Assembly (NCBI GenBank): GCA_018829565.1
Contig: JAHJTW010000142.1
Coordinates: forward strand, 1-51,207
Length of the DNA: 51,207 bases
Source of the DNA: a bacterium
GTDB lineage: Bacteria > Krumholzibacteriota > Krumholzibacteriia > LZORAL124-64-63
Direction of reading: 5' to 3'
Within the stretch, counting starts at the first letter, position 1, and the number at the start of each line of letters is the position of its first letter. Positions 1-51,207 of this stretch are shown here, piece after piece. The notes under the pieces are model-generated. The model was not told where the DNA came from, searched no databases, and saw only the letters and a program-made list of their open reading frames with translations. The position numbers and the translations under genes were made by a program.

Positions 1-1146
1 CCCGTAGTTCGTCACCGGGACCCCGGCCCGCCGGCACCGTTCCAGCCGGGTGCGCACCTCGCGGCGGTTGAGGGTGCAGCCCCCGCAGTGGATCACGAGG
101 TCGTACTCGGCCAGATCCGCAGGGAAGTCGTGGCCCTGGACGGTCGTGAACTCCAGGGGGGCGCCCACGTGGGCGGTCAACCAGCGGGGAATCTTCTCCC
201 GCCCGATGTCGTCCTCGACCGGGTGATGGGTGCAGGCCTCGGCCACCAGGACCCGGGCGCCCGGTCCGAGCCGGGCCGCCGCCGCAGCGCCCTCCGCCTG
301 CAGGCGCAGGTCACCGCGGAACCGGGCCATCAGGACCGAGAACCCGGTCAAGGGAACCGCGGCCGGCACCAGGGGAGCAACCTGGGCGAAGGCCTGGCTG
401 TCGGTCACCACCAGGGCCGGCGGTTCGCGCAACGAGGCGAGAGCCGACGCCAGACCGGTCTCCTTGACCACCAGGCAGGCCGCATCCCCGTCCAGCAGGT
501 CGCGGATGGCCTGGACCTGGGGCATGATCAGGCGGCCCACCGGCGCCTCCTCGTCAACGGGCACGACCAGGACGGCCGTCCCTCCTGCCGGCACCAGATC
601 GCGGACCAGGGGAGGCCCCGTCTCGCCTTCCGTCTGCAGGCCGGCGACGATCACCGCGCGGAGGTCGTCCAGCCCCGCGCCGGTCACGGCCGAGGTGGCC
701 ACGGCCGCGGCGCCGCACGCCCGCACCCGGTCCATCAGCTCGGCGGGCGCCGGGACCTGGTCGCTGCGGTTGAAGACCACCACCACCGGAACCCGGCGGC
801 CCTGCATCTCGGCCAGCATGCACCGTTCCTCGTCGCCCCAGCCGTCCGCCCCGGTCACCAGCAGGGCCAGATCCAGGCGGTCGAGCATCCGCCGCGTGCG
901 TTCGGCGCGCAGACCGCCGAGGTCGCCCACGTCGTCGAACCCCGCGGTGTCGATGAACACCACCGGCCCCACGGGCTGCAGCTCCATGGGCTTGGCCACC
1001 GGGTCGGTGGTCGTGCCGGGCGTCTCCGAGACGATGGCCACATCCTGGCGCACCAGGGCGTTCACCAGACTGCTCTTGCCGACGTTGCGCCGGCCGAGGA
1101 TCCCGATGTGGGCGCGGTCGCCCCGCAGGGCCGTGGCCTTTTTCAT
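1..1146 (-). CDS. hydF: [FeFe]-hydrogenase H-cluster maturation GTPase HydF (3' end runs off the window)
   Basis: Not in the ORF track; translated by hand from ATG 1146: MKKATALRGDRAHIGILGRRNVGKSSLVNAL (P-loop), DTAG, and FeS ligands EACTHH...IHCGGC...PVTNYG; directly follows hydG. Confidence 0.95.
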   Translation of the reverse strand, partial: MKKATALRGDRAHIGILGRRNVGKSSLVNALVRQDVAIVSETPGTTTDPVAKPMELQPVGPVVFIDTAGFDDVGDLGGLRAERTRRMLDRLDLALLVTGADGWGDEERCMLAEMQGRRVPVVVVFNRSDQVPAPAELMDRVRACGAAAVATSAVTGAGLDDLRAVIVAGLQTEGETGPPLVRDLVPAGGTAVLVVPVDEEAPVGRLIMPQVQAIRDLLDGDAACLVVKETGLASALASLREPPALVVTDSQAFAQVAPLVPAAVPLTGFSVLMARFRGDLRLQAEGAAAAARLGPGARVLVAEACTHHPVEDDIGREKIPRWLTAHVGAPLEFTTVQGHDFPADLAEYDLVIHCGGCTLNRREVRTRLERCRRAGVPVTNYG

Positions 1147-1174
1147 GACGTCCCTTTCGCCGGGGCCGCGGCCG

Positions 1175-2566
1175 TCAGCAGAACACGTCCCGGCGGCCCG
1201 AATGGACGGCGTCCAGCATGGCCTCGGCCCGTCGCCGGGGTTCGCCTTCCAGTTCGGCCAGGACCGCCCCGATGCGCTCCAGACCCTCCTTCAGGGTTTC
1301 CGGCGAGGCGTGATCCAGCAGGTACTCCAGGAAGCTGCTCAGTCCGTTGGGGTCGCAGTGGCGCTTGATCTCGCCCGGCTTCGCCAGGTCCATGAAGTCG
1401 GCGCCGGTGCGCCCCAGGCGATAGCAGCCGGTGCAGAACGAGGGGATGAAGCCCAGGGCCGCCACGTCCCGGACGACCTCGTCCAGGGGTCGGTGGTCGC
1501 CCAGGCTGAACTGCTCGGCCGCATGGGCCTCGGGATGGGCGTAGGCGCCCGGGCTGGTGCGGCTGCCTGCGGAAATCTGGGAGACGCCGAGGGCGAAGGT
1601 CTCCCGGCGGATGGCCGCCGATTCCCGGGTGGACATGATGATGCCCGTGTAAGGCACAGCCAGGCGCAGGATGGCCACGATGCGCCGGAAGTCGCGGTCG
1701 CCGACCGGATGGGGCGGATGGGCGGCCAGGGGCGAGCCCTCCGCCGGTTCCAGCCGCGGGACGCTGATGGTGTGGGGCCCCACGCCGAACCGCCGTTCCA
1801 GGTGGGCGACGTGCTGCAGCAGGGCCAGCAGCTCGAAGCGCCAGTCGGCCAGGCCGAACAGCACGCCCACCCCCACGTCGTCGACGCCGGCGGCGAAAGC
1901 CCGGTCCATGGCGCCCAGGCGCCAGTCGAAATCCATCTTGCGTCCGGCGCGATGGACAGCGTGATAGGTGTCGCGGTGGTAGGTCTCCTGGAAGATCTGG
2001 TAGGTGCCGATGCCGCGCTCCTTGAGCTGGCGGAACTGGTCGGTCTCCAGTGGCGCGACGTTGACGTTGACCCGCCGGATCTCCCCGCCCGGGCCCCGGA
2101 CCCCGTAGATGGTGTCGATGGCGTCCAGGACGTAGCCGAAGTCGTGACGGGGATAGGCCTCGCCCGCCACCAGCAGCACGCGCTTGTGACCCTCGGCCAC
2201 GAGGGCCGCCGTCTCCTCGGCGATTTCCCGCTGCGTCAGCGCCTTGCGCACCACCCCGCGGTTGCTGGACCGGAAGGCGCAGTAGGCGCAATCGTTGGCG
2301 CAGAGGTTCGAGACGTACAGGGGGGTGAACAGCACCAGGCGCTTGCCGTAGATGGTCTCCTTTACCGTGCGGGCAGCCGTGAAGATCTCCTCCAGCAGAT
2401 CGGGGTCCTCCACCCTGCCCAGGTCGGCGACTGCGGCGGCATCCAGGCCCTCCAGCTCCTGGGCTCGGGCCAGGATCCCGCGCACCCGCGATGCATCCGG
2501 CGCCGGGGCGCCGAGGGCCTCGGCGATGGAGGTCTCGTCGATCCTCGGTGCGGTCGACATGGTCAT
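1175..2566 (-). CDS. hydG: [FeFe]-hydrogenase maturation radical SAM protein HydG
   Basis: CANDCAYC radical-SAM motif, YQIFQETY, and C-terminal CTGC-x22-C auxiliary cluster motif (distinguishes it from ThiH). Start taken at the ATGA overlap with the upstream stop (2563-2566). Confidence 0.93.
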   Translation of the reverse strand: MTMSTAPRIDETSIAEALGAPAPDASRVRGILARAQELEGLDAAAVADLGRVEDPDLLEEIFTAARTVKETIYGKRLVLFTPLYVSNLCANDCAYCAFRSSNRGVVRKALTQREIAEETAALVAEGHKRVLLVAGEAYPRHDFGYVLDAIDTIYGVRGPGGEIRRVNVNVAPLETDQFRQLKERGIGTYQIFQETYHRDTYHAVHRAGRKMDFDWRLGAMDRAFAAGVDDVGVGVLFGLADWRFELLALLQHVAHLERRFGVGPHTISVPRLEPAEGSPLAAHPPHPVGDRDFRRIVAILRLAVPYTGIIMSTRESAAIRRETFALGVSQISAGSRTSPGAYAHPEAHAAEQFSLGDHRPLDEVVRDVAALGFIPSFCTGCYRLGRTGADFMDLAKPGEIKRHCDPNGLSSFLEYLLDHASPETLKEGLERIGAVLAELEGEPRRRAEAMLDAVHSGRRDVFC

Positions 2567-3723
2567 GGCGTGCCCCCCTCGGAGGCCGCCGTATCCCGGT
2601 CGAGCGTGACGGTGAAGGTCGTCCCCTCGTCGGGTGCGCTGGCCACGGTCACGTCTCCGCCGCAGAGCCGGGCCAGGCGGCGCACGATGCTCAGACCCAG
2701 GCCGCTGCCGCTGATGCCGCCGGTCTTCTCGTTCCTGATCCGGACGAACTCGCCGAACAGCCGCGCCGTCTCCTCGGGGCTCATCCCGATGCCCGTGTCG
2801 CTGACCGCGATCCCGAGACGGTCCGGCTCGCCCCCGTCGACCCGGACGGTGACGGTTCCAGCATCCCGGTTGTACTTCACGGCGTTGGACACCAGGTTGT
2901 TCAGGATGATCTCCAGTTCGCCGGCGTCGGCGTGCATCAGGGTGTCCCCGCGAAGGACGGTCTTCAGCTCGATGCCGCGGCGTTCGGCCTCCGGCGTGAA
3001 GGTCTCGATCACCCTGGCCACGACCACGGCCACATCGACCGCGCCGAGCTGCCTCTGCTTGGTCCCCGACTCGATGCGGGTCAGGTCGAGCAGGTCGAAG
3101 ATCAGCTTGCGCATGCCGCCGATGCGCTCCCGGCACCGCCCCACCACCGAGGCGGTCTTCTCGGGGTCCTGGGCCAGGATCCCGTCCTCCAGCAGCATCA
3201 GGTAACCCTCGACCGCCCCCAGCGGAGCCTTCAGCTCGTGGGCCAGGACCGAGAGGAACTCGAACCGGACCTGCCTCCGCTCCTTCGCCAGGCGGCGCGC
3301 TTCGCGGTCGGACACCACGTGCCGCGACGCCTTCTCCAGGACGTCCTCCAGCTCGTCGGGCGTGAACGGCTTGGCCAGGAAGTCGAAGGCGCCCTGCTTG
3401 GTGGCCCTCACCGCCATGTCCAGCGAGGCGTAAGCGGTGATCATGACCGTCAGGGGAGCGCCCTCGCGGCCGCGCAGGTCCTCCAGGATCTCCATGCCCA
3501 GCCGGCCCGGCATGGAGTGATCCAGCAGCAGGATGTCGAACCGCTCCTCGTCCAGCTTCCGGCGCGCCTCCTCGCCGTCGGCGGCCAGATCCACGGCGAA
3601 GGTGAAGTCGTCCCCGTAGCCCTCGACCGGGACCCTCATGCCGTCCAGGGCGCGGCGCACGCCCAGGCGGATGCCCGCCTCGTCGTCGGCGACCAGCACC
3701 CGCAGGACGTTGGGCTCAGACAT
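2563..3723 (-). CDS. Hybrid response-regulator receiver / sensor histidine kinase (REC-HisKA-HATPase)
   Basis: VLVADDE...LLLDHSMPG...KPF receiver; AHELKAPL H-box; NLVSNAVKYN, DTGIG, GSGLGL boxes. Confidence 0.92.
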   Translation of the reverse strand: MSEPNVLRVLVADDEAGIRLGVRRALDGMRVPVEGYGDDFTFAVDLAADGEEARRKLDEERFDILLLDHSMPGRLGMEILEDLRGREGAPLTVMITAYASLDMAVRATKQGAFDFLAKPFTPDELEDVLEKASRHVVSDREARRLAKERRQVRFEFLSVLAHELKAPLGAVEGYLMLLEDGILAQDPEKTASVVGRCRERIGGMRKLIFDLLDLTRIESGTKQRQLGAVDVAVVVARVIETFTPEAERRGIELKTVLRGDTLMHADAGELEIILNNLVSNAVKYNRDAGTVTVRVDGGEPDRLGIAVSDTGIGMSPEETARLFGEFVRIRNEKTGGISGSGLGLSIVRRLARLCGGDVTVASAPDEGTTFTVTLDRDTAASEGGTP

Positions 3724-4132
3724 GCCGGACCCCCAGGCGCTCGAGCTCGCGCTGGATCTGCTCGAAGCGCACGGGCTTGGCCAGCACCGCGTCGGCCTTG
3801 ATCCAGGCCTGCTGGCCGCGGTCGTCGCGCGAGAACTCCAGGCCGGTCTCGGCGGTCACCCCGGTGACCAGGAGCACGGGGATCGCAGGGTCGAGCTGCT
3901 TGATCCGGTAGGCGAGGGTGAAGCCCCCGTCCATCTGGTCCATCATCAGGTCGACCACCGCCAGATCGGGCAACCGCTCGGCCAGCCGCTCGCCGGCTTC
4001 TTTCTCGTTCCCGGCGGTGATCACGGTGTAGCCCTCGCGCTCGAAGCGCAGGGCGAGCTGGTCCAGGAAGTCCCGGTCGTCATCCACGAGCAGGACGCAC
4101 GGAGCGCCCTTGGGTTCAGGCGGGGTCGTCAT
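3716..4132 (-). CDS. Single-domain response regulator (receiver only)
   Basis: LLVDDD, DLAVVDLMM, LVTGV, AKPV; 138 aa with no output domain; overlaps both neighbours. Confidence 0.9.
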   Translation of the reverse strand: MTTPPEPKGAPCVLLVDDDRDFLDQLALRFEREGYTVITAGNEKEAGERLAERLPDLAVVDLMMDQMDGGFTLAYRIKQLDPAIPVLLVTGVTAETGLEFSRDDRGQQAWIKADAVLAKPVRFEQIQRELERLGVRHV

Positions 4133-6176
4133 GATTCCTCCCGTCGGGCCCGCCGCCGGGCAACGGGGGGTTCCCGTTGCGGGCCGGCAGCGTGATGGTG
4201 AAAGTCGTCCCGGTGGGGCCGCGCCCGGGATCGTGATTCGAGACGGCGGCGATGTCGCCCCGGTGCATCTTGACGATGCCGTAGCTGACGGCCAGGCCCA
4301 GCCCCGTGCCCTGGCCGTTGCGGCGGGTCGTGAAGAAGGGTTCGAACACCCGCGGCAGGACGTCAGGGGCGATACCCGGCCCGTTGTCCGCCACCGCGAT
4401 GGCGACCCGGTCGCTCCCCTGCGGCGCGCTCGTGATGGTGATGCGGGCCCCCGGGGAATCGCCCAGGGCAGCGACCGCGTTGTTCACCAGGTTGATCAGG
4501 ACCTGGCCCAGCTGGCCCGCATCGGCGGGGGCCTGCAGCCCGGGATCCTCGTGCCGGACCACCAGGGCCACGTTGGCCGGCATCACGCAGCCGCGCAGGG
4601 CGCCGTCGATCAGCTCGCCCATGGCCACCGGCTGCAGCTCCACCTTGTTCTGGCGGGCGAAGTCGAGCAGCCCGGCCACGATGGACTTGCAGCGGTCGGC
4701 CTGGTCGGCGATGAGGGAGAGCTCCTCGCGCAACCGGGCGTTGTCCCCGCACTCGCGCTGCAGCAGGTGCGCGTAGAGGATCACCACCCCCAGGGGATTG
4801 TTGACCTCGTGGGCGATGCCGGCCGCCAGCTGGCCCATGCTGGCCAGCCGTTCCGAATGCATGAGCTGCTCCTGGGTGCTGGCCAGCTCCTGGTGGGATT
4901 CGTGCAGCTGGTCCACGGTGCTGCGCAGCCGGTCGATGACGTAGGGCAGGCACATCTCGCTCTCGGCCATGCCCTTGAAGATCGCCACGGCGTGGGCCCG
5001 GCAGGTCTCGTAGCCGCAGGCCCGGCAGTTCAGCTCGTCCGTGTGGTCGAGCTTGCCCATGCGGGCCAGGATCTGGTCGATCTCGGGCTCGCTGGGCTCG
5101 CGCATCCGGCGATCGTCGGGCGCGAAGTTCCGGGCCAGGTCGAGATCGGCGCAGCGGTCCACCCAGATCTGCCAGTGCCCCGGATCGAATTCCCTCTGCC
5201 GCGACTTCACGTAGCGGCTGATGCGCGCGCGGCGGCGGAACATCGGCTCGGCGGTGGTCATGCCCGCCCCCATGATGCAGCCGTTGCAGCAGAGGATGTC
5301 CAGAAGTTCGGCGTCCAGGTCCCCGGCCTCGAACTCGCGGATCGCCTCGGGGAAGTACTGCCGGCCGTCCGCGCTGACCACGTGTCCGGTGGCGAGGTCC
5401 TCGCTCATGCCCGCCGCCTGCACCAGGCCCCGGGACAGGGGGAACACCGCGCCCAGTCCGGCGCGGGGGGCGTCGAAGGCCGCCGGCGGCGCCGTCCTTC
5501 CGTCCACGTCCAGGCGGGCGGCCAGCTTCCTGAGTTCGCGGAAGGTCAGGGCCGCCGCGACCTCGCCGTCGCCGTCCTGGCGCGCCGCCTCCCCCTTCTT
5601 GGCGATGCAGGGTCCAATGAACACCACCTTGAGGTCCCTGCCGAAGAGCCGGTGAAGGACCTTTGCGCTGGCGACCATGGGCGACACCAGCGGCAGGAGC
5701 GAGGCCGTCAGCTCGGGGTGGTAGTACTCGACGTAGGACACGATGGCCGGGCAGCTGGTGGAGACCCAGTGGCCGCCGGGGTGGTCCGCGAGGTGGGCCC
5801 GGGTCGCCGCCGCCACCAGGTCGGCGCCGAAACCGACCTCGTGCACCACGTCGAACCCCATGGCCCGCAGCATCCCCGCGAAGCGGTCCTCGCCCAGCTC
5901 GGGAAAATCGGCGGGGAACGAAGGGGCCACCGCCGCAGCCACCGGATCGGGGCCCGCCAGCAGCCGCTCGACCGCGTCCACCGAGTCGTAGACCAGCTTG
6001 GCGTCCTGGCTGCAGACCTCCACGCAGTTGCCGCAGCCGATGCAGCGCTCGTGGATGACCTGGGCCTGGCCGTCCGCGATGCGGATGGCCTTGGCCGGAC
6101 ACTCCCGCACGCAGGTGTAGCAGGTGCGGCAACGCTCTCCGATGGTCGTGACCAGGGCGATGCTTCCGGGCTCCAT
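4116..6176 (-). CDS. Putative sensory (group C-type) [FeFe]-hydrogenase fused to a histidine kinase
   Basis: N-terminal 2x[4Fe-4S] (CRTCYTCVRECP, CIGCGNCVEVC); divergent H-cluster motifs STSCP / GPCIAKKGE / DILCCNGCIMG; FeS domain CRACGYETC...C; then GIAHEVNNPL, NLVNNA, DNGPG, FEPFFTT, GTGLGL. Confidence 0.88.
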   Translation of the reverse strand: MEPGSIALVTTIGERCRTCYTCVRECPAKAIRIADGQAQVIHERCIGCGNCVEVCSQDAKLVYDSVDAVERLLAGPDPVAAAVAPSFPADFPELGEDRFAGMLRAMGFDVVHEVGFGADLVAAATRAHLADHPGGHWVSTSCPAIVSYVEYYHPELTASLLPLVSPMVASAKVLHRLFGRDLKVVFIGPCIAKKGEAARQDGDGEVAAALTFRELRKLAARLDVDGRTAPPAAFDAPRAGLGAVFPLSRGLVQAAGMSEDLATGHVVSADGRQYFPEAIREFEAGDLDAELLDILCCNGCIMGAGMTTAEPMFRRRARISRYVKSRQREFDPGHWQIWVDRCADLDLARNFAPDDRRMREPSEPEIDQILARMGKLDHTDELNCRACGYETCRAHAVAIFKGMAESEMCLPYVIDRLRSTVDQLHESHQELASTQEQLMHSERLASMGQLAAGIAHEVNNPLGVVILYAHLLQRECGDNARLREELSLIADQADRCKSIVAGLLDFARQNKVELQPVAMGELIDGALRGCVMPANVALVVRHEDPGLQAPADAGQLGQVLINLVNNAVAALGDSPGARITITSAPQGSDRVAIAVADNGPGIAPDVLPRVFEPFFTTRRNGQGTGLGLAVSYGIVKMHRGDIAAVSNHDPGRGPTGTTFTITLPARNGNPPLPGGGPDGRNHDDPA

Positions 6177-6179
6177 CGG

Positions 6180-7901
6180 CTACCTCAACGGGGTTCGCGC
6201 CTCGTAGTGCGTGTGCAGGAGTTCGTGGCTGAGTCCGGACAGCGGTTCGCCCAGGAAGTCGGCGTAGAGACTGCGGACGGCCGGGTTGGCGTGGGCGGTG
6301 CGGACGGTCTCGCCCTTGTCGATGCGGTAGAGGGCCCGCATGCGCGCGGTGATGGCCCCGGGCCTGGTCCCGATGGGCTGCCCGCCGCCGTTGATGCAGC
6401 CCCCCGGACAGGTCATCACCTCGACGAAGTGGATGTCTCGGCGGCCCTCCCGGATCTCATCGAGCAGTCTCCGGGCGTTGCCCAGCCCGCTGACCACGGC
6501 CACCCCCAGCTCCAGCTCGCCCACCTGGACCCGGGCCCGCTTGATCCCCTCCGGCCCACGCACCGGTTCGACCGTCAGGTCCTCCAGCTCGCGTCCGGTC
6601 ACCAGGAAGTGGGCCGTGCGGATGGCGGCCTCGGTGACTCCGCCCGAAGCCCCGAAGATCTTGCCGGCCCCCGACCGGCGGCCGAACGGCATGTCCGCCG
6701 GCTCGGGCGCCTGGTCACCGAGCTTCAGGCCGCGGCGACGCACCAGCTCGGCCAGTTCGCGGGTGGTCAGCACGGCGTCCACGTCCACCAGCCCCCCGCG
6801 CAGCATCTCCGACCGGCCGGCCTCGAACTTCTTGGCGGTGCAGGGCATGATCGAAACGCTGTAGATGCGCGCCGGATCGATCCCCTGGATCCCGGCGAAC
6901 CGGCTTTTGATGATGGCGCCCAGCATCTGCTGGGGGCTCTTGCAGGTGGACAGGTTGGGGATCAGGTCGGGGTAGAAGGTCTCGACGAACTTGATCCAGC
7001 CCGGCGAACAGCTCGTCATCAGCGGCAGGGGCCCGGCGCCCTGGAGGCGGGCCACCAGCTCGCTGGCTTCCTCCATCACCGTCAGGTCGGCGCTGAATGA
7101 GGTGTCGAACACCCGCGCGAAACCCAGCCGGCGCAGCAGGGCGTTCAGGGCGCCCTCCACGTCCCGGCCGGGCTTCTCGCCGAAGAGCTCGGCCAGGGAG
7201 ACCGAGATCGCCGGCGCCACCTGCACCACCGGCACCAGATCCGGATCCTGCAGGGCGGACTCGACCTGGTCGAGGTGCGAGCGCTCGGTCAAGGCCCCCG
7301 TGGGGCAGACCATCACGCACTGCCCGCAGTTGATGCAGCTGGAGATGTTCAGGCCCTCCCCGAAGGCGGTGTCGACCCGGGTCCCGCTGCCCCGGCCGGT
7401 GAAGTCGATGGCGGCGACGGTCTGGACCTCGGCGCAGGCGCGGATGCACCTGCCGCAGAGGATGCACTTGTCGGGGTCGCGGACGATGGCGGGGCTGGAG
7501 ATGTCCCGCGGCAGCCTGGTGCGCGAACCGGGCAGGCGGCGCTGCCGCACGCCCAGGTCTTCCGAAAGATCCTGCAACCGGCAGTTTCCGTGCTGGGCGC
7601 AGTAGAGACAGTCGTCGGGATGGTTGCTCAGCAGCAGCTCGACGATGGTCTTGCGCGCCCGCACCGCCCGCGGTGAATGGGTCTGGACCCTCATGCCCTC
7701 GGACACCGGGAACGAGCAGCTGGGCACCAGGTTGGGCGCCCCCTCGACCTCCACCACGCACAGGCGGCAGCTGCCCGTGGGCGGCAGACCTTCGTAGTGG
7801 CACAGGGTGGGCACCTGGATCCCGGCCCGGCGCAAGGCATCCAGCAAGGTCCCTCCCTCGCGCGCAGTGACCTGGCGGCCGTTGACCTCGATCATGGGCA
7901 T
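6180..7901 (-). CDS. hydA: [FeFe]-hydrogenase catalytic subunit, group A3-like (HydA/HndD)
   Basis: [2Fe-2S] domain, His-ligated cluster HPDDCLYC..C, 2x[4Fe-4S], H-cluster motifs TSCSPGW, MPCTAKKFE, EVMTCPGGCINGGGQP. Start ATG 7901 with GGAGG upstream (7895 is an alternative). Confidence 0.95.
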   Translation of the reverse strand: MPMIEVNGRQVTAREGGTLLDALRRAGIQVPTLCHYEGLPPTGSCRLCVVEVEGAPNLVPSCSFPVSEGMRVQTHSPRAVRARKTIVELLLSNHPDDCLYCAQHGNCRLQDLSEDLGVRQRRLPGSRTRLPRDISSPAIVRDPDKCILCGRCIRACAEVQTVAAIDFTGRGSGTRVDTAFGEGLNISSCINCGQCVMVCPTGALTERSHLDQVESALQDPDLVPVVQVAPAISVSLAELFGEKPGRDVEGALNALLRRLGFARVFDTSFSADLTVMEEASELVARLQGAGPLPLMTSCSPGWIKFVETFYPDLIPNLSTCKSPQQMLGAIIKSRFAGIQGIDPARIYSVSIMPCTAKKFEAGRSEMLRGGLVDVDAVLTTRELAELVRRRGLKLGDQAPEPADMPFGRRSGAGKIFGASGGVTEAAIRTAHFLVTGRELEDLTVEPVRGPEGIKRARVQVGELELGVAVVSGLGNARRLLDEIREGRRDIHFVEVMTCPGGCINGGGQPIGTRPGAITARMRALYRIDKGETVRTAHANPAVRSLYADFLGEPLSGLSHELLHTHYEARTPLR

Positions 7902-9811
7902 GTCTGCCTCCCCGCCCCGGTGGAGACCGCCCCGCGGCGGCAGGCCTCGAGGCACGAACCGCAGGCGATGCACACGGTCTGGTCGATGACGTGGGGCTCG
8001 CGCGGATCCCCGTGGATGGCATCCACCGGACAGACCCTGGCGCAGCGGGTGCAGCCGTTGCAGAGGGCCGGATCGATGGCGTAGGTCAGCAGCTCGGCGC
8101 AGACCCCGGCCGGGCAGCGGCGTTCGAAGATGTGGGCCTCGTACTCGTCGCGGAACCAGCGCAGGGTGCTCAGCACCGGGTTGGGCGCGGTCTGGCCCAG
8201 CCCGCACAGGGCGCTGTCCTTGATGACCCCGGCCAGTTCCTCCAGGTGCACCACGCCCTGGAAACGCTCAAGCGCCTGATGATCGTGCTCGCGGCGCGGA
8301 TGGCGGGTGATGCTCTGGAGGATCTCCAGCATGTGGCGCGTGCCCTCGCGGCAGGGGATGCACTTGCCGCAGCTCTCGCGCTGGATGAAGTCCATGAAGA
8401 ACTTCGCGACGTCCACCATGCAGTTGTCCTCGTCCATCACCACCAGCCCACCCGACCCCATCATGGCGCCCAGGGTCCTGATCGACTCGTAGTCGACAGG
8501 GACGTCCAGGCGGTCGGCGGGGATGCAGCCCCCGGAGGGCCCGCCGATCTGGACGGCCTTGAGCCTCTTGCCTCCGGGCGCGCCCCCGCCCACGTCCACG
8601 ATCACCGTCTGCAGGCTGGTGCCCATGGCCACCTCGACCAGGCCGGTGCGGCTCACCTTGCCCGACAGGGCGAACACCTTGGTGCCCTTGCTGCCGGCGG
8701 TGCCCAGGGCGGCGAAGGCCTCGGGCCCCCGTGCCACCAGTTCGGGCAGGTTGGCCAGGGTCTCGACGTTGTTGATCACCGTCGGCGCCCCGAACAGCCC
8801 CCTGGTGACCGGATAGGGCGGCCGCGGGCCCGGCATGCCCCGGCGCCCTTCGATGCTGGCGATCAGCGCGGTCTCCTCGCCGCAGACGAACGCCCCGGCG
8901 CCCTTCTTGAGGCGGATCTCCAGGTCCACCCCCGAACCCAGGACGTCGTGCCCCAGCAATCCCGCATGGCGCGCCTGCTCCAGGGCGTTGTCGAGGTGTC
9001 CGATGGCCAGGGGATACTCGGCCCTGATGTAGACGTAGGCCTTGGTCGCCCCGACGGCGTAGGCGGCGATCGCCATGCCCTCGACCAGACGATGCGGGTC
9101 GCCCTCGATCACGGCGCGGTCCATGAAGGCGCCCGGATCCCCCTCGTCGGCGTTGCAGATCAGGTACTTCTGCGTCGCCGGCGTTTCCAGGGCGAGGCGC
9201 CACTTGCGACCGGTGGGGAAGCCTCCGCCACCCCTGCCCCGCAGGCCGCTGCGCTCGACCAGTTCGCAGACTTCGCGCGGCTGCAGGGATCCGAGCACCG
9301 ACCGGAACGCCGCGTAGCCGCCCCGGGCCAGGTATTCGTCCAGGCTCCGCGGATCGATCAGTCCGCAGTTCTTGAGCACCCAGCGGGTCTGGGGGGCGAA
9401 GAAGGGATGGTCCCCGATGGCGGGAACCCCGTCCCAGGGGGTGTGGTCCTCGGCGGGGAACTGGAAGAGCGGCAGTTCGGGCCAGGCCCCGCCGCCCAGC
9501 ACCGAGGCGAGGATGGCCTCCGCCTTGTCCGGATCCACGTCGCCGAAGCAGAGGCGGGCCCTGCCCGGAAGCTGGACGTCCAGCAGGGGTTCGGACGCGC
9601 ACAAGCCGATGCAGCCCACCTCGACGACGTCCAGGTCCCAGCCCCGTTCCCCGGCGAGTTCCTTGACCCGCGCGAGGGTGCGGCCCGCCCCGGCGCCCAG
9701 ACCGCAGGTCCCGGTGCCCACCAGGACCACCGGACGCACCACGGTGTCGCGGCGCAGACGCCTGATCGCCGCGGGATCCCCGGCCGGCGTGAAGGAGATC
9801 GGCCCGATCAT
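7892..9811 (-). CDS. hydB: NuoF-like diaphorase subunit of multimeric [FeFe]-hydrogenase (HydB/HndC)
   Basis: GLRGRGGGGFPTG, CNADEGDPGAFMDR, GAGAFVCGEETAL, GGPSGG, ESCGKCIPCREG, C-terminal 2x[4Fe-4S]; start at ATGA overlap 9808-9811. Confidence 0.93.
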   Translation of the reverse strand: MIGPISFTPAGDPAAIRRLRRDTVVRPVVLVGTGTCGLGAGAGRTLARVKELAGERGWDLDVVEVGCIGLCASEPLLDVQLPGRARLCFGDVDPDKAEAILASVLGGGAWPELPLFQFPAEDHTPWDGVPAIGDHPFFAPQTRWVLKNCGLIDPRSLDEYLARGGYAAFRSVLGSLQPREVCELVERSGLRGRGGGGFPTGRKWRLALETPATQKYLICNADEGDPGAFMDRAVIEGDPHRLVEGMAIAAYAVGATKAYVYIRAEYPLAIGHLDNALEQARHAGLLGHDVLGSGVDLEIRLKKGAGAFVCGEETALIASIEGRRGMPGPRPPYPVTRGLFGAPTVINNVETLANLPELVARGPEAFAALGTAGSKGTKVFALSGKVSRTGLVEVAMGTSLQTVIVDVGGGAPGGKRLKAVQIGGPSGGCIPADRLDVPVDYESIRTLGAMMGSGGLVVMDEDNCMVDVAKFFMDFIQRESCGKCIPCREGTRHMLEILQSITRHPRREHDHQALERFQGVVHLEELAGVIKDSALCGLGQTAPNPVLSTLRWFRDEYEAHIFERRCPAGVCAELLTYAIDPALCNGCTRCARVCPVDAIHGDPREPHVIDQTVCIACGSCLEACRRGAVSTGAGRQTCP

Positions 9812-10278
9812 GCGACGGCCCCCTCCCTCCGGTAGCGGCGAAGGATCTCCACCACCGACTCGGGCGTGACCTCCCCGTGCACCTGGCCGTTGACCGCCAC
9901 CAGGGGGGCCAACCCGCATGCGCCCAGGCAGGAAACGACCTCGAGGCTGAACAGGCCGTCCCGCGAGGTCTCGCCATCCTCGATCTTCAGGGTGCGCTTG
10001 ATGGCGGCGAAAACGCCCAGGGAACCCTTCACGTGGCACGCCGTCCCCCGGCACACCTGGACGTGGTAGCGGCCAAGAGGCTGGAACCGGAACTGGTTGT
10101 AGAAGGTCGCCACTCCGTAGATCCTGCTGGCCGGCAGGTCGAGGTGGGTCCCCAGCTCGGCCACCGCCGCGCGGGAGATGTAGCCCTCGGCTTCCTGGAC
10201 TTCCTGGAGCAGAGGGATGAGGGCGTCGCGCCCGGCCCCGGGATGCGCGGCAAGGATGTCGGGCACCGTCCTGTTCAC
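9808..10278 (-). CDS. hydC: NuoE-like [2Fe-2S] subunit (HydC/HndA)
   Basis: YGVATFYNQF, CRGTAC...CLGAC; GTG start overlaps the rex stop (GTGA 10275-10278). Confidence 0.92.
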   Translation of the reverse strand: MNRTVPDILAAHPGAGRDALIPLLQEVQEAEGYISRAAVAELGTHLDLPASRIYGVATFYNQFRFQPLGRYHVQVCRGTACHVKGSLGVFAAIKRTLKIEDGETSRDGLFSLEVVSCLGACGLAPLVAVNGQVHGEVTPESVVEILRRYRREGAVA

Positions 10279-10925
10279 ACCTTCACTCCCTTGCCGCAGC
10301 AACCGAAGAAAGCCGCCCGCACCAGGGAGATCCCGATGTCGGTGTCCTCGACGTAGATCCCTTCAGGGACGTGCAGGCGGTTGGGGGTGAAGTTCAGGAT
10401 GCTGCGCACACCTGCCGACACCAGCCGATCGGCCCCGTTCTGGGCCTCGTTCTCCGGCACCGCCAGGATGGCCATGCGGATGTCCTGGTCCCGCACGGTG
10501 GCCTCGAGTTCACCCAATCCCAGGATGGGGATCCCGTGCAGCCGGCTGCCCACCAGGAAGATGTCCGATTCGAAGGCGGCGACCAGTTCCATCCGGGGGT
10601 GATTGCGCTGGAAGAACTGCAGGATGGCCCGGCCCAGGTTCCCCGTTCCGATGAGGATGACCCGCGCCTCGTCCGCCACTCCGACCTTCTCGTGGATCGC
10701 CTCGGCCAGCTTGTCCACCTCGTACCCGTGCTGGGCGCTGCCCTGGTAGCCGATGCCCATGATGTCCTGGCGGACCTGGGACGGGGTCACCCCCGCACTC
10801 CAGGCCAGTTCCCGCGAGTAGACCCAGCCCACGCCGCGCGCCCCCAGATCCTGCAGGAAACGCAAATAGAGGCACAACCTGCCGATGACCCTGGGGCTCG
10901 TTCCCGTCGCGTTTCTCGTCCTCAC
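10275..10925 (-). CDS. rex: Redox-sensing transcriptional repressor Rex
   Basis: RLCLYLR...SRELA...QVRQD...HGYEV winged helix; GTGNLGRA Rossmann motif; ILNFTP. GTG 10925 has a GGGGAGGG RBS; the ORF-track ATG at 10964 lies inside a Rex-like box and lacks an RBS. Confidence 0.9.
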   Translation of the reverse strand: MRTRNATGTSPRVIGRLCLYLRFLQDLGARGVGWVYSRELAWSAGVTPSQVRQDIMGIGYQGSAQHGYEVDKLAEAIHEKVGVADEARVILIGTGNLGRAILQFFQRNHPRMELVAAFESDIFLVGSRLHGIPILGLGELEATVRDQDIRMAILAVPENEAQNGADRLVSAGVRSILNFTPNRLHVPEGIYVEDTDIGISLVRAAFFGCCGKGVKV

Positions 10926-10953
10926 CTCGACCCTCCCCGTTCGGGACCTAACG

Positions 10954-10971
10954 TTGTCAAACATTTAACAT
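10954..10971. promoter_or_regulatory. Rex-like operator 1 (TTGTCAA-ACAT-TTAACAT)
   Basis: 18-bp imperfect palindrome fitting the TTGTGAA-N4-TTCACAA Rex pattern, just upstream of rex. Confidence 0.75.
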
Positions 10972-11022
10972 ATGGGCGATATGCGGAAATTTATGAAGGA
11001 GTGTGGGATGGTCAAGGAAAAA

Positions 11023-11040
11023 ATGTTAATTATTTGACAA
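11023..11040. promoter_or_regulatory. Rex-like operator 2 (ATGTTAA-TTAT-TTGACAA)
   Basis: Its reverse complement matches operator 1 at 16/18 positions; the two boxes flank a candidate minus-strand TTGACC-N16-TAAATT promoter (11015-10988). Confidence 0.75.
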
Positions 11041-11190
11041 TTCTGGCTCGTGGTGATTCCCGCGAATCGGCCGATAACGGAGCAATCTTGAGGATGTGAT
11101 TTAAGTTATTTTCTTTAAATAATTTAAGACAATTGATCCGGTCAATCTCCTCCTCGACCCAGGGGGACATCCGGCGGTCCGTCCCGACGC

Positions 11191-11217
11191 AAAGGCCCCC
11201 GCGCCTGCAGGGGCCTT
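11191..11217 (-). terminator. Possible terminator hairpin after the BNR/VPS10 gene
   Basis: AAGGCCCC...GGGGCCTT 8-bp stem; only a short U run. Confidence 0.4.
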
Positions 11218-11243
11218 GCCGTTCCAGCCTCCGGTGCCGCGTG

Positions 11244-14200
11244 CTACTCCCGGCTCTTGAATTCCTCCTCCGTGAGCACCGGGACCGGAGCCAGGCCCGC
11301 CTCCGCCAGGCGGGCGTTCAGGCCGTCCAGCCGGGCCCCGGCCAGTTCGCCGAACCGCCGGTCGGCGTCTTCGATGTCCCTGCGGAACACCTCCAGGCGA
11401 TCCACCTGGGATTTCGTCGGCCGTCCTCCGAAGCCGCTCACCGCGGCGTACAGCCGGACGACGTTCTCCCGCAATCGCCGCTGCCCGCTGATGCCCTGCA
11501 CTTCCCCGGTCACCACCAGATCGCCGTGCAGGACGTCGAGTTCGTCCGCGAGACCGCGCAGATCGGCGGCCAGGGCCTCGCCCGCCGCCGGGTCATCCGC
11601 CCGGGCCACCACGGAGTCCCTCGCCGAGGTGACCGCGTCCGCGACGTAGGCCAGGCGGGCCAGCATGCCGTAGAGCTCCTGGACGATGCGCTGCTGCTCG
11701 GCGCGGTCGGCGCGGGAGTGCGGGTAATCCTCGTCGTAGGTCACCGCGACCGTGCCCTCGTGGACCTCCTTGCCCTTGGTCAGCCGGTAGGCGTACACCC
11801 CCTCGGGAGCGGCGGGACCCACCGCGCCGGCGTACGAGGTCGCCGGATCGAGGGTCGGCGACGGGGCCACCTTGGGCGGCTTGAGACGCGGGGACCAGCT
11901 GACGATGTTCAGCCCCTTGCGCTTGCTGCCGGGCAGGACCTTGAGCAGTTCGCCTTCGGGAGTGAAGATCTCGAGCTTCATCTCGCCGAACATGTGCCGC
12001 TTCTTCAGGTAGTAGACCATCCGGGCGGACCGGTCGGGATTGCCGGCGATGTAGTAACCGTCCCCGGGCGAGAAGGACTTCCACACGGGGGTGCTCAGCA
12101 CCGCCGGACTGGACTCCAGGATCGCCACCTCGGCGTCCAGCACCGGGGCGGTGATCTGGCGCAGGGGCGAAAGGTCGTCCAGGACCCAGACACCCCGGCC
12201 GTGGGTGCCGATCACCAGGGATCCCGTGCGCTCCTGGAAGACCAGGTCGTTGACGGGAACCGGCGGGAACTCCTCCTCGAAACGGGCCCAGTGGCGGCCC
12301 CGGTCCAGGGTGACGTACAGGCCGTGCTCGGTGCCCAGGAACAGCAGGTCCGGGTTCACCGGATCCTGGCGGATCACGTGCGCGTAGCCGGCGAGGTCGC
12401 CGGTGGCCAAGGCCTCCCAGGTGTCTCCGCCGTCACCGGTCGCGAACACGTAGGTCGCCATGTCGCCGGTCCGGTGGCCGTCGCAGGTGACGAAGGCCTC
12501 CTGGTCATCGAACCGCGAGGGTTCCACGCAGCTGATCCAGGTGGCGGGGGGCAGCCCCGGCAACCGACCGCTCAGCTCGGTGAACCGGCGGCCGCCGTCG
12601 GTGGTCAGCTGCAGGTTGCCGTCGTCGGTCCCCACCCAGATCACGTCCGGGTCCAGGGTCGAGGGCCCGATGGTGAAGATCGTGCAGTGATTCTCGGCGG
12701 TGGTGTTGTCGATGGTCAGGCCGCCCGACTCCTCCTGCCGCAGCTTCTGCGGGTCGTCGGTGGTCAAGTCGCCCGACAGCCGCTCCCAGGACTCGCCCCG
12801 GTCACGGCTGACGTGCAGGAACTGGGATCCGGTGAACAGCCGCGCGCGCTTGCCGCCCGTGGTCACCACCGGGGTGTTCCAGTTCCAGCGGAACTCGGGT
12901 TCGCCGGCGCCGGGCAGGGGCTTGACGTCCTTGCTCTCCCCGGTGCGCAGGTCCATGCGGTTGAGGTTGCCGCCCTGCCACTCCCAGTACACCAGGTCCG
13001 GGTCGGTCCGGTCGATGGCCACGGCGAAACCGTCGCCCCCGCCCAGGTTCTCCCAGTCGCCGTTCTCGATGCCGCTTGGCGAACGCGAGGGGGCGTACCA
13101 GCTGCCGTTGTCCTGCAGGCCCCCGTAGATGCGGTAGGGTCGGCGGTCGTCCACCGCGACCCGGTAGAACTGGGACACCGGGAGGTTGGCCGCGTGCATC
13201 CAGCCGTCCCCGCGGTTGTAGGTGGTGTACACCCCACCGTCGTTGCCGGCGATCATGTGGGTCGGATCATCCGGATCGATCCACAGGGCGTGCTGGTCCA
13301 CGTGCATCCAGCCGCCGAGGCCGCCGAAGGTCTTGCCACCGTCCCGGGTGACCAGGAGCGGTTGGCTGGTCTTGTAGCAACGGTCGGGATCCCGGGGATC
13401 GGGGATCAGCAGATGGAAGTAGAAGGGCCGGCCCTTGATACCCTCCTGGGTGTTGACCTTCTCCCAGGCGGCGCCGGCGTCGTCGCTGCGGTAGAAGGCC
13501 GACTCGGCCGACTCCACCGCCGCATAAATGCGGTCGGGATCCGCCGGGCTGACCGCGATGGCGATGCGGCCCAGCTCACCCTCGGGCAACCCTTGGCGCA
13601 GCTCGGTCCAGGTGGTCCCGCCGTCGGCGCTCTTGTAGAGGCCGCTGCCCGGGCCGCCGGAGCGGAAGGTGTAGGGCAGCCGCCGGAAGTCCCACATCGC
13701 CGCGTACAGCACGGCCGGATCCCGCGGATCCATGGCGATGTCGCTGCAGCCGGTGTTCCCGTCGATGAAGAGGATCCTTTCCCAGGTCGCCCCGGAATCC
13801 GTGGTCCGGTACAGGCCGCGCTGGTCGTTCGCGTTCCACAGGTGGCCCAGCACCGCGACGTAGACCGTGGCCGGATCCGTGGGATGGATGATGATCTCGG
13901 CGATGCGCTCGCTGTCCTGCAGCCCCATCCGGGTCCAGGTGTCGCCGCCGTCGGTGGTCCGGTACACCCCGTCGCCCACCGAGACGCTGTTGCGCACCCA
14001 GACCTCGCCCGTGCCCACCCAGACGGTGTCGGGGCGCGCCTGGTCGATGGTGATCGCCCCGATGGACTGGTTGTGCTTGTCGAAGACCGGCTTGAAGGTG
14101 ACCCCGCCGTTGCGGCTCCTCCAGACGCCGCCCGATGCGGCGCCCACGTAGATGGTCTTGCCGCCCCCGTGCACGGCGTCGAGAGCGGCGATGCGGCCGC

Positions 14201-14360
14201 TCATGACGGCGGGCCCGATTTCCCGGGCCCGCAGATCGCCGAAGACGTGGCTGCCGATCTCGATGCCGGCGGTGGAGTTTTCCCCGCCGGCCCGGGCCGC
14301 ATCCGGCCCCGTCGCCAGGGCCAGCAGGCCCAGGCACGTCCAGAGAATCCTGTTCAGCAT
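11244..14360 (-). CDS. Secreted BNR/Asp-box beta-propeller protein (VPS10/sortilin-like, often annotated glycosyl hydrolase)
   Basis: Signal peptide MLNRILWTCLGLLALA; REIGPAVMSGRI; many Asp-boxes (SRNGGVTF, TTDGGDTW, SADGGTTW, SRDRGESW); GTHGRG; helical C-terminus. Confidence 0.85.
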   Translation of the reverse strand: MLNRILWTCLGLLALATGPDAARAGGENSTAGIEIGSHVFGDLRAREIGPAVMSGRIAALDAVHGGGKTIYVGAASGGVWRSRNGGVTFKPVFDKHNQSIGAITIDQARPDTVWVGTGEVWVRNSVSVGDGVYRTTDGGDTWTRMGLQDSERIAEIIIHPTDPATVYVAVLGHLWNANDQRGLYRTTDSGATWERILFIDGNTGCSDIAMDPRDPAVLYAAMWDFRRLPYTFRSGGPGSGLYKSADGGTTWTELRQGLPEGELGRIAIAVSPADPDRIYAAVESAESAFYRSDDAGAAWEKVNTQEGIKGRPFYFHLLIPDPRDPDRCYKTSQPLLVTRDGGKTFGGLGGWMHVDQHALWIDPDDPTHMIAGNDGGVYTTYNRGDGWMHAANLPVSQFYRVAVDDRRPYRIYGGLQDNGSWYAPSRSPSGIENGDWENLGGGDGFAVAIDRTDPDLVYWEWQGGNLNRMDLRTGESKDVKPLPGAGEPEFRWNWNTPVVTTGGKRARLFTGSQFLHVSRDRGESWERLSGDLTTDDPQKLRQEESGGLTIDNTTAENHCTIFTIGPSTLDPDVIWVGTDDGNLQLTTDGGRRFTELSGRLPGLPPATWISCVEPSRFDDQEAFVTCDGHRTGDMATYVFATGDGGDTWEALATGDLAGYAHVIRQDPVNPDLLFLGTEHGLYVTLDRGRHWARFEEEFPPVPVNDLVFQERTGSLVIGTHGRGVWVLDDLSPLRQITAPVLDAEVAILESSPAVLSTPVWKSFSPGDGYYIAGNPDRSARMVYYLKKRHMFGEMKLEIFTPEGELLKVLPGSKRKGLNIVSWSPRLKPPKVAPSPTLDPATSYAGAVGPAAPEGVYAYRLTKGKEVHEGTVAVTYDEDYPHSRADRAEQQRIVQELYGMLARLAYVADAVTSARDSVVARADDPAAGEALAADLRGLADELDVLHGDLVVTGEVQGISGQRRLRENVVRLYAAVSGFGGRPTKSQVDRLEVFRRDIEDADRRFGELAGARLDGLNARLAEAGLAPVPVLTEEEFKSRE

Positions 14361-14407
14361 GGTTCCCCCATACGGCAGGGGCCGCGTGGCCCGTCCCGGC
14401 TGTGATG

Positions 14408-15166
14408 CTACTCGGTCTTGGCGGCGGGGGCGGGCATCGCGAACTGGTCGTCGGCGATCTCCACCCCGTACTCCACCGTTTCCATCATCATCTGCATCAT
14501 GGTCACGCCGTTGCTCTTGGTCTCGACGGCGAAGGGCATGACGATCCCGTCCACTTCCTGGTAGTCGCTCATGTAGCTGTCCTGCTCGACCACGGTCTCG
14601 TCGATGGTGATGGTCGAGTGGCTCTTGATGGGCAGGTAGTATTCCTTGTCGATGAACATGTCCACGATGATGTCCAGCTTGGTGTCGATGCGGAGCTTGT
14701 GGCACGGGGTGCCCTCGACGTCCTCCTCGCCCAGGTACTCGACGGTGTAGCCCTTGTCCTTGTAGCCCACCAGGGCGCCGTCCATGTCCGCCTGCAGGGA
14801 AAAGCCCTTGTTGGTGACCTCGTCCATGGGCTGGGGATCCATGGATCCCATCATGGGGTTGATGGACCAGCCCTGCTCGCCGTCGTAACCCTGGGTCATG
14901 GTCATGCCCATGACCTGGGCCTCGATGCGCAGCTTGTCGGGCCGTTTCTGGAACATCGTGAAGGGGATCTCCATCCCCTGGGCCATGACCTTGCCGGTGA
15001 TCTTCGCCGACGTCTTGCCCTTGATGGCCTTCTCGCCGCCGCTGGCCTCGATGCTCTTCTTGATGAGTTCGTCGGCGTCCATGGCCGCAGCCGTCACGGC
15101 CACACCCAGCATCAGCAACAGGGCGCCGAGGGTCACGAGGGTCGAAATCCGGATCGTCTTCTTCAC
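14408..15166 (-). CDS. Exported protein, outer-membrane lipoprotein-sorting (LolA-like) family
   Basis: Signal peptide; ADELIKKSIEASGG...KRPDKLRIE...GYDGEQGW...SDYQEVDGIVMPF pattern. Confidence 0.65.
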   Translation of the reverse strand: MKKTIRISTLVTLGALLLMLGVAVTAAAMDADELIKKSIEASGGEKAIKGKTSAKITGKVMAQGMEIPFTMFQKRPDKLRIEAQVMGMTMTQGYDGEQGWSINPMMGSMDPQPMDEVTNKGFSLQADMDGALVGYKDKGYTVEYLGEEDVEGTPCHKLRIDTKLDIIVDMFIDKEYYLPIKSHSTITIDETVVEQDSYMSDYQEVDGIVMPFAVETKSNGVTMMQMMMETVEYGVEIADDQFAMPAPAAKTE

Positions 15167-15247
15167 GTCAGGTCCTCCAGGGCAAGTGTGTCGGGTATGG
15201 CGGCCGCGGCGGCCGCCCTTCTTCTCGGCGTTGACTGTCGTTCGCGT

Positions 15248-17530
15248 TCAGTTCCAGACGACGGACCAGCGGCCCGCTCCGTCCGGGCGGATCCCGCCGG
15301 TCCTCGGTTCCTTACCCGGAAGGACCAGCCGGTATTCCCAGTCCGGTCCGGGCTCGCCGAGGAATTCGAGTTCTATCGTGGGATCCCCCTTGTCCCCCTT
15401 CACCGTCAGCAGGCAGGGCGCGGGCCCGATGCGGGTCCGGACTCGCAACTGCGGCCAGGCCGCCGGCAGGTGCGGGGCGATCTGGACCAGCGGCGGATCG
15501 GCGGTCAGGTCCACCTGCAGCCCGGCGTAGTCCTGGGCCGCGTTGCGCAGCAGCTCGGCCAGGGACCAGGCCTGGCTGGTGGCCCCGCCGAACTCGTCGT
15601 TGCTCGCGGCCTTCGCCCCGTCCCGGATCTCCTGCAGGGTGCCGACCGCCCCCTCGTCCAGGATCTCGTCGAGCAGCATCCGGGTCTGGCCGAAGCCGTC
15701 CGTCGGGTCGTTCAGCGCGGAGACGTACGCCCCGGAGAGCCACAGCCACACGTCGCCGTTGTGGTACGCCTCGTCATAGTAATAGTTGCCCAGGTCCAGG
15801 TGCCGGGGATGGAAAGCGTGATCGGCCACGTTGAGGGACAGGACCCCCCACGGCTCGACCACTTCCCGGGCCGCCTCGGCGGTGACGGCCTCCCTCTGCT
15901 GGGGCGTGAACAGGGTCGGCGAGGCCAGGATCGCCAGCAAACCGTTGGGCCGGATCTGCCCGTCCCGGGTGCCGTCGGGGTTCAGGTGGTCGACCAGGCG
16001 CCCGTCCTGCCAGAACCGGGCGTGGAACGCGGCGGCCAGCTTGTTCGCCAGGTCGACGTAGCGATCCGCGGCTGTCAGGTCGCCGGCGGCTGCGGCCAGG
16101 CGGGAGGCGGTCAATAGACCCCGGTGCCACAGGGCCTGCACCTCGACCGCCCGGTTGCCCCGGGGCGAGTAGGGATGCTCGGTGCCGCCGGCGTCCATCC
16201 AGGTCTCCCCGTCGCCGTGGACCAGGAACAGCTCGCCGTCCACCGCGGTGGCCAGGGCCCCCTCGACCGCCCGCTCCACCACCGGGGCCATGTCGGCGGC
16301 GAAGGCCGTGTCGCCCGACCAGCGCCACAGCTCGTCCACCGCACGCGTGAACCACCAGGTGCCGTCGATGCTGGCGTACTGCACCTGGTCGACGGTCACG
16401 AAGTTGGGCACCCGGCCGCGACGCGGGCTGCCGGGGTCGATGTCCTGGTAGTCGGCGAACGAACGCAGCAGGGCCTGGGCCGTTTCGAAATCACCGCTGG
16501 TGATGCAGGCGCCCGGCAGGCTGATGAATGTGTCGCGGCCCCAGTAGGTGGTGAACCAGTAGAACCCCGCGTAGATGCCCAGCCCGCGCTGGTTCATGAT
16601 CAGGTTGTCCAGCGAGATGCGGGCCCAGGCCAGGGCGCGGTCGTCCCGTTCGTCGCCGGTGGCGATGGCGGTGCGGTCGACGAGCTCCTGCAGGCGGTCG
16701 CGGCGGGCGAGCGCAAGGTCGAAGGCCGCGGCCATCAGGTTCCCCGCGCGCACGGCGGCGTCTTCGGGCTGGATGTCTGCGGCGAAGACCGCCTCGACCC
16801 GACCGCCGGGCACCTGGGGCGGGATGCGCCCGTCGATCGACCCGGGCAGGTAGGGAGAGGCCTCGGCCATGGCCTTGCGGGCCAGGCTCTTGGGGTAGGT
16901 CACGGGCTGGAAGCGGCCGTCGGGGGTGAAACCCGCCGCCCCCCGCACCTTGATCGCCAGCCAGCGCGGATGGGCGGGGTCGGGCTCGGCGGTCAGGGCG
17001 TCCTGGCGGCAGACCAGCAGGGCGCCGTCCTCCCAGCGCACCTCGTAGCCCGGCCGGCCCACCTTCCACAGGAAGCGCATGTCGATGCGGGGCACGAAGG
17101 CGAAGGTCCCCGAGGGCACCCCGTCGTAGACCACCCGGAACCCGTTCTCGCGGTCGAACAGCTCGACGGTCTCGGTCACCGTGCTCCCGTCGGGCAGCCG
17201 GTGCAGGCGGACCAGGCGGTCGGGGGCGACCGTGGCCTCGACCGCGGTCCCGGGGCCCAGCTCGGTCCCGTCCTCCAGCCTGAGGGTCCAGCCGTCCACC
17301 ACCTCGTGCATGGCGACGTAGAAGCCGTGGTAGCTGCGGGTGTCCGGGCCGATCGCCTCGCCGGCCAGGTGGGCGGCGCCCTTGTCGGTGAAGATGAATT
17401 CCCGGGGATGGTCCGGGGTCACGGGTATCGCCAGCTCGTCCAGGGTGACGCCGGCCGCAGGATGGGCTGCGCCGCCCGCCCAACCGGCCAGGGCGGCCGC
17501 AGCCAGGATCGAAAGAATTCGCTTGTCCAT
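15248..17530 (-). CDS. Secreted amylo-alpha-1,6-glucosidase / glycogen-debranching-like (alpha/alpha)6 glycoside hydrolase
   Basis: AGFYWF..WGRDTFISLPG, TWMDA, AVEVQALW, QIRPN, YHNGDVWLWL, SQAWS motifs; signal peptide from ATG 17530. Confidence 0.8.
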   Translation of the reverse strand: MDKRILSILAAAALAGWAGGAAHPAAGVTLDELAIPVTPDHPREFIFTDKGAAHLAGEAIGPDTRSYHGFYVAMHEVVDGWTLRLEDGTELGPGTAVEATVAPDRLVRLHRLPDGSTVTETVELFDRENGFRVVYDGVPSGTFAFVPRIDMRFLWKVGRPGYEVRWEDGALLVCRQDALTAEPDPAHPRWLAIKVRGAAGFTPDGRFQPVTYPKSLARKAMAEASPYLPGSIDGRIPPQVPGGRVEAVFAADIQPEDAAVRAGNLMAAAFDLALARRDRLQELVDRTAIATGDERDDRALAWARISLDNLIMNQRGLGIYAGFYWFTTYWGRDTFISLPGACITSGDFETAQALLRSFADYQDIDPGSPRRGRVPNFVTVDQVQYASIDGTWWFTRAVDELWRWSGDTAFAADMAPVVERAVEGALATAVDGELFLVHGDGETWMDAGGTEHPYSPRGNRAVEVQALWHRGLLTASRLAAAAGDLTAADRYVDLANKLAAAFHARFWQDGRLVDHLNPDGTRDGQIRPNGLLAILASPTLFTPQQREAVTAEAAREVVEPWGVLSLNVADHAFHPRHLDLGNYYYDEAYHNGDVWLWLSGAYVSALNDPTDGFGQTRMLLDEILDEGAVGTLQEIRDGAKAASNDEFGGATSQAWSLAELLRNAAQDYAGLQVDLTADPPLVQIAPHLPAAWPQLRVRTRIGPAPCLLTVKGDKGDPTIELEFLGEPGPDWEYRLVLPGKEPRTGGIRPDGAGRWSVVWN

Positions 17531-17599
17531 CCCCGATTCCCCTCTACTTTGATGCGCCGGTTCCCGGTCGCGCTCCAGACATCTACCCGGTGGTCCGCC

Positions 17600-17956
17600 A
17601 TGAACCGCACCCTCGTGACCGTCGCCCTGCTCTGCCTGAGCAACGTCTTCATGACCTTCGCATGGTACGGCCATCTGCGCAATCTTTCGCACAGGCCGTG
17701 GATCATCGCGGCCCTGGTCAGCTGGGGCATCGCCCTGTTCGAATACCTGCTGCAGGTGCCCGCCAACCGCATCGGCCACCAGACGATGACGGTGGGGCAG
17801 TTGAAGATCCTGCAGGAGGTGATCACCCTGACGGTGTTCGTGCCGTTCGCCGTCTTCTACCTGAGGGAAAAGCTTACCCTGGACTACCTGTGGGCCGGGC
17901 TATGCCTGCTGGGAGCGGTGTTCTTCCTGTTCCGGGCCCGGCTGGCGGGGGGTTGA
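17600..17956 (+). CDS. DMT-family small membrane protein (DUF486-like)
   Basis: SNVFMTFAWYGHL...SWGIALFEYLLQVPANRIG...QLKILQEVITL; four hydrophobic segments. Confidence 0.85.
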   Translation: MNRTLVTVALLCLSNVFMTFAWYGHLRNLSHRPWIIAALVSWGIALFEYLLQVPANRIGHQTMTVGQLKILQEVITLTVFVPFAVFYLREKLTLDYLWAGLCLLGAVFFLFRARLAGG

Positions 17957-18004
17957 CTCAGGCCCTCCCCCGTAGGATCATCATGGCCAACGAGGGGGGA
18001 GACC

Positions 18005-18667
18005 ATGCCGAGAATCCTGACCGCCATCCTGACCTGCCTGCTGCTCGCCCCGGCCGCCCTGGCCGACCAGACCGTCCTGCTTCCCATCCTCTGCGGCCAC
18101 GACGAGAGGGAGGACGCCCCGTCCCCCTGCCTCCAGGAGGACGCCTTCACCGCCGGGGTGGCCTCGGCCGACCTGTCGCTGATGACCGGCGGCCAGAGCT
18201 GGGGCTGCAACTCCGAGTGGGCCGCGTTCGTGGAGTTCGACCTGTCCTGGCTGCCCCCTGGCCACCAGGTTCTTTCGGCCGTTCTGACCGTCCGCAAGAC
18301 CGGCTACTCCGACGACTCCCAGGGCTTCTTCTACCTGGGGGTCTTCCCCTACTTCGCCTCGGGGGGCCCCATGGCCGTTCCCCGCGACGACCTGGATCCC
18401 GACACCGCCCTGGACGTGACCTACCCCCCCGCAGCCAACGTCGACCTGGTGCTGGACGTCACCGCCGGCGTTCAGGACCTGCGCCTCAACGGCCACGACC
18501 GCATCGGCCTGATCCTGGCGGGCATCTACTCGGAGGCGGGGTACGAGGACTGGATCTCCATCGGCGGCTGCGGACATCCGAACCCGCCGCGCCTGGCCCT
18601 CGAGTACGAGGGTACGGTCGATGCCGAGGCGCAGTCCTGGTCCGGGGTGAAGTCCCTGTTCCGGTGA
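18005..18667 (+). CDS. Secreted hypothetical protein with C-terminal SWSGVKSLFR motif
   Basis: GGGGGAG RBS; signal peptide ending ALA; beta-rich body (FVEFDLS...SAVLTV...DVT...PRLALEY) reminiscent of DNRLRE-like domains. Confidence 0.75.
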   Translation: MPRILTAILTCLLLAPAALADQTVLLPILCGHDEREDAPSPCLQEDAFTAGVASADLSLMTGGQSWGCNSEWAAFVEFDLSWLPPGHQVLSAVLTVRKTGYSDDSQGFFYLGVFPYFASGGPMAVPRDDLDPDTALDVTYPPAANVDLVLDVTAGVQDLRLNGHDRIGLILAGIYSEAGYEDWISIGGCGHPNPPRLALEYEGTVDAEAQSWSGVKSLFR

Positions 18668-18673
18668 CGAATC

Positions 18674-18701
18674 GGGGCTCCCGGCCCGCGCCGGGAGCCC
18701 C
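18674..18701. terminator. Hairpin between convergent genes
   Basis: Perfect 11-bp stem GGGGCTCCCGG / CCGGGAGCCCC with 6-nt loop. Confidence 0.6.
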
Positions 18702-18725
18702 TGCTGCCGCTGGTCCCTCCGATCC

Positions 18726-21700
18726 CTACCTCAGCAACAGCATCTTCAGCGACTGGTCGATACCCGCGCCGCGCAGGCGATACAGGTACACGCCGGACGG
18801 CATCATCGCGCCATCCGTGTTGCGTCCGTTCCACGTGGCGGTGCGTTCCCCGCCACCCGTGAAGCCGTCCAGCAGGACCTTCACCAGGCGGCCCTGCAGG
18901 TCGAAGACCTCCAGCTTGACCGTCCCGCCCTCGGGCGGCATCACGAAGTGGATCACCGTCGCGGGGTTGAACGGGTTGGGGGCGTTGTGGAGCAGGCCGG
19001 TCTTCAGGGGGATCTCCGGCGCAGGCGTGATCAGGTCCTCGTAGAGCGCGAAGGCCAGGTCGATCGACTGCCCGAACAGCTCGTGCTGCGGCGGGTAGAC
19101 GAGTTCACCCCAGGGGCCGGGATAGGGTTCGGCGCCAAGGCCCCAGACCGCGTCGTCGTTCCAGTGGTCCATGGTGGTCTTCCAGCCGAAGTGCGCCATG
19201 GGATCCAGGGGCCTGGCCTGGACGTCCAGCCAGTAGACCACCGCCTCGTTTTCGGTCCCTTCCTGGATGAACGCCAGGTGCGGGTCGACGTGGAACTTGT
19301 AGAGCCAGCAGGTCCAGTCCGCCGGGAAGACGTACCGGTCGGGCGGATCCATCCATCCTTCCTCGATGTCACCTGCAAAACGCTCCACATTGAAATGCAC
19401 AGGATCGAAGGTGCGGACCCAGAGCACCTCGCCCGGCATGCTGTACCCGGTGGGGCTCTGGTCGGCGGGGATGTCCGCGTGGAAGCTCAGCGTGAACTCC
19501 ACGGCCCTGGGATCCTGTCCGAAGGGCAGGTAGTCGTGGAGCCAGGAACCCCACACATGGATGTCCGTGACCGGCCCGGTGGTCGTGCACAGGAAGTCGT
19601 CCGCCAGCACGTAGGTGTTGCCGGCCTCGTCCACCGAGGCGTTCACGTCGATGCCGAAGGGGCTGAGATCCGGGTGCTGGATCCACTTGAAGACGAACCG
19701 GTCGTCGATGAACTCCTGGTGGTCCTCGACCTCACCGTCGGGCACCGCGCCCGTGGGCAGGATGCCGTCGGGACCGAGGCCGCCCATGGAGCTGAAGCGG
19801 AAGCGGGAGAAGGTCACCGTGAGCTCGGACGCCCAGGCCGGCACCGTGAACGACAGGGTGTTGAGTCCCGCGATCAGGGGCTGCGAGCCGAAGATCCGCT
19901 CCGTTGCATCGAAGGACCCGTTGGCGTTGAAGTCGAACCAGGCATCCAGCATGCCGGCGGCCGACGCGGTCACGTCCACCGTCGCCGTCTGCCCCGGCTT
20001 CAGGACTGACGTGAAGACCACGCCGTCCTCGTCGTCGAGGTTGGCGAGATCGTCCCCGGTTGCGGCCGCATTGGGCTGGCCGTCCGGTTCGCCGTCGATG
20101 AGGGCGCCCAGATGGAATCCCGGGACGATCAGGTGCCGCGGGCCGTTGCTGGCCAGCAGGGTGCGGTAACCCGTGTCGGGCGCGTCGCCGAAGTCGAGTT
20201 CCTCCGGGATCTCGGTGCCCAGGATGCGGAACGCCAGGTCCATGGACTCGGGATGGAATTCATGCTGCGGCGGGTAGATCAGCTCGTACCAGGGGCCCGG
20301 GAAAGGCTCCTGGCCGATGCCCCACACCGCATCGTCGTTCCAGTGGTCCAGGCTGCTCTTCCAGCCGAAGTAGGCCTCCGGATCGTGGGGGAACGCCTTG
20401 ACGTCCAGCCAGTAGACCACCGGATTCGCCTCGGTCCCGGTCTGCCGGAAGGCGACCGTGGGATCGATGGTGAAGGTGTACTCCCAGCAGGTGTAGTCGG
20501 CCGGGAAGATGTACTCGTCGGGCGGGTTCATCCACCCCTCGACGATGTCGACGACCAGGGGTTCGGCCCTGAACGACGCCGCCGGGAAGCCCCATTCCCA
20601 GAGCTCCTCGCCGGGCATGCTGTACCCGTCGGGATTCTGATCGGCCGGGATGTCCTTGTGGATGCTCAGGATGAAGTCCATGGCCAGAGGGTCCTGCCCG
20701 AACGGCAGGTAGTCGTAGAGCCAGGACCCGAAGATCGTGATCTCGGTCAGCAGGCCTGGGCTGGTGCACAGGAAGTCGTCGGCCAGGATGTAGCCCGGCG
20801 TCCCGTGGATCGGCGAGCAGTTGACGTCGATGCCTGTCGGCATGAGGTCCGGCCGCTGCCACCACTTGTACGCGTGTTGCATCTCGATGAAGACCCGGTG
20901 GTCTTCCACCTCGCCGTCGGGGATCCCACCGGTGGGATAGGGTCCGGAGGGGCCCAGGTTGCCGCCGGTGCTGAACCTGAACCGGGCGAAGGTGAACGTG
21001 TTCTGGACCGAACCGGGGGGCACCATGAAGCTCAGGCTGTTGAGCCCGGCCGGCAGGGGCAGGGAGGCGAAGATCTGCTCGGTCGGCTCCCAGCTTCCGC
21101 TCAGGTCGAAGTCCACCCAGGCATCCAGCATCCCGCCGCCCGAGCAGGTGACGTCCACGGTGGCGGGCTGGCCAGGCACGAGGGTCGAGGTGAAGACCAC
21201 CCCGTCCTCGTCCGGCAGGCCGTTGTTGTCGTCGCCGGTGGCCGTGGGATCCGGCTGGCCGTCGGGTTCACCGTCGATGAGGTTCCCCAGGTACAGGGGG
21301 CTCAGCAGGTGCATGGGGCCGTTGCCGGCCGCAAGGGTGGGATAAGTCGGGTCGGGCGCGTCGCCGAAGTCGTACTCCTCCGGGATTTCCGGGCCATCGA
21401 GCACGAAAGCCAGGTCGATGGACTCGCCCGGCCAGGGATGACCCTGGGGATACCGCAGTTCCCACCAGAGACCGGGCATGGGCGCCGGCCCCTCGCCCCA
21501 GACCGCGTCGTCGTTCCAGTGGTCCACGCTGGTCTTCCAGCCGAATCGCTGGGTGCCGTCCCCCATGGGGAAGGCCTTCACGCACAGCCAGTAGACCACC
21601 GGTTCGTTGGGGTTTCCCAGCTGGTAGAAGGCCTCGGGTTCGGGGATGGTGAAGTTGTACTGCCAGCAGACCGTGTCCGCCGGCGGGGGCAGGTACAAGT

Positions 21701-22130
21701 CCGGAGCATCGAGCCAGCCCTCGGCGATGCCCTCCACGTTTGGTTTTAATGATACGGCGCCCACCGGGAAGACCCGCTCCCAGAGCAGCTGCCCGGGGAT
21801 GCTGTACCCGTCGGGGTTCTCGCTGGCGGGGATGTCCGAATAGATCCCGATCTGGAACTCCACCATGCCGGGGTCGTTCTGGGGCAGCATGTCCTGCACC
21901 CAAGAACCCCAGATATGGATGTCGGTCAAAGGACCCTCCTCCTGGCAAAGGAAGTCGTCGGCCAGGATGTAGTCGCGGGGGAAGGGGGAATCGTTCACGT
22001 CGATGCCGGTGATGTCGAGGTCGGGCAACTGGATCCACTTGGCGGTCGCGCCGGGATCCCAGTCGGCCTGGAGCGGGGGAGCTGCCAGCCACAGCAGCAA
22101 GAACCCCGCAAGCCATAAGCGGTTATTCAT
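18726..22130 (-). CDS. Large secreted repeat protein: 3 x ~210-aa unknown domain alternating with 2 x GEVED module, FlgD-Ig-type CTD
   Basis: Signal peptide MNNRLWLAGFLLLWLAAPPLQA; KWxQxPDL...ADDFLC...DHWNDDAVWG...DLAF x3; DFGDAPD...DEDGV...GEVEDH x2; NAPNPFNP...DLQGRLV...WNG...SGVYLYRL...KMLLLR terminus. Confidence 0.85.
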   Translation of the reverse strand: MNNRLWLAGFLLLWLAAPPLQADWDPGATAKWIQLPDLDITGIDVNDSPFPRDYILADDFLCQEEGPLTDIHIWGSWVQDMLPQNDPGMVEFQIGIYSDIPASENPDGYSIPGQLLWERVFPVGAVSLKPNVEGIAEGWLDAPDLYLPPPADTVCWQYNFTIPEPEAFYQLGNPNEPVVYWLCVKAFPMGDGTQRFGWKTSVDHWNDDAVWGEGPAPMPGLWWELRYPQGHPWPGESIDLAFVLDGPEIPEEYDFGDAPDPTYPTLAAGNGPMHLLSPLYLGNLIDGEPDGQPDPTATGDDNNGLPDEDGVVFTSTLVPGQPATVDVTCSGGGMLDAWVDFDLSGSWEPTEQIFASLPLPAGLNSLSFMVPPGSVQNTFTFARFRFSTGGNLGPSGPYPTGGIPDGEVEDHRVFIEMQHAYKWWQRPDLMPTGIDVNCSPIHGTPGYILADDFLCTSPGLLTEITIFGSWLYDYLPFGQDPLAMDFILSIHKDIPADQNPDGYSMPGEELWEWGFPAASFRAEPLVVDIVEGWMNPPDEYIFPADYTCWEYTFTIDPTVAFRQTGTEANPVVYWLDVKAFPHDPEAYFGWKSSLDHWNDDAVWGIGQEPFPGPWYELIYPPQHEFHPESMDLAFRILGTEIPEELDFGDAPDTGYRTLLASNGPRHLIVPGFHLGALIDGEPDGQPNAAATGDDLANLDDEDGVVFTSVLKPGQTATVDVTASAAGMLDAWFDFNANGSFDATERIFGSQPLIAGLNTLSFTVPAWASELTVTFSRFRFSSMGGLGPDGILPTGAVPDGEVEDHQEFIDDRFVFKWIQHPDLSPFGIDVNASVDEAGNTYVLADDFLCTTTGPVTDIHVWGSWLHDYLPFGQDPRAVEFTLSFHADIPADQSPTGYSMPGEVLWVRTFDPVHFNVERFAGDIEEGWMDPPDRYVFPADWTCWLYKFHVDPHLAFIQEGTENEAVVYWLDVQARPLDPMAHFGWKTTMDHWNDDAVWGLGAEPYPGPWGELVYPPQHELFGQSIDLAFALYEDLITPAPEIPLKTGLLHNAPNPFNPATVIHFVMPPEGGTVKLEVFDLQGRLVKVLLDGFTGGGERTATWNGRNTDGAMMPSGVYLYRLRGAGIDQSLKMLLLR
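19050..22040 (-). repeat. Intragenic A-B-A-B-A domain repeats
   Basis: A at ~21406-22040, ~20229-20867, ~19050-19688; B at ~20898-21371, ~19719-20195. DNA blocks such as GTCGTTCCAGTGGTCCA recur in all three A units. Confidence 0.9.
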
Positions 22131-22358
22131 GGGGAACCTCCCGTGATCGAGGTTGGCCGGGCCCACGAGCCGGAGCCGGTGGCGCTCCGGGCCGGAACCC
22201 TGCTGGGGGCGTCCCGGGTCGGCAGGGACGCGAACCCCGCCCGCACTGATGGGCGGGGAAGGGCTTCGATCACGGGGGGATGTGAGGGTCGGATGCTGGT
22301 CCAGGGTGCAGGGCAGTTCAATCCCTTCACCGATGATATCACAGATTCAAAAGGATCG

Positions 22359-23459
22359 CTACCAGTAGGCGACCGCCGGATAGCCAACCCAGTGACCCAG
22401 GGTGTTCGGTGCGGTCACCCCCAGCCGGGTGCCTTCGAGTTGCAGGCGGCCGTCGGTGACGCTGTCGCCGTAACGCAAAAGCGTTCCGGTCAGCGGCCGA
22501 AGATCCAGGTCCTCTTGCAGGCGCAGCGCCGTCGTCAGACCGAAGGGAATGGAGAACAGGCCGCACCAGGTGATGCGGTAGGGCTCGGCGGGATATTCCG
22601 GGCCCTCGCGATTCCAGACCAGCCGGATGAAGGAGGCGATGCCCTCGACCGTCAGGGGCCCGGCCAGGGTCGCCTCGGCCAGGGTCACGTCCTGGGCCCG
22701 GGCGGCGGCGTGGCCCGCCTCGTCGCAGCCGAATGGCGCGTAACCCGCCCCGCCCCAGCCCTCGCAACCGTAGTGGACGGCGTCGGCGGAGATGACGATC
22801 CCGAGATCGCGACCCGGCGCCCAGCCCCGCTCCCGGCAGATCTCCGCCAGGACGCCGGCCAGCCGTCCGGCCACCAGCTCGATGCGATCCGGTTCCATGC
22901 CCGGCACCAGGATGGGCACGAAGGTGAAGTCCCCGACCGCGGCCCCGATCCACGGCAGCATGGCCTCGAGCGAGTGCTCGGCGGCATGGCGCTCGGCGTT
23001 CACCCCCGCCATCCCGGCGGGCATCCGTTCGAGCAGGACATCCCTCAGTTCCGCATCCACCGGATAGTCGCTTCCCGCCACGTTCCAGGCCGCGTCGTCC
23101 TCGAGCAGCAGCTGATCTCTCAACCCGATGCGACGGCAGGCGTGGCACACCCCGAACAGGATCCAGCGCTTCGCCCGCAGGTGGGCCAGGGCGTGGACCG
23201 CGGTGCGTCCGGCGTACAGGTAGTCGTCGTGCGGCAGGATGACCACGGACGCCGTTTCGGCGGAGCGGCGGGCCCGCGGATCGTCCAGGCCTTCCGCGGA
23301 AAACGCCGCGTAGAGGACCTTGGCGAAGTCCTCCCGGCTGACGGCGAAACCCACGGTGTCCCGCTGGGCGCGGACCGTTCCGACGGACCCGGCGGCCACC
23401 ACGGAAGCCGGGAAACACAGGGCGAGCAGGAGCAGGGCGGATGCGATGACTGGGCGCAT
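22359..23459 (-). CDS. MEMO1 / AmmeMemoRadiSam protein B-like protein with signal peptide
   Basis: LPHDDYLYAG, EHSLE, ISADAVHYG, TWCG, YGDS, VGYPAV motifs; GAAAGGA RBS before ATG 23459. Confidence 0.75.
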   Translation of the reverse strand: MRPVIASALLLLALCFPASVVAAGSVGTVRAQRDTVGFAVSREDFAKVLYAAFSAEGLDDPRARRSAETASVVILPHDDYLYAGRTAVHALAHLRAKRWILFGVCHACRRIGLRDQLLLEDDAAWNVAGSDYPVDAELRDVLLERMPAGMAGVNAERHAAEHSLEAMLPWIGAAVGDFTFVPILVPGMEPDRIELVAGRLAGVLAEICRERGWAPGRDLGIVISADAVHYGCEGWGGAGYAPFGCDEAGHAAARAQDVTLAEATLAGPLTVEGIASFIRLVWNREGPEYPAEPYRITWCGLFSIPFGLTTALRLQEDLDLRPLTGTLLRYGDSVTDGRLQLEGTRLGVTAPNTLGHWVGYPAVAYW

Positions 23460-23662
23460 GGCGGTCCTTTCGTTGCCCGGATTGTGGGACATCGTCGGCT
23501 CCGCATCAAGGGGACACCGCCCCGACATGGCCCCCCGCCCCGAAAAAATGCAGAAAAAGCGAAGATTCTTGTAACCGTTCCGCGAATAATGCGCTAGCAT
23601 TCCGCCCGTGAGTTGGAAGCATGAATGCTTCCGTTGCCGCCAACGAAGGAGGATGAGGCGCA

Positions 23663-24040
23663 ATGGCAAAGAAAGTGACCAAGAAGGCTCCGGCCAAAAA
23701 GGCCCCCGCCAAGAAGGCCCCCGCCAAGAAAGCCGAGGCCACCAAGGCCCCGACCCGGAACGAAGTCTACCGCGAGATCGCCGAGAAGACCGGCCTGGCT
23801 CGCAAGGACGTCGTCGCCGTGATCGAGAACCTGAACGACGTCATGACCAAGTCCGTGAAGAAGTTCGGGACCTTCAACTACATGGGTCTGCTGAAGCTGA
23901 CCCTGGTGAAGAAGCCCGCGGTCAAGGGCGGCAAGCTGGTGAAGAATCCCTTCACCGGCGAGATGGTCAAGCAGAAGCCGCGCCCGGCATCGCGCTCGGT
24001 CCGCGTGCGTCCTCTGAAGGCCATGAAGGACAACCTGTAG
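23663..24040 (+). CDS. HU/IHF-family DNA-binding protein with N-terminal (KKAPA)n tail
   Basis: IAEKTGLARKDV...KNPFTGE...KPRPASRSVRVRPLKAMKD; AAGGAGG upstream; 15-bp tandem repeats at 23681-23734. Confidence 0.9.
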   Translation: MAKKVTKKAPAKKAPAKKAPAKKAEATKAPTRNEVYREIAEKTGLARKDVVAVIENLNDVMTKSVKKFGTFNYMGLLKLTLVKKPAVKGGKLVKNPFTGEMVKQKPRPASRSVRVRPLKAMKDNL

Positions 24041-24068
24041 AACAAGGTCCTGGGTGCAATCAGGAGTG

Positions 24069-24100
24069 CGACCCCTGCGCCAGCGTGGGGGTCGTTTTTT
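24069..24100 (+). terminator. Rho-independent terminator of the HU gene
   Basis: CGACCCCTGCG / CGTGGGGGTCG stem followed by TTTTTT. Confidence 0.85.
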
Positions 24101-24106
24101 CGCCTG

Positions 24107-24135
24107 AAAAAAGGGGTCCGGAACGACCGGACCCC
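24107..24135 (-). terminator. Rho-independent terminator of gene 24169-24894
   Basis: GGGGTCCGG / CCGGACCCC 9-bp stem followed on the minus strand by T6. Confidence 0.85.
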
Positions 24136-24168
24136 CCGAGCCCGCGCACGGGCCTGCTGCAAAGAGGA

Positions 24169-24894
24169 CTACCGGAACAGGGCCTTGACCTCGCCGAAGG
24201 AAGCGTCCTGGGAGGGAATGACCGTGTCGGCGTAGAAGATGATGTTGTCGTAGAACACGCCCGAGCCCTGGTACAGGGTGGCAAAGTTGCCGAAGCCGAA
24301 CTGGAGGAGCTGACCCACCAGCGAGGCGTCGATGTTGATGGTGATCGAGTAGGTCGACCAGGTGGACGGGATCGCCGTCATGTCCAGCTGGATGTTGTTG
24401 GTCGTGGCGTAGCCGGCGGCGGGGTTCAGGGTCTTGATGAAGGCCCAGGCCGTGGAGTCCAGTTCCAGGTTGCCCAGCTTGGCGTCGAAGACGAAGGTCC
24501 AGGTCTCGCCGACGTCGCCGGCGCCGATCGTCTGCTCCTGGAACAGGAGGGATTCGATGTGCGCGCCGTTGGCGTGGTCGGCGTTGTTGTAGTCGCTGAA
24601 GGCGACCAGCTGCTGCATGCCCTGGGACGCTCCGCCCTCGCCGGAGGCGATGGCGCTGAAGGCGGCGCCGTCGTTGGGAGCGGGGAACACGCCGTAGCCG
24701 TACCAGTAGGCCCAGTCCGGACCGAAGACGTTGGCGAAGACCAGCCAGCCGTCATTGCCCAGCGCGCCGGTGTCGGCCTGGTTCAAGCTCTCGAAGTCCT
24801 GGCTGTACCCGTTGATGGCCAGACCCGTGGCAGGAGCCATGCAGAGGATGGCTGCGACTGCGACCAGTGCGATAGCGCGAAGTTTCATTTTCAT
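24169..24894 (-). CDS. Secreted hypothetical beta-rich protein with C-terminal SFGEVKALFR motif
   Basis: GAGAGG RBS; signal peptide MKMKLRAIALVAVAAILCMAPATGLA; QDFES...YDNIIF bracket suggests a jelly-roll; has its own promoter and terminator. Confidence 0.8.
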   Translation of the reverse strand: MKMKLRAIALVAVAAILCMAPATGLAINGYSQDFESLNQADTGALGNDGWLVFANVFGPDWAYWYGYGVFPAPNDGAAFSAIASGEGGASQGMQQLVAFSDYNNADHANGAHIESLLFQEQTIGAGDVGETWTFVFDAKLGNLELDSTAWAFIKTLNPAAGYATTNNIQLDMTAIPSTWSTYSITINIDASLVGQLLQFGFGNFATLYQGSGVFYDNIIFYADTVIPSQDASFGEVKALFR

Positions 24895-25003
24895 TGACCT
24901 CTCGTTGAAGACGATCCCGTGGTTACCCTTGAATCCCGAGTCCTGTGGCGGCAACCTTGCGGGGCCCGCAGGCACGGCATTCCCTCACGATCCCAATGGA
25001 ACG

Positions 25004-25035
25004 ATTATAGACTATGTTCGGATTCCGAATCAAGT
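25004..25035 (-). promoter_or_regulatory. ROK-like operator (25011-25035) overlapping promoter TTGATT-N18-TATAAT
   Basis: ACTATGTTCGGATTCCGAATCAAGT; minus-strand -35 at 25033-25028 and -10 at 25009-25004. Confidence 0.75.
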
Positions 25036-25375
25036 CCAAAATGCACGATTGTCGAGAAAATTTTCTGTCCGAAGAATGAAATTTCTCCCCTGAAGCCGAA
25101 ATCGAAGGATGCGAATTTATCATATTGTCATTCAAGGACTTACGATCGGCTGGCCCAGTGGGTGCCCTCGGCAGGTCGGCGAGGGCCCCCGCCGCTGCCG
25201 TGCCCCTTCACCCCGCAATGAGCGCGCTGCGACAGCCTCGGCCCGATTTCGGTTGCCGCTCAAAATCCGGTTGAAGGTCCCGAGGCACAGGAACGAGGTA
25301 GAGCCTGCCCAGCCCAGGGGTTTGAATTTTTATGAACCAGCTGGGTTCGCAAGAACCCAGCTGGTGGATAATCAG

Positions 25376-25498
25376 TCAAAATAAATGGCATGCAGATCGC
25401 ACAATGATCGTCCTCGTCATCGCAGGCCAGGCTGACATTGCGGTTTGGAGGACAGCGAGAAACCCGGTCAACAATGCTTGAGGAATCCTGAATCTCAT
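25376..25498 (-). CDS. Possible 40-aa small protein or frameshifted remnant
   Basis: TGGTATAAT extended -10 (25553-25545), GAGAGG RBS, MRFRIPQALLTGFLAVLQTAMSAWP..., followed by a perfect hairpin. Confidence 0.3.
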   Translation of the reverse strand: MRFRIPQALLTGFLAVLQTAMSAWPAMTRTIIVRSACHLF

Positions 25499-25809
25499 GG
25501 TCCAACCTCTCGGTCCCTGATATGAATTGGAATATGCGCCAATCATTATACCACGAAAATCCCCCGGGGGGCGCCCGCCCCCTCTCCAACGGCAGCCATT
25601 CATCACGAACCCGGGACCGAAACTAGCGTCCAGATGCGGGTTTCGCGCCTCTCAGGCAAAATATCGGCCAATCATTCAATCCGGCCCGACCGCAGGAGCG
25701 GAAGGTTCTTTTCGGATTTTTCCGCCGGAATCCTCATCTTGCCCCATGCCGAAAACAACGGCCGCCGAACCTTTTGGGCTCGGCGGCCGATCATTCGATG
25801 CCGAAAGAG

Positions 25810-27417
25810 TCACTTCAAGAGAGTCAGGGCCGCATTCGAAACGGCCTCCCCCGCCTCCAACCGCGCGAAGTACACGCCCCCCGGCACGCTGCGGCCGGCG
25901 TCGTCCCGCCCGTCCCAGGTCAGGGTCATGGTTCCCGCGGGAACCGCGGCGCCTTCGAGGAGCGAGCGGACCCGCCGCCCCCTCGCATCGAAGATCGCAA
26001 GGTCGACCGCCACCGCAGAGGAGACCTCGAACGACAGGACCGTCCGCGGATTGAACGGATTGGGCGCCGCCTGCAGCAGGCGGACGCCGGACACCGGCGA
26101 TGCGGGTCGGCCATCCTCGACCGCCGAGACCACACCCGCGGGCACGAACCTGAAGTCGCTGAAGACCACTTCCTGGTCGGCGGCCGGCGAACCCGCGATG
26201 CGCCACAGGTTCAGGTGCAGGCGCGGCTGTTCGGGCCGGGGGATGTGCGGCCCCGTGTAGGTCCAGGCGTGGACCATCGTCCCGGGCCCCTCGTCGCCCG
26301 GGCCTCCCCGCCACACCCGGTACTCCACCCGGTCGGCCAGCCAGCGCATGGCGTGGCTCACGATCTCCCCCTCGGCGAAGACCGGATCGAAACGGCTGAT
26401 GTTACCCGGCCAGTCGTAGGGCTGGGCCACGAACTGCGCGAGATCGTTCGCAGGATCCTGCCAGCGGCTGTACTCGATGTCGATCTCGTTGTAGGCGTTC
26501 CACCAGGTGTAGGCGTAGTCGTAGCAGGGGCCGTATTCCCACAGGAACAGGCCGAGCACCGCCTGGGGATCGAGGGTGTCCAGGCGTCCCACCGTCGTCA
26601 GGACGTAGTCCCCGTAGCCGAGGGCCTCCTCCAGGACCACTTCGGTGCTGGTCCAGGTGCCGCTGCGGAGGCTCAGGGTCAGGTGCAGGTCGCCCGCGCC
26701 GTCCACCCAGACGCATTCGGGCGAATCGGAGAAGACGTTGGGCCCCGGCCCGTAGTACCCCGGACCCTTGACGCGCCAGGTACGTCCGGCGAAATCCAGG
26801 GCGGTGCCCCCGGTGAAGTCGGTCCACTGGACGTCGTCCTGGGTCGGCGGGCTGGTGCTGGTGAAGGTGACCTGGTCGAAGATGACGTCGCTGGAGGGAT
26901 CAACGGGGCTCTGCAGCACGCCCAGCAGGAGCCGGGCCTTCACCGTACCTGCAGGCGCGGGGCTGCTCGTCACCGAGAAGTCGAGGTACTCGTCGGTCGG
27001 TGAGGCGGCCCCGGCCACCGAGAACGAATCGTAGGAGATCAGGCCGCCGGCCGCATCGCGCCACTCGACGTTGACCAGGGCCGCATTCTGGCCGACCAGG
27101 GGTCTTGAAGCCGGGTGCCGGACGTTCCCCGTGACGACCCAGCTCTCCCCGGGGACACAATCCTGGGCCTGCCAGTAGCCGGAGACGGCCCAGTCCCCCG
27201 TGTCCGGGCCGCTGACCCGGGCCGCCTGGTGACCGTGGCTCGCCATCATCGTGGCCCCGAACGCACCGAACTGCTCCCAGCCCCCGAACACCGACCCGCC
27301 GGTCCCACCGATCTCGAAGCTGGGATTGCTGAGGATGCACTGGCCGGCCGCCGGGCTTGCGGCAGCAAGCGCAAGACCCAGAGCAAGAGCCGCCCGGGAA
27401 ACAGGAAAGGAATTCAC
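25810..27417 (-). CDS. Secreted GH16-like glycoside hydrolase with N-terminal CBM-like domain and FlgD-Ig-type CTD
   Basis: GTG start with GGGAGG; signal peptide; LSNPSFE...FDQVTF module; catalytic NEIDIEYSRW (ExDxE); APNPFNP...WDGRD...GVYFARL CTD. Confidence 0.8.
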   Translation of the reverse strand: MNSFPVSRAALALGLALAAASPAAGQCILSNPSFEIGGTGGSVFGGWEQFGAFGATMMASHGHQAARVSGPDTGDWAVSGYWQAQDCVPGESWVVTGNVRHPASRPLVGQNAALVNVEWRDAAGGLISYDSFSVAGAASPTDEYLDFSVTSSPAPAGTVKARLLLGVLQSPVDPSSDVIFDQVTFTSTSPPTQDDVQWTDFTGGTALDFAGRTWRVKGPGYYGPGPNVFSDSPECVWVDGAGDLHLTLSLRSGTWTSTEVVLEEALGYGDYVLTTVGRLDTLDPQAVLGLFLWEYGPCYDYAYTWWNAYNEIDIEYSRWQDPANDLAQFVAQPYDWPGNISRFDPVFAEGEIVSHAMRWLADRVEYRVWRGGPGDEGPGTMVHAWTYTGPHIPRPEQPRLHLNLWRIAGSPAADQEVVFSDFRFVPAGVVSAVEDGRPASPVSGVRLLQAAPNPFNPRTVLSFEVSSAVAVDLAIFDARGRRVRSLLEGAAVPAGTMTLTWDGRDDAGRSVPGGVYFARLEAGEAVSNAALTLLK

Positions 27418-27437
27418 GGCAACCTCCCAAAGGAGGA

Positions 27438-30400
27438 TCAGACCCTGGTGAGGCGATCCTTCGGAACGGCGACCCACAGCGACCGGACGCGGCCCGTCCG
27501 GCCGAAGACCGCCGCGGTCGTGGCGGCGTCCAGCCGGTCGCCGGTGTTCACGCGCGTCGTGCCGTTCACGAATTCGGCGGTGATCACGGGGCCGTCCTCG
27601 GTGAGCTGGTAGACCACGGGCACCTGGCACAGGGTGAAAGCGAGGCTTCCCGGCTCCAGCAGCAGGGAGTTCTCCCGGCCGTCGACGTCGAAGTAGCGGA
27701 ACTCGCGGTCGGTCCCCAGGAACTCCTCCGGACCGAGCAGGCCGGGGCGGAAACAGGCGACCCCGTCCTCGATGCAGATGCCCAGCTCGCCCCGGCGGGT
27801 GAGGATCTCCTCCTTCACCTGGCCGGTCATGCCCGGCTGCTTGGCGCCGCCGCTCGCGGGCGTGTGCGAGTAGGGATCGGTGGGAAAAGCTCCGTACTCG
27901 GTGACCGACTTCTCGTAGCCGATGCCCGCACGGATGCGGAAGTACATGCGGGCCAGGTCATTCGTCACCCCGGGATCGGCATCCCCCGCGACGGCCCGTT
28001 GCCAGGTCTCCTGGACCGCCAGCAGCAGCTTGGCCACCATGTGCCAGTAGATGCAGCCCAGGCCCTCGTACCCGTACATGGCTCCCGACCGCCCGGTGTA
28101 GGCCCGGTGGCGGAACACCTCCTCGTAGAGATCGAGGACAGCCTGCCGGTCCCGGGAAACGGCGGTGCTCCACCGGGGGTCGGCCCCCAGCCCGTCCAGG
28201 GCAGCCTCGAGGTCCTTCGCGTTCCCGAGCGAGGCGTTGAACCGCAGGACCCCTTCGGCGTCGCGCACTAACAGCGAACGGTCCTCCTCGGCTAGCAGAT
28301 CGACCAGCAGAGCCACCCGCTCCGCCGATCCGGCCGGCACGGTATTCTTCTCGAGGAACCCGGGCAGCTCGCGCTCCGGGTAGAGGATGAAGCTGCGCTG
28401 ATCGGGCCGATACAGGCGGCTCGCGAACAGGCGCTCCAGGATGGCCAGGGATTCGCCCGGATCCAGGACGCCCGAGGTGAGGGCGGCCACCTGTCCCTCG
28501 AGCATCTCGTACAGATGCTGCACCTCCGCACCGTCGCCATCCGGATCCGCGTCGAGCAGGTTGTAGGTGTGGAAGAGTCCGTCTGGACGCCGGTTGGCGG
28601 CGATGCCGCGGTCGATCACCTCCAGGGCGGCGCGGCAGGCCGCAACCACGCGGCCGACGGGCAGCGCCGTCTTCCCGCTGAACCCGCCCGCGTAGACCTT
28701 GTCCCGGTAACGGGAGAACGTCTCGCCGAAAGCATCCAGCAGCTCCCGCCGCTGCTTCGAGGTCAAGGCGCCGGCGGCGGTCAGTTCCCGGGCCTCGTCG
28801 AGGGCCGCGGCGATCCCGTCGAACCAGGCGACGACCTCGGCGCTCACCGGAAGCCTCTCCTGCTTCCGTCCTTCGAGCAGGTCGGCCAGGAAGGCCAGGT
28901 ACCGGCGCAGGTGGCAGAGCGTGACCACCGAGACGCCGCCTCCGGCCAGGGCGTTGTTGGCGTCGTTCCATTCGGGCCGCTGGGTGTTCATCCAGATGCC
29001 CGCGTCGCAGACCAGGTTCGACAGCTTGGCCAGGGCGGGGACCAGCAGCTTCTCCAGCAGGTTGGCGTGGTAGACCTCGCCGTCGGGCCCGGCGACCAGC
29101 TTGCCGTCGGTGCCGTGTCCATCCACCCGGGCGGCGATGCGCGCGTCGAGTTCCGCGTCGAACACGATGGTCGAGCGGGGATCCCGCAGCAGGTCCGCGT
29201 AGGGCTTGATGCGGTAGGGAACGTCGGCGTAGCTGAAGATCTCGGCCTCCAGCATCCCGGCCAGGCCCTCCGGATCGTGGCGGTCCCAGGCTTCCAGCAG
29301 CTTCAACAGGTAGATGATCTGGTGATCGCCCCAGTAGCCGATGTTGCTCCAGGGATCGTCGGGCGAGACGGACTCCCAGTCCACTCCGTTGCGGTCGATA
29401 CGGTAGGGATTGAACCCGTCCCGCGTCGAGGCGTTGACGAACTTGGCCACGATGTTGGGCAGGAACCCGGGGAACGCGGTGCAGAGGGCTTCCCAGTTCT
29501 GGAAGATGTCCCGCCAGTTGCCCTCGTAGCTCAGGAGGCGTTCGCCTTCGCCGTTGCGCACGCGGATGGCGAATCGGTTCCAGGGCCGGCTCGGATCGCC
29601 GTGGCGCCGCCCGAAGTGGAGCGGCAGGTATTCCAGGCACAGGCGGATGAAGTCCGCGTCCCCCGTGGCCCGGGCACGGGCGATCAGGTCGTCCACGGTC
29701 ACCGGATCAGGCAGCGCCACGATCGCGGCGCGCCGGCGCTCGGCCACGGCGGAATTGCGGACCTGCAGGAAATCGGTGAAATCCCCCACCGGCACGTCGT
29801 AGTTGGCGGCGAAGACCCCGCCCCTCATGTTGTTGAACAGCACGTTGGCGAAGTGGTGGACCCAGACCGCCGGGGCACCGGTCACCTGGAGGCCGTCCGC
29901 GCTGGCCACGTAACGCCGCAGGTTCCGGTCCGCCTCCCTCAGGCCCGTGGTCAGGCGGCCCGGCAAATCCTCGTCAGCGATGAGGAGTTTCCGCAACTCG
30001 CCCAGCTGAGCATGATCCCGGCCGGTGTCGGCCGCCAGGTACCATTCCTCCGCTTCGAGGGCATCGAGATCCACCCCGAAGCTGATCAGATAGTTGCCCC
30101 GGGACCCGTTAAGAACCTCATCGGGTGCGATCACCTCGCCTCTGCGGAAGCCGGCCACCGCATCCAGGGACAGATGGATCCGGTAGCTTTCCAGACCGCA
30201 ACACCAGACGGTGTTGGCCCGCAGCACTTCCACCGCCTCGGCCCGGTCGGTGATCCCGGCGGTCAGGGAGAAGATCCCCATTCCGGTCTCGGGATCGACC
30301 TCGGATTTCTTGTAGGCGTCCACCAGGTTCGGCGCCTGCTGGTAGAGACCCAGCGGAGCCCCGAAGGGCAGGATGTTCCGCAGCCCGTCAAGGACCATCG

Positions 30401-30929
30401 CCCGGATGGGCGTGTCGTTCAGATTGGCGAGCGCCGCGGACCGCACCCAGCCGTAACGGTCGCAGGCGGCCCAGCCGTAGCGGAACGCCATGCCGTGCCC
30501 GTGGTGGATCTCCTCGAAGACGATCCGGTTCCCGGTGGCGGTCTTGTAGAGGTTGCGTTCGACAAGGGGAGATTCGGTGATCCCGGCGGTGAACGGTTCC
30601 CACAGCAGGGGCTCCAGGCCGGGATGTTCGATGCGGACCAGGGTGAGCGGACCGGTATGATGGTGCGCATCGTGGAGCTGGTCGACGGTCAGATAGGGGA
30701 ACAGGCTGCCTTCGGCGTCGACCCGTCCTGCGGTGAGGCCGCCGCCCGAGGCGATGAACATCCACAGATCGGTGTCGCTGGGGATGCTGGCCAGGAAGGG
30801 GGGCATCTCGGAAAAATTCGCGATCAGGTAGCATACTTCGCCGTCGAGGACCGTGAATCGCCCGCCGGGGCCGGTCGACCTGTTCCTGGTCGGGACCGTG
30901 CGCAGGTCCTGTTGGGGCCTACCCTTCAT
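27438..30929 (-). CDS. Probable GH149 beta-1,3-glucan phosphorylase
   Basis: ~1163 aa, no signal peptide; RRHGDPSRPWNRF, YEGNWRDIFQNWEAL, GYWGDHQIIY, NTQRPEWNDANNAL, YEGLGCIYWHMV, FPTDPYSHTP, QPGMTGQVKE blocks recalled from this family; GH16 and GH1 neighbours; GGAGG RBS. Confidence 0.75.
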   Translation of the reverse strand: MKGRPQQDLRTVPTRNRSTGPGGRFTVLDGEVCYLIANFSEMPPFLASIPSDTDLWMFIASGGGLTAGRVDAEGSLFPYLTVDQLHDAHHHTGPLTLVRIEHPGLEPLLWEPFTAGITESPLVERNLYKTATGNRIVFEEIHHGHGMAFRYGWAACDRYGWVRSAALANLNDTPIRAMVLDGLRNILPFGAPLGLYQQAPNLVDAYKKSEVDPETGMGIFSLTAGITDRAEAVEVLRANTVWCCGLESYRIHLSLDAVAGFRRGEVIAPDEVLNGSRGNYLISFGVDLDALEAEEWYLAADTGRDHAQLGELRKLLIADEDLPGRLTTGLREADRNLRRYVASADGLQVTGAPAVWVHHFANVLFNNMRGGVFAANYDVPVGDFTDFLQVRNSAVAERRRAAIVALPDPVTVDDLIARARATGDADFIRLCLEYLPLHFGRRHGDPSRPWNRFAIRVRNGEGERLLSYEGNWRDIFQNWEALCTAFPGFLPNIVAKFVNASTRDGFNPYRIDRNGVDWESVSPDDPWSNIGYWGDHQIIYLLKLLEAWDRHDPEGLAGMLEAEIFSYADVPYRIKPYADLLRDPRSTIVFDAELDARIAARVDGHGTDGKLVAGPDGEVYHANLLEKLLVPALAKLSNLVCDAGIWMNTQRPEWNDANNALAGGGVSVVTLCHLRRYLAFLADLLEGRKQERLPVSAEVVAWFDGIAAALDEARELTAAGALTSKQRRELLDAFGETFSRYRDKVYAGGFSGKTALPVGRVVAACRAALEVIDRGIAANRRPDGLFHTYNLLDADPDGDGAEVQHLYEMLEGQVAALTSGVLDPGESLAILERLFASRLYRPDQRSFILYPERELPGFLEKNTVPAGSAERVALLVDLLAEEDRSLLVRDAEGVLRFNASLGNAKDLEAALDGLGADPRWSTAVSRDRQAVLDLYEEVFRHRAYTGRSGAMYGYEGLGCIYWHMVAKLLLAVQETWQRAVAGDADPGVTNDLARMYFRIRAGIGYEKSVTEYGAFPTDPYSHTPASGGAKQPGMTGQVKEEILTRRGELGICIEDGVACFRPGLLGPEEFLGTDREFRYFDVDGRENSLLLEPGSLAFTLCQVPVVYQLTEDGPVITAEFVNGTTRVNTGDRLDAATTAAVFGRTGRVRSLWVAVPKDRLTRV

Positions 30930-31153
30930 GCGTGATCCTCCGCTCGGCGGCGATGGAGAATGGGAAGGACTTTCCCTCATCCCCAGCCGGGATGGACGAC
31001 CGGTTGGACTTCATGGGAAGCCCTCCCACAATGATCACACCAAAAAACAAATTTCAACCATCCTGTTTTGACTGATGGCCCAGGGCCAGCATTCCCGCCC
31101 GGGATCGAATTCTCCGGTTGCCGGGTTACCCAGCCATCGACGAGAATGCCCTC

Positions 31154-31202
31154 TTGACACTGTTGCAAGTATTATACACTATGTTCGGAGTCCGAACAAA
31201 GG
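31154..31202 (+). promoter_or_regulatory. Sigma70-type promoter of the GH1 gene with overlapping ROK-like operator (31178-31202)
   Basis: TTGACA at 31154-31159, CACTAT 17 nt later; ACTATGTTCGGAGTCCGAACAAAGG with perfect TGTTCGGA/TCCGAACA arms. Confidence 0.8.
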
Positions 31203-31224
31203 AAATTTCGGGGGTGGGTAACTC

Positions 31225-32601
31225 GTGGCGAAACATCACTTTCCCGGGGAATTCCTCTGGGGCACCGCGACCAGCGCCCAGCAGATCGAGGGTGGCCGGC
31301 ATGAGGGCGGGCGAGGCGAGTCCATCTGGGATCGCTTTGCAACCCTTCCGGGCAAGATAGCCGACGGCTCCCGCCCCGACATGACTTGCGACCACTTCAA
31401 CCGGTGGCAAGAAGATCTCGACCTGATGACCAGCCTGGGGATGGGGGCGTACCGATTCTCAATTTCCTGGCCCCGGATCCTTCCCGCCGGGCGCGGAAAG
31501 GTCAACCCAGCGGGGCTCGACTTCTATGACAAGCTTGTCGACGGTCTGCTGGAAGCCGGCATCCAGCCCTTCCCCACCCTGTACCACTGGGACCTTCCCC
31601 AGGTTTTGCAGGATGAAGGGGGCTGGGCGGAACGCGGCATCATCGACGCCTTCACCGAATACACCACCGCCGTCGCCAGGCGGCTTGGCGACCGGGTCAC
31701 CCGCTGGACCACCCACAACGAACCCTGGTGCATCGCCACCCTCGGACACGAGGAGGGGCACCACGCTCCCGGACACACCGACCCCGCCGAGAGCCTGCGC
31801 GTGGCCCACCACCTGCTCCTGTCCCACGGCTTGTCCACCGCCGTCATCCGCAACGAAGTTCCCTCAGCCGAGGTCGGGATCGTCCTGATCCATTGCCCGG
31901 CCATGCCTGCTTCCCCGACCGATGCGGACGTTGACGCCGCCCGCTGGTTCGACGGGTTCTTCAACCGCTGGTATCTGGACCCCCTCTTCAGAGGCCGCTA
32001 TCCCGAGGACGCAGTCTGGGACCGCGTGGAGCGCGGCCACCTGCTTGGCTCGGACCTGCCCTTCCTCCATGACGGCGATCTGGAGATCATCGCCGCCCCC
32101 CTGGACTTCCTGGGCCTGAACTACTACAGCCGGAACGTCATGCGGATGGGCCGGGAGGGCAGGCCGGAAGCCGTGGCCGTCGCACCTGTCGAGGAACGGA
32201 CCACCATGGGCTGGGAGGTCTATCCCCAGGGTCTCGAGGACAGCCTGTTGCGCGTTCATCGCGACTATGCTCCCGGCTCCATCTACGTCACCGAGAACGG
32301 GGCGGCCTACACGGACCCGGCGCCGGTCGCCGGCCGCATCGCCGATCCGCGGCGCATCGCCTACCTCCGCAGCCACCTGCTGGCGGTCCACCGGGCTATC
32401 GCCGCCGGCGTCCCGGTTCGCGGCTACTTCGCCTGGTCCTTGCTCGACAACTTCGAGTGGGGACATGGATTCGAGCAGACCTTCGGCCTGTGCGCCCTTG
32501 ATCCGGACACCCTGGACCGGATTCCCAAGGACAGCGCTTTCTGGTATCGCGATGCTGCGATGGCCAACGCCGTCGACGACGGCGAAGACCCCGCCCCTTG
32601 A
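31225..32601 (+). CDS. bglA: GH1 beta-glucosidase
   Basis: FLWGTATSAQQIEG, YRFSISWPRI, TLYHWDLP, HNEP acid/base, VTENG nucleophile, WSLLDNFEW. Confidence 0.95.
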   Translation: MAKHHFPGEFLWGTATSAQQIEGGRHEGGRGESIWDRFATLPGKIADGSRPDMTCDHFNRWQEDLDLMTSLGMGAYRFSISWPRILPAGRGKVNPAGLDFYDKLVDGLLEAGIQPFPTLYHWDLPQVLQDEGGWAERGIIDAFTEYTTAVARRLGDRVTRWTTHNEPWCIATLGHEEGHHAPGHTDPAESLRVAHHLLLSHGLSTAVIRNEVPSAEVGIVLIHCPAMPASPTDADVDAARWFDGFFNRWYLDPLFRGRYPEDAVWDRVERGHLLGSDLPFLHDGDLEIIAAPLDFLGLNYYSRNVMRMGREGRPEAVAVAPVEERTTMGWEVYPQGLEDSLLRVHRDYAPGSIYVTENGAAYTDPAPVAGRIADPRRIAYLRSHLLAVHRAIAAGVPVRGYFAWSLLDNFEWGHGFEQTFGLCALDPDTLDRIPKDSAFWYRDAAMANAVDDGEDPAP

Positions 32602-32638
32602 GGTTCGCTTTTCCCGCCCCGATGGTGTTGACGGACAA

Positions 32639-32662
32639 CGGCCCGGTCACAAGACCGGGCCG
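32639..32662. terminator. Hairpin between convergent genes
   Basis: CGGCCCGGTC-ACAA-GACCGGGCCG perfect 10-bp stem. Confidence 0.55.
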
Positions 32663-32704
32663 CTGGTCATCGGCGCCGCCCTCCGCATCGGACCATCATC
32701 CGGG

Positions 32705-33646
32705 CTAGCTGTCCCCCTTGTAGGTGCGCAGCGACGCGATGATCTTCAGGCCTTCATCTTTCGTCAGGAACTTGCCGTTCAGCGCGCAGCTCCATCCCTC
32801 CTGTTCCCAGAGGAAGCGGCCGATCTCCGTATCGGTCTTGGTGACGGCAATGCCGCCCAGGTTCCAGCGCGCGCCCTCGCTGTGCTTCAGCCAGGTCACG
32901 GTCCGGTCACCGGCCTCCAGCACCTCCAGCTCGGGCTGGACGTAGGTTGTTTCCTTCGACCCGTCCTCCGCAATCGTCGTGGCGCTCTCCATGTAGGAGA
33001 CCATTCCTCCATTGGCCACCGACGTCAACGTCAGCACGGTTTCCAGGTGTCCGACCCCGAAGTACAACATCGTCGAGCCGTTGGGCATGATGACCGCCTT
33101 CTGGAATCGCAGCCGGTCGGGCAGCAGGGGATGGAAGTAGGTGGGCACCAACAGCGGATGATCCACCATACCGGCGGCCAGGCTCAGGCTGCACACCTCC
33201 TTGATGAAGGGGTCGCCGCCCGGGGGCACCGTGCTGCCCCAGCCCCCGTAGGGCGTCGCCTGGAAGACGGATTGCCCCTTCTCCCGGGACACATCCGATG
33301 CCGCCAGGAGCGAGTCAAGCTGCGCGGAGCTGAACTGGCTCTCCGTGAAGATCCCCGTGTGCTCCCCGATGTGGAGGAGGCCCGGCAGCTTGGCCAGGGC
33401 GGCGCGGCCGTCCGGATGGGCCAGCACCAGCGCCAGCGCAGCCACGAAGATCCCCAGACCGAATGCAGGCATGGGCCTCTTGAACATCTCGAACCTCCCC
33501 CATTGCGGGCGGGATCGTCCCGCCCCCGGATCGTTGCGTGCGATGCGATCCAGCAGTTCCCGGCGAAGCGAATAGCGGATGGCGCTCCGGTCGCTGAAAT
33601 CGGCCGCGGCCAGGCGTTCCTCCAGTGATCTCTCGCGCTCGTTCAT
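32705..33646 (-). CDS. Putative membrane-anchored anti-sigma factor
   Basis: ATGA-coupled to the ECF sigma gene; short cytoplasmic N-terminus, one TM helix (AFGLGIFVAALALVLA), extracytoplasmic domain. Confidence 0.6.
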   Translation of the reverse strand: MNERERSLEERLAAADFSDRSAIRYSLRRELLDRIARNDPGAGRSRPQWGRFEMFKRPMPAFGLGIFVAALALVLAHPDGRAALAKLPGLLHIGEHTGIFTESQFSSAQLDSLLAASDVSREKGQSVFQATPYGGWGSTVPPGGDPFIKEVCSLSLAAGMVDHPLLVPTYFHPLLPDRLRFQKAVIMPNGSTMLYFGVGHLETVLTLTSVANGGMVSYMESATTIAEDGSKETTYVQPELEVLEAGDRTVTWLKHSEGARWNLGGIAVTKTDTEIGRFLWEQEGWSCALNGKFLTKDEGLKIIASLRTYKGDS

Positions 33647-34197
33647 CGTCCCGTCCTTTCGCCGTCCAGCAGGAGGCGCAGCCTGGCCACAGCCCGGTGC
33701 ACGATCACCCCCACGCTCGACTCGGTCCGGCCGGTCATCTCGGCGATGGTCCGATTCGTATGACCGGCTGCGAACTTCAATCCCAGCAGATCGCGGTCGC
33801 GGTCCGGAAGCCGGGCGATGGCAGCCAGCAGTCCATCCGACTCCTGGGTCCCGATCAGGATCGTCTCGGGATCCGGCACCGAACCCTGCTCCCCCTTCAG
33901 CCAGCCCAGCATCCGGTTGCGCCTGCCCCGGCGACGGTGGTGATCGGTGACGGTGCTGCGGGCGATGACCAGCAACCAGGTGCCGATCCCCGCCCGCCCC
34001 GGGTCGAAGGTGAACCGGCGATCGAGGGCCTTGTGGAAGGTGATGGAGGTCAGATCGTCGGCGGTCGCCGAATCCTGCACCCTGTAGCGGATGTAGTTGA
34101 AGATCCGGGAATAGTGCTCGTCGTACACACGGCCGAAGCTCTCGGGATCATCCGGGTCCCAATCCCCCGTCGGCACCACTCTCAGATCCGGTTCCAT
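33643..34197 (-). CDS. ECF sigma-70 family RNA polymerase sigma factor
   Basis: FGRVYDEHYSRIFNYI...ADDLTSITF...WLLVIARSTVTDH region 2; LPDRDR...IAEMTG...VHRAVARLR region 4; GGGGAG RBS. Confidence 0.9.
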   Translation of the reverse strand: MEPDLRVVPTGDWDPDDPESFGRVYDEHYSRIFNYIRYRVQDSATADDLTSITFHKALDRRFTFDPGRAGIGTWLLVIARSTVTDHHRRRGRRNRMLGWLKGEQGSVPDPETILIGTQESDGLLAAIARLPDRDRDLLGLKFAAGHTNRTIAEMTGRTESSVGVIVHRAVARLRLLLDGERTGR

Positions 34198-34289
34198 CCG
34201 CTGCTCCCCTGTCGACAACCCTCTGGAATGCTCTCGGCAATGGATACGCCCGGGCCGGAGATGTATTACAGGAATATCCCTTGCGGGGT

Positions 34290-35498
34290 TCAAGCGCTGG
34301 CGACATCGATGGCGAGCAGCGTGACGTCGTCCTGGGGTTGGCCGCGCGGACACCAGGCCTCGATCATCCCGATCATCGCCCCGAGGCTTTCGTCCCCCGG
34401 CAGGGAATGGAACCCGGCCAGGGCGTCCAGCAGGCGCCTTTCCCCCATCTCCTGGTCCCTGGCATCGATGGCCTCGAACGCCCCGTCGGAATAGAGCATC
34501 AGACGATCCCCGGGTTCGAGCTGCAGGGTGCATTCGCCGAATTCGAAATCGGGCAAGACCCCGATCGGCAAGCCCTTGGCCAGGGGGCAGAGACGGGCCC
34601 CCTCGCGATCGATGAGGACCGGAGGAGGATGCCCGGCGGTCACGTAGTGGAATCGGCGGCTGGAAAGTTCGAGGATACCGTAGATGAGCGTGAAGAAACG
34701 GCCCATCTGCGGTCCGGCCCGGAACTGCCGGTTCAGGGCTGCGGCGACCGCCGCCGGGCGGGAAGGAACGAATCCGGTCCGGCTGGCGGGCGACGGTTCG
34801 AACAGGCAGGACTGTTCGGGCGAGGGGGAGAGCATCCGGTTCAGGGAAGCGGACAGCAATGACGCGGGAACCCCGTGGCCGGTGACGTCCAGAATGTACA
34901 GGCCCATCCGGTCATCATCCAGGTGCAGGATGTTCAGACCGTCGCCCGCCAGTTCCGCGCAGGGGCGGAACCTGTAGGTGAATTCGTAACCGTCCACCCG
35001 GGGGAGGGATCCGGGCAGCCAGGACTGCTGGATCAGGGCCGCTTCCTGCAGATCCCGCAGCATCTGGGCGTTGGCCCGGCGCAGGCTCTCCTCGGCCATC
35101 CGCCGCGCCGTCACGTCCGACTGGATGCCGATGAAATGAGTCAATCCGCCACGTTCGTCCCGGACCGGAGTGATGGACAGGCGGTTCCAGAACGGGGACC
35201 CATCCTTGCGGTAGTTCAGGATCTCCACCGTGAGATCCCTGACCGCGACCAGGGCGTCGCGGATCTCCTGCACCGTGTGGGGATCGGTGTCTTCGCCCTG
35301 GAGGAACCTGCAATTGCGGCCCAGCGCCTCCGCGGCGTCGTAGCCGGTCAGCTGTTCGAACCCCTCGTTCACGTAGATCAAGGGGCGGCCGGGCAGGCGG
35401 GCGTCCGCGATGGTGACGCCCTCCGCCGCCACCGCCAGGGCCCTGTCCTGAAGGGCGAGCCATTCCTCGCGGGTGTACCGGGTGTTCTCGGCGCGCAT
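34290..35498 (-). CDS. LOV (PAS) domain / SpoIIE-PP2C serine phosphatase
   Basis: GRNCRFLQG with the photoactive Cys, NYRKDGSPFWN, FIGIQSDVT; PP2C motifs LAGDG, DVTGHG, AGHPPP, YSDG, DDVT. Confidence 0.9.
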   Translation of the reverse strand: MRAENTRYTREEWLALQDRALAVAAEGVTIADARLPGRPLIYVNEGFEQLTGYDAAEALGRNCRFLQGEDTDPHTVQEIRDALVAVRDLTVEILNYRKDGSPFWNRLSITPVRDERGGLTHFIGIQSDVTARRMAEESLRRANAQMLRDLQEAALIQQSWLPGSLPRVDGYEFTYRFRPCAELAGDGLNILHLDDDRMGLYILDVTGHGVPASLLSASLNRMLSPSPEQSCLFEPSPASRTGFVPSRPAAVAAALNRQFRAGPQMGRFFTLIYGILELSSRRFHYVTAGHPPPVLIDREGARLCPLAKGLPIGVLPDFEFGECTLQLEPGDRLMLYSDGAFEAIDARDQEMGERRLLDALAGFHSLPGDESLGAMIGMIEAWCPRGQPQDDVTLLAIDVASA

Positions 35499-35638
35499 GG
35501 TCGGCCTTTCAGCATCCAGGTCATGCAGGGACGATCGAGGTCGGATCCGGACGTCAGGCCGAAGCCTGGAGCCAAGATACCCACGGCGCCCTGCCGACAC
35601 AACTGGATCACCGCGACCGAGGGCCGACGGCACCCCCC

Positions 35639-37084
35639 CTAGAACATGCTCCACAGCATCTGGTTGGTCACCTCGTGGTGGAACATGATCTCGGCGCGCT
35701 TGATGCGGTTCCCCAGTTCGCGGGGGCAACGGTGGGCGCACATCTGCTTGAGCTCGAGGTACTTGGCGTGGCTGTCCGGCTCCATGAGTTCGCGGACCCA
35801 CCCGCTGCGCCGGTAGGTGGTCATGGCGTCGTAGATGTTCCCCGGCAGCAGCCGCTTGCGGATGCGCTTCGGCTTGGGGGCGTCCTTCGGCGGTTCGGGA
35901 CCTTCCAGCCCGGTCTTCAGAAGGGCATAGATCACCAGGTAGGGGTTGGCGTCCGGGCCCACCGAGCGTATCTCCAGACGCTGGCCCGCGGGCCCGGCGT
36001 AGGGGATGCGGATCATGGAGCTGCGGTCGACGCTGCTGGCGGCGATCTCGTTGGGCGCCTCGAAGGCGGGGTCGAGACGGCGGTAGGCGTTGACGCTGGC
36101 GTTGAGGATCAAACACAGATCCTCGGCGCTGTGCAGGATGCGCCGGGTGAACTTCCTGCCCAGGGCGGACAGGTTGTCCTTGCCCTTGTCGTCCCAGAAC
36201 TGGTTCACGCCGTCCCTGGCCAGGCTGATGTTGGTGTGCATGCCGCTGCCGTTGATCCCGGTGACGGGCTTGGGCAGGAAGCTGGCGGTCATGTCCATGC
36301 TCTGGGCGACCTGGCGGCAGAGCAGCTTGTACAGCTGGACCCGGTCCGCCGCGATGAGCGCCGGCGCGTACCTGAAGTTCATCTCGAACTGGCTGGGGCC
36401 CACCTCGGGGTGATCCTTCTCGTTCTCGAAGGCCATGGCGCGCTGCACCTCGGCCGCTGCATCGATGAACCTGCGCAAAGGGTCCTGGGGCAGGCTGTTG
36501 AAGTAACCCCCGGTGGAGATGAGTTCGAACTTGCCGGTCCGGTAGTACCTGCGCTCGGCATCGCGACCGTTGAACAGGAAGCCCTCGATCTCCGTGGCCA
36601 CGTTGGCCACCAGGCCTTGTTCCCGATGCAGCTTCTCGGTGTAGGCCAGCAGACGCCCCCGGAAGTCCGCCTCGTAGGGCCGCCCGTCCCGGTCGAGCAC
36701 GTGGCCGAAGACCAGGACCTTCCCGGGACCGAAGATGTCGGCCGGCATCCAGTAGAAGGCCCGCCAGTCGATCTCCAGGCGCAGGTCGCTTTCCGCGATC
36801 GCGGTGAAGCCGCGGATGGAGGACCCGTCGAAGGTCAGGATGTCGCTCTTCAGCAGGAACTTCTTGTCGTAGTCCAGCATGTGGAAGCGGCCCTCGAGAT
36901 CGGTGAAGGCCACGGTGACGGCCTTGATGCGCTTCTCGGACTCCAGGTAGCTCCGCCTCTCCGCCTCGACCTCGTCCATGGGTCGCCACTGCAGCTTGTT
37001 GTCCAGGGATGTCAGGTTGAGTTCCTCGAGCTTCTCGTAGGGGATTTCCAGGAATTCGCGCAGGGGGGCGTTGGACGGGGTCAT
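35639..37084 (-). CDS. glnA: Glutamine synthetase type I family protein
   Basis: FDGSSIRGF, HPEVGPSQFE, PKPVTGINGSGMHTNISL, NAYRRL, FEAP, RLEIRS..PDANPY. Confidence 0.85.
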   Translation of the reverse strand: MTPSNAPLREFLEIPYEKLEELNLTSLDNKLQWRPMDEVEAERRSYLESEKRIKAVTVAFTDLEGRFHMLDYDKKFLLKSDILTFDGSSIRGFTAIAESDLRLEIDWRAFYWMPADIFGPGKVLVFGHVLDRDGRPYEADFRGRLLAYTEKLHREQGLVANVATEIEGFLFNGRDAERRYYRTGKFELISTGGYFNSLPQDPLRRFIDAAAEVQRAMAFENEKDHPEVGPSQFEMNFRYAPALIAADRVQLYKLLCRQVAQSMDMTASFLPKPVTGINGSGMHTNISLARDGVNQFWDDKGKDNLSALGRKFTRRILHSAEDLCLILNASVNAYRRLDPAFEAPNEIAASSVDRSSMIRIPYAGPAGQRLEIRSVGPDANPYLVIYALLKTGLEGPEPPKDAPKPKRIRKRLLPGNIYDAMTTYRRSGWVRELMEPDSHAKYLELKQMCAHRCPRELGNRIKRAEIMFHHEVTNQMLWSMF

Positions 37085-37135
37085 GGTCGGCCTTTCGGGC
37101 TGGGATGACAGGGGAATCCGTCGATAATCAAGGCC

Positions 37136-37216
37136 ATTATAACACTATTATTGCCAAAAATAACCTAAATTAAATCATAAATTTGGAAATTTTTCGAAAA
37201 ATTTTCGAATTATGAT
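37136..37216 (-). promoter_or_regulatory. glnA promoter region: extended -10 and AT-rich palindrome
   Basis: TGTTATAAT on minus (37144-37136); perfect palindrome AAATTTTTCGAAAAATTT at 37187-37204. Confidence 0.5.
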
Positions 37217-37360
37217 GAATTTGCCTGAATTTAAGCTTATTCATGAGAACGTGATTTTTGATTGACTGGAGTCACCTCCGTTCCGGGCCGGATTGACGCA
37301 GGGGAAATATCCATCTAAGGTATCGGGTAACGTAACATCCCTATCCGAAAGAGGTTTCCC

Positions 37361-37783
37361 ATGAAGCATTGCCCGAATCCCAGCTGCGGAGGCCGGGAGA
37401 AGTTCGGCATCATCTCCGAGTTCACCGATGAGGCCACCGTCTGCTCGGACTGCGGCGGCGTCCTGGTGGACGGACCCGCCCCCGATGCGCACGATGGTCT
37501 GCCGGAACCGGAGCCCGATCTCCAGCTGGTTCCGGTCCTTTCGGTCACCAGCGAGAGCGACCTCCTGATCATCGAGAGCCTGCTCGCAGACGCGGGCATC
37601 CCCTATCTCGCCCGCGGGCAGCAGATCCAGGACCTGTTCGGCATCGGGCGCCTGGTCGGCGTCAACCCGATCACCGAGCCGGTGGAATTCCTTGTCGCAG
37701 CCGGGGATCACGACGCGGCTCGCAGCGTCCTGGCCGACTTCCTGCAACCGAGCGGGGAAGAGGATCAGGGCAGCGTCCCGTAG
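37361..37783 (+). CDS. Zinc-ribbon + DUF2007-like small protein
   Basis: CPNPSC...CSDCGGVLV N-terminus; IIESLLADAGIPY...VEFLV....AARSVL; GAGG RBS. Confidence 0.7.
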   Translation: MKHCPNPSCGGREKFGIISEFTDEATVCSDCGGVLVDGPAPDAHDGLPEPEPDLQLVPVLSVTSESDLLIIESLLADAGIPYLARGQQIQDLFGIGRLVGVNPITEPVEFLVAAGDHDAARSVLADFLQPSGEEDQGSVP

Positions 37784-38574
37784 ACCCTCACGTAATCGAT
37801 GAGCATGGTCTGGGGAAAGACGGTCGTCTCGTCGGGATAACCGGGCCAGCGCCCGCCCACGGCGACGTTCAGCAGGATGAAGAAGGGGTGGTCGTAGACC
37901 CAGGTCGCCCCCGCGGGCATGTCCGCCCGCTTGACCGAGTGATAGGTGTAGCCGTCGACGGTCCAGACGATGGAGTCGGGGGTCCAGTCGACGGCGAACT
38001 CGTGGAACCCCAGGTTGAAACCGCCCTGGGAGATCTCGTGGCGGGAACTGATGGCATTGTCGCCGTAGTGCCCCGGACCGTGAATGGTCCCGTGGATGAC
38101 CCCGGGTTCGTGCCCCCGGTACTCCATGACGTCGATCTCGCCGCAGGCGGGCCAGCCCACGTCGTCGATGTCCTCGCCCAGCATCCAGAAAGCCGGCCAG
38201 ATCCCCTGACCGATGGGCAGCTTGATGCGGGCCTCGAACCGGCCGTAGGTGCGCTCGAACAGGTCCTTGGTCTTGATGCGGCCCGAGGTGTAGGGCTGCC
38301 CCTCGTATTCCTGTTCCCGGGCGGTGATGGCCAGGTTGCCCTTCCCGTCCAGGCTCACGTTGTCCGCCAGGTCCGTGTCCCACTCGAGCTGGGCGTTGCC
38401 CCAGTCGGTGCCCGTGTCGAACCGCCAGCGCTCCGAGTCCGGCAACTGCCCCGCCGGGCCGTCGAATTCGTCCTGCCAGACGAGACCGTACCCGGGAGAT
38501 GCATCGTCCCCCTTGCAGCCCGCCGCCGCGAGGCCCAGGGCGAGGCAGACCAGCGCCGCGCACCTGCGCGTCAT
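37765..38574 (-). CDS. GH16 endo-beta-1,3-glucanase (laminarinase-type) lipoprotein
   Basis: Lipobox AAAG-C; LVWQDEFDG, YTSGRI, GIWPAFWMLG, WPACGEIDVME, ILLNVAVGG, DYVRVY. Confidence 0.92.
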   Translation of the reverse strand: MTRRCAALVCLALGLAAAGCKGDDASPGYGLVWQDEFDGPAGQLPDSERWRFDTGTDWGNAQLEWDTDLADNVSLDGKGNLAITAREQEYEGQPYTSGRIKTKDLFERTYGRFEARIKLPIGQGIWPAFWMLGEDIDDVGWPACGEIDVMEYRGHEPGVIHGTIHGPGHYGDNAISSRHEISQGGFNLGFHEFAVDWTPDSIVWTVDGYTYHSVKRADMPAGATWVYDHPFFILLNVAVGGRWPGYPDETTVFPQTMLIDYVRVYGTLP

Positions 38575-39833
38575 CGCTCGGCCTCCTCCACGGTGGGGAC
38601 GGGGATCTCGGGGAACAGCCGCGAGTCGCCGAGGCTCGCCTTGAGGACCAGGGTCGCCGCCCCGATGGCCACCGACCGCGGGCCCAGCTCGCTGATCACG
38701 ATGTCGGCGGCGGCCACCGAGCTGATGAGGGTGCGGTTCTTCACCCGGTCACGCAGGGGATCGAGCAACAGGTTGCCCAATTGGACCAGATCGCCGCCCA
38801 GGACGACCACCGACGGATTCATGAGGTTCAGCAGGCCGGCCACGGCCGTGCCCAGGTGCTTGGCGACCTCTCCGACGACCTTCAGGGCCAGGGGATCGCC
38901 CGCCAGGGCGGCGTCCTCGATCTCGAGGACGGTGAACGGCCGCCCGGCAAGGGTGCTTTCGGGGAACTCCGGCAACAGTTCGGCGGCCCGCTCCTGCAGG
39001 GCCTGGCCCCCGACCAGGGTGGCCAGACAGCCGCGCAGTCCGCAGACGCAGCGCTTGCCCTGGGGATCGATGGCCAGGTGACCGATCTCCCCCGCGACAC
39101 CCGTGGCCCCGCGGTAGATCTCGCCGCCGATGATGTGCCCCGACCCCACGCCCGTGGCGACCTTGATGTAGGCCAGGTGGTCCACGCCGCCGCCCTGGCC
39201 CCACCAGTGCTCGGCCAGCGCGCCCAGGTTGGCGTCGTTGTCCACGAAGATGGGCACCCCGAACCGCTCGCCCAGATCCTCGAGGCCGTGGCGTCCCTCC
39301 CAGGCGGGCATGACGACCCGGGACAGGCCGTCGGGCCGCGAGGGATCCACCGGGCTGGGCACCGCGACGCCGATGCCCACCAGGGGACGTCCCCCGGCAG
39401 GGGAGGATTCCAGGCACCTGGCACAGAGCTCGGCGATGAGGCGGCGGGTTCCCGCCGGGTCCGACCGCACCGGATGACCCCGGGTCTCCCAGGCCAGCAC
39501 GCGGCCCCGCAGGTCGGTCAGAGCGACGGCCACGTGGGCCCCGCCCATCTCCACACCGAGGATGACGCAGGAATCGTCGCGGAATTCCAGGACGATGGGG
39601 CGGCGGCCGCCGCGGGACGGCCCCTCGCCGATCTCGGACACCAGCCCCAGGGGCAGGATCTCGCCCACCACCTCGGACACGGTGGACCGGGACAGGCCCG
39701 CCAGGCGGGCGATCTCGGCGCGGGAGATCCGGCGCGCGTTCCAGATCAGGCGCAGGACGGCATCCGCCAGGGGACGGGGATGATCGGGCGCCGAGCGTCT
39801 CAGGCCTTTCCAGATGGGATTTTCATTGAACAA
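38571..39833 (-). CDS. ROK-family transcriptional repressor (XylR/NagC-like)
   Basis: ISRAEIARLAGLSRSTVS HTH, GGRRP, DNDANLGALAE, GEIGH, CVCGLRGC. TTG start inferred from a GAGG RBS (start uncertain). Confidence 0.9.
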   Translation of the reverse strand: MFNENPIWKGLRRSAPDHPRPLADAVLRLIWNARRISRAEIARLAGLSRSTVSEVVGEILPLGLVSEIGEGPSRGGRRPIVLEFRDDSCVILGVEMGGAHVAVALTDLRGRVLAWETRGHPVRSDPAGTRRLIAELCARCLESSPAGGRPLVGIGVAVPSPVDPSRPDGLSRVVMPAWEGRHGLEDLGERFGVPIFVDNDANLGALAEHWWGQGGGVDHLAYIKVATGVGSGHIIGGEIYRGATGVAGEIGHLAIDPQGKRCVCGLRGCLATLVGGQALQERAAELLPEFPESTLAGRPFTVLEIEDAALAGDPLALKVVGEVAKHLGTAVAGLLNLMNPSVVVLGGDLVQLGNLLLDPLRDRVKNRTLISSVAAADIVISELGPRSVAIGAATLVLKASLGDSRLFPEIPVPTVEEAER

Positions 39834-40024
39834 CAATCGACCTCGTGGTGGCTCGGTTGGAATCTCGGTGGTTAATCCGCCCAATACTATGTGTGCCGGT
39901 AGATGTTGTCCATCAAGACCCGTTGAAGGGTGTCGACACACAAAACGCGACTTCAAGTTAACGGGCACCGCATCCGGGAAAGGTCGATGGGGGACCGGCC
40001 GATCCGATCATGATCGCGGACCAA

Positions 40025-40075
40025 ACTTTGTGCGGCCACCGATCAAAGTATGCCCCAGCGCCAGGGGACTGTCAA
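40025..40075 (-). promoter_or_regulatory. ROK-gene promoter TTGACA-N17-CATACT with overlapping operator (40025-40049)
   Basis: -35 at 40075-40070, -10 at 40052-40047; operator ACTTTGTGCGGCCACCGATCAAAGT. Confidence 0.75.
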
Positions 40076-40108
40076 GGATCGGACCGAACACCGGCGGTGG
40101 ATTGGAAC

Positions 40109-42751
40109 CTACCTGCGGGTCGGTGGGACCATCTTCTTCTCCTGACCCGCCGCCGCAGAAGCCGTCATGACGAACCCCGCAGCGGTGGTGTCCAGGGTCA
40201 CGGTGCTCTCGGGATGCACCTCGCCGGCGAGGATCAGGTCGGCCAGACGGTCCTGCACCTCGCGCTGGATGACCCGCTTGATGGGCCGCGCCCCGAAGCG
40301 CGGGTCGAAACCCAGCTCCGCCAGGCGGGCGACGGCGGCGTCGGTGGCCGTCAGGGTCACGTCCTGTTCCTCGAGGCTCTTGCCCACCTTGGCCAGCTCG
40401 AGCCTGACGATGGTGGCGATCTGGTCCTTGCCCAGGGCGTTGAACCGCACGATGCCGTCCAGCCGGTTCAGGAACTCGGGCCGGAAGTGGCCGTGCAGCC
40501 CCTCGAGGATGCGGTTCTCCCGCTCGATCCTCTCCTGCTCCGTCTCGTCGCGGCGGACAGGGGTCTCGTACTCGGGCCCCTGGCACAGGTTGCTGGTCAT
40601 GATGACCAGGGTGTTGGTGAAGTTCACCACGCGACCCTTGCCGTCGGTGAGCCGGCCGTCGTCAAGCAGCTGCAGCAGCACGTTCATCACCTCGGGGTGG
40701 GCCTTCTCCACCTCGTCCAGCAGGATCACGCTGTAGGGATGGCGGCGCACCGCCTCGGTCAGCTGGCCTCCGGACTCGTAGCCCACGTAGCCGGGAGGGG
40801 CGCCGATCATCCGCGCCACCGCGTGGCGCTCCATGTACTCCGACATGTCCAGCCGCACCAGATGGGTGTCGTCGCCGAACAGCTGCTCGGTGACGGCCTT
40901 GGCCAGCTCGGTCTTGCCCACGCCCGTGGGTCCCAGGAACAGGAACGAGCCCAGGGGCCGCCGGCGGTCGGTCAGACCCGCGCGCGAACGCCGGATGGTC
41001 CGCGCCACCTTGGCGACCGCCTCGTCCTGGCCGACCACCCGTTCGGTGATGCGCTGCTCGAGCTCGCGCAGCTTGGCCATCTCGTCCTCGACCAGGCGCT
41101 GCGCGGGGATGCCGGTCCAGCGGGCCACCAGCTCGGCGATGTCGTTCTCCTGGACCTCTTCCTTCAGCAGCGGCTGGTCGCCCTGGATGCGGGCCAGCTC
41201 GGCGTAGGCCTGCTTGATCTGCTTCTCCAGGCCGGTCTGGCCGCTGTACTTCAGCTCGCTGGCGCGGGCCAGGTCGCCGCGGCGTTCGGCGGCCTCCATC
41301 TCCAGCTGCAGGTTCTCCTGCTGCTTCTGCAGGGCGCGGATGGCGTCGATGGCCTCGCGCTCCTGCTCCCAGCGGGCCTTGACCTTGCCCAGGTCGTCGT
41401 TCAGCTCGGCGATCTGGTGGTCGATGACCTCGCGCCTCGCCACCGCGGACTTGTCCTTCTCCTTCTCCAGGGCCAGGCGCTCCATCTCCAGCTGGTTGAG
41501 CTGGCGCTGCAGGTCGTCCACCTCGCCCGGCACCGAGTCGATCTCCATGCGCAGGCGGCTGGCGGCCTCGTCCATCAGGTCGATGGCCTTGTCCGGCAGC
41601 ATGCGGTCGGGGATGTACCGCTGCGACAGCTTCACCGCCGCGACGATCGCCCCGTCGGTGATGCGGATGCCGTGGTGCACCTCGTAGCGTTCCTTCAGGC
41701 CGCGCAGGATGGCCACGGCCTGCTCCCACGAGGGCTCCTCGACCATCACCGGCTGGAACCGCCGTTCGAGCGCCGGGTCCTTCTCGATGTGCTGGCGGTA
41801 CTCGTCGATGGTGGTCGCGCCCACGCAGTGCAGATCGCCGCGGGCCAGCGCCGGCTTGAGGATGTTGCTGGCGTCCATGGCGCCGCTGGTCGCCCCGGCG
41901 CCGACCAGGGTGTGCATCTCGTCGATGAACAGCAGGACCTCGCCCTCCTGTTCGGTCACCTCCTTGATGACCTTCTTCAGGCGGTCCTCGAACTCGCCGC
42001 GGTACTTGGTGCCGGCGATGAGCGCGCCCATGTCCAGCGCGAGCACCCGCTTGCCCTTCAGGCCCTCGGGCACGTCCCCCTCGACCAGGCGGCGCGCCAG
42101 ACCCTCGACCACGGCGGTCTTGCCCACGCCGGGCGAGCCGATGAGCACCGGGTTGTTCTTGGTGCGGCGGCTGAGGATCTGGATGGTCCTGCGGATCTCC
42201 TCGTCGCGGCCGATGATCGGGTCGATCTTGCCCTCCCGCACGGCCGCGCACAGGTCGCGGGCGTACTGTTCCAGCGCCGAGTCCTTCCCGTCGCCCACGC
42301 CGGATTCGTCGTCGCCCTGGTAGGCTCCGGTCGCCCCGGTCGCCTCCAGCGCCCGGGCCATCTTCGCCGCGGTGACGTCGAAGGTCTTCAGCACGCTGCC
42401 CGCCCGGCCGGTGTCCGCCGCCAGCGCCAGCAGCAGCTCGCGGGTGCCGACCATCCCGCCGCCCTTCTTGGCCAGGCTCTCGGCTTCGAGGAAGAGCTTC
42501 TGGAGCTCGCGGCTGGGACCGGGGACGTCCTGGCTGGCCACCGTCGGCAGCGATTGCAGCTCCTGCTCGCAGGTGCGCGCGATCAGGCCGGGATCGAGTT
42601 CCATCCCCCGCAGGGTGTTGGTGGCCAGGCCCGTCTCGCTGAGCAGGGCCCACAGCAGGTGCAGCGGCTCCAGCTCCGCATGCTTGGATTCATAAGCCCT
42701 GGACTGAGCCTTCTGGATGGCCTCCATGGCGTTCACGGTCAGGTTCTTCAT
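40109..42751 (-). CDS. clpB: ATP-dependent chaperone ClpB
   Basis: Two AAA+ modules ([16 protein letters not shown]), long coiled-coil middle domain, [21 protein letters not shown]. Confidence 0.96.
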
Positions 42752-42813
42752 CGGTGTTCCCCTTCGCTTTCGACCAACCCCCGGGGGGTATTCGCTTTGT
42801 TCGGGGTGAGCCA

Positions 42814-42829
42814 TGCAGGGGGGATGCCA
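42814..42829 (-). promoter_or_regulatory. Candidate sigma54 (-24/-12) promoter of clpB
   Basis: TGGCATCCCCCCTGCA, i.e. GG-N10-GC, about 60 nt upstream of the ATG. Confidence 0.55.
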
Positions 42830-42968
42830 GAACCGATAAATCCATAATATGTTGTAATAGAATAACTTCCAAAAATCGTATTCGGTATGCAATTTCAGAT
42901 CCTGCCAAAAGCAGACAAAATGACATGACAAATTGGCTTGAAGCGGGTGGGGGCGGGGACCGTGAGCC

Positions 42969-43154
42969 TCAATCACTGGGGACGGGGAGCTTGAGGGCCT
43001 TGCAGAGGTACTTCCTGGCGGAAGCGACCCGACCGCAGGTCTTGCAGGCGAACTTGGGATCCCGGACGATGGGAAAGAGCTGGTCCATCTGCTTGTCGAA
43101 GGATCCCTTCTCCCACTTGCAGATTTCCTTCGGTTTTTTGCTCATGGCTCCCAT
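42969..43154 (-). CDS. Small basic Cys-rich hypothetical protein
   Basis: ICKW...IVRDPKFACKTCGRVA....LCK; four Cys; start at 43154 or 43145. Confidence 0.7.
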   Translation of the reverse strand: MGAMSKKPKEICKWEKGSFDKQMDQLFPIVRDPKFACKTCGRVASARKYLCKALKLPVPSD

Positions 43155-43314
43155 CCGTCTCCGTCATTCCACCCTGTCACCATTGAATTCGGACCGACTC
43201 CATTGATAATGAGAAATTTGTAAATCCACTAGCCCCGCATGGATGATTCACCACCCCGCTCTTATCTTTTTCCCGTTGAACCCCAGGAAGCCAGGCCCCA
43301 GCAGGGATACGGCC

Positions 43315-45552
43315 ATGGACCAGGATACCCACGACCTCCAGGTTGCGTCCGGCCCGCAATTTGCTGACATTGCCCCCGAGGAAGAGTCCTTCAGCTCGGA
43401 CCTTGGCGAAGGGGAACCCGTCGGCGTGGACAAACCATCCCAGGACCTCGACCTTTCCCGCCGGGAATCCCGGTACGTGAACCGGGAACTGGGACTTCTC
43501 CGGTTCCAGTACCGGGTCCTCGAAGAGGCCATGGATCCCCGCAACCCCCTGCTGGAGCGGGTCAAGTTCCTGTCCATCGTCGGCTCGAACCTGGACGAGT
43601 TCTTCATGGTCCGGCTCGGGGGACTGGTCATGCAGCAGCGGGCCGGCATCGTCGATCTTTCCATCGACGGCAAGAGCCCGGCCGACCAGCTGGCCGCCAT
43701 CCGGCCCGTGGCCGAGGACCTCATGCTCAAGGCCTCGGCCCACTGGCGCCAGGTCCTGAAACCCGCCCTGACCGAGGCCGGCATCCAGGTCCTGGACCAC
43801 CAGGAGCTGAACGAAAAGCAGCTCAAGCAGGTCGAGGCCTACTTCCTCAAGTCGATCTTTCCGGTCCTGACGCCCCAGGCCTTCGACCCCGGCCACCCCT
43901 TCCCCCACATCTCCAACCTGAGCCTGAACCTCGCGGTGATGATCAGGGACGCCGAGGGCGAGGAACACTTCGCCCGCATCAAGGTCCCGGCCATCCTGCC
44001 CCGCCTGGTTCCCCTGAAGCGGTCCAGCGGCGGCCAGCGCAAGGACGGAACCGTTCCCTACAACCACTGGTTCGTCTGGCTGGAGCAGGTGATCGCCGCC
44101 CACCTGGGGCACCTCTTTCCCGGGAACGAAATCCTCCAGGCGTATCCCTTCCACGTCACCCGGAACGCCGACATCGCCCTCCAGGAGCTGGAGGCGTCCG
44201 ACCTCCTGGAGACCATGGCGGAGAACATCCACACGCGCCGGTTCAGCCCCGTCATCCGACTTGCCGTCGAACAGGGGCTGTCCAAGGAAGGGCGCAAGGT
44301 CCTGGTCCAGAACCTCGACGTCAACCGCAACGACATCTACGACCTCCCCTCCCCCCTGGTCCTGAGCCACCTCATGCAGCTCTACGACGTCGACCGCTAC
44401 GACCTCAAGGACAAGCCCACGAAGCCGCGCATCCCGACGGTTCTGCGCCCGGAGGCGCCGGACACCGACATCTTCGACGCGATCAGGGCGGGCGACATCC
44501 TCCTCCACCATCCCTACGAATCGTTCGATCCGGTGATCGACTTCCTGAAGACCGCGGTCCGCGACCCGGACGTGCTGGCCATCAAGCAGACCCTCTACCG
44601 GGTCGGCCCCCAGTCCCCGGTCGTCAAGTACCTGCTCGAGGCCCGGCGCGAACACCGCAAGCAGGTCACGGTCCTGGTGGAGCTCAAGGCACGCTTCGAC
44701 GAGGAAAGCAACATCGGCTGGGCCAAGATGCTCGAGCGCGAGGGCGTGCACGTCATCTACGGAATGGTGGGCCTGAAGACCCACGCCAAGACCCTGCTGG
44801 TGGTGCGTCGGGAAGGCAAGGATCTGCGCCGCTACATGCACCTGGGGACCGGCAACTACAACCACACCACGGCCCGCATCTACGAGGATCTGGGCATGTT
44901 CACGTGCGACGAGGACCTGGGCGCCGACCTGACGGACCTCTTCAACTACCTGACCGGCTATTCGGGGATCCGGAGCTTCCGCAAGCTGCTGGTCGCCCCC
45001 TTGAACATGAGGGAGCGGCTGCAGGAACTGATCAGCAGGGAGATGGACCACGCCCGCGAGGGGCGCGAAGCCCGTCTCGTCTTCAAGTGCAACTCCCTGG
45101 TGGACCGTCGGCTCATCGACCAGCTCTACGAGGCCTCCGAAGCGGGCGTCCAGATCGATTTGATCATCCGCGGGCTCTGCTCCCTGCGTCCGGGGGTGCC
45201 CGGCCTGAGCAGGAACATCCGGGTGCGCAGCATCGTCGGCCGGTTCCTCGAGCACAGCCGGATCTACTACTTCCACAACGGCGGTCAGGGCGAGGTCTTC
45301 CTCGGCAGCGCCGACCTGATGACCCGCAACATCGACCATCGGGTCGAGACGCTGTTCCCCATCCGGACCGAACCGCTCGTCCAGCGCCTGCGGGACCAGG
45401 TCCTGCAGGCCTACCTCGACGACAACGTCAAGGCCAGAACGATGCGGCCCGACGGCGGCTACGACCGGGTGAAGGCGGAGCCGGACGCCCCTGCCGTCGA
45501 CGTCCAGGAAATCCTCCTGAGCGGCCTGCACCCCGCCGCGGGTCCGGCCTGA
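43315..45552 (+). CDS. ppk1: Polyphosphate kinase 1
   Basis: NRELG, SNLDEFFMVR, HPFPHISN, LLHHPYESF, AIKQTLYR, ELKARFDEESNI, LKTHAK, GRFLEHSR; start taken at ATG 43315. Confidence 0.96.
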   Translation: MDQDTHDLQVASGPQFADIAPEEESFSSDLGEGEPVGVDKPSQDLDLSRRESRYVNRELGLLRFQYRVLEEAMDPRNPLLERVKFLSIVGSNLDEFFMVRLGGLVMQQRAGIVDLSIDGKSPADQLAAIRPVAEDLMLKASAHWRQVLKPALTEAGIQVLDHQELNEKQLKQVEAYFLKSIFPVLTPQAFDPGHPFPHISNLSLNLAVMIRDAEGEEHFARIKVPAILPRLVPLKRSSGGQRKDGTVPYNHWFVWLEQVIAAHLGHLFPGNEILQAYPFHVTRNADIALQELEASDLLETMAENIHTRRFSPVIRLAVEQGLSKEGRKVLVQNLDVNRNDIYDLPSPLVLSHLMQLYDVDRYDLKDKPTKPRIPTVLRPEAPDTDIFDAIRAGDILLHHPYESFDPVIDFLKTAVRDPDVLAIKQTLYRVGPQSPVVKYLLEARREHRKQVTVLVELKARFDEESNIGWAKMLEREGVHVIYGMVGLKTHAKTLLVVRREGKDLRRYMHLGTGNYNHTTARIYEDLGMFTCDEDLGADLTDLFNYLTGYSGIRSFRKLLVAPLNMRERLQELISREMDHAREGREARLVFKCNSLVDRRLIDQLYEASEAGVQIDLIIRGLCSLRPGVPGLSRNIRVRSIVGRFLEHSRIYYFHNGGQGEVFLGSADLMTRNIDHRVETLFPIRTEPLVQRLRDQVLQAYLDDNVKARTMRPDGGYDRVKAEPDAPAVDVQEILLSGLHPAAGPA

Positions 45553-46034
45553 TGCGCACCCTCTACTTCCTGCGCCACGGGCTGGCCGACCGCTCTCAGT
45601 ACACCGGCAAGGACGACGCCCTGCGTCCCCTCACCGCAAAGGGCCGGCTGCGGATGCAGACCACGGCCGCCACGCTGGCCCGGATGGGCTGGGAACCCGG
45701 ACTCATCCTCACGAGCCCCCTGGCCAGGGCCCGGCAGACGGCCGAGATCGTCGCCGAAGGTCTGGATCTGCAGAATCGGGTCAAGGTCGCCGAGGAGCTC
45801 GGCTGCGGGTTCGATTCCCGGGACCTGGCGGCCCTTTTATCCACCTACCGGGACACGGACGGCCTCGTCCTGGTCGGACACGAGCCGGACTTCAGCCTGG
45901 TCATCGCCAACCTCACCGGCGGTTCGGACATCGTCATGAAGAAGGGGGGACTGGCGAGGGTGGATCTCTTCGCGGAAGACCCTCCAGCCGGGCGTCTGGC
46001 CTGGCTGTTGCCTCCTCGTCTGCTGGCCCGGTGA
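45552..46034 (+). CDS. sixA: Phosphohistidine phosphatase SixA family
   Basis: LYFLRHG, RPLT, TSPLARARQTA, LVGHEPD; TGATG overlap with ppk1. Confidence 0.88.
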   Translation: MRTLYFLRHGLADRSQYTGKDDALRPLTAKGRLRMQTTAATLARMGWEPGLILTSPLARARQTAEIVAEGLDLQNRVKVAEELGCGFDSRDLAALLSTYRDTDGLVLVGHEPDFSLVIANLTGGSDIVMKKGGLARVDLFAEDPPAGRLAWLLPPRLLAR

Positions 46035-46052
46035 ACCGGGGCCGCTGCGGGC

Positions 46053-47249
46053 TCATTCTCCCTTGGAACCCTGCTCCAGGAGAGCCCGGAAACGCTCCTC
46101 GGAAACTCCCATGTGGGTGCCCACCCGCCGCGCAGTGCCGATCCAGGGATGATCGAGGGGCACGAGGTTCTTGACCCCGGCCACCTTGTCCAGAGGCACC
46201 GGCACCGCCCGGCCGCCCTGCAGGGCCACCATCACGCCGTAATGGCCGGCGGCCAGCAGCTCCGCGGCCTTGACCCCCAGCGTCGTGGCCAGCAGGCGGT
46301 CCGCGGCCGAGGGCACGCCCCCCCGCTGGACGTGGCCGAGCGAGGTGACCCGGGCCTCGGTGCGGGTCAGCACCTGGAGCTGCCTGGCCAGCCTGCTGGC
46401 CAGGGATTCCCGCACCAGCTTGTAGTCCCTGAACTCGGGGGAATCGGCGTCGGGATCGTTCGCCGTCTCCTGGGACTTGCCCTGGGCCTTCTTCTTGCGT
46501 CCGGATTCGGCCTCGGCCTCCTTCCGGGACTTCGCCCGCTCCGCCACCGCCACGATGGAGAACTTCTTCCCGAACCGCTTCTGGCGCTCGAGCATGAAAT
46601 CCCCGATGGCCTCCAGTTCGTAAGGGATCTCGGGGATGAGGACGATGTCCGCACCGCCCGCGATGCCCGCGCCCAGAGCCAGCCAGCCCGCGTCGTGCCC
46701 CATCGTCTCGACGATGATGATCCGGTCGTGGCTCGTGGCCGTGGTGTGCAGGCGGTCGATGGCCTGGGTGGCGATCTCCATGGCCGTGTCGAAACCGAAC
46801 GAGACGTCCGTCAGGGCCACGTCGTTGTCGATGGTCTTGGGCAGGGTCAGCACGTTCAGCCCCGCACGCTGCAGCTGCAGGGCGTTCTTCTGGGTGCCCC
46901 CGCCGCCCAGGCAGACCACGCAGTCGAACCCGTTGCTGCGGGCGTTCTCGACGGCAACCTGAGTCATGTCCAGGACCTTGCCCCCCATGGGCATCTTGTG
47001 GAGCTTGTCCCGGGCCGTGCCCAGGATGGTCCCCCCCAGGGTCATGACCCCGCTGACATCCCTGGACTCCAGCGGCCTGGTCCGGTTCTCCACGAGCCCC
47101 CGGAACCCGTCAAGGATGCCGACCACCCGGATGCCGTAATCCTGGATCGCCGCCTTGGTGATCCCCCGGATGGCCGCATTGAGTCCGGGACAATCCCCGC
47201 CGGCTGTGAGGATTCCGATGCACCTGGTCTTGCTGGGAAACTTGCCCAT
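46053..47249 (-). CDS. pfkA: 6-phosphofructokinase (PfkA family, atypical motif)
   Basis: ILTAGGDCPGLNAAI, GGTILGT, PKTIDND, ETMGHDAGW, LGHVQRGG. Confidence 0.92.
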   Translation of the reverse strand: MGKFPSKTRCIGILTAGGDCPGLNAAIRGITKAAIQDYGIRVVGILDGFRGLVENRTRPLESRDVSGVMTLGGTILGTARDKLHKMPMGGKVLDMTQVAVENARSNGFDCVVCLGGGGTQKNALQLQRAGLNVLTLPKTIDNDVALTDVSFGFDTAMEIATQAIDRLHTTATSHDRIIIVETMGHDAGWLALGAGIAGGADIVLIPEIPYELEAIGDFMLERQKRFGKKFSIVAVAERAKSRKEAEAESGRKKKAQGKSQETANDPDADSPEFRDYKLVRESLASRLARQLQVLTRTEARVTSLGHVQRGGVPSAADRLLATTLGVKAAELLAAGHYGVMVALQGGRAVPVPLDKVAGVKNLVPLDHPWIGTARRVGTHMGVSEERFRALLEQGSKGE

Positions 47250-47409
47250 GGACGCTCACCGCTTTCTGATCATGGAACGCTCGCTGGAGGATACCCAGTG
47301 GAGGACCTCCAGGCAAACGCTGATTCGGAATTGTTGAGATAATTTAATTTTTGAATTATGATATATTCCCATAAGGGTCATTCCACTTTGTATTCCACGC
47401 GGGATCGCC

Positions 47410-48948
47410 ATGTTCCCAGGAACCGCTTACTGCACCACCAGGGCTGCCTCCGCCGAGAAGCTGCTGGCCGATCTGGGCCTGGCCTTTACCCTGGTCCCGG
47501 CCGAGGAACTCCGGTTCCGGGTGCTCTTCAGCGACACCTTCGACTGGGCGCTCCACCGGGCGGGCTGGGCGCTGGAAATCCAGGGCTCCGGTTACCGGCT
47601 CCTGGACCGTGTCGGGGGAAAGGTGATCGCCGCGGCCGTGGAATCCTCGGCCCATGCTCCCCGCTTCGCCTGGGAGTTCGCCGATCCCCGCCTGAGATCC
47701 CTCCTGGAACCCCGCCTGAAGCTCCGCGCCCTGGTCGGCATCCTGACCGTCGCCGGCCGTGGCCGCCGGTTCACCCTCCGCAACCGGCACGGCGAGCTGG
47801 TCGGCCGCTGCGACCTGACCACGCTGCAGCTTGAACGGGGGGAGCGTGACGAACCCTTCCTGGTGGTCTGTTCCTTCGGCACCCTTCCCGCCGATTCGCC
47901 TTTGGCGATCCAGGCCGCCCGCCTCTGCCGGGAATCCGGCTGGGAAGAGGCCCCACCTGTGGTCCTGGACCGGGCCCTCGGCCGGGCGCGCATCGTCCCG
48001 GGGGCCTATTCCAGCAAGATGGCCGTGTCCCTCGATCCCGCATTGTCCACCAGGGAGGCGGCCCGGAGGATCGCCCGGAACCTTACAGGCGTCATGAGGG
48101 CCAACCTGCCCGGCATCCGCAAGGACGTCGACACCGAGTTCCTGCACGACTTCCGCGTGGCGGTGCGCCGGACCCGGTCCCTCCTGAAGCTCCTGGACGC
48201 CGTGATTCCCGACGGGGTCCTGGAGGAGTTCGTCCCGGTGTTCCGGAACATCGGCCGGGCCACCGGACCCTTGCGGGACCTGGACGTGTACCTGCTGAAG
48301 AGGGGTGAATACGGCGCGCTCGTGCCCCCGGTCCTGCACCCCGGCCTCGAGGATTACTTCAGCGAACTCGGGGACCGGCGGCGGGAAGCCCTGACCCGCT
48401 TGACGGAATACCTGGACGGTCCGGAATTCCTGCAGGCGCTGGACCGCTGGGAAGCGTTCCTGAGCCTCGACCCCGCCGCCTGGCCGGGCGGCGCCGATCT
48501 GGCCGATCCCCCCGTCGGGCTGACCGCCCGCCGGGAGATCGAGCGGCTGTACCGCCAGGTCCTGAGGCGGGGAAAACGGGTGACCCGGGAAGGCAAGGAC
48601 CGCAGCTTCCACCGGCTGCGCATCCGCTGCAAGGAATTGCGTTACGCCCTGGAATTCTTCGCCTCCCTGTTTCCCGGGACCCAGCACGGCCAGGTGGTCC
48701 GTCGCCTGAAGACCCTGCAGGACGATCTCGGGGAGTTCAACGATCTCTGCGTCCAGATGGCGCACCTGGAGGCCCTGCTCGAAGGGAAGGCCGACCGCCC
48801 CATCCCCGGCAGGGAAGCGGCGACGCTCGGAGCCCTCATCCTGCAGATGCACCAGCGCAAGCAGGCCGTGGGCGAACGATTCGCCGGGACGTTCGCCGGA
48901 TTCTCCCGGGGAAAGAACCGGCGCATGATCAAGGCCATGCTGGCCTGA
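47410..48948 (+). CDS. CHAD-domain protein with degenerate CYTH-like N-terminus
   Basis: DTEFLHDFRVAVRRTRS, RDLDV, FHRLRIRCKELRYALEFF, LQDDLGEFND; N-terminal DTFDWAL. Confidence 0.88.
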   Translation: MFPGTAYCTTRAASAEKLLADLGLAFTLVPAEELRFRVLFSDTFDWALHRAGWALEIQGSGYRLLDRVGGKVIAAAVESSAHAPRFAWEFADPRLRSLLEPRLKLRALVGILTVAGRGRRFTLRNRHGELVGRCDLTTLQLERGERDEPFLVVCSFGTLPADSPLAIQAARLCRESGWEEAPPVVLDRALGRARIVPGAYSSKMAVSLDPALSTREAARRIARNLTGVMRANLPGIRKDVDTEFLHDFRVAVRRTRSLLKLLDAVIPDGVLEEFVPVFRNIGRATGPLRDLDVYLLKRGEYGALVPPVLHPGLEDYFSELGDRRREALTRLTEYLDGPEFLQALDRWEAFLSLDPAAWPGGADLADPPVGLTARREIERLYRQVLRRGKRVTREGKDRSFHRLRIRCKELRYALEFFASLFPGTQHGQVVRRLKTLQDDLGEFNDLCVQMAHLEALLEGKADRPIPGREAATLGALILQMHQRKQAVGERFAGTFAGFSRGKNRRMIKAMLA

Positions 48949-49054
48949 ACCCGACCCGATCGCCGGCCCGCAGGGATCGCGGGATTGACAGGGTGGGGCC
49001 AAGGACCAAAGATCGGCTCGCAAACACCTGCCGACCCGGAACCAAGGAGCCGCA

Positions 49055-49660
49055 ATGCCGCCGCAAATCCTCGAGGGATTCGACGTCAAGGAACTCGACG
49101 AGCTCGGCAACCCGGTGTTCGCCGTCGATGGAGACCTCACCATGGTCTACGCCAATCCCGCCTACTTCGACTTCGCCAGGGACAACGGCGGCGGCTCCGA
49201 CTTCGCCGATCGCTGGGGGATCGGGTGCAACATCCTGGAGGCCATGCCCGCCAATCTGGAATCCTACTTCCGGAAGATGTTCTCGCTGTGCCTGGAGCAG
49301 AAGGCGCCCTGGGATCACCAGTTCGAATGCTCCAGCCCCGAGCGCTTCCGCCTGTTCAACCAACGGGTCTATCCATTGGGCGAAAGGTCCGGGCTGGTCG
49401 TGCTGAATTCCCTGGTGACCGAGGTGCGCCACGATCCGGCGGCCCGGCCGCCCCAGACGGCCGATCCGGCCGTCTATTGCGACGATCGCGGCCTCGTGCA
49501 CCAGTGCGTCCAGTGCCGGCGCATCCTGCGCCAGGGGGAGGCCCACGAGTGGGATTGGGTACCTGCCTGGGTCGCCACGCCCCCGCCCGAAGTCACGCAC
49601 GGATTCTGCCCGGTGTGCCTGGACTTCTACTATCCCCGGGACGAGGCCGATCAGGATTGA
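49055..49660 (+). CDS. PAS-like domain protein with C-terminal CxxC...HGxCPxC metal-binding module
   Basis: VFAVDGDLTMVYANPAYFDFA PAS-like start; CVQCRRI...W...THGFCPVC; AAGGAG RBS. Confidence 0.7.
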   Translation: MPPQILEGFDVKELDELGNPVFAVDGDLTMVYANPAYFDFARDNGGGSDFADRWGIGCNILEAMPANLESYFRKMFSLCLEQKAPWDHQFECSSPERFRLFNQRVYPLGERSGLVVLNSLVTEVRHDPAARPPQTADPAVYCDDRGLVHQCVQCRRILRQGEAHEWDWVPAWVATPPPEVTHGFCPVCLDFYYPRDEADQD

Positions 49661-49673
49661 GCGCTCCTGGTGA

Positions 49674-50249
49674 TCAGCCTCTGGCCGGCCTGCGCGACCT
49701 CAGGATCCCCGCCAGGGCGCGACTGGCCGGGAAGGCGAAGGATTCCTCCGGAGCGAAGGACCAGAATTCCTCCAGCTCGAGGGTGCCGCTTGCCCGTTCG
49801 TAGGCGAGGGCCTGGACCAGGAGGTCGAGGCGGTCGGCGTCACGGACCAGGCGCGCCTCGGGCGTCTCCTGCGACTCGAACGTGTCCCAGGTCGATCGCC
49901 AGGATGCCGCGACCCGGGTTTCCCCCAGCAACTCGGACATGGCGGCGGATTCGGCGGTCGCCTTGGCTCCCTTCGGCAACAGGCGGGAGGCCCCCAGGGA
50001 CAGATCGCCCGTGACGCTTTCGGGCAGGTCGTGGGTGATGGCCATGGTCAGGGCGGTCGCGCGGTCCAGGTCCGGCTCATCCACCAGATCCAGCAGGGCC
50101 AGGGTGATCAACGCCACGCCGTGGCAGTGATCGGCGACGCTTTCTGGGGCAGGCACGCCGCGCTGGGCCCAGCCGGTCCGCGGGGTGGTCTTCAGGCGGT
50201 TGGCGCGGATCAGCAGGTCGGTCATGGTGTCGGAGGTGCTCGGGGTCAT
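49674..50249 (-). CDS. HD-domain phosphohydrolase (YfbR/HDDC2-like)
   Basis: LKTTPRTGW...ESVADH...HDLPESVTGD...DADRLD. Confidence 0.88.
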   Translation of the reverse strand: MTPSTSDTMTDLLIRANRLKTTPRTGWAQRGVPAPESVADHCHGVALITLALLDLVDEPDLDRATALTMAITHDLPESVTGDLSLGASRLLPKGAKATAESAAMSELLGETRVAASWRSTWDTFESQETPEARLVRDADRLDLLVQALAYERASGTLELEEFWSFAPEESFAFPASRALAGILRSRRPARG

Positions 50250-50510
50250 CGTTCCGCTCCCGGAAAATCATCGACGTTCAATTGCCTGGCTCTCTCCGTC
50301 CAGGATGAATCCGCACTCCAGGCCGGATCCGGCCGCAACATACCACGGGGCGTCCCCGGGTTCACCATGTGGATCCCCGCCGCCGGCCGGTCCTTCCTGG
50401 CAGGCATCCTGGACTCATGGTATCCCCTGGACCTTTCCCGCCGCCCCCGTCCGTGGTAATCTTGCCCGTCTGCAGATCCGAATCTCCCACCCCAGCCAGG
50501 AGACGATCCC

Positions 50511-51207
50511 GTGCGCGTGATCCTACCCTTCCTCATGTGCCTCAGCTACGCCTGTGCGGTCTTCACCCCCGGCGTCCTGGTCGCCGACCCGTCCCTGCCC
50601 CCCGGCGAGTCCCCGCCGCCCACGCCCGTCACCCGCCTGGCCGACGCCGGGACCGCGGACGACCACGGCGGCGCCGACCTGGTGGTGGTTCTGGACAAGG
50701 CGGTGAACAAGGTCAAGCCCAGCGGGGTGACCTACGTGGACGCCTACCGTCTGGTCAAGATCCTGACCCCGGCCGGCTGCCGGGACAACGGGGTGCTCAA
50801 GTGGCATTACGACCCCCAGAGCAGCCACGTGGAAATCCGCAAGGTCTCGATCATCCGCGACGGGGAGTACATTCCCGTGGACGTCGCGGGCATCCACGAC
50901 CTGCCGGCCCCCCAGGCGGCGATCTACTGGCGCGACCGCATCAAGACCCTGCAGCTGCCGCGGCTGCAGGTCGGCGACGGCATCGAGGTCATCAGCTTCC
51001 GCAAGGGATTCACCTACGCGCTGCTTGCCGAAGGCGGACCGGGAGGGGCCGCCGGCGCGCAGCAGCAGGAGGCCTTCGAGGACACCGAGGAGGACGACTC
51101 CCGGTACATCCCGCCCATGCCCGGCGAGTACTTCGACATCGTCCTGTTCCAGGAAGAGGCTCCGATCATGGAGAAGCGCTACGTCCTGCGGCTGCCGCCC
51201 GACAAGC
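50511..51207 (+). CDS. Secreted DUF3857/transglutaminase-like protein, N-terminal part (runs off the window)
   Basis: Not in the ORF track; AGGAG RBS + GTG; open to the window end: VRVILPFLMCLSYACAV...VKILTPAG...KTLQLPRLQVGDGIEV. Confidence 0.65.
   Translation, partial: MRVILPFLMCLSYACAVFTPGVLVADPSLPPGESPPPTPVTRLADAGTADDHGGADLVVVLDKAVNKVKPSGVTYVDAYRLVKILTPAGCRDNGVLKWHYDPQSSHVEIRKVSIIRDGEYIPVDVAGIHDLPAPQAAIYWRDRIKTLQLPRLQVGDGIEVISFRKGFTYALLAEGGPGGAAGAQQQEAFEDTEEDDSRYIPPMPGEYFDIVLFQEEAPIMEKRYVLRLPPDK

Follow-up and report, generated by a model that had tools for sequence, protein, structure and literature searches.

A probable HydS-type [FeFe]-hydrogenase module fused to a histidine kinase, with a receiver-kinase partner gene, in a hydABC operon of a Krumholzibacteriia-like genome

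This locus raises the question of whether group C [FeFe]-hydrogenases are genuine H2 sensors and by what route such a signal is relayed. The sensing role of TmHydS and TamHydS rests on spectroscopy plus genomic context, and the accessible portions of the reports on them (PMC8163306, PMC10055695) name no signalling output. The stretch analysed here (the window; 51,207 nt, contig JAHJTW010000142.1 of assembly GCA_018829565.1) carried a hydrogenase operon with a kinase-fused hydrogenase-like protein, initially annotated as a putative H2-sensing phosphorelay devoid of an output regulator. An H2- or redox-sensing kinase cascade, with its final target encoded elsewhere, is the most likely reading of the sequence.

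Operon organization and transcriptional control

The genes rex, hydC, hydB, hydA, sensor kinase, receiver-only, receiver-kinase, hydG, and hydF formed a single tight minus-strand operon, with the following features:

10954..11040, minus strand: operon promoter region, with two Rex-box-like palindromes and a sigma-70-like promoter
10275..10964, minus strand: rex, redox (NADH/NAD+)-sensing repressor (Pfam Put_DNA-bind_N and CoA_binding)
9808..10302, minus strand: hydC, NuoE-like [2Fe-2S] subunit (PF01257, E 2.6e-50; NuoE and HoxE models match)
7892..9811, minus strand: hydB, NuoF-like flavin/FeS subunit (Complex1_51K, NADH_4Fe-4S, and Fer4)
6180..7901, minus strand: hydA, catalytic [FeFe]-hydrogenase subunit of HydABC type, A3-like (NF040763, 778.4 bits; cut-off 765)
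4116..6176, minus strand: sensor kinase, 686 aa (Pfam domains and AlphaFold2 model)
3716..4132, minus strand: receiver-only gene, 138 aa (PF00072, E 6e-17)
2563..3723, minus strand: receiver-kinase, 386 aa, REC-HisKA-HATPase_c (Pfam)
1175..2566, minus strand: hydG, H-cluster radical SAM maturase (TIGR03955, 488.1 bits; cut-off 312)
1..1146, minus strand: hydF, maturase GTPase truncated by the contig end (HydF_dimer, HydF_tetramer, and MMR_HSR1)

The rex product scored 183.1 bits against NCBIfam NF003995 (cut-off 126), and a GTG at 10925, following a GGGGAGGG ribosome-binding site, was more likely its start than the annotated one. The hydB ATG was placed directly after the hydC stop, and HydB scored 457 bits against the NuoF family, under the cut-off of 558.65. 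Among solved structures, HydA was closest to the HydA1 subunits in two bifurcating HydABC complexes, 8a6t (E 2e-168) and 7q4v, and it retained the equivalents of E279, E282, R286, and S319. Three nucleotides separated the hydA end from the sensor start, and successive overlaps of 17 nt (sensor/receiver-only), 8 nt (receiver-only/receiver-kinase), and 4 nt (receiver-kinase/hydG, ATGA) were read from the sequence; the sensor, the receiver-only gene, the receiver-kinase, and hydG thus lay where the initial annotation had placed them, overlapping as it had described and flanked by hydrogenase and maturase genes (hydA upstream and hydG/hydF downstream). In the 95% identical relative L003, hydF was complete (417 aa) and was followed by a convergent hydE (343 bits against TIGR03956; cut-off 254.6). 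The order of the cassette was far beyond chance, because the identical arrangement recurred in related loci.

Two Rex-box-like palindromes, at 11023-11040 and 10954-10971, lay on both sides of the sole sigma-70-like promoter in window positions 1-11400 (TTGACC, 16 nt, TAAATT; 11015 to 10988). Scored against a Rex consensus, they were the two matches found, each with three mismatches, where 0.32 would be expected in the whole window and 2 of 100 shuffles reached two; in 25 of 37 related loci, rex was likewise preceded by Rex boxes. No sigma-54 promoter was found upstream of rex. Judged from these elements, Rex is the evident candidate for the operon's own transcriptional controller. The earlier claim that no DNA-binding domain was encoded thus held for the three-gene cassette and failed for the operon, which opened with a repressor gene.

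The related claim that no DNA-binding response regulator adjoined the cassette proved true family-wide: 73-74 of 80 loci had none, and one was present within 10 kb in only 6-7, being of NtrC type and accompanied by sigma-54 promoters. In L036, L041, L046, L047, L060, and L068, an NtrC-type regulator was present together with TGGCACG-N4-TTTGCT ahead of hydC; the regulator in L068 was the weaker as a cascade output because it had a Cache-HAMP kinase of its own. The genome of the window encoded about 20 sigma-54 activators, none of which was distinct as an orthologue (best, 44% identical).

Sensor protein and its hydrogenase relatives

The sensor contained the following parts, in which the fusion proposed earlier (2x[4Fe-4S], H-cluster-like domain, FeS domain, and complete kinase) was recovered by Pfam matches:

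6000-6140, minus strand: 2x[4Fe-4S] (Fer4 dicluster; Pfam), residues 13-59
5265-5945, minus strand: H-domain Fe_hyd_lg_C (E 5.5e-39, 134.7 bits; cut-off 22.1), residues 78-304
4944-5033, minus strand: Cx2Cx4Cx16C cluster (Pfam PF04060), residues 382-411
4875-4949, minus strand: connecting helix (AlphaFold2 model)
4650-4838, minus strand: HisKA with H456 (Pfam, 55.6 bits, over cut-off), residues 447-509
4179-4523, minus strand: HATPase_c (Pfam, 90.1 bits, over cut-off), residues 552-666

The three motifs quoted earlier (STSCP, GPCIAKKGE, and DILCCNGC) were located in the open reading frame as VSTSCPAIV at residue 138, GPCIAKKGE at residue 188, and DILCCNGC at residue 293. The reported lack of a PAS domain was also borne out: no PAS family of Pfam matched the sensor, and the AlphaFold2 model had helices alone across residues 410-509, with a helix 410-434 starting just past C409 and leading to DHp helices 444-475 and 480-509. 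Fold searches matched [FeFe]-hydrogenases (8zqd, E 8e-21; DdHydAB; TmHydABC; CpI) together with the kinases ZraS and LOV-HK. The sensor was 36% identical over residues 8-427 (E 6e-83) to the PAS-type HydS of L016, which adjoined a PP2C phosphatase, and merely 30% identical over 284 columns to the HydA of its own operon.

Residue conservation was assessed in 70 sensor relatives. The H-cluster ligands C142, C190, C297, and C300 as well as K193 were conserved in 70/70, and the pocket residues A230, P231, S323, P324, K358, E361, and F417 (CpI numbering) were invariant or nearly so; the M353 site was G in 70/70 and the M497 site L in 69/70. This numbering, which we take to be that of CpI, agrees with the PDB titles of the fold matches and with PMC8163306. 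At the proton-pathway sites E279, E282, R286, and S319, the sensor family had Y/T, L, a variable residue, and A/L, respectively, whereas the canonical E, E, R, and S were present in 50/50 neighbouring HydA family members; the C299 site was T/S/A, and the single L1 cysteine of the sensor was aligned at the C300 position by MAFFT and at C299 by BLASTP. The C-terminal cluster retained C384, C387, and C409 in 70/70 and C392 in 69/70, and the eight Fer4 cysteines were present in 69/70, the remaining row being gapped. These data fit the earlier reading of the H-domain against group C enzymes, and support its assignment to a sensory (group C/D-like) rather than a catalytic type.

The kinase was of class I (HisKA), having an H-box plus N, G1, F, and G2 boxes: H456 and the H-box (AHEVNNPL) were conserved in 70/70 relatives, and N562/N566, D597-G599-G601, F615, and G621-G627 were invariant among 42 sequences. 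Its core most resembled those of AtoS, ZraS, and FixL (ZraS core 9jfj, E 2.9e-33). The marks of a HydS-type protein were all found, namely four H-cluster cysteines, loss of the proton pathway, replacement of M353/M497, and 2x[4Fe-4S] plus Cx2Cx4Cx16C. The C-terminal PAS domain of M2f proteins was found neither by Pfam nor in the AlphaFold2 model; with helices alone between C409 and the kinase, the sensor was a kinase-fused variant and not an M2f protein. It is probably a HydS-type (group C-like) module that carries a complete class I histidine kinase at the C-terminal position normally occupied by PAS.

Proteins of this kind have been catalogued, as far as the accessible text of the surveys goes: (i) HydDB C1 comprises 'histidine kinase-linked (putative)' group C hydrogenases (PMC5037454); (ii) Elusimicrobia lineage V has a group C hydrogenase that is joined to a HATPase domain (10.1101/765248); and (iii) in Hydrogenedentota, C1 proteins have HATPase_c, the assignments of kinase-bearing proteins include both C1 (HATPase_c) and C3 (His_kinase_dom), and a histidine kinase domain is part of 'BfuT' in sub-type V clusters, Caldithrix abyssi DSM 13497 being an example (PMC11406978). 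Like the window sensor, the surveyed proteins are joined to a kinase and encoded beside trimeric group A3 hydrogenases, with Rex also nearby, so the novelty implied by the initial annotation falls away; in the available accounts there is no mention of the receiver-kinase, the lone receiver, or a functional test, and supplementary figures may show these neighbours. The P1-P3 motifs are said to be hardly found in the C1 proteins of PMC11406978, whereas the four cysteines were invariant in the family of the window. Related loci assigned to Hydrogenedentota numbered three (L037, L072, and L076), and the kinase-fused sensor family was present in 295 species-level genomes; the window protein adds one member to an already-catalogued, widespread kind.

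Among characterised proteins, TmHydS and TamHydS are proposed sensors with the C299 pathway missing, M353/M497 changed, and a Cx2Cx4Cx16C motif (PMC8163306, PMC10055695), the M353/M497 sites being G/S in TmHydS and S/L in TamHydS according to the part of PMC8163306 available. TmHydS (Thermotoga maritima, group C/M2f) and the window sensor share an N-terminal 2x[4Fe-4S], the lack of the C299 pathway, G at the M353 site, a C-terminal Cx2Cx4Cx16C, and a position beside a bifurcating hydrogenase, but TmHydS ends in PAS and has S at M497, where the window sensor has a HisKA/HATPase kinase and L, respectively; this likeness is drawn from the published description, the 36% identical HydS of L016 serving as the sequence stand-in. 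TamHydS (Thermoanaerobacter mathranii, group D/M2e), as described there, is not kinase-fused, has S at the M353 site, and adjoins an AraC-type regulator, unlike the window locus.

Receiver genes and the proposed cascade

The single-domain receiver had D17/D18, the phospho-acceptor D61, T90, and K119; in its family, D17, D18, D61, and K119 were present in 49/49, and position 90 was occupied by T in 47 members and by S in two. The receiver-kinase comprised three domains:

3337-3699, minus strand: REC with D68 (Pfam)
3064-3261, minus strand: HisKA with H162 (Pfam)
2596-2928, minus strand: HATPase_c (Pfam)

Within its family, D14, D68, K118, and H162 were present in 73/73 and T96 in 72/73. Its REC was 42% identical to that of one NtrC-type regulator, and its kinase core resembled PhoR/PnpS/WalK. 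Mean column conservation was 0.67 for either receiver, a value that does not discriminate the direct partner of the sensor. No HPt family of Pfam was found in the sensor, the lone receiver, or the receiver-kinase; since the second histidine belonged to a complete kinase with both HisKA and HATPase_c, and neither an HPt nor a Spo0B-like protein lay between the receivers, the former label of phosphorelay gave way to that of a kinase-to-receiver-kinase cascade.

Conservation beside the hydrogenase, which the initial annotation had proposed as a check, was observed for both receivers. Among related loci with at least 1300 nt of sequence downstream of the sensor, a receiver-kinase match followed it directly in 75/75 (72 being full-length ORFs), across at least 12 phylum labels and with reading frames often overlapping or near-abutting. 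The lone receiver was present in 45/47 loci with hydA directly upstream of the sensor versus 0/24 others; it was missing in 29/77 loci and thus not essential to the core. All five informative independent pairs in the tree agreed in linking the lone receiver to hydA adjacency (sign test p 0.0625, a test that cannot attain 0.05 with five pairs). Divergent lone receivers lay directly before hydC in L024, L049, L080, L082, and L065, and in L016 the sensor was followed by a receiver domain alone.

In the proposed mechanism, the co-transcribed HydG/HydF (and HydE) would install the H-cluster of the sensor. Because the proton pathway is missing, this cluster would react slowly with H2, and its redox state would report the H2 level. 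Electrons would equilibrate with the accessory clusters, among them the C-terminal Cx2Cx4Cx16C [4Fe-4S], whose last ligand, C409, lay in the AlphaFold2 model at the start of the helix running into the H456-bearing DHp helix; autophosphorylation of H456 may be set by the state of this cluster. H456 would donate its phosphoryl group to D68 in the receiver-kinase, switching that protein's kinase (H162), and also to D61 of the single-domain receiver, by transfer or drainage. The receiver-kinase would then act on a target encoded outside the cassette; in one planctomycete clade, where a sigma-54 promoter precedes hydC, a divergently encoded NtrC-type regulator is a candidate. Since one sigma-70-type promoter lies between two Rex boxes, an H2 input (the cascade) and an NADH input (Rex) may both bear on hydrogenase expression. 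The H2 dependence, the loading of the 2Fe subcluster, and the sequence of phosphoryl transfers are all inferred.

Two known systems resemble this scheme. In LvrB (Leptospira LvrA/LvrB), as in the receiver-kinase, REC is N-terminal, HisKA-HATPase comes next, and no further input domain is present; LvrB acts, and the receiver-kinase would act, as a second tier downstream of another kinase. The kinase core of the sensor was matched by the NCBIfam LvrB model NF047466 and by PDB 8vc9, membership in the LvrB family was rejected (122.7 bits; cut-off 500), and the biological setting of LvrA/LvrB is unrelated. In HoxBC-HoxJ-HoxA, a slow sensor-type [NiFe] hydrogenase controls a histidine kinase that in turn controls hydrogenase expression, sensor and kinase being separate proteins and the output being an NtrC-type DNA-binding regulator. 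The general working, from sensor hydrogenase to histidine kinase, would be the same in the window, but neither the metal site nor the fold is related, and the window has sensor and kinase fused, followed by a second kinase tier. Group 2b [NiFe] hydrogenases are likewise labelled 'histidine kinase-linked' in the part of HydDB available (HydDB Table 1).

Alternative readings and significance

The protein might instead sense redox state in general: its chain of Fe-S centres, made up of two N-terminal clusters, the H-domain cubane, and the C-terminal cluster, would report the reduction state of ferredoxin or HydABC, and its H-domain would be a relic that need not react with H2. Such a relic would suit an H-domain that has lost its proton pathway, in a protein with three accessory clusters and in an operon shared with another redox sensor, Rex; the authors of PMC11406978, in the text available, also doubted H-cluster binding in Hydrogenedentota group C1 proteins. 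This reading is unlikely, however: the near-invariance of H-cluster cysteines and pocket residues in 70 relatives is hard to explain without a 2Fe subcluster, linkage of the gene to hydG/hydF or hydA is nearly universal (hydA or hydG found in 46/47 loci having at least 6 kb on either side), and the characterised relatives TmHydS and TamHydS are described as binding an H-cluster and reacting with H2 (PMC8163306). The division of the operon into two separate systems, with the sensor serving the lone receiver or a distant regulator and the receiver-kinase being under another kinase, is very improbable. It could account for the different sub-types of the two kinase cores (AtoS/ZraS/FixL versus PhoR/PnpS/WalK) and for hybrid kinases close to the cassette in L004, L005, L009, and L079, but it is at odds with the receiver-kinase match after the sensor in every one of the 75 loci, over at least 12 phylum labels, and with an NtrC-like REC that fits an NtrB-like sensor kinase.

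Control at the protein level, with no transcriptional output, is also improbable. The phosphorylated lone receiver would here be the terminal element, docking on HydABC or a maturase and tuning its activity or assembly, and the sensor would serve the complex as a regulatory 'T' subunit, with Rex alone responsible for transcription. That 73-74 of 80 loci had no DNA-binding regulator, that the lone receiver followed hydABC adjacency rather than the sensor (45/47 versus 0/24, with five of five independent pairs in the same direction and divergent lone receivers directly before hydC in five further loci), and that the Hydrogenedentota survey, in the text available, calls the sensor BfuT, a 'T subunit' (PMC11406978), are in line with it; yet this adjacency may merely reflect common operon history, the sign test gave p 0.0625 where five pairs cannot reach 0.05, and 29 of 77 loci had no lone receiver. 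Nothing found in the analysis favoured control of maturation, the example once suggested. If protein-level control were true, there would be direct H2 feedback on the bifurcating hydrogenase, with Rex alone handling transcription.

For the preferred cascade, the window contributes one further family member, from an uncultured Krumholzibacteriia-like genome. The invariant cluster ligands, the helix-capping last cysteine, and the receiver-kinase as constant partner are usable for constructs and mutants, and the direct kinase fusion offers a simple readout of whether group C [FeFe]-hydrogenases sense H2: autophosphorylation, plus phosphotransfer to a pair of defined receivers.

Operon context of the sensor gene

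The first 11 kb of the window carried, on the minus strand, a single tight string of nine genes:

10275-10964, minus strand: rex
9808-10302, minus strand: hydC, NuoE-like
7892-9811, minus strand: hydB, NuoF-like
6180-7901, minus strand: hydA
4116-6176, minus strand: sensor kinase (686 aa)
3716-4132, minus strand: lone receiver (receiver-only gene)
2563-3723, minus strand: receiver-kinase (REC-HisKA-HATPase)
1175-2566, minus strand: hydG
1-1146, minus strand: hydF, truncated by the contig end

The hydA/sensor gap measured 3 nt, and the following junctions overlapped by 17, 8, and 4 nt. Simple scanning of the whole gene string gave one sigma-70-like promoter (11015 to 10988) and, on the minus strand, no terminator-like sites. 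Junctions, promoter scan, and Pfam content therefore confirmed in every detail the overlapping string of sensor, lone receiver, receiver-kinase, and hydG described by the initial annotation. The genome bin comprised 4.39 Mb in 354 contigs (about 70% G+C), in which Fe_hyd_lg_C matched HydA and the sensor alone; its nearest public relative was L003, a Krumholzibacteriia MAG with a 95% identical sensor. In RNA run X1 (sediment metatranscriptome), 5% of sampled words were present, and window 1-11300 was covered only by short contigs of about 98-99% identity (3056-3212, 4140-4287, and 10657-10884), which are no demonstration of co-transcription, and such libraries can contain DNA; X1 also gave many further partial matches of 90-95% identity from other organisms, and RNA runs X2-X4 contained next to no matching words.

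Sensor relatives numbered 295 in species-level genomes, and the best 80 of these 295 loci, onto which the window's nine proteins were mapped by tblastn, were used for neighborhood counts. These 80 loci carried at least 12 phylum labels (including Krumholzibacteriota, Planctomycetota, Acidobacteriota, Myxococcota, and Hydrogenedentota) and, one excepted, were labeled MAGs. Among the 74 loci whose upstream flank reached 2 kb or more, HydA lay directly upstream of the sensor in 49 and Rex in 10; where both flanks reached 6 kb or more (47 loci), hydA or hydG was present in 46 (the exception being L076) and rex in 30.

The AT-rich region upstream of rex in the window contained two Rex-box-like palindromes (11023-11040 and 10954-10971), each with three mismatches to the Rex consensus, against 0.32 expected in the whole window; they flanked the sigma-70-like promoter site, and Rex boxes were found upstream of rex in 25/37 related loci. 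A search for sigma-54 promoters gave 12 matches in the window versus 16.8 expected, none of them in the promoter region. Upstream of the Rex boxes (11080-11145), there were two copies of CTTAAAT whose starts lie 26 nt apart, the first being part of the near-palindrome CTTAAATTATTTAAAG; this region may be a further protein-binding site. Farther upstream of the operon (11244-14705, minus strand) lay the gene of a 1153-aa BNR/Sortilin-Vps10 repeat protein, ending in a hairpin immediately ahead of the AT-rich promoter region.

Hydrogenase-like domain and its junction to the kinase

The Pfam domains of the sensor were a 4Fe-4S dicluster, Fe_hyd_lg_C (134.7 bits), FeS (PF04060), HisKA, and HATPase_c; Pfam matched no PAS domain in the sensor, in keeping with the earlier claim that none separates the FeS domain from the kinase. 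The sensor alignment comprised the window protein and 69 relatives drawn from the 80 related loci, 11 loci being excluded with a best tblastn segment below 85% of the query (contig ends or frameshifted assemblies). C142, C190, C297, C300, K193, and E196 were invariant in this alignment (n=70), and the position preceding C142 was T, S, or A, never C. The C-terminal motif Cx2Cx4Cx16C had C384, C387, and C409 invariant and C392 in 69/70 sensors.

Positions in the reference hydrogenase CpI were mapped via the window's HydA, in which residue numbers equal CpI minus one at the three cluster motifs. By CpI numbering, pocket residues A230, P231, S323, P324, K358, and E361 were kept in 70/70 sensors, the Q325 site was M in 70/70, the M353 site was G in 70/70, and the M497 site was L in 69/70. 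The sensor L1 motif held a single cysteine under either alignment: MAFFT placed it at C300, and BLASTP at the cysteine of HydA TSCSP with a gap. The CpI E279, E282, R286, and S319 sites as assigned here agree with the PDB titles of CpI variants and with PMC8163306. The window's HydA had E, E, R, and S at these positions, and the joint alignment retained them in 50/50 HydA; the sensors had Y/T, L, a variable residue, and A/L, respectively. The same residue signature was reported for TmHydS and TamHydS, two putative sensory enzymes (PMC8163306 and PMC10055695), with which the sensor shares the proton-pathway changes, the M353/M497 changes, and Cx2Cx4Cx16C.

HydA residues 295-302 (window 6996-7019) gave MTSCSPGW as the first H-cluster motif instead of textbook TSCCP. 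TSCSP was found in 44/50 HydA genes adjoining the sensor family and TSCCP in 6/50, and the solved HydA1 chain 7q4v_A carries TSCSPGW; the motif is therefore a normal variant, and a degenerate HydA was ruled out. By CpI numbering, its Ser presumably occupies the cluster-ligand position. The matches listed in a literature text search for the string TSCSPGW were unrelated.

Between the window's sensor and HydA, identity was 30% (284 columns). The related locus L016 harbored a second sensor of the PAS type (PAS-type HydS; Fe_hyd_lg_C, FeS, and PAS_8) with a SpoIIE/PP2C phosphatase gene behind it, and the window sensor matched it at 36% identity (residues 8-427, E 6e-83). This match extended past the last cluster cysteine into the first turns of the next helix, and the kinase therefore occupies the exact position of PAS in classical HydS. 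Both sensor types of L016 (L016:9977-12046 and L016:17519-19372) lay in one cluster, the kinase-fused sensor before hydCBA and followed by a receiver domain only, and the PAS-type HydS with the SpoIIE/PP2C gene after hydA.

An AlphaFold2 model of the sensor (42-sequence alignment, mean pLDDT 84.3, blocks mostly >90 to residue 430) predicted a helix at 410-434 beginning directly after C409, a low-confidence stretch at 434-450, DHp helices at 444-475 (carrying H456) and 480-509, and an ATP-binding domain at 515-664. In Foldseek, the N-terminal part matched solved [FeFe]-hydrogenases over 410-470 columns (8zqd with E 8e-21, DdHydAB, 7p8n, and CpI), and the C-terminal part matched ZraS and LOV-kinase chimeras. 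The kinase core was nearest AtoS, ZraS, and FixL-type kinases, with every score under the cut-offs of those families, and family alignments had its H, N, G1, F, and G2 boxes invariant.

Receiver partners and candidate output regulators

The initial annotation had treated sensor, lone receiver, and receiver-kinase as a three-gene cassette, and its conservation held for the receiver-kinase, matched directly after the sensor in 75/75 loci with a downstream flank of 1300 nt or more, and only in part of the loci for the lone receiver, found in 44/77 between sensor and receiver-kinase and in 4/77 immediately ahead of the sensor. Single full-length ORFs of 339-413 aa accounted for 72 of these receiver-kinases; the gene was fragmented in L039 and L060, and only its receiver part was present in L016. 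Family alignments had all phospho-site residues kept in both receivers and the second kinase, and mean column conservation was 0.67 for both receivers (39 rows with all three genes, the window plus 38 loci), favoring neither as the partner of the sensor. A lone receiver accompanied the sensor in 45 of the 47 loci with hydA abutting the sensor versus 0 of the 24 others. On a quick tree built from 70 sensors, the lone-receiver and hydA-adjacency traits changed 6 and 7 times, and six independent pairs gave five differences in the same direction, none in the opposite, and one pair without difference; the tie of the lone receiver to hydA adjacency is suggestive, not significant, because the sign test gave p 0.0625. 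A divergent lone receiver (32-35% identical) lay directly before hydC in five loci (L024, L049, L080, L082, and L065).

Further receiver-domain matches in the related loci were collected by tblastn (E <=1e-4), and long ones were scanned with Pfam. DNA-binding regulators were found only in L016, L036, L041, L046, L047, and L068, with L060 carrying a broken copy; all were NtrC-type (REC, Sigma54_activat, and HTH_8) and divergent from hydC, the type being assigned by Pfam in the three loci below and inferred elsewhere from likeness to the L047 protein (59-73% identity):

L047:3592-5019, minus strand: NtrC-type regulator (Pfam)
L016:8252-9682, minus strand: NtrC-type regulator (Pfam)
L068:1107-2630, minus strand: NtrC-type regulator (Pfam)

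The other receiver-domain matches were hybrid kinases or lone receivers. The sigma-54-type element TGGCACG-N4-TTTGCT, or one near it, was present upstream of hydC in exactly the loci with NtrC-type regulators (about 5522-5538 in L047), lying upstream of the sensor instead in L016. A Thermoguttaceae-labeled planctomycete clade displayed a hydCBA-sensor operon without rex, with a sigma-54-type promoter and a divergent NtrC-type regulator ahead. The NtrC-type regulator is only a candidate output of the hydrogenase sensor, because that of L068 has its own Cache-HAMP kinase.

Two further gene arrangements were observed beside these regulators: (i) a 100-aa ORF directly upstream in L047 (L047:5012-5314, minus strand), with the H-box-like AHKINNHL and without an ATP-binding domain, representing a free-standing DHp-like protein or else a kinase remnant, and (ii) an unusual fusion of about 555 aa, a receiver plus a glycine-cleavage H-protein-like (GCV_H) domain, behind the regulator (L047:1748-3415 and L016:6189-7865, both minus strand).

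The window's genome gave 29 matches to PF00158 and has about 20 sigma-54 activators, of which no single one is conspicuous; the L047 regulator as query returned several equal matches of 40-44% identity and no clear orthologue. A regulator just past the contig end was also considered: L003 had convergent hydE and [NiFe] group 3-like genes after hydF, and no regulator. That region beyond hydF/hydE (L003:17474-21602) encoded Fer4_22, an FAD/NAD-binding subunit, Oxidored_q6, and NiFeSe_Hases, and the window's contig ended short of it.

Proposed signaling and relation to known hydrogenase sensors

The homology statements, taken alone, are near certain. For the working of the system, we infer the following route: (i) the H-cluster, built by co-transcribed maturases, would report H2; (ii) the C-terminal cluster, via C409 and the next helix, would govern autophosphorylation of H456; (iii) the phosphoryl group would pass to D68 of the receiver-kinase, the constant partner; (iv) the receiver-kinase would signal from H162 to a target whose gene lies elsewhere; and (v) the lone receiver would be a branch or sink. 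This composite reading, from the H2-reporting sensor through H456, D68, and H162 to a distant target, is considered somewhat probable. The term phosphorelay, used by the initial annotation, does not apply in its strict sense, because Pfam matched no HPt protein.

Three rival readings were considered. The sensor may be a pure redox sensor, and the odds of H2 over redox sensing are put at about even to slightly better. Control may be exerted at the protein level through the lone receiver, or two unrelated systems may share one operon.

Among earlier surveys, (i) HydDB Table 1 listed C1 as 'Histidine kinase-linked (putative)' (PMC5037454); (ii) the Elusimicrobia survey noted Rex near its group C hydrogenase fused to a HATPase domain, and named Ignavibacterium album and Caldithrix abyssi proteins as relatives (10.1101/765248); (iii) the Hydrogenedentota survey counted 53 C1 proteins with HATPase_c, 21 of them adjoining A3 genes, reported, from sub-type V clusters arranged as in Caldithrix abyssi DSM 13497, C3 'BfuT' proteins that carry a histidine kinase domain, and stated that P1-P3 motifs were hardly findable in proteins classed C1 (PMC11406978); and (iv) the Cell 2024 survey still defined group C by PAS fusion (PMC11216029). 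Literature searches gave no description of the receiver-kinase partner or of a signaling test, and the supplementary figures of the Elusimicrobia and Hydrogenedentota surveys may show neighboring genes. The window sensor is one further member of an already catalogued class, not a new kind. Added to this class here are the invariance of the cluster ligands, the C409-kinase junction, a receiver-kinase as constant partner, a tie of the lone receiver to hydABC, and an operon head of two alternative forms, with either Rex boxes or a sigma-54 promoter and an NtrC-type regulator; the finding is of value as a starting point for tests of H2 sensing.

Follow-up and report, generated by a model that had tools for sequence, protein, structure and literature searches.

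The window, the whole stretch of 51,207 nucleotides analysed here, comes from a genome of Candidatus Krumholzibacteriota and contains two genes for exported proteins, of 220 and 241 aa, with nearly identical C-termini (Table 1). This resemblance was the starting point of the original prediction, and both tails are present in the sequence. Positions 18560-18670 on the forward strand translate to ...EGTVDAEAQSWSGVKSLFR, the end of the open reading frame (ORF) at 18005-18667, with the stop codon (18665-18667) directly after the tag. Positions 24166-24285 on the reverse strand translate to ...ADTVIPSQDASFGEVKALFR, the end of the ORF at 24169-24975 (stop, 24169-24171); here the MKMKL start at 24894 was taken as the likely one, orthologues being about 239 aa long. 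Two genes encoding proteins with a type IX secretion system (T9SS) CTD served as comparators. The 1146-aa CTD gene is convergent with the 220-aa gene, their 3' ends lying 59 bp apart, and the 606-aa CTD protein was among the seeds of our CTD HMM.

Table 1. Tail-bearing genes, their C-terminal tags and the CTD comparators in the window.
Feature	Positions	Strand	Basis
Gene for 220-aa exported protein	18005..18667	+	ORF; AlphaFold2; Foldseek
C-terminal tag of 220-aa protein, last 16 residues (V..E..SWSGVKSLFR)	18617..18664	+	Translation
Gene for 1146-aa comparator, 3x DUF7901 + GEVED + C-terminal FlgD_ig / T9SS type-A CTD	18726..22166	-	Pfam, NCBIfam
Gene for 241-aa exported protein	24169..24894	-	ORF, chosen start, AlphaFold2, Foldseek
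C-terminal tag of 241-aa protein, last 17 residues (VIPSQDASFGEVKALFR)	24172..24222	-	Translation
Gene for 606-aa comparator ending in FlgD_ig / T9SS-type CTD	25810..27630	-	Pfam, NCBIfam

Both proteins consist of a Sec signal peptide, a CBM-like β-jelly-roll, a flexible acidic linker of about 9 residues and the tail. In the 220-aa protein the signal peptide is followed by a CBM-like β-sandwich (about residues 20-202), the linker (203-211) and the tail helix (212-219). Its AlphaFold2 model (pLDDT 90.8) gave the chondroitin-sulfate CBM 8wab (TM 0.60/0.73) and the alginate CBM 7vbo as top Foldseek matches, and profile searches gave a weak match to DNRLRE. The 241-aa protein (pLDDT 88.5), for which Foldseek also matched CBM-like folds, has a signal peptide (helix 2-24), a CBM-like jelly roll (28-223), a disordered linker (224-232) and the tail helix (233-240), its linker being one residue longer than the consensus. 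Both models show the tail as an 8-residue helix that stands apart from the passenger, beyond a linker of low confidence; the helix itself is predicted with low or moderate confidence (pLDDT ~45 and ~71). A short helix with no transmembrane segment had been anticipated from the sequence.

The tail follows the consensus V-x-x-E-x-x-[ST]-[WF]-G-x-[VIL]-K-[AS]-[LM]-[FYW]-[RK]-stop, about 16 residues long. The consensus first proposed for the two ends holds and reaches further upstream, to V at -16 and E at -13, which occur in 44 and 40, respectively, of the 59 clean tails used for the logo. These are followed by S at -10 (45), W/F at -9 (55), G at -8 (52), V/L/I at -6 (58), A/S at -4 (51) and L/M at -3 (48), and all 59 tails have F/Y/W at -2 and R/K at -1. 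The only fully invariant residue is Lys at -5 (59/59 clean tails, and 49/49 in another tail set).

When the whole genome was scanned in six frames (33,638 stop-to-stop ORFs with a minimum length of 60 aa, 6.17 million residues), the regular expression [ST][WFY]..[VILM]K..[FYW][RK] matched 50 times: 45 matches lay exactly at the stop, three had one extra residue and two were internal. As only 0.011 terminal matches are expected at the internal frequency, the resemblance of the two tails is not due to chance. A tail HMM, which scored the tags of the 220-aa protein at 34.1 bits (39.4 bits in the phylum-wide search) and of the 241-aa protein at 28.6 bits, found 74 ORFs, a few of them doubtful, with the tail no more than 5 residues from the stop. 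About 60-70 ORFs of the 4.4-Mb genome end in the tail. No catalogued family covers it (0/60 tail proteins had a Pfam or NCBIfam match there), and no published description of it was found in the literature.

The proteins that carry the tail are diverse, and the tail is not tied to any one passenger fold. By BLAST, 66 tail proteins fell into 39 mutually unrelated passenger clusters with diverse Pfam matches; among the passengers are CBM-like jelly rolls, LTD, CHRD, parallel β-helices and CBM_20. Passengers are mostly small, single-domain and Sec-exported, with a median protein length of 225 aa (55/66 are no longer than 300 aa). The expected enrichment on Sec-signal proteins was seen with our own home-made hydrophobicity heuristic, by which 62/69 tail ORFs and 113/125 CTD ORFs had a signal-peptide-like N-terminus, compared to 510/1326 other genes of 150-450 aa. 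A Cys residue lies at -24 to -11 in 30/59 tails, as would be expected of exported domains.

The tail is also conserved at the C-terminus across genomes, as a terminal sorting signal had been predicted to be. The 241-aa protein has 1355 homologues of about 239 aa each, and the tail is C-terminal in 120/120 of those listed; the 220-aa protein has 94, all with a tail variant, which is C-terminal in 93. The motif is not confined to the two proteins of the window: it was found in 151/151 sampled genomes and 69/69 genera of Candidatus Krumholzibacteriota, in 9/9 genomes of a second phylum-level group and in 30/41 of a third, in which the other 11 genomes have SprA but no detectable tail. In Bacteroidota, it occurs on one small FN3-like protein in 74/201 genomes. 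A DNA pattern for tail plus stop matched at least 125 stretches of GTDB genomes; among the matches listed, 80/80 were at ORF ends. With the exception of one record titled Alphaproteobacteria and of unclassified ones, all were in records titled as taxa of the FCB-group, a distribution common to the tail and the T9SS CTD. We conclude that the two tails are almost certainly copies of a real modular C-terminal tag.

The tail differs from known sorting signals, as had been argued from its motif for PEP-CTERM, LPXTG and GlyGly-CTERM. Like PEP-CTERM, it is short and lies at the C-terminus of numerous small proteins (~200-300 aa) that have signal peptides but belong to unrelated families. In both, a V-P/x-x-E-like acidic motif precedes a hydrophobic segment and a basic terminus, and two tail proteins had weak matches to the PEP-CTERM protein PepA. 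However, only about 9 residues, with the invariant Lys and without a transmembrane helix, follow the acidic motif, and the tail ends in a single R/K where PEP-CTERM has an Arg cluster. Exosortase (PF09721) had no match in the 89.2%-complete genome. The PEP-CTERM model TIGR02595 did not match the tails either, a weak result as its control was also silent. The tail has no LPXTG-like motif, and sortase (PF04203) had no match in the genome. A GlyGly-CTERM signal would have a transmembrane segment, which the tail lacks; the best rhombosortase match (TIGR03902, 51 bits against a cut-off of 84) is a generic rhomboid, since this model fires in all 14 control genomes. The β-signal of outer-membrane proteins belongs to β-barrels, whose C-terminal strand finishes with an aromatic residue, whereas 59/59 tails end in R/K and the passengers are soluble sandwiches and β-helices. 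Finally, a dockerin is a duplicated Ca-binding module of ~70 aa, compared to 16 residues for the tail, and 0/60 tail proteins had a dockerin match.

The closest parallel is with the T9SS type-A CTD (Por_Secre_tail, TIGR04183 / PF18962; FlgD_ig, PF13860), which also lies at the extreme C-terminus of Sec-exported proteins and is also dozens-fold paralogous in this genome (152 CTD ORFs alongside about 70 tails). The two are exchangeable on homologous passengers, a swap proposed as a check on the prediction. For the 241-aa protein, the passenger shares 51% identity with a 324-aa paralogue that has a FlgD_ig CTD in place of the tail, and elsewhere it is fused to GH16/GH17 or to CTDs; among its longer homologues, 34/120 listed have PF13860/PF18962 and none has the tail. 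Similarly, the six tail proteins with a β-helix show 28-41% identity to two CTD proteins, and in Bacteroidota one and the same FN3-like domain stands before the tail and, in large cargo, before the CTD. In paralogues, the type-A CTD and the tail lie at the same position. This arrangement recalls 'choice-of-anchor', an NCBIfam concept for surface proteins in which one passenger domain has alternative C-terminal sorting modules. The modules seen in this case are the tail, the FlgD_ig CTD, TSP3 repeats and SLH, although the tail is not among the catalogued anchors.

The tail is not itself a type-A CTD. Neither the two window proteins nor 60 further tail proteins had a Por_Secre_tail or FlgD_ig profile match on the tail, and none of the 152 CTD ORFs was also a tail ORF. 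The CTD is an Ig-like β-sandwich of 70-100 residues, whereas the tail, with its ~9-residue linker and 8-residue helix in the AlphaFold2 models, is about five times shorter. CTD proteins are also large (median ORF 717 aa), while tail proteins are small. The ends are nevertheless alike: [LIVMF][LIVMFYW][KR]-COOH terminates 126/152 CTD ORFs and 51/74 tail ORFs, compared to 29/2898 other genes. In detail, tails have K at -5 and an aromatic residue at -2, and CTDs have K/R at -6 and an aliphatic residue at -2. The conserved C-terminal motif of the CTD, as section 2.2 of PMC11285876 defines it (Lys, hydrophobics, basic end), is matched in the tail by this L-hydrophobic-[KR]-COOH end with a conserved Lys a few residues upstream. 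In P. gingivalis, as described in that source, translocation needs the CTD's C-terminal motif with its conserved Lys, and the targeting signal of HBP35 was mapped to the last 22 residues (PMC11285876).

By profile search, the genome of the window has T9SS machinery: SprA above cut-off, PorU-like matches on two contigs (206 and 177 bits, both under cut-off) and PorV-like genes, also under cut-off. SprA was found in 150/151 genomes of the phylum, and the tail almost only in SprA-positive genomes. In Bacteroidota, the tail protein occurred in 74/162 SprA-positive and 0/39 SprA-negative genomes, although the latter seem to represent a single stratum of the sample and so are not independent of one another. 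As SprA is near-universal in every group searched, its co-occurrence with the tail barely discriminates. Most T9SS-bearing Bacteroidota have at most one tail protein, which indicates that the T9SS works without tails.

How might the tail act? It is probably a localisation signal read by a specific partner. That it is linked to the T9SS is quite possible, if somewhat short of an even chance; the evidence points this way, in that the tail replaces the CTD on paralogues, shares its end signature and co-occurs with SprA. Our tentative best explanation, again at a little under even probability, is a compact tag for localisation that is read by a receptor and linked, most likely, to the T9SS or an outer-membrane route. 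A short flexible acidic linker joins the tag to the C-terminal end of its passengers, which are Sec-exported and mostly small, with a single domain. A protein receptor would read the tag as a short helix or strand whose recognition surface is made up of the invariant Lys (-5), the Gly (-8), the aromatic residue (-9) and the basic C-terminus. The reader may be part of, or a partner to, the type IX secretion or outer-membrane pathway, with the tail as a reduced counterpart of the C-terminal motif in the CTD. It would then route small proteins with glycan-binding and accessory roles beyond the periplasm or to the cell surface. The prediction of a targeting tag thus fares well, as each of the three conditions set to refute it came out in its favour, but not its attribution to an undescribed export or anchoring pathway, as no machinery (dedicated tail receptor, protease or channel) was identified in this analysis and the evidence points to the known T9SS.

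An alternative that needs no machinery is that the tail is a membrane anchor, a cationic amphipathic helix (W/F, V, L and F on one side; K and R) lying in the interface of an anionic leaflet or on LPS. The C-terminal helices of PBP5/6 and the MinD membrane-targeting sequence tether proteins to the membrane surface, and like the tail they are short, cationic, amphipathic, enzyme-free and at the very C-terminus. The 8-residue helix past a flexible linker in both models is consistent with this, as are the net charges of the tail (+1.9) and linker (-1.8), the tail's helical hydrophobic moment of 0.47, and the lack of a transmembrane segment or, in the exosortase, sortase and rhombosortase searches, of a dedicated enzyme. 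However, the strand moment (0.51) is as high, and 8-10 residues with a mean hydrophobicity of 0.03 would make a weak anchor. The tail is also shorter than anchors of the PBP5/6 and MinD type and far more constrained in sequence, on about 70 unrelated exported proteins per genome: K at -5, G at -8, S at -10, E at -13 and V at -16 are near-invariant over passengers and phyla, which is tighter than lipid binding usually demands. Moreover, the passengers (CBMs, LTD, β-helix) are extracellular in type, and the CTD sends their paralogues through the outer membrane. We consider a simple anchor unlikely.

The tail could instead be a docking peptide that, as a kind of mini 'dockerin', fits into a receptor domain of large T9SS-anchored surface proteins. 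The receptor would be a cohesin-like or pre-CTD domain, or the CTD, and small subunits would assemble on, or ride out with, a CTD partner. Gene order, which also counts for our best explanation, suggests such a partnership: 16/66 tail genes lie within 700 bp of a CTD gene's 3' end (11 directly downstream on the same strand), compared to 91/2901 background genes, although the gene calls behind these counts are crude and genes for secreted proteins may tend to cluster anyway. One neighbouring CTD partner (G000:C233, 1400 aa) has a Pfam Cohesin match (31 bits) right before its CTD; three genomes rich in tails, of which two belong to the window's phylum, have 2, 3 and 3 Cohesin matches, while two genomes poor in tails have none; and of the 9 ORFs with a 120-aa pre-CTD domain, 4 adjoin tail genes. 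On the other hand, 50/66 tail genes have no such CTD neighbour, CTD partners are mostly unrelated to one another outside the CTD, cohesin-like domains are few, and the tail matches no dockerin model. Docking alone would also leave the small protein's crossing of the outer membrane unexplained. On balance, we judge it distinctly improbable.

In Braun's lipoprotein, the C-terminal Lys is joined to peptidoglycan by an L,D-transpeptidase. The invariance of Lys -5, in its basic C-terminal context, would fit a role as acceptor or donor of such a covalent bond to the cell wall, but the tail Lys is not the terminal residue and the passengers look extracellular rather than periplasmic, which makes a tether of this kind very unlikely. 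The last reading, that the tail is no tag but the best-conserved final element of one strongly diverged paralogous family of small β-sandwiches, agrees with the uniform sizes and the many β-sandwiches among tail proteins, but is close to refuted by the 39 unrelated clusters, by the structural detachment of the tail, by homologous passengers that lack the tail at their ends outside these phyla, and by paralogues that have a CTD in the tail's position.

The tail thus looks like an uncatalogued protein-sorting tag on unrelated exported proteins. It may even represent, at rather less than an even chance, a third and minimal kind of signal for export across, or anchoring at, the outer membrane in the FCB-group, in which a linear tag of ~16 residues hands small folded proteins to the T9SS or another outer-membrane receptor without an 80-residue CTD. 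If so, roughly 2% of the proteome would owe its localisation to the tag, both in Krumholzibacteriota and in at least two other uncultured phylum-level groups.

The C-terminal tail of the two window proteins is a real, modular and widely conserved tag on exported proteins, and is uncatalogued in the libraries and literature searched. The two near-identical C-termini from which the original prediction started are both present, each closing an open reading frame (see table): the 220-aa protein ends in ...TVDAEAQSWSGVKSLFR-stop and the protein on the opposite strand in ...TVIPSQDASFGEVKALFR-stop. For the latter, MKMKL is the most plausible start, as the resulting length of 241 aa agrees with that of orthologues (~239 aa). 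Pfam gave no match on either protein, and NCBIfam only a weak DNRLRE match on the 220-aa protein. The window is one contig (C116) of a genome of 4.39 Mb in 354 contigs, with 67% G+C and 89% completeness. Among its other genes, the one for an HU-type protein has an N-terminal Lys/Ala-rich extension of AKKAP repeats that recalls histone H1-like tails.

Nucleotide coordinates of tail-protein genes and of other genes discussed in the text
Gene product	Location	Positions	Strand	Description
220-aa tail protein	window	18005-18667	+	
241-aa tail protein	window	24169-24894	-	
760-aa protein	window	15251-17530	-	Signal-peptide-like start, GDE_C amylo-alpha-1,6-glucosidase domain (215 bits); lies a short way upstream of the tail-protein locus
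1146-aa secreted protein	window	18726-22166	-	Three DUF7901 repeats (470 bits in total), GEVED domains and a FlgD_ig/T9SS CTD
125-aa HU-type DNA-binding protein	window	23663-24040	+	Bac_DNA_binding (46 bits)
1400-aa beta-helix protein	L201 (contig C233)	790-4989	-	Pfam Cohesin (residues 1188-1277, 31 bits) immediately before the T9SS CTD
ORF with ~120-aa pre-CTD domain	L195	1202-2476	-	
ORF with ~120-aa pre-CTD domain	L196	903-4202	-	
FN3-tail protein, Adhaeribacter terrigena	L189	5874-6275	-	
FN3-tail protein, Ignavibacteria MAG	L190	5757-6176	-	

The tail is not confined to these two proteins. Six-frame translation of the genome gave 33,638 stop-to-stop ORFs of at least 60 aa (6.17 million residues), in which the expression [ST][WFY]..[VILM]K..[FYW][RK] matched 50 times: 45 matches lay directly at the stop, three had one extra residue and two were internal. 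The internal rate predicts 0.011 terminal matches. An HMM built from 48 tails found the tail within five residues of the stop in 74 ORFs, the weakest few of which are doubtful, and a profile search of the genome at E<=0.01 gave at least 57 matches. The consensus proposed from two sequences holds and reaches further upstream, as shown by the logo of 59 clean tails (positions counted back from the C-terminus): V(-16) in 44, E(-13) in 40, S(-10) in 45, W/F(-9) in 55, G(-8) in 52, V/L/I(-6) in 58, A/S(-4) in 51 and L/M(-3) in 48, with K(-5), F/Y/W(-2) and R/K(-1) in all 59. The linker (-18 to -11) has a net charge of -1.8 and the last ten residues one of +1.9. One or two Cys residues stand just before this acidic linker (Cys at -24 to -11 in 30/59 tails), and probably form a disulfide that closes the passenger domain. 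No Pfam or NCBIfam match covered the tail in any of the 60 tail proteins examined, our searches of openly accessible literature returned no description of it, and searches of PDB sequences with the tail profile and with that of the FN3-tail protein described below returned nothing relevant.

After removal of signal peptide and tail, the 66 tail proteins of at least 150 aa fell into 39 clusters unconnected by BLAST at E<=1e-5, with 30 singletons. Pfam, applied to 60 tail proteins, identified Beta_helix in seven, LTD in three, CHRD in two, and CBM_20, CBM96, DUF4114 and DUF7451 in one each; about 42 had no match at all. Tail proteins are small (median 225 aa, 55/66 no longer than 300 aa). For the ORFs ending in a T9SS type-A C-terminal domain (CTD; FlgD_ig or type-A-like, n = 152), the median is 717 aa from stop to stop, and the tail is absent from all of them (0/152). 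The N-termini of tail proteins that were inspected are classic MKK...AxA peptides. A home-made test (scoring a basic n-region and an uncharged hydrophobic decamer, best over start codons) found signal-peptide-like N-termini in 62/69 tail ORFs and 113/125 CTD ORFs, compared to 510/1326 other genes of 150–450 aa, an enrichment in keeping with the secreted nature first proposed for the two window proteins.

Passengers, the domains that precede the tail, were found to exchange it for a CTD, an exchange raised with the original prediction. A 324-aa paralogue on another contig (C304) matches residues 27-218 of the 241-aa protein with its residues 23-217 (51% identity, E 1e-55) and then runs on into a NYPNPFNP...SMILLK CTD. 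Similarly, six beta-helix tail proteins are 28-41% identical to two CTD proteins over the whole passenger, and another tail-protein family corresponds to the N-domain of two CTD proteins. The 241-aa passenger has 170 longer homologues at E<=1e-5; among the 120 listed, 34 carry PF13860 or PF18962, others have the passenger fused to GH16/GH17 catalytic domains, TSP3 repeats or SLH, and none (0/120) ends in the tail. In many non-FCB homologues the passenger domain is C-terminal and the protein ends a few residues past ...FYDN. Since the same passengers have a CTD or other ends elsewhere, the tail is an add-on that alternates with the CTD. The jelly-roll module of this passenger is joined to GH16 and GH17 (beta-1,3-glucanase) domains in other phyla, including Proteobacteria, and is also part of longer Planctomycetes and Verrucomicrobiota proteins in which Pfam annotates no partner domain. 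This suggests that the module has a role in binding beta-glucan.

The terminal position of the motif is conserved in homologues of both window proteins. Of the 1355 homologues of the 241-aa protein, the 120 listed are 59-96% identical and, wherever named, belong to Candidatus Krumholzibacteriia/-ota; the tail or a near variant of it closes all 120 (93 by strict regular expression, 27 by eye). All 94 homologues of the 220-aa protein contain [ST]W[SG]x[VLI]K..[YFW]R, which is terminal in 93 and followed by 11 extra residues in one. Across the window's phylum, the tail profile matched 151/151 sampled genomes (117/117 high-quality genomes, 69/69 genera, nine families), with 2 to at least 57 matches each.

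Beyond this phylum, we scanned one genome per GTDB species for a DNA pattern encoding [ST]WGx[VIM]K[AS][LMI][FY]R-stop (~38 bits). It occurred in at least 125 stretches, where by our own estimate a few are expected by chance, and among the matches listed the motif ended an open frame in 80/80 loci. The titles of these 80 records name FCB-group taxa (Ignavibacteria, Bacteroidota, Eisenbacteria, Zixibacteria, Latescibacterota, KSB1, Cloacimonadota, Calditrichaceae, Chlorobiaceae and Krumholzibacteriia), unclassified bacteria and one 'Alphaproteobacteria'. Two independent groups were sampled. Tails were found in 9/9 genomes of the phylum of G155, a genome titled 'Gemmatimonadota' (12-61 matches), and in 30/41 genomes of the phylum of G153, titled 'Eisenbacteria' (1-22 matches; 29/40 without the unpublished genome G178). 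The stop directly followed the tail in 8/10 top G155 matches and came after a single extra residue in another, while the tenth escaped the regular expression; V..E..[ST][WF]G was kept. With the profile trained on Krumholzibacteriota, single genomes titled Zixibacteria, KSB1 and Calditrichaceae gave no tail matches, one titled Cloacimonadota gave one and one titled 'Latescibacteria' 32.

A further genome, G154 (locus L071, 71 matches, titled 'uncultured Fibrobacteraceae bacterium'), was dropped as an independent phylum. Its phylum sample gave matches identical to those of the window's-phylum sample, which places it in the window's own phylum; its ten top matches all have the stop directly after the tail and keep V..E..[ST][WF]G. 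Titles of MAG records thus cannot serve as independent taxonomy, and 'Gemmatimonadota', 'Latescibacteria' and 'Eisenbacteria' need the same caution.

In Bacteroidota and Ignavibacteria the tail is found on one small conserved protein of 130-190 aa, in which a signal peptide leads into an FN3-like domain and a basic linker joins this domain to the terminal TWGSIKAMFR-stop. Neither Pfam nor NCBIfam has a family for this FN3-tail protein, which falls in 'hypothetical protein' clusters of the ESM Atlas. Within one organism, large T9SS cargo has this FN3-like domain immediately ahead of its type-A CTD, as structural neighbours also indicate. SprA was present in 162 of the 201 Bacteroidota sampled; the full-length FN3-tail protein occurred in 74 genomes, all SprA-positive, and in 0/39 SprA-negative genomes, which look like a single stratum.

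AlphaFold2 models of the window proteins (alignments of 60 and 64 sequences) are confident beta-sandwiches, with pLDDT of 88.5 for the 241-aa protein and 90.8 for the 220-aa protein. Each bears the short terminal helix without a transmembrane segment that had been proposed: after the sandwich, residues 224-232 of the 241-aa protein form a low-confidence linker and residues 233-240 an 8-residue helix, and in the 220-aa protein linker and helix span 203-211 and 212-219. Foldseek placed both passengers among carbohydrate-binding modules, the 241-aa protein near CBM22/16/4/61-like folds and Stig cyclases, and the 220-aa protein near the chondroitin-sulfate CBM 8wab (TM 0.60/0.73) and an alginate CBM. 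The tail thus lies outside the passenger fold, as an appendage to it. Drawn as a helix, it has W(-9), V(-6), L(-3) and F(-2) on one face, and G(-8)xxx[AS](-4) forms a small-residue face; its hydrophobic moment (0.47 as helix vs 0.51 as strand) does not discriminate between the two. Such a segment may serve as a lipid-binding amphipathic anchor, with a low probability in our judgement.

Our best-supported inference, though a tentative one, is that the tail could be a localisation signal read by a receptor, with a function that parallels that of the T9SS CTD and probably a connection to it. The window's genome encodes SprA (over the cut-off) and PorV-like barrels, as well as a PorU-like sortase whose gene is divided between two contigs. 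It has no match to exosortase (PF09721) or sortase (PF04203), only a sub-threshold generic rhomboid for rhombosortase (TIGR03902), and no match to PEP_CTERM (TIGR02595), for which the control was also silent. The ending [LIVMF][LIVMFYW][KR]-COOH closes 126/152 CTD ORFs and 51/74 tail ORFs, compared to 29/2898 other genes, several of which are degenerate tails. A point against the link is that none of the CTD models matches the tail. In P. gingivalis, the C-terminal motif of the CTD, which has a conserved Lys, matters for translocation, and the HBP35 signal maps to the last 22 residues, with C-terminal extensions tolerated (PMC11285876). SprA was found in 150/151 genomes of the window's phylum, in G155 and in 40/41 genomes of the G153 phylum (39/40 without G178), 11 of whose SprA-positive members have no detected tail; being almost universal in the groups examined, it limits the weight of co-occurrence. 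Counts of PorV-like paralogues do not separate tail-rich (5-8) from tail-poor (3-13) genomes.

Tail genes also lie close to CTD genes: 16/66 have the 3' end of a CTD gene no more than 700 bp away, vs 91/2901 in the background (odds ratio 9.9, from crude gene calls). A slim chance is left for the tail as a docking peptide for CTD-anchored surface proteins, on which a complex prediction pairing the pre-CTD domain and CTD of an S8 peptidase (contig C192, residues 870-1100) with the tail protein encoded just downstream (residues 24-211) was uninformative as to binding (score 0.01 vs a mark of 0.34). Genes recurring within 4 kb of tail genes yielded no candidate machine: apart from common two-component regulators, they formed one single-linkage cluster, made up of multidomain CTD proteins.

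Two further features concern CTD genes. The gene for a beta-helix protein with a Cohesin domain sits directly upstream of a tail-protein gene; three tail-rich genomes had 2-3 Cohesin matches each and two tail-poor genomes had none, counts too low to be given weight. A domain of about 120 aa without a Pfam name occurs in nine ORFs of the window's genome, always about 100 residues from the C-terminus and directly before a FlgD_ig CTD, and four of the nine genes adjoin tail-protein genes.

In its statistics the tail resembles LPXTG, PEP-CTERM and T9SS CTDs: it has tens of copies per genome, is strictly terminal, occurs on signal-peptide proteins, is independent of the passenger and crosses phyla. 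Each of those signals led to a dedicated machine, and they are now standard annotation tools. With a tail profile, thousands of proteins now called 'hypothetical' would receive a label in Krumholzibacteriota and in uncultured groups related to them, as would the orphan Bacteroidota protein. If the T9SS reads the tail, what this system minimally recognises could be tested with a peptide of 16 residues; if it does not, the tail would point to an unknown outer-membrane sorting route.
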